DNA of 19,103 nucleotides from an uncultured bacterium (GCA_964619725.1 CAZUFC010000144.1:1-19103); one strand, 5' to 3'. Counted from the stretch's first letter, positions 1-19,103 are shown. Notes: a model not told the origin generated them from the letters alone. Made by a program: numbers and translations.

Positions 1-153
1 TACGCTTGAATTTGCGGGAATCTGAACGCTCTCACTACGATTTTGTATGAGAAATGCGGGCTAAGTCATTCATTTTCTCAGGTCCATTACAAAGGGTGAT
101 ATATTCGGTAGGACCGTAGCCTCGAAAGCAGCATTTTTAGCCAATACCTGAAG

Positions 154-287
154 AATTCAAAAAATTTGAATTAGAAGATAAAATTCCAATGTTCAAAAAA
201 TAATATAAATTCAATGATTTAAATAATTCTGCAAAAAGGTATTAAAATGTCAATTCAAAAAATTTGAATTATTTTCAAAAAATTTGA
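154..287. repeat. Repeated palindrome AATTCAAA-AAA-TTTGAATT (probable protein-binding sites)
   Basis: Identical 19-mers at 154-172 and 252-270, a third partial copy TTCAAAAAATTTGA at 274-287, and a half-site at 192-200, all in AT-rich DNA. Confidence 0.75.
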
Positions 288-348
288 CCCCACTTTTGAC
301 GTTTAAGCTAAAATATATCGAATGCAGATTCAAGTAAAAATGAAAAAA

Positions 349-414
349 CGCCTGACCACAAAAAAGAATCCTAACGCAGCATTATGGGAAATTCGCCGTT
401 TATGGAAAGGCGCT
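349..414. repeat. Truncated second copy of the REP/MITE-like element
   Basis: 374-406 (ACGCAGCATTATGGGAAATTCGCCGTTTATGGA) matches the reverse complement of 15594-15626 at 30/33 positions; bounded by imperfect inverted ends CGCCTGACCACAAA / TTTATGGAAAGGCG. Confidence 0.5.
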
Positions 415-515
415 GACTCAAGGCTGGTTATATGAATGTGTTATTTATTGTTTTCTTTAATCATGCAAATTTAAGAATATTTGCCATCATGAATAAGGGA
501 GCGCCGATTTGAACA

Positions 516-1871
516 TTACAGAACCGCCAGAATGCAGAGGTTTTGAGAAACGCGGGCTGGTTTTTGAATATCCCTGCGGATTTTTATGCTGAAACGGCAA
601 CCATCTGTCGAGGAGACAACCTTTGTGCCTTCGACATGGAGCAATTCGGCGTCAATATCCAGGAATTTACGGGACAAAAATATCTGTTTGATTATTTTCT
701 CTTTTTTCTCTGAATCAAAAGAAGGATGGATTTTTCTGATGGAGCGACCGGAAACGATTATGAAAAAGACAATTCGTCCATCGTATTCATGAGGCAGGTC
801 ATAAAAAACGAATTCATTTTCTTCTTCTGCGGGAGCGACCGGCGGATTATCACTCATTTGATCAAAAGGGGTGAGGTCCACGACAAGAAATTCGATATAA
901 TCTTTTAGGGTCTCAGAAGTCAGGCTGCGCAGAAGACTTCCACATCGTAGGGGTTCCGGGAGGAGCAAGTAACTCCGGAAATATTTTTCCAGGCGTCGGC
1001 GAAAGAGGGTTAAGCTCTGCCGTTGTTTTTTCATGTACTCAGCGAAAAGAGATGGTTTTTCAGTCGGGTCGAGCGTAAATCCCGGAGTTGAGAACCTTAT
1101 CAATTCAATTTCCTGCAGCAATTCGGCGGCAATCCAGTATATATCCGACTTTTCTCCATCGTTCGCCTTTTCCGCGTTATCCGCCAGGTGATTCAAGCCT
1201 GCGAGGAAATTACCGAGCATGAGTTCGTTCAAGGCTTTAAGGAACTGAAAAAACGCAAAATCACTTCTGTTTGCTTTAATTTTTTTTTCGTATTTCTTCA
1301 AAAGGGCTGCTGCGGCTTCATGCATAGCGGCTTCAAGTGCGTGAAAAACATGAATAAGAACGGGCCAGGATTTGTTTCGTATTCGTTCGAGCAGTTTTTT
1401 GCTTAAATGATAAGCCCCCATATAGTTTTGTTTTTCATAGAATCCTTTAAGCAGGGAAGCTTCATAAGGCAGAGCTTCTTCCGGGAATCCCGCAGCGTGA
1501 AAAATTAATGACGTTCTGTCGGCCAAATTGTACATGAATCCCCGTATCAATGCCTGAATTTCAAAAACAGCATGTTTTATCTCTTGCTCCCGTATTTCTT
1601 CCTTGAATGGAATATCAGCTAACTTGTCCGGGGATAATAAAGCTTCCGCATGTTTTGCCGGTTTTTCATTATGACTCATCAAAACATGCTGATAATACCT
1701 TTTTCGGCATTGAGCGCATACCAGCAAATGGGACTGCCGGGATTCGGGAAGCTTATCGAAGGTAGTTTTACATTTTTTATTCCATATTCTTTCGCATGGT
1801 TTGCGATTTTCATTCATCCAGATACTTAATAAATCAAAAGTCGATTCAAAGTGATTATCTTTTTTCACCAA
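516..1871 (-). CDS. Putative soluble zinc-binding (ZAS/zf-HC2-like) anti-sigma factor with a helical, TPR-like middle region and an unknown C-terminal domain
   Basis: 451-aa ORF starting at TTG 1871 with GGAG 9 nt upstream; overlaps the ECF sigma gene by 17 nt. The N-terminus has C26...H48-L-L-V-C52-A-Q-C55 (HxxxCxxC, nt 1707-1730), the hallmark of ZAS anti-sigma domains. No convincing transmembrane helix. Confidence 0.65.
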   Translation of the reverse strand: MVKKDNHFESTFDLLSIWMNENRKPCERIWNKKCKTTFDKLPESRQSHLLVCAQCRKRYYQHVLMSHNEKPAKHAEALLSPDKLADIPFKEEIREQEIKHAVFEIQALIRGFMYNLADRTSLIFHAAGFPEEALPYEASLLKGFYEKQNYMGAYHLSKKLLERIRNKSWPVLIHVFHALEAAMHEAAAALLKKYEKKIKANRSDFAFFQFLKALNELMLGNFLAGLNHLADNAEKANDGEKSDIYWIAAELLQEIELIRFSTPGFTLDPTEKPSLFAEYMKKQRQSLTLFRRRLEKYFRSYLLLPEPLRCGSLLRSLTSETLKDYIEFLVVDLTPFDQMSDNPPVAPAEEENEFVFYDLPHEYDGRIVFFIIVSGRSIRKIHPSFDSEKKEKIIKQIFLSRKFLDIDAELLHVEGTKVVSSTDGCRFSIKIRRDIQKPARVSQNLCILAVL

Positions 1872-2586
1872 TAGACAACTCTCCGCTTTTTTTGAAATTT
1901 TCCTTCAGGGATATCGCTTCATTGCTATTCATATATTCATCGAAACGTCGGCGCAAAGTTTCTCTGCCGCGATAAATCAGACTGCGAACCGCAGCAGCCG
2001 ATCTGTCGAGCAAAAGGGCTATCTGTTTATAGGATAAACCTTCTGCAAATGCCAGAATCGCCATTCTCTGCAGGCGGGGCAGTTTTGATATTTCCCCAGT
2101 AAGAAATTCCAGTTTCCTGACCGCTGATTCATAGGAAGCAGCATCTTCGATCATTTCTTTATTTCTCAGTGTTTCATAGTGTCCCGCAATTTGATCGAAT
2201 TTCCCTGTTTGTTTTTTTTCAAGGGCAGATGCGGTGATTTCTTTTCCTTTTTTCTTTAACCGTTTGAGGGCCATGTTTTTATCCATTCTCAGAATCCAGG
2301 ATATTCCCATTTTTTCTGAAACTTCCGGCGTCGCTTTGATATTTCTGAACAGGAAAGGTTGGGCCCATATTTTCAAGAATTTATTCTGTACCAAGTCGCG
2401 GGCGGCTTCTTCGTCTTCCATCAATCCGGCATCCTGCAGGTAACAAATGAAGCCGTATTTTCGATAGAGCTTTTCCCAGGCGGTTTTCGACTGTCCGGAA
2501 GAAATGCCTTTTCGGGAAATGAGTTCAAGGAGTTCGCCGGCAGTGGTTTCATGCCGCAGGTCTATGTCATCGCCGGTTCGGTTCAT
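1855..2586 (-). CDS. ECF-type (group 4) sigma-70 family RNA polymerase sigma factor
   Basis: Region 2 (AWEKLYRKY...EEAARDLVQNKFLKIW...SWILRMDKNMALKRLKK) and region 4.2 HTH (ISKLPRLQRMAILAFAEGLSYKQIALLLDRSAAAVRSLIYRGRETLRRRF); 243 aa; no regions 1 or 3. Confidence 0.92.
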   Translation of the reverse strand: MNRTGDDIDLRHETTAGELLELISRKGISSGQSKTAWEKLYRKYGFICYLQDAGLMEDEEAARDLVQNKFLKIWAQPFLFRNIKATPEVSEKMGISWILRMDKNMALKRLKKKGKEITASALEKKQTGKFDQIAGHYETLRNKEMIEDAASYESAVRKLEFLTGEISKLPRLQRMAILAFAEGLSYKQIALLLDRSAAAVRSLIYRGRETLRRRFDEYMNSNEAISLKENFKKSGELSIGEKR

Positions 2587-2587
2587 T

Positions 2588-2635
2588 TTATCCGGTTTCG
2601 ATCGTTAACATTTGAGGTTTCAGTCGATTTTTCAT
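2588..2635 (-). CDS. Candidate 15-aa leader peptide (MKNRLKPQMLTIETG) directly upstream of the ECF sigma gene
   Basis: AGGAAGG Shine-Dalgarno-like sequence (+ strand 2644-2650) lies 8 nt before the ATG at 2635; the TAA ends 1 nt before the sigma ATG, which has no obvious RBS of its own. Confidence 0.3.
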   Translation of the reverse strand: MKNRLKPQMLTIETG

Positions 2636-2688
2636 ATCATTAGCCTTCCTTCAGCATATTCTTTTTTCACGTAAAAAATCACGGCGCT

Positions 2689-5600
2689 TCAACCGGAAAT
2701 TTTAAATGCTCCCCAATACACCGGTTCCTCGTATTTGGGATTCGAGCGAATCTGGAGCAGAGCTTTTCTCAATGCTTTTGCCGGTGGAAGATCGTCAACC
2801 ATCAGGCAGGAATAAAATATTTTCATTACTTCGCAGGAGCATTCATCATCTATTTTCCACAAGCTGCTGACGACTTTCCGGGCGCCTGCGGCAATGAAAC
2901 CGGCAGACAGTCCTATGGTTTCATCGGGCAATCCGTCGACAGAGACGATACCTGATTCACATGCTGACAAAACGACCAGACAGGTATCAGGCATTCTCAG
3001 TTCCCTCAGTATTTTTCTCAATGTCCACATGTCGGTTTTATTGCAATCATCTTTCATTCCGATAATAACGGAACGGTCATGATTCGTTACCCGGCGAACG
3101 GAAATTTTCTCGCAGGAATTCTTTGCCGGTTCCGATTTCAGTGTTTTACCCGAGGGCGAGGTCGAATTGCAGCTTTCATCATACGCTAAAAGGATGCTGG
3201 ATTCATACGCATCATCCGCATTAAATTCAGCATGACACGCCATATGAACATAAGTCGACTTCTTGAGTTTCTCAGCAACATTTGCAATAGTCGCCTCCCG
3301 GCCCCGGAGCACGGTTTTTTCATCGAATAAAGCGGCAATGTAGTCGATTTCGCGGCGGCTCCAGTACAGGGCTCTTGTCGGGTCTGACACAGCCGTTAAA
3401 GAACGGGAAACGTTGCGGAAGATTTTTTCATCGTTTTCCGGATATAGCAGAGTGAAAGAAGGCGCATATCTGATGTGATAATGATCGATGAGAAACCGTC
3501 GCCGTCCGTTTTCCATCCGGTTCATCAGGTGAAGAGGGATGATGTGCAGTCCTTTGTGAGGCATGAAAATGAGTTCGTCGATTTTTCGTGACCGGATGAA
3601 ATCATGGATGGGTTGAAAAAGCTGAGAATAGAGTTCAGCGGTTAATTCAATCATTTTCCGGTTCCACAGCAGTCGCAGGTCCAGGTTATTTCGATCTGAC
3701 CGAAAGAGAGCGTAAGCCTGGAACCACCGGCGAAGTATCCGGTTGAGCTGCTCATCTGTAAATTCATCAATTATAAATGTTTTTTCAACGGGACGACCAG
3801 GCGTTCCCGCCAGTAACGATATTGCCGAACCGTATTTCGTGACGTTGAAAGCTGCAGCAGCCGTCCGTCCTTCGCAGGAAAGGCAATTCAAAAACCTTTC
3901 ATAAGGAATATCGCTGCATAGAAACCCCGGTTCGTAACCCCGTATCCCGCGTATCAACTCTTCCAACTCCTTCTTCAAGGCTCGTGATTCCTCCGCTGTT
4001 TCAAACAAAGTTTTTCCCGCAGCCGCTTCCTCGGATTGCTCTATCCATATTTCCCGAAGCCGTCCGATTAGCCGCTCATAATGACGCTTGTCCTGGCCTT
4101 TCAGTCGCTCGAATTCCTGTTTGTCTCCCAGGCATTTTTCTTTTAACAATCGAGTCTTTCCCTTTTCAAGTGATTCAAGAGCGCCTTTGAAATCACCGAT
4201 TGCAGAACAGCAATACGAGGCTTTTGAAAATTGCAGGGCTGTTTCTTCTATCCTGGTCGATTCAGTCTGTATGCATGCCTCCTCCTTTCGTATCAGTTCA
4301 TCCAGACAGCTTATTTCCGAGAAATAATCAAGCGCTTCAACATATTTCCCCTCACGCATGCATGAATCCGCCATTTCAGACAGAGTCGTCAACATTGCTG
4401 ACGGATGACCATATAGTCTCTGGATACTGAGCGCTTCCTTGTAATATCGCCGGGATTCCCGGGCCATCGCGTTTCTATCGCCTTCTTTTCCGTCAATGCA
4501 GGAGCGAGCCAGTCCCAGCATGGTTTTGGAGTATTGAACGGGATAATTCTCCAGACTGAAAACCTCCAGGGCTGATTTATAATTTCTGAACGCTCCTTCG
4601 CTATTTTCTAGCTGCTGCTCTTGCCGTAGCTTCAGGAATGCATCGCCGATTCCAAGCCGGGCTGCGGCCCAATAATAGGGGAAAGCCGTCCGGGTGAAAA
4701 CCGAGAGCGCTGATTCAAAATGTTCGATCGCTTTTTCCAGGTTGCGGTTTTTATTACCTTTTGAACGATTCTTGTAGTAATTCGCAAGGTTCGTTTGAAG
4801 CATGGCCCAGTGAAAGGGAAAAGAATCCTTTGTTCTTATCTGAAGGGCTTCATGACAGCAGTGAATGGCTTTTTCCATATTTTGCGATTGATTTCCATAT
4901 TTTCTCTTAGCGTAAGCTACGGCAATGTTTTGAAGGGTATCAGCGCGGGGAAGGGGAAAATATTTCAATTTTCTGACGGTCAGAGTTTCCCTGCAGTTTG
5001 ATATCGCTCTTTCTATATTCTCGGTGCGGTCTCCCTTAATTCTTTTTTTGAGAGCGATGGCCAGGTTATGTTTGATGTTTGCCCACTCGACAGGAAAAGC
5101 TCGTTTCGTGCACACCGCCAGGCCTGCTTCGAAGTGCATGACCGCTTTTTCAATGTTTTCGCATCGTTGACCTTTCGTCCTTCTTAAATAGGATGTCGCC
5201 AGGAGGTTCTGGATCGATGCCCAGTAGAAGGGAAAAATGTTACGCCGGCATATGTTTTGAGCTGATCGGCAATGAGCGATGGCCGTTTCCCTGTTCTCCG
5301 CGTTGTTTCCTGCAATTCTCTCGGAATAGGCAATAGCCGTATAATAATGAGTATTAGCCTTAATGAAGGGAGAGCAGGATGCCGAAATCTCCATGGTGCG
5401 CTGAAAGCGGTCGAGCGCTTTTTCGATATTATCGATTCTTGTGCCCAGGGGATTCTGAAGCAGAAAGCGTCCCGCTTTGTTGTTCAGTTCACACCACAGT
5501 ATCGCATCTTTTTCAGGTTCGACAGTTTTCAGCAATTCGTCCAGTTCAACTATTTTTTGTTTTAATTCACGCGGCGAACGAAAAGACAAAGCTTTCTCGA

Positions 5601-5901
5601 TACTGTTTTCCAGGCGTTGAGCCGCAGCGGCGCCGGGTAATTCCCGATTGAGGTATGAGCAGGCGAAGAAAGCTTCGTCCATTCCGATTCTCAAGCATAC
5701 TTCAATAAGTTGGATCGTCTCGGAGATTTTCTGGATCATATGATAGTCATGAGCGGTCCATGCTAGTTTTCTTTTTGTTTCCATTCTATCGAGGAATGAT
5801 TCGCTGAGTATGGAAGGGTTGTTTCGTACGATACCATATCGAACAAGTCTCAGGTGAGAGCAGGCGAGTTGTCGGATAAGCTGTTCAGTAATGAATGGCA
5901 T
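2689..5901 (-). CDS. TPR-repeat CHAT-domain (caspase/HetF-like, clan CD) cysteine protease
   Basis: Tandem ~47-aa TPR-like repeats (ENIEKAIxxxxxALxVxTxxxFPxxWAxxxxNLAxAY), a coiled-coil linker, then CHAT motifs FMPHKGLHIIPLH, VHMACHAEF (catalytic His, nt 3232-3234), VVLSACESG (catalytic Cys, nt 2959-2961), GFIAAGARKVVSSLWKIDD and C-terminal PVYWGAFKISG. No signal peptide. The start codon is uncertain because there is no clear RBS at 5901. Confidence 0.93.
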   Translation of the reverse strand: MPFITEQLIRQLACSHLRLVRYGIVRNNPSILSESFLDRMETKRKLAWTAHDYHMIQKISETIQLIEVCLRIGMDEAFFACSYLNRELPGAAAAQRLENSIEKALSFRSPRELKQKIVELDELLKTVEPEKDAILWCELNNKAGRFLLQNPLGTRIDNIEKALDRFQRTMEISASCSPFIKANTHYYTAIAYSERIAGNNAENRETAIAHCRSAQNICRRNIFPFYWASIQNLLATSYLRRTKGQRCENIEKAVMHFEAGLAVCTKRAFPVEWANIKHNLAIALKKRIKGDRTENIERAISNCRETLTVRKLKYFPLPRADTLQNIAVAYAKRKYGNQSQNMEKAIHCCHEALQIRTKDSFPFHWAMLQTNLANYYKNRSKGNKNRNLEKAIEHFESALSVFTRTAFPYYWAAARLGIGDAFLKLRQEQQLENSEGAFRNYKSALEVFSLENYPVQYSKTMLGLARSCIDGKEGDRNAMARESRRYYKEALSIQRLYGHPSAMLTTLSEMADSCMREGKYVEALDYFSEISCLDELIRKEEACIQTESTRIEETALQFSKASYCCSAIGDFKGALESLEKGKTRLLKEKCLGDKQEFERLKGQDKRHYERLIGRLREIWIEQSEEAAAGKTLFETAEESRALKKELEELIRGIRGYEPGFLCSDIPYERFLNCLSCEGRTAAAAFNVTKYGSAISLLAGTPGRPVEKTFIIDEFTDEQLNRILRRWFQAYALFRSDRNNLDLRLLWNRKMIELTAELYSQLFQPIHDFIRSRKIDELIFMPHKGLHIIPLHLMNRMENGRRRFLIDHYHIRYAPSFTLLYPENDEKIFRNVSRSLTAVSDPTRALYWSRREIDYIAALFDEKTVLRGREATIANVAEKLKKSTYVHMACHAEFNADDAYESSILLAYDESCNSTSPSGKTLKSEPAKNSCEKISVRRVTNHDRSVIIGMKDDCNKTDMWTLRKILRELRMPDTCLVVLSACESGIVSVDGLPDETIGLSAGFIAAGARKVVSSLWKIDDECSCEVMKIFYSCLMVDDLPPAKALRKALLQIRSNPKYEEPVYWGAFKISG

Positions 5902-6031
5902 GTTGCATTAAAAGGCGTGAAAGAGACAACTTTGTTGAATCAGGAAAAAAAGGACAAACGTGCCGTTGATTTTCAAAGAGTAGTTTTTCTCGAATGTTGA
6001 AATCCATATTTTCAAGGATTTTTCCTTTGTT

Positions 6032-9000
6032 TTATTCCTCGCAGCATGAGCTTTGAGGAGTCCTGTCATTTAAGGAAAGTATCATCCAGTCGCTTTTATC
6101 ATCGGAATCCTGACCCGGGAATTTTCGGCTCAGAGACGAACCTGACTGCAGCGGAGCCGCCGGATACACTATTTCGTTAACCGGGTCCGAGGCATCGCCC
6201 GGGAGATTATTAGTATTGGGAAGACTGTAGAGCAGGGTATCCACGGTTCTGTTCGCTTTATCCAGCAATCTCACGCCGTCTGTTCTGAAAAGTCCGTTGT
6301 AGAGAGTCAAATGAACCGCTAAATCCGGGGGGTATCCGCAAATATCCGTCACAAGGGGTCCCCGATAAGGTAATAACCGCAGGGTTGTATGATTGAACCC
6401 CTGGGCAATACTGCATCGGTGGAAAAGAATGGTCCGGCAGATTGTATTCTGAATCCTGAAATGTCGATGGGTGTATCGCCGGGGTTGTACAATTCTATCC
6501 ATTCAAAACCTGAATCGTTATTTTTTTCATCATATAAGACTTCATTGATAACGGGGTGCGCTATTTTATATTGGCGGATTTCATCAGCCGGCAGCGCTCT
6601 GTTGAAGAGCCGAACATTGCTGATATGTCCGTTAAAGAAATCGACCGGAGTAGTATCATAGTAACCGCAGCCGATCCAGACCGGTTGGGAAGATTGGTAA
6701 ACTTCGTCAATGAATGTATTTCTGTCCATAAGGTCTCCGTTTACGTACAACCTGTTCTCCGTTCCGTCGTAAACACCGGCTAAATGATATTTCTGTCCGA
6801 TCAAGAGCGGTTTGCCGGCGACGGTTCCTCCATCTTCCCAGAAGGTGAAGAGCGGACCGTCGTCATTCGGGTTTCTGGCCGTCAGGCTCCAGACCGGAAA
6901 TTCAAATATTCCGTTAGGACTGTCCGGGTTAGTCCCTTTGGTCATGATGGAGGCAGAGGCTGCGTTCCAGGAGACAGGAAGGATACAGGCCATGACCGTC
7001 ATTTCACCCAGGAAGTCCAGATGATAACCGTCGTTAACGGCAATTTTATCGTCTATTCCGAAAAACCTTAATCCGTATGAACTCCATTGCGGGTATCCGT
7101 TCAACAGCCCGTTGTAGCCATTTCCGGAGCCGTCGTGAGCCGTATTTCCTGAAGTTTCTTCGAGTTTCCAGGACGCCGCGAGTAAATCGGCATGTTTTTC
7201 TACCTGATCGGGATCGAGTGCTGATTTATAATATTTAAAATCGTCGATTTTCCCATGGAAGAAACAGGAGGGGGCGTCATTCCAGAAACCGCATCCGACG
7301 TACATAGGCCATGATGAATTTTCGACGTTTACGGCGGATTCATTACGGTCCGCTTCAATGCCGTCGACATATAAAATAGTGGAATTTCCGTCGTGGACTG
7401 CCGCCAGGTGATGCCATTGGCCCGTGGAGAGGACGAAAGACGCTTTCACCAACCCATCGGTTTCGCCGAAACAGAAGGATGGCCCGCCTCCATGGTCCAT
7501 GGCGAAAAGGTTCCAGGATGAAAACTCTCCGTCGACCCGACCGCCTTTGGCAGCCACGGATACCTGGTCGCCAGGCCAGTCCAGGGGAAAAACCCAGGCT
7601 TCAACCGTCATTTCCCCGTGGAAGTCCAGGTCGTTGCTGTCGAGTACTTCAATATAATCGGGAAGGGGGGCCGGATTGAACAGCAGAGCATCCTTCAATA
7701 CGCCGTCGACCCATTGAGGGTCCCCGAAGAGTGCACCTGATGAGCCGTTGATGGAATAATCGCCGGCTGATATTCCCGACCCTTCATCGAGGCGCAGCCA
7801 CGAATGAAGCGCTTTTGATCTGGCGGCTGTTTGTTGAGAATTTAATGCATAATGGTAAAGATTCACTTCATCAATGATGCCGTTAAAGAAGGCTGCAGGG
7901 GAGTCAAACCAGAATCCGCTTCCGATGTATAACGGCCACGATGAAGATTCTGCTGCTTCATTACATTCATTCCTGTCCGTTTCCACCCCGTCCACGTACA
8001 GAACGGTCGCGTTTCCGTCGTATGTTGCGACTAAATGATGCCATTCATTAATTGTCAGAGGTTCCTGTGCCTTGACCAGTCCGATGTCCTCTTCGAAACA
8101 GAACGATGGGCCGCCGCCATGGTCCTTTGCCGTCAAAGTCCATACGGGAAATTCATCTCTCAGTTTTCCTCCTTTTGCAGCAATGGAAACATGATGGGAT
8201 AGAAGTTCCCCTGGCCGAATCCAGGCTTCGACAGTCATTTCGCCTTTGAAGTTCATGCTGTCGTTATGGGCGATTTGAATGTAACTCGGCTCCAGAGACC
8301 CGTTGAAATTCAGCGCTTTTCCGAAAAGTCCGTCGACCCGCAGAGGATTACCCACAAGAATTCCATTATTCCTGTTATCCGTGGCATCAAACGCTATGGG
8401 GCCTGTTTCTTCAAAACGCCATGAACCTGCCGTCGCTAGGGCGTTATCTGCTATTTGTGCGGGGCTGAGAGCCTTATCATGCAACTTTACTTCATCGATC
8501 ATTCCCTGAAAGAATCCTGTCGGCGAATCATACCAGAAACCGCTGCCGATATAGAGCGGCCAGTAAGAATTTTCAACGACAACGGCTTCCTCGTTGCGAT
8601 CTGTTTCAACTCCGTCGACATACAATACTACGGCTGAGCCGTCATAAGTCGCTGCCAGATGATACCGGCGTCCTGTTTGCAACATAAACGGCGATTTTAC
8701 GAATCCCTCGTCCTCACCGAAACAGAAACTTGGTCCCCCTCCATGGTCCATCGCAAAAAGGTTCCATACGCTGAATTCACCTCCGACCTGGCCGCCTTTG
8801 GATGCTGCAGAAATCTGGTCTCCGATCCATCCTGTCGGTAAAACTACGGCTTCTATCGTCATTGCGCCGTTAAAATTCAACGTATCATCAGAAGGTATTT
8901 CGACCCAGTCGCCGTCGCCGTCTAACGAGAGTCCGCACCCCTGGAAACCGTCGGACCAACCGGAATCCCCCTCAAGAAACCCGTGATTATCGTTGCCTGA

Positions 9001-9783
9001 ATAATCATAAACCGTTTCACCCTCGCAGGCATCGAAACGCCATTCACCGCCTGAAGCAAGGTTGCAATCATTCGATTCGCCCAGGGTCGGAGAACCCTTG
9101 ATGTATTCAAACGGCATCTCGAAAGAACATGTAAAAACGCTTTCCCCTTCAACACAACCTGAAGGAACCTCAAGGAAACCGTCAGGCGCTTCAGGGTTTG
9201 CGGGATTCCCCCAATAAACGCCGCAAATCCAATAATCATAATCTTCTACGCTTTCACCTGAACAGCCGGGACTCAAATGACCGATGCCGATCCAATCCGC
9301 ATCATTATTCAAACTGAACTCATAATTCGAATCGCCAGCGTTGCTCAAAACCTTGTATTCCCAGGAAGAGAACCAGCTATCCTCCGGCAGCAACTCAAAC
9401 GCCGTCGCCGATCCATCATTATCGCTCTCAACCAGGTAAAATTCACCCGGCAAATAGAATTCCCACGATCCGTAATTATATACTTCCAACCATTCCGTAT
9501 CATCCTCCGGCGAAGAACCGTGATAAAGAACTTCACTGACGATGAGCCTGTTTTTCAGGGATAGTCCTGCACCTGGGGCTTGCGCCTTCTCTTCCTGACG
9601 TTCGGTAACATTTTCATGTTCCCGGACCGGTATATATTTCCCTTCGGGATTCAGAGGAATAGCAGCCGTCGCGCATGCCGGGCCGTTGACGTTATCGATT
9701 TCAACAGCAGAAAAAGCGGGCTGAAGAATGAATGAAATACAGAGCGCCGTAAGACAAAAAAGAACGCCGGAAACATTTTTCAT
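6032..9783 (-). pseudogene. Secreted multi-domain protein (signal peptide - lamin tail domain - 4x LamG-like jellyroll - lamin tail domain), ~1250 aa, interrupted by a 1-nt frameshift at ~6355-6363 (real lesion or sequencing error)
   Basis: Likely start is ATG 9783 (GGAG RBS; signal peptide MKNVSGVLFCLTALCISFILQPAFSA). LTD motifs IVSEVLYH..EWLEVYN and VINEVLYD..EWIELYN. Four LamG-like modules (WRFD..D.SGN...MTVEAW...HLAATYDG..LYVDG..F.G.IDEV). ORF 6349-9825 stops at YLIGDPL*, while the overlapping frame continues PLVTDICGYPPD...RTDGVRL...SGSSLSR, collinear with the paralog's LTD (IGESGVRDVNGFAPD...RTDGIRL...SGSSLSR). Confidence 0.85.
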
Positions 9784-9934
9784 GAAATATCTCCAAACTT
9801 CAAAAATCAGCAAAATGCCGCACATTTTCCAATGGCTTTCCTTTATCTCGCACCTTGCTGCTCAAACGGTTAAAAGAAAACGTCGTCGGTTTCGCCTGAT
9901 GTTCGCTTCGGAAAAAAACAGTATTCCTGAACTC

Positions 9935-9964
9935 ATTATAATATCATTTTCACAGGTCGATCAA
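9935..9964 (-). promoter_or_regulatory. Candidate housekeeping sigma-70 promoter for the 9783 gene
   Basis: TTGATC-18 nt-TATAAT on the minus strand, about 150 nt upstream of ATG 9783. Confidence 0.35.
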
Positions 9965-10090
9965 ATGCCGGCAGAACAAAAATAATAATGCAGCGATTGA
10001 TCAAAGATGGCGGAAACGCTTCTGAGACCCGTAATTGAGTCGAATGTTCCTGCAGCTTCTTTGCCCTTTTTGCTGATCCCCCTATTTTTA

Positions 10091-13000
10091 TTACGGAGTA
10101 AAGCCGGGATTTTCATTCGCATATAGCATAACTTCTGAAACGTTCAGAGCTTTGTTGAACATAAAGACGTCGCTGATGCACCCGGAGAAGAAATCGACCG
10201 GCATTGTATCGTAACAGCCGCATCCTATCCACAGGGGTTGCTGAGACTGGTAAGGTTCGCCCTTGAACGCATTTTGATCCTGCAAGACTCCGTTTACGTA
10301 GAGTTTGACGTATGTTCCGTCATAGACGGCAGCTAAATGGATAGGTTCGTCAAGAGATAATGGCGGAGCTGCGACCGCGCCTCCGTCTTCCCAGAAGGCA
10401 AACAGCGGTTTATCGTCGTACCAGTTTTTAGCGGCAAACAACCAGACGGGAAATTCTGAGATGCCGCCAGGACTGTCCGGGTCTGTTCCTTTAGTGAGAA
10501 ATGATGTCGTCGCAGAATTCCAGGAGTAGGGAATAATTTCAGCCATGACCGTCATTTCACCCAGGAAGCCGAGATAATATCCATGTGGGATGACGATATA
10601 ATCGGAGTAACCGTTGAACTCTACGCCGCAGGAATTCCATACCGTGTCGCCGATGAACGTACCGTCATATCAATTGCCGGAACGGTCATGAGCGACAGAA
10701 CCCGATCCGTCGTTGAGAGGCCAATGACCGGCCAGGCAATCGGCATGTTTTTTAATATTGTCGGCGTCAAGCGCCAGGGAATAATATTTGAAATCGTCAA
10801 TTTTTCCGTTGAACCAGCCTGTAGGACCGTCGTTCCAGAAACCGCAGCCGACGTATAGCGGCCAGGTCGAGTTTTCGGGGGGGACTGGAAGTACATTTCT
10901 GTCAACTTCATTGCCGTTCACGTAAAGAATGGTTTGTCGGCCGTCGCATACCGCGGCCAGATGATGCCATTTGCCCCGCTGAAGAACGAAAGGCGCTTTA
11001 ACCAAACCGTGATCTTCTCCGAAGCAGAAGGATGGTCCGCCTCCATGGTCGACTGCGAAAAGGTTCCAGTCGGAGAATTCGCCGTCGACTCGTCCGCCTT
11101 TGGATGCTGCTGAAATCTGATCGCCCTGCTGCTCGTAAAGGAAAATGTGAGCTTCAACGGTCATTTGTCCCAGGCATTGCAGATTCCCGGAATAGGGGAC
11201 TTCAACGTAATCCTGCACCGGCGAGGATTTGAATTCCAGGGCTCTGTTCAACCGACCCTCTGTCCAGGAAGGGTCTCCGATCAGTTTTCCCGGAAGGCCG
11301 TTTCCTGAAGCATCGGCGGCGTATTTGCCTGAATTTTCGTCGAAACGCAGCCACAATTCAAGCGATTGGGCGCGTGCCGCGATAGATTCTGAGTCCAGCG
11401 CATCATTATACAATCTTACTTCATCAATCGCTCCTTTGAAAAAACACGTGGGCGAGTCGTACCAGAACCCGCTTCCGATATACATAGGCCAGTCCGTGTT
11501 TTCCGCTTCTACCTCACCTTCGTGCCTGTCGACCTCCTCGCCGTTGACGTATAATACGGTTTTCTGTCCGTCGTACGTTGCGGCCAGGTGATGCCATTGA
11601 TAGGGTTCAAGACTGAAGGGCGCTTTTACTAATCCGTCGTCTTCACCGAAGCAGAACGACGGTCCGCCCCCATGGTCCGTGAAGAAAAAACTCCAGGACG
11701 GAAATTCCCCTCGCACCTGGCCCCCTTTCGCTGCAATCGCGGTTTGATTTCCCTGCGGACCGTCGGCATAGACCATGGCTTCGATCGTCATCATGCCTTG
11801 GAAATCAAGCGTGTCGGAATCCGGAAAGACAATGTAATCCTTATCGCCGTCGAAATATACGGCGCTGCCAATGCGACCTTCGGTCCAGGCTGCACTGCCC
11901 TTCAAAGCGCCGTGGTTCTTGTGTCCCGATGAATCGAACGCCGACCCGCCGCTGCACTCATTAAAACGCCAGAGCCCTGAACAGAGATGATGTGAAGACA
12001 GGGGAGACCTTAATTCTGCGGAAAGTATCTCCCAGTCAGAGGCACGATCGCTGTCGAAACCAGGTCGTAACCGGCTTAAACTCGATCCGGATTGAGGAGG
12101 TGCAGCGGGATGAACTATCTCATAATCGCATGCCGGAATGCAGTCGTCTCCGGGTAGATTATTGACATTGGGATAGCTGTAAAGAAGGGTATCTTCTGCC
12201 TGCCCTTCAGGATTCACTAGCCGGATGCCGTCCGTCCTGCTGAGGCCGTTGTAGAGGCTCAACGCCGCCTTATGATCGGGTGCAAATCCATTAACGTCCC
12301 TTACGCCGGATTCGCCTATCAGGAAATATCCGCCAGGCGGAATAACGCTGCCCGATGGAAGTTGAATTCCCCAGGAAAAAGAAGCGCCTCCAGCCTGAAT
12401 CTCATAACCGGAAATATCCGCAGCAGCCGGCGACAGATTGATCAATTCTATCCATTCGTATCCCGTATCGTCGCCGGTTTCGTCATAAAGCGCTTCATTA
12501 ATGAATATGCAGGATTCACCTTCCGCATATCCTGTTTCATATATTTCAGCATCGCTCAACGCCCTGTTGTAAAGCCGGATGTCACTTATACTGCCGTTGA
12601 AATGACATACGGCCCGTCCGTCATAGTAGCCGCATCCCGCCCAGACAGGTTCCGTTGAAATGTATACTTCGCCGGCCCAGTTTCTGCAATCTTTCAGCAG
12701 TCCGTTCACATACAGTTTCGTCGTGCAACCGTCGTAGGTCGCTGCAATATGATAATCCTTGTTCAACTCCAATGGCTCGCCCAAAACCGTTCCACCGTCC
12801 TCCCAGAATGCGAAACATACTTTGCCGTCCTGGTGTCGTCTGGCGATTATGCTCCAGACGGGAAATTCAGAAATGCCGCCCGGCGCCGACGCACCGGTTC
12901 CTTTGGTCATTGCAAACACCAGATCGTCCGGCCAGGCATAAGCCTTTAAATTCAACATAACCGTCATTTCCCCCAGGAAATCAAGCTGGTATCCTGAATC

Positions 13001-15280
13001 TATCTCAATCCTGTCGTCAAATCCATCGCATATTATGCTCGAATTTTCCCAGCGAGCCCCGTTTTTCAACTTACCGTTAAAACCGTTCCCGGAAATATCA
13101 TGAACCGTGTCGCCGCTCCCATCATCACAGGGCAGATGCGCAGACAAGAGAGCTGCATGAGAAGATATCAACTCGGGGGTCAACGCAAAATTATACGCCC
13201 TTACATCGTCGATTATACCTTTGAAATGACGATTCCAGTATTTGCAGTCGCCGATGTAAACATTATTCGAATTCGAATTGATTTGAACGGTGCAGACTTT
13301 TTCATCGACCTGAATTCCGTCAAGGTAGAGCGACAGCTTTTGTCCATCATATACACCCGCTGCATGATGCGGACAGCCCGATGCAATACGCGCCCGAACC
13401 CCTTTCCAGGGCCAGGGATCATACAGCCCGTCATAAATCTCAAAACGTAAGAATCCATCGTCAATCCATAGAAAATAGGCGTTGCTTTTCCCGATTATCA
13501 TGTAGCCGCCGTCGTATACTTCGTAAGGCATTATCCAGGCTTCCAGGGAGATCACGTCCGTCATGTCAAGACTTGGAGAATCCTGAATCTCTATATGCTG
13601 ATTAATTCCATTGAAACGAATTGCAGTACCCAGTAAGCCCTTAACCCGTTTGGGATTATGATGCAATATGCCGGTATTGCCCGCTCCGGAATAATCAAAC
13701 GCCTCAGCGCCGTTCCGTTCATCCAACCGCCACCATCCGGCAAGTTCGCCCGTACATTCCGTCGATGCCGTATCGAACGCAGCCCCGCGACATTCGCAAT
13801 CATAGTAATCCCACATACCCAAACGTCGTACATAATAAAATGCCTCCGTTTCAGCAGTATATTCGCCAGGCATCGCCGGCTCGAACTCGAATTCCAGGGA
13901 AATTTCACTCACATTCGTTTCCTGGATGTACTGAACATCAACCAACTCTCCAAATGGGTCTGTGAGAAATATATACAGGTACAACTCAGTATAATCAGTC
14001 TGCTCGACACCTGATAATTCAGCGCTTGCTTCGACATTTCCGCACGAAACCAATATATCGGCATCAAAATACAAAAAATCGCACCATTCATTGCAATAAC
14101 AGTTGGAAAAATTATAACACGGGTCTGAACCGCAGAGACACTCATCCACATTGTTCCAACCGTCATAATCGCAGTCTTCATATTCATATCCGTTAAGGTG
14201 TGCGCAAGGATCGGAGAGTTCGCACCACCATTCGCAATCAAAACACGTCCAGGAAGGATCGCACGGGTCCGAACCGCAACTGCATTCCTCTGCGTTTGTC
14301 CAGCCGTCGTCGTCGCAATCCTCACCGCCGTACTGGTCCAGATACTCGCAGGGAGCGTTACCGCACCACCATCCGCACTCAATGCAAACCGATCCTTCGT
14401 CACAGGGATCACAACCGCAATTGCATTCTTCCTCATTCGTCCAACCGTCACCATCACAGTCCTCACCGCCGTATTCATCCAGGTATTCGCATGGAGCGTT
14501 TTCGCACCACCAGTTGCAGTCTACGCATAAGGAATCCACGTCGCATGGATCGGACCCGCAATCACATTCCAGTTCGTTAGTCCAGCCGTCTTCATCACAA
14601 TCTTCGTCGCCGTATTCATCCAGGTATCCGCAAGGAGCGTTGTCGCACCACCATTCGCAGTCCAGGCACAAAAGACTGTCGTCGCATGGATCGCTGCCGC
14701 AGTTGCACTCTTCCGCATTTGACCAGCCGTCGTCGTCGCAGTCTTCATCCTCATAACCGTCAAGATGGTTGCAGGGATCGCCCGAATCGCACCACCAATC
14801 GCAATCTATACACCAGGAATCAGGATCGCAGGGGTCTGAACCGCATCCGCATTCCACTTCATTCGTCAAACCATCCTCATCGCAATCCTCCTCTTCATAT
14901 CCCCCCATATGCTCGCAGGGATCATTATCGCACCACCAATCGCAATCAATACATAGTGAACCCGAATCACATGGATCGGACCCGCATGCGCATTCCTCGC
15001 CGTTCGACCATCCGTCGTCGTCGCAGTCCAGTTCCTCGCACACGCCGACGCAAGGGTCTTCATCGCAACACCAATCGCAGATGTCCTCAGTCAAACTGAA
15101 ACCGCCGGATTCCTCGCCGATCTCATTTTGCCCCGCTTTTCCCAGTACATTGTTATTTTGCCCGTCTATCAAAAAAAATATGAATAATGCTGCAACCGAT
15201 ACAGTCGACACCCGTTTCAAGACTTGTCTCTTCTTCAATTTCAAACCTGCCTGACTGGAATCCGTCTGGAAATCGACCAT
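10091..15280 (-). pseudogene. Large exported protein (N-terminal signal/anchor - 7 Cys/Asp-rich repeats - probable Ig-like domain - 2x LamG - lamin tail domain - 3x LamG), ~1729 aa, interrupted by one in-frame TGA at 10670-10672
   Basis: ATG 15280 with GGGAGG RBS; basic then hydrophobic N-terminus. Reading through the TGA gives ...AHDRSGN*YDGTFIGDTVWNSCGVEFNGYSDYIVIPHGYYLGFLGEMTVMAE..., in frame with ORF 10091-10555 and collinear with the paralog (AHDGSGNGYNGLLNG...GYHLDFLGEMTVMAC). Confidence 0.85.
14096..15079 (-). repeat. Seven tandem 45-48-aa Cys/Asp-rich repeats with a bacterial thrombospondin type-3-like Ca2+-binding core
   Basis: Consensus CxWWCx(2-3)xPCxxLxxYxxEDCDxDGWxNxxECxCGSDPCDxxSxCxD, with 8 conserved Cys per unit; aa 68-395 of the 15280 ORF. 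Confidence 0.9.
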
Positions 15281-15593
15281 TTTTACAACCTCCCTTTTAA
15301 AATGTCTCCGTTTAATTCAATGAAGCAGTCATATCAGGTAACCTTTGCCGGCGTCGTGAATAACGGCTGAAACTCTCAAGACTCCCGTTCGATTTCATTC
15401 AAGAATGCTTCTTGCCGTTCACGCTCGCATACGGGTTCCTCTCTTAATAACAAATCCGAAATTTTTCATTTGTCGCGCGGATTTTTATATTTTTTTTGGA
15501 CTGATCAAACCTGGGTTATACTTTTTTGAAAACTTTTGGCAGTTTGTTTCAATAATCGGTGTCGGTATCGCAATCGAAACTAAATGGTTTTTG

Positions 15594-15721
15594 TCCATAA
15601 ACGGCGAATTTCCCCCAATACTGCGTCAGGCTGCGGATTTGCTCAGTCAACGTATATGCATTACCCCTGCCTCGCAAATCCTTGTCTTAATTGCTTTAAG
15701 TTAAATTCGCCCGTTTATGGA
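15594..15721. mobile_element. REP/MITE-like long imperfect palindrome
   Basis: Outer arms TCCATAAACGGCGAATTT (15594-15611) and AAATTCGCCCGTTTATGGA (15703-15721); inner arms GGATTTGC (15635-15642) and GCAAATCC (15674-15681). A 33-nt piece recurs inverted at 374-406 (30/33 identical). Confidence 0.55.
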
Positions 15722-16004
15722 TCAAAAACCCAAGTGGCTGTCCAGCATTAAATTTTGAATCGAAATTCGAGTTTATGGACAGGCGCTAAATGGGAAAATT
15801 CAGAATAATTGTAACCTCTAAAGACCCCTTTTTTATCAATGCTTTTTTGATTGAGTGATCAGACTTTCAAGAATTGATATCTTTTGTTTCGGATGCTAGT
15901 CTGGAAAATGTTCGCTGAAGTGTCGGCCGGTGTATGAACAATGAAGCGAGTATTCTGTCAACATGTCATTTTAGATTTTTTTTTGATGAAACAGGAGGCT
16001 GGAG

Positions 16005-17525
16005 ATGAAATTAAGTCGGTGGTTATGTATCGTCATAACGATTTTGACGGCGACGGCGGCGACGGAAGCCGGGCCGTTAAATTGGACTTCAGGGCAGTAT
16101 GTATTGGGTTCCAGCGGGATCATTGGTTATACGCTGGATTTAAAGGCATCATTAAGCGGTAATTATCATCTTGCGATATCCAACGAAAATGACGGAAACA
16201 TATGGTATGGTTTCTGGGAAGAGCCTTCCTGGACAGTTCTGGAGCATGTCGTAACGGTCGGATTGGACAGTTTTTTTCATCCGGAGTTAGGGCTTTGGGG
16301 CAATTTTCCGGTCATTATGTATGATGAAAGCATAGGGCTGGAATTACATTCGACGATGAAGGCAGGCTCAAGCTGGACTTCTCCCGAGACAGTAGAAGGA
16401 GCGGACCATGTATATGATTTTCAGATGTGTATGGATGAATTTGCCGGCCGTCATGTCATTTACACTCGGGTCACCACCTGGGGAACGGAGCTTATGTACG
16501 CGACCGACATAACGGCTGAGTGGGAACATGAGCAGATTGATTTTATCGGTCCGGATCATCTGATAACAAAGATGGACATCGCTGTCGATTCAGAGCGAAA
16601 ACCACATTTTGTCTGGGCGGATAACGAGGCCGGCGAGATTAAATATGCGGTGAGAACCGGCCCGGCGAGTTTCGACGTTGAGACTGCTGCATCTTTCTCT
16701 TTGAATTACTGGCTTGAGTTAAGAATCCTGGACGGCGACATTCCCTACTTCGGTTTTCTTGATGCGCCTTCCAATTATGTCATAAAGGGAATTTATAAAA
16801 TCGGCGAATCGTTTTACGGAAGCGTAGTTGCAACCGTTCCAGGAACCGACGTCATCTACGACGTAGGATTGGCTGCGGCAGTTGAGGAAGGGGTTACCAT
16901 ATCGAATTTGTATTATGTGTATTCCACCTATCACCAATTGAATTATGCCTATTACGATGCGGGGTGGCGGTCGGCTGTCATTGACGAGGTATCGCTGGGC
17001 GGTTCAGCGGATGAGATAAGCGCACAGTGGGACGGCACGCGGGATGCCGTAGGCATTGCAGTAAGAGACAATGCCGACAGCACGATATATTTCGCCCTGG
17101 GCTATGTGCCGTCGAATCCCACGCCGACGCCGAGTCCGACGCCGACATATACGCCTACTCCGCCGCCGGCCGATATCACCCTGGACCTGGGACCGGATGC
17201 CGATTACACTGCAGGAGATATGATGGAAGGCATATTGGACGTTGAAAATTCAGGAGCGGCAATAAGCGCCGACATCTACGTTTTACTGGAGGTCTTCGGG
17301 GAATTCTGGTTCGCACCCGGATGGACTCAATCACTCGATCATTACCATGTAACCTTATCAGCCTTTGAATCCAGATCGCTGGAATACCTGCCGGAATTTA
17401 CGCTGCCCGATCCCCTTTCCACAGGCGGACCTTTTTATTTTCACGCTGCCGCGTTCACTCCGGGAACGCTCGAAGCCGATACGATCATCTCCAATGTCGA
17501 TACGAAAGCCTTCTCATTTATATGA
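16005..17525 (+). CDS. Secreted hypothetical protein: beta-rich (possibly beta-propeller) domain, Pro/Thr linker and ~120-aa C-terminal beta domain
   Basis: AGGAGG/GGAG RBS; Sec signal peptide MKLSRWLCIVITILTATAATEA; repeated blade-like motifs (MDIAVDSERKPHFVW...IKYA; W..E.V); PTPTPSPTPTYTPTPPP linker (nt 17118-17168). Confidence 0.85.
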   Translation: MKLSRWLCIVITILTATAATEAGPLNWTSGQYVLGSSGIIGYTLDLKASLSGNYHLAISNENDGNIWYGFWEEPSWTVLEHVVTVGLDSFFHPELGLWGNFPVIMYDESIGLELHSTMKAGSSWTSPETVEGADHVYDFQMCMDEFAGRHVIYTRVTTWGTELMYATDITAEWEHEQIDFIGPDHLITKMDIAVDSERKPHFVWADNEAGEIKYAVRTGPASFDVETAASFSLNYWLELRILDGDIPYFGFLDAPSNYVIKGIYKIGESFYGSVVATVPGTDVIYDVGLAAAVEEGVTISNLYYVYSTYHQLNYAYYDAGWRSAVIDEVSLGGSADEISAQWDGTRDAVGIAVRDNADSTIYFALGYVPSNPTPTPSPTPTYTPTPPPADITLDLGPDADYTAGDMMEGILDVENSGAAISADIYVLLEVFGEFWFAPGWTQSLDHYHVTLSAFESRSLEYLPEFTLPDPLSTGGPFYFHAAAFTPGTLEADTIISNVDTKAFSFI

Positions 17526-17869
17526 AACCTGATGACTTCATGTACGATTGAACTGTGAGATGATGAATTCGTCAGAGTTGAAACCAGGAGAGCCATCTTC
17601 TGGAGAGATATAGGATGTAATAATAGTCCGAGACCACTGTCGAAACAGGCAGGAAGGTAAACAAGGAGCAAGCTGCGATTGACGCGGGAAAAGATCGACA
17701 TAGATCAAAGACCTCGCAAGGCAGGGATTTTTCTAAAAAGTCATGGGAAGTAACATTCTGTTTCATTCAAGCCGATATCCGGAAGCCTCGCTTATGTTCC
17801 GAGTAACGACAAAATTGCTGAAAACCTATGCAAAATTCCCAGGAAGCGATTGGAGACCGAATAATACTC

Positions 17870-17937
17870 ATCTGACAATGTGTTGCACGAGACAGGGCCA
17901 GCCTGATTGATCCGGTGAGTGAACGGTGACGTTATGA
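17870..17937 (+). mobile_element. Degenerate integron attC-like recombination site
   Basis: R'' ATCTGAC (17870-17876; canonical RYYYAAC with one A>G change) - 5 nt - L'' GTTGCACG (17882-17889) ... L' AGTGAAC (17918-17924) - 6 nt - R' GTTATGA (17931-17937). L''/L' pair with one extrahelical base. Total length 68 bp. Confidence 0.55.
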
Positions 17938-17961
17938 GGATGATGACAGATTGGAGAAGCG

Positions 17962-18810
17962 ATGTTTGAAGCGCTGAAGGAAATTAACGCTCGTCCGGAG
18001 CCATTTGAATTCTATACTGCGAATGAACTATGGACGGATGAACATATATCAAAGCAGATGCTCGCGTTTCACTTGAACGAAAATATAGATGTTTCCTCAC
18101 GAAAAATTACTTTTATCGATAAATCGGTTGACTGGATGACTGAGCATTTGAATTTAGCAAGGGGAACGAAAATAATTGATTTCGGTTGCGGCCCAGGACT
18201 GTACGCCATCAGGTTGGTGCAGAAACACGCAAACGTCGTCGGCGTCGACTTCTCGCAGAGATCAATCCAGTACGCACAGGAAGCAGCCTTTAAAGAATGC
18301 CTTCCCATCACTTATGTTTGTGCTGATTATCTGGAGTTTAAAACCAATGAACTTTTTCATCTGGTTCTTATGATCATGTGTGATTTCTGTGCTTTAAGTC
18401 CTTCACGAAGAAAAATAATGCTCCGGAAATTCCATGCTCTCCTCCATCCGGGCGCTGTCGTGCTTCTCGATGTGTATTCATTAGCAGCATTTGAGAAACG
18501 TGAAGAGACTGCGCTGTACGAAGCCAATCTTCTCAATGGATTCTGGTCGCCTGACGATTACTATGGATTCATGAATACATTTAAATATGAGAAGGAAAAG
18601 GTCATGCTGGATAAATACACAATCATCGAATCAGATCGCACTCGTACTTTTTATAACTGGCTGCAGTATTTCAGTCCGGCAACTCTGGAACGTGAATTTG
18701 TAGAATGTGGATTCGTTATTGAGGACATCTATGCAGATGTCGCCGGCTCGCCATATTGTCCCGATAGCGCTGAATTTGCAGTTGTTGCGAGAAAGAAGCA
18801 GATAACGTAA
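17962..18810 (+). CDS. Class I SAM-dependent methyltransferase
   Basis: Motif I IIDFGCGPG, then VVGVDFS, YVCADYL and LHPGAVVLLDV; GGAG RBS; 282 aa. Confidence 0.92.
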   Translation: MFEALKEINARPEPFEFYTANELWTDEHISKQMLAFHLNENIDVSSRKITFIDKSVDWMTEHLNLARGTKIIDFGCGPGLYAIRLVQKHANVVGVDFSQRSIQYAQEAAFKECLPITYVCADYLEFKTNELFHLVLMIMCDFCALSPSRRKIMLRKFHALLHPGAVVLLDVYSLAAFEKREETALYEANLLNGFWSPDDYYGFMNTFKYEKEKVMLDKYTIIESDRTRTFYNWLQYFSPATLEREFVECGFVIEDIYADVAGSPYCPDSAEFAVVARKKQIT

Positions 18811-18840
18811 CTTCACATCTCCTGACATTCGCTAATAAAA

Positions 18841-19063
18841 AATTGTGAAATGTTTGACGAAAAAAACTTTAGACGTTCGAAAAAACTCTTGTAAAACAAA
18901 GTCCCCCCGCCTGCGGGTCCGTTGATTTAATTGAAAATGAAAGCGCTTAAAAATCATTAGGCATCATCTCTCATAATCTTTTCTTATTTCCGCGGTTCGC
19001 ATCGAATTTCGATTAAATCAACGCTCTTCTATCGGATATAGGGGGGCAAAAAACTTCACAATT
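18841..19063. repeat. Long nested imperfect inverted repeat
   Basis: AATTGTGAA (18841-18849)/TTCACAATT (19055-19063); CCCCCC (18903-18908)/GGGGGG (19041-19046); CGTTGATTTAATTGAAA (18920-18936)/TTTCGATTAAATCAACG (19007-19023, 16/17 complementary). Confidence 0.55.
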
Positions 19064-19103
19064 ATTATGCCGATTTGCAATGCAAGAAAATCACACTTTT
19101 TCA

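Follow-up and report, generated by a model that had tools for sequence, protein, structure and literature searches.

A recurrent TPR-CHAT protease, ECF-type sigma factor, and zinc-motif anti-sigma-like gene trio without cas genes in an uncultured CSSED10-310 bacterium, a candidate protease-gated transcription switch

We analyzed a 19,103-nucleotide stretch of DNA (GCA_964619725.1 CAZUFC010000144.1:1-19103; the window), which is a whole contig (C144) from the 9.2-Mb, 90.9% complete genome of an uncultured microbial-mat bacterium of the candidate phylum CSSED10-310. Positions 516 to 5901 hold, on the minus strand and exactly where the original prediction had placed them, three adjacent co-oriented open reading frames that encode a TPR-CHAT protein (P0001), a sigma factor (P0002), and a zinc-motif protein (P0003) (Table 1). 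The CHAT gene is the first of the row in the window and is separated from the sigma gene by a gap of 102 nt, and 17 nt are shared by the reading frames of P0002 and P0003. Beyond P0003 the contig continues for 515 bases. Scans of the window detected neither cas genes nor CRISPR-like arrays, in agreement with the predicted absence of both, and Rfam models matched nothing in it; PADLOC gave no match for P0001 to P0003 or for a 506-aa open reading frame. None of the three proteins contains a 19-residue segment with a Kyte-Doolittle value of at least 1.6, a crude test that is the sole basis for describing them as soluble or cytoplasmic.

Table 1. Positions of the three genes and of their domains and motifs in the window
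Feature	Position	Strand	Basis
P0001, TPR-CHAT caspase-like protease, predicted cytoplasmic, 1070 aa	2689..5901	-	Pfam and twelve homologs aligning full-length
P0002, divergent ECF-type sigma factor (sigma2 + sigma4), 243 aa	1855..2586	-	Family models and profile versus RpoE
P0003, anti-sigma-like protein, predicted soluble, 451 aa, TTG start	516..1871	-	HxxxCxxC motif, models, homolog alignment
CHAT domain of P0001, aa 755-1070	2692-3639	-	Pfam
HMACH codons of P0001, H886-H890, catalytic His candidate	3232..3246	-	H886 and H890 invariant in 13/13
C981 codon of P0001 (LSACES), catalytic Cys candidate	2959..2961	-	C981 invariant in 13/13
Anti-sigma domain of P0003, aa 1-66	1674..1871	-	Candidate zinc ligands C26, H48, C52, C55
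Zinc ligand codons of P0003	HLLVCAQC motif 1707-1730; C26 1794-1796	-	Candidate ligands
TPR-like helical domain of P0003, aa 95-260	1092..1589	-	AF2 blocks, pLDDT 75-90
EIELIR of P0003, aa 254-259, [DET]xExxR motif at end of TPR-like domain	1095..1112	-	E256 and R259 invariant in 5/5
C-terminal alpha/beta domain of P0003, aa 325-451	519..899	-	Domain model, pLDDT 76.5, pTM 0.72

The CHAT domain of P0001 (Pfam PF12770, clan CD) scores 157.8 bits against a cut-off of 24 and covers profile positions 5 to 288 of 289, and TPR repeats recognized by Pfam TPR_12, TPR_1, and TPR_2 occupy approximately residues 190 to 620. The intact His (HMACHA) and Cys (LSACES) motifs claimed for this protein are both there, and in an alignment of 13 TPR-CHAT proteins, in which none of the three candidate catalytic residues varies, E982 and S983 are also nearly invariant and G984 is invariant. 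Because the dyad is invariant, we predict that the CHAT domain acts by catalysis. A search of the genome contigs with P0001 as a single sequence found zero close relatives; a query built from the alignment did retrieve relatives. We also found matches to Csx29 (E about 1e-9, confined to the catalytic core) and to the 991-aa CHAT chain 8rot_B (E 5.5e-8, confined to the CHAT core), and P0001 appears by sequence to be about as far from the one as from the other.

P0002 had been called an ECF sigma factor. Sigma70_r4_2 is matched with 47.9 bits (cut-off, 25.7), whereas no Pfam match to Sigma70 region 2 was found at an E value of 0.01 or lower and the score against TIGR02937, 38.5 bits, lies below the NCBIfam superfamily cut-off of 42.9. 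A word-based search for homologs returned only P0002 itself. However, a profile of P0002 and its two paralogs from the same genome aligns with residues 22 to 186 of Escherichia coli RpoE (1or7; E 4e-7), and on this basis we regard P0002 as ECF type but divergent.

P0003 is, as had been described, a 451-aa protein with an HxxxCxxC motif (HLLVCAQC, aa 48 to 55) and, by the crude hydrophobicity test, soluble. The N termini of its homologs line up with the TTG start, and each of the four full-length family members retains all four ligand positions (Table 1). Neither Pfam nor NCBIfam contains a family that matches P0003, with zf-HC2 (PF13490) absent even at an E value of up to 1, and the same zf-HC2 scan of 10 HxxxCxxC proteins from modules of this kind gave two matches, both subthreshold (17.8 and 18.6 bits versus 22.2). 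The P0003 family is almost unique: 1.84 billion representative sequences yielded 5 matches including P0003 itself, 60 other genomes yielded no relative, and a search of the PDB sequences with the P0003 profile gave no match at an E value of up to 1. When the model of the whole protein was searched with Foldseek, only weak TPR matches were found (best E, 0.19; probability up to 1.0; TM on target, approximately 0.7), and the nearest Atlas clusters are zf-HC2+TPR proteins (score, 0.82), which we treat as a lead only. The C-terminal domain, which stands alone in a 210-aa paralog (P0007, on contig C11), had no Foldseek match in the PDB at an E value of 0.001 or lower, and we assigned it no fold, since the best VIA wide hit (Z, 4.8; rmsd, 3.2; 74 aligned residues) is a generic beta-sandwich.

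At the end of the TPR-like domain, directly before a linker modeled mostly at lower confidence, lies the sequence EIELIR, whose E256 and R259 are among just 9 columns that are invariant across all 5 family members. EIELIR fits the separase site, given as (S/D/E)xExxR in the account of DdvA (PMC11506125), and could speculatively serve as a cleavage site in this family. As a general cleavage motif of such modules, [SDET]xExxR was rejected, with 11 occurrences versus 9.8 expected in 24 module anti-sigmas, which is no enrichment.

The original prediction also held that the sigma factor binds the 451-aa protein, and complex modeling of the pair predicts that it does. The model of P0002 with residues 1 to 130 of P0003 gave an ipSAE of 0.61 (0.61, 0.67, and 0.59 in separate runs), with 0.00 for the best of three controls; of 80 solved complexes, 58 attain the mark that it passed, and of 110 mismatched pairs, 2 do. 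At least 66% of the contacts were common to the runs, and the pLDDT of the partner was at least 55. The predicted interface joins sigma residues 155 to 219 to P0003 residues 7 to 71, placing sigma4 on the zinc domain, so that P0003 is predicted to bind P0002 through its zinc-motif N terminus. The alignments behind this model and behind the P0003 folds are very shallow (3 to 5 rows), and since complexes of sigma factors with zinc anti-sigmas have already been solved, the pass may reflect likeness to known structures.

We found nine P0001-like CHAT loci in the genome (phmmer E of 1e-70 or lower), six of which (C144, C184, C217, C153, C43, and C240) adjoin both a sigma-like gene and an HxxxCxxC open reading frame. 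Gene order and orientation vary among these six modules, which points to a link at the level of the proteins and not merely to cotranscription. The CHAT, sigma, and HxxxCxxC similarity matrices agree over the six (Spearman, 0.69 to 0.74; exact Mantel p, 0.003 to 0.01), which indicates that the trios were duplicated as units. The trio is also present in 5 of the 8 genomes examined from the same phylum (G003, G008, G005, G012, and G013). Three of the nine CHAT genes (C116, C128, and C18) and an ortholog in G011 have no adjoining sigma gene, so such proteases can work without one. Among the best 80 CHAT loci from other genomes, surveyed with a sigma HMM that was itself seeded from the module sigma genes, a sigma-like gene lies within 8 kb in 38, and 25 combine a sigma gene with an adjacent HxxxCxxC open reading frame. 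In 16 of these 25, the HxxxCxxC protein is membrane-less and the CHAT protein has no N-terminal membrane segment; by record title, 13 are from Chloroflexota, two are from CSSED10-310, and the other is locus L108. Several of the paralogous and orthologous module sigma calls fall below Pfam cut-offs, and the G005 sigma has no Pfam match. Across modules, the anti-sigma partners have the zinc domain alone in common, and we found no common candidate cleavage motif. The linkage of CHAT, sigma, and HxxxCxxC genes is not due to chance, and the three genes are supported as a conserved module without cas genes, as had been proposed.

The giant LamG genes said to lie upstream of the trio are present (6349-9825 and 10670-15280). 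Their proposed membership in the sigma regulon was not upheld: LamG and CHAT genes are neighbors on only 2 contigs (C144 and C116) of the 11 to 12 that bear LamG genes, and no common ECF-type promoter was found. An intergenic sequence common to C144 and C184 was discarded as a regulon motif, as it proved to be a genome-wide interspersed repeat. A sigma-70 scan of positions 1 to 6600 was uninformative (14 sites versus 10.6 +/- 2.8 expected).

The reading that we prefer, at a probability of roughly 0.45, is a CRISPR-independent, wholly cytoplasmic switch in which a protease gates a sigma/anti-sigma pair. P0003 is predicted to use its N-terminal CHCC zinc anti-sigma domain to keep P0002 inactive. 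P0001 would stay off until its TPR array, or the TPR-like or C-terminal domains of P0003, meets a cytoplasmic cue; active P0001 would then cut P0003, likeliest in the low-confidence linker at residues 64 to 92 or at approximately residues 261 to 323, and degradation of the remnant would free the sigma factor to transcribe its regulon. Since P0002 and P0003 have no membrane segments, the classical site-1/site-2 route is ruled out, and a protease in the cytoplasm becomes a plausible input. Release of an ECF-like sigma by a protease acting on its anti-sigma has published precedents (PMC10028731; PMC11506125; CalpL/T/S, bioRxiv 10.1101/2023.06.23.546230), and for the present locus we infer that the CHAT domain cleaves the anti-sigma.

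The strongest competitor, which we nevertheless consider unlikely, is an ordinary soluble zinc anti-sigma switch, driven by RsrA-type thiol oxidation or by the sensor domains of P0003, with the CHAT protein as its cargo, an output or coregulated effector (for example, a cell-death or defense protease) rather than the input. Redox release of zinc had been set aside in the original prediction but is a live rival. In favor of such a switch, all four zinc ligands of P0003 are conserved and the protein bears sizeable extra domains. A cargo role for the protease would fit the three CHAT paralogs that have no sigma gene and the Chloroflexota arrangement, in which sigma, HxxxCxxC, and CHAT genes follow in that order and in one direction, resembling an autoregulated ECF operon with a downstream target. 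In the window, however, the CHAT gene leads the row, and in C184 and C217 it is divergent from the sigma gene and follows TTGACA-N17-TAnAAT-like housekeeping hexamers (identified by eye and weak). The linkage also persists despite reshuffled order and strand, and the precedents cited above place the protease upstream of the sigma factor.

It is improbable, in our judgment, that the CHAT protein belongs to the system but acts otherwise, either by cutting the sigma factor or other proteins or as a noncatalytic TPR scaffold or anti-anti-sigma that titrates P0003. Both P0001 and P0003 offer TPR-type interaction surfaces, and a prokaryotic caspase (PCaspase) is described as cutting a putative sigma factor (bioRxiv 10.1101/2023.06.23.546230). 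A noncatalytic role sits poorly with a catalytic dyad that is invariant in 13 of 13 proteins, and nothing in this analysis points to the sigma factor as the substrate.

A true Craspase, with P0001 as an accessory of a type III-E (Cas7-11) system encoded just past the end of the contig or at another site in the genome, is very improbable, even though the contig stops so close to P0003 and the genome, at 90.9% completeness, has type III-like cas loci, with RAMP and Cas1 matches confined to C183, C78, C10, and C67. P0001 scores 46.4 bits against the Csx29 model (NCBIfam NF041237; cut-off, 300), which gives at most 46.9 over the whole genome. Cas7-11 proteins are about 1300 to 1700 aa long, and the largest open frame with a RAMP match has 779 aa. 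None of 13 CHAT contigs has a RAMP or Cas1 match; these include C43, where the module lies midway in a 60-kb contig. At 17 loci of the membrane-less type elsewhere, the six largest of 17 non-CHAT open reading frames of at least 700 aa are a Calx-beta protein, two Ile-tRNA synthetases, an ABC/glycosyltransferase, a GH113 protein, and a BNR protein. By its sequence, P0003 appears to be of the classical zinc anti-sigma type, like the N terminus of DdvA, and is not Csx30-like by the tests used here; given this, the failure of P0001 against the Csx29 model, and its roughly equal distances from Csx29 and 8rot_B, the earlier suggestion that the module is an ancestral form of Craspase is not supported. 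That the adjacency is meaningless and the genes independent, as might happen in large genomes rich in ECF sigma genes, is hardly credible given six paralogous loci, co-diversification, and cross-phylum recurrence.

If the protease-gated switch is real, it would add a third, CRISPR-independent route, in which a free-standing cytoplasmic TPR-CHAT protein opens a soluble zinc anti-sigma, to the release of sigma factors by proteases at the membrane (site-1/site-2 and DdvA) and in the CRISPR-driven cytoplasm (Craspase and CalpL). A set of CHAT genes from Chloroflexota, Acidobacteriota, CSSED10-310, and other phyla would acquire a biochemical role, and synthetic biology would gain a compact protease-to-transcription module. 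With its six co-diversified copies, the genome is a natural experiment in protease, substrate, and sigma specificity. A bolder extension, which we hold to be doubtful, is that this genome maintains six or more caspase-gated sigma switches in its cytoplasm, insulated from one another and each with its own TPR sensor-protease and anti-sigma substrate, as an intracellular pattern-recognition array that would couple different cues (possibly phage or stress proteins) to separate transcription programs, with P0003 cut at its invariant separase-like ExExxR site.

[quoted passage not shown] The presence of CHAT/ECF neighborhoods in other bacteria, which had been noted in the original prediction, is in print: a review (PMC8999054) describes ECF54-type neighborhoods with a conserved CHAT gene, as well as subtilase and carboxypeptidase genes, near the ECF sigma and a proposed proteolytic control. 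In its account ECF54 has no anti-sigma factor, whereas a zinc-motif anti-sigma-like protein is present here, and none of nine window proteins scanned matched a subtilase or carboxypeptidase. A computational study (Kaur et al. [quoted passage not shown] Type III-E Craspase likewise sets a cytoplasmic TPR-CHAT protease beside an ECF-like sigma and a soluble inhibitor, which binds the sigma and whose cleavage relieves inhibition (PMC10028731). In contrast, the locus analyzed here has no Cas7-11 and no crRNA, so the activating signal cannot be target RNA, and P0003 is, unlike Csx30, of the zinc anti-sigma type, with no sequence match to any solved chain. CalpL-CalpT-CalpS has a cytoplasmic protease that frees a sigma-containing subcomplex by cutting an anti-sigma-like protein, as P0001 may do here; the preprint presents CalpL as a SAVED-Lon protease activated by type III CRISPR cyclic oligoadenylate, with no CHAT, TPR, or zinc motif in its description (bioRxiv 10.1101/2023.06.23.546230).

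Of the known systems, DdvA/DdvS of Myxococcus xanthus comes closest: in it, too, an ECF sigma is held by a CHCC-type zinc anti-sigma domain, a TPR-CHAT domain with a His/Cys dyad is part of the system, and sigma release is proposed, though not shown, to begin when CHAT cuts a flexible anti-sigma linker (PMC11506125). DdvA, as described there, is a single polypeptide that crosses the membrane and has its TPR-CHAT in the periplasm, and RseP intramembrane proteolysis follows. In the present locus, in contrast, the zinc domain and the TPR-CHAT reside on two proteins, neither with a hydrophobic segment of at least 1.6, and the genes have no cas or CBASS island beside them. By analogy, then, the module would be in design a split, membrane-less counterpart of DdvA/DdvS and would resemble Csx29-Csx30-CASP-sigma and CalpL-CalpT-CalpS in logic.

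The three minus-strand open reading frames (ORFs) of the module were found exactly where the original prediction had placed them, on a contig (C144; 19,103 bases) that is the entire window. The genome to which it belongs spans 9.17 Mb over 344 contigs, with a completeness of 90.9% and a contamination of 6.5%. The P0002 and P0003 ORFs overlap by 17 nt, and P0001 is separated from P0002 by a gap of 102 nt. Residues 755 to 1070 of P0001 match the Pfam CHAT model at 157.8 bits (cut-off, 24), several TPR models match as well, and the predicted HMACHA and LSACES motifs are both present. We found no hydrophobic 19-mer of at least 1.6 (Kyte-Doolittle) in P0001, P0002, or P0003, and the solubility of the three proteins is judged from this crude scan alone. 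P0001 reads as a cytoplasmic, catalytically competent-looking TPR-CHAT protein. P0002 matched Sigma70_r4_2 in Pfam (47.9 bits) and no region-2 sigma model of Pfam at an E value of ≤0.01, and it scored 38.5 bits against the NCBIfam ECF superfamily, slightly below the cut-off of 42.9. Because a profile of P0002 and two paralogs aligns with Escherichia coli RpoE (1or7 residues 22 to 186) across both sigma2 and sigma4 (E value, 4e-7), P0002 is probably, judged by its sequence, a divergent ECF-type sigma factor.

Features of the window (positions on the forward strand)
Feature	Positions	Strand	Description
Repeat fragment	370-406		fragment of the interspersed repeat
P0003	516-1871	minus	ORF, 451 aa, TTG start
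P0002	1855-2586	minus	ORF, 243 aa
P0001	2689-5901	minus	ORF, 1070 aa
Short ORF	6032-6502	minus	156 aa, piece of a giant LamG gene
Giant LamG gene	6349-9825	minus	1158 aa, four Laminin_G_3 domains and LTD
Short ORF	10091-10555	minus	154 aa, piece of a giant LamG gene
Giant LamG gene	10670-15280	minus	1536 aa, four Laminin_G_3 domains and LTD, bacterial TSP3 repeats
Tandem repeat	14272-14734		141 bp, 3.3 copies, within the larger LamG gene
Interspersed repeat	15480-15850		flanked by the LamG and 506-aa genes, which diverge
506-aa ORF	16005-17525	plus	no Pfam, NCBIfam, or PADLOC match

P0003 carries HLLVCAQC at residues 48 to 55 and matched no family in Pfam, NCBIfam, or PADLOC. A search of 1.84 billion representative proteins returned five matches, itself included: two paralogs of 487 and 453 aa from the same genome, a protein of 210 aa corresponding to the C-terminal part only, and a foreign, Ala-rich protein (448 aa) that shares the layout of P0003. 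The TTG start aligns with the N termini of homologs, and a cysteine upstream of H48, C52, and C55 (C26 in P0003) is kept in the alignment of all four full-length family members, a CHCC ligand set that resembles that of DdvA as described in PMC11506125. In an AlphaFold2 model built from an alignment of five sequences (mean pLDDT, 67), the N terminus is helical with low confidence, residues 64 to 92 form a disordered stretch, residues 95 to 260 form a confident helical repeat domain with weak TPR matches in Foldseek (best E value, 0.19), and residues 261 to 323, approximately, are mostly of lower confidence, with segments below a pLDDT of 50 within 284 to 323. The C-terminal alpha/beta domain, modeled alone, reached a pLDDT of 76.5 and a pTM of 0.72; it had no Foldseek match at an E value of ≤0.001, and in VIA it returned generic beta-sandwich matches only (best Z, 4.8; rmsd, 3.2; 74 aligned). 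The nearest ESM Atlas clusters are zf-HC2 plus TPR proteins of Planctomycetota, with a score of 0.82 that is a lead at most by the tool's own scale. P0007, a 210-aa protein of the same genome (C11, 112401 to 113036, locus L066), consists of the ExxR block and C-terminal alpha/beta domain of this family, without the zinc domain or the TPR-like part, and its gene lies at a contig end.

We modeled P0002 (3-row alignment) together with residues 1 to 130 of P0003 (4-row alignment) and obtained an ipSAE of 0.61 (runs of 0.61, 0.67, and 0.59), whereas the best-scoring of three controls gave 0.00; among solved complexes, 58 of 80 attain that mark, as do 2 of 110 mismatched pairs. At least 66% of contacts recurred between runs, with partner pLDDT of at least 55. 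The confident predicted interface joins sigma residues 155 to 219 (sigma4) to P0003 residues 7 to 71, zinc motif included. Since complexes of sigma factors with zinc anti-sigma factors have already been solved, this pass indicates likeness to the class and not proof of binding. P0003 is best described as a soluble CHCC anti-sigma-like partner that is predicted to clamp sigma4 of P0002.

The original prediction proposed surveying homolog neighborhoods for conserved linkage of CHAT, sigma, and HxxxCxxC genes without cas genes. The three genes were found side by side at six of nine loci in this genome, in five of eight genomes examined in the phylum, and at 25 of 80 loci in a wider search (the best 80 of 551 relatives). 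Within the genome, phmmer against six-frame ORFs detected P0001-like TPR-CHAT loci (E value, ≤1e-70) on contigs C144, C184, C116, C128, C153, C43, C18, C240, and C217; a sigma-like gene and an HxxxCxxC ORF adjoin the CHAT gene on C144, C184, C217, C153, C43, and C240, and the pair is absent beside CHAT on C116, C128, and C18. The neighboring sigma factors of C184 and C43 pass the curated Pfam cut-off, and those of C217, C153, and C240 fall below it (E values of 9e-5 to 2e-3). The six modules differ in gene order and strand: in the two nearest to that of the window, C184 (L061) and C217 (L062), the P0003-like and CHAT genes are separated by a sigma gene of opposite strand, which converges on the former and diverges from the latter. 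A frameshift or an assembly error divides the CHAT gene of C217 into two ORFs that overlap (7015 to 8316 and 8276 to 9256).

The normalized similarity matrices for CHAT domain, sigma, and HxxxCxxC protein are concordant (Spearman, 0.69 to 0.74; exact Mantel P, 0.003 to 0.01), and all three place C184 and C217 closest, C144 next, and C153 with C43. Because the matrices agree, the trios duplicated as units; the three module genes are inherited together. An interspersed repeat specific to this genome lies on 251 of the 344 contigs, including every module contig except C240, and its presence on five of the six is evidence that a single organism carries the modules.

The phylum offers only 13 relatives, none closer, and nine of them have a P0001 homolog at an E value of ≤1e-5. 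In ten regions taken from eight of these nine genomes, a sigma-like gene and an HxxxCxxC ORF lie beside CHAT in G003, G008, G005, G012, and G013 and are absent there in G011, G001 (three regions), and G004. Four of these five sigmas were scanned with Pfam: the one from G003 passes with Sigma70_r2 at 48.3 bits, G012 and G013 gave weak matches, and G005 gave none. At L048 (G013, contig C327), two divergent TPR-CHAT genes (6349 to 13199 and 17991 to 19349) lie next to a single sigma-like/HxxxCxxC pair. The candidate catalytic residues H886, H890, and C981 are invariant in an alignment of 13 TPR-CHAT proteins.

A search of species-representative genomes with this alignment supplied the 551 relatives. 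Among the best 80, a sigma-like ORF lies within 8 kb of CHAT at 38 loci, as scored with an HMM that was seeded with the module sigmas, iterated once, and is not independent of those seeds; the 25 loci noted earlier also have an adjacent HxxxCxxC ORF. Sixteen of the 25 combine an HxxxCxxC protein free of hydrophobic segments with a CHAT protein that lacks an N-terminal one; these are 13 loci from records titled Chloroflexota, in which the order is sigma, an HxxxCxxC protein of ~200 aa, and a TPR-CHAT protein of ~975 aa, together with locus L108 and two from CSSED10-310. The other nine come from Bacteroidota, Acidobacteriota, and Zixibacteria, with one from CSSED10-310; their anti-sigmas contain a membrane helix, and several of their CHAT proteins have an N-terminal one. 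Given this distribution of membrane segments, there are two classes: one is membrane-linked and amounts to DdvA in split form, and the other, to which the window belongs, is membrane-less. Culturable candidate carriers of a membrane-less module are Litorilinea or Caldilinea relatives (L082 and L112) and Rubrobacter marinus (L130), in which a sigma gene adjoins CHAT and no HxxxCxxC ORF was detected. The best full-length P0001 relative outside the phylum set, among the matches listed, is at L067 (7974 to 11255; residues 11 to 1070; E value, 2e-137), where no sigma-like ORF was found within 8 kb of CHAT; its label, uncultured Gemmatimonadota, is odd given its closeness to P0001.

As the original prediction stated, the window lacks cas genes and CRISPR-like arrays; nor does it match any Rfam family. 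Only 515 bases of contig follow P0003, so the absence of a neighboring cas gene applies to the assembled sequence. Type III-like cas loci do occur elsewhere in the genome, with RAMP matches on C183, C78, C10, and C67 and Cas1 on C183, C67, and C78; the 13 contigs that match CHAT carry neither RAMP nor Cas1 matches. Cas7-11 proteins are about 1300 to 1700 aa long; the largest open frame with a RAMP match here is 779 aa. On C78, a 593-aa ORF has two RAMP domains. Against the Csx29 model, P0001 scored 46.4 bits (cut-off, 300), and the genome-wide maximum was 46.9. Across 17 membrane-less-type loci of other genomes, no Cas protein was found among the six largest of 17 non-CHAT ORFs of at least 700 aa. 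The module is real, conserved, and CRISPR-free.

By analogy, we infer that a cytoplasmic cue would cause the CHAT protease P0001 to cut P0003 in a flexible linker, which would release the sigma factor P0002. The analogies are Csx29-Csx30-CASP-sigma, as covered in PMC10028731, the self-cleavage proposed for DdvA in PMC11506125, and CalpL-CalpT-CalpS, as outlined in a preprint (bioRxiv 10.1101/2023.06.23.546230). The protease could instead be an output of the switch. We lean towards its being the input, because linkage outlasts changes in gene order and strand and because TTGACA-N17-TAnAAT-like hexamers, read by eye, precede the CHAT genes of C184 and C217; both observations carry limited weight. 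Two findings speak against a protease-to-anti-sigma rule of universal scope: no sigma gene adjoins three of the nine CHAT paralogs, and the anti-sigmas of different modules have only the zinc domain in common. The most conserved block of the P0003 family, [DET]xExxR (EIELIR, residues 254 to 259; E256 and R259 invariant in five of five members), ends the TPR-like domain directly before the linker and is compatible with the separase site given in PMC11506125, (S/D/E)xExxR. Across 24 module anti-sigmas, the motif occurs 11 times compared to 9.8 expected; since it is not enriched, EIELIR is a lead on the P0003 family that may simply be structural.

The suggestion that the giant LamG genes form the sigma regulon is unsupported but may still hold: LamG paralogs occur on 11 to 12 contigs and adjoin a CHAT gene on only two (C144 and C116), and we found no ECF-type promoter. 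An apparent motif common to the LamG and C184 sigma upstream regions proved to be a piece of the interspersed repeat, present in several hundred copies. In G013 (L048), an ORF with LamG-like sequence lies near the module at a contig end. The two giants of the window match each other at 984 bits and have hydrophobic N termini resembling signal peptides. Of the two short ORFs, the 154-aa one has a 365-bit match to the 1158-aa protein. The 156-aa one, with a match of ~102 bits to the 1536-aa protein, runs in a different frame over the 3' end of the 1158-aa gene, whose LTD domain is truncated; these features suggest a frameshift or a decayed duplicate. The interspersed repeat gave 839 blastn HSPs, and 76 copies of its strict core, GT[AG]TAACCC-N3-8-TGATCAGTCC (typically GTGTAACCCCGGTTTGATCAGTCC), were counted. 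Probably this repeat is MITE-like and one cause of the fragmented assembly. The 506-aa ORF had 76 matches, itself included, among genome ORFs at an E value of ≤1e-5, with a near-identical copy on C76 (771 bits), and by sequence it is a member of a large lineage-specific paralog family.

CHAT genes near ECF sigma genes of group ECF54 are in print, in a review that describes ECF54 as having no anti-sigma (PMC8999054), as are EACC2-caspase systems with an ECF sigma, in PMC8195603. In the main text of openly accessible papers, we found no publication that combines a stand-alone cytoplasmic TPR-CHAT protein, an ECF sigma, and a soluble zinc anti-sigma. New here are the trio in phylum CSSED10-310, the six-fold module expansion with co-diversification, and an unusually large, almost orphan anti-sigma family with TPR-like and C-terminal alpha/beta domains. 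In logic, the closest known system is Craspase, although the window module lacks the two defining Craspase features tested. In design, the closest is DdvA/DdvS, whose three functional parts are the same but occur in a fused, membrane-spanning, and periplasmic form.
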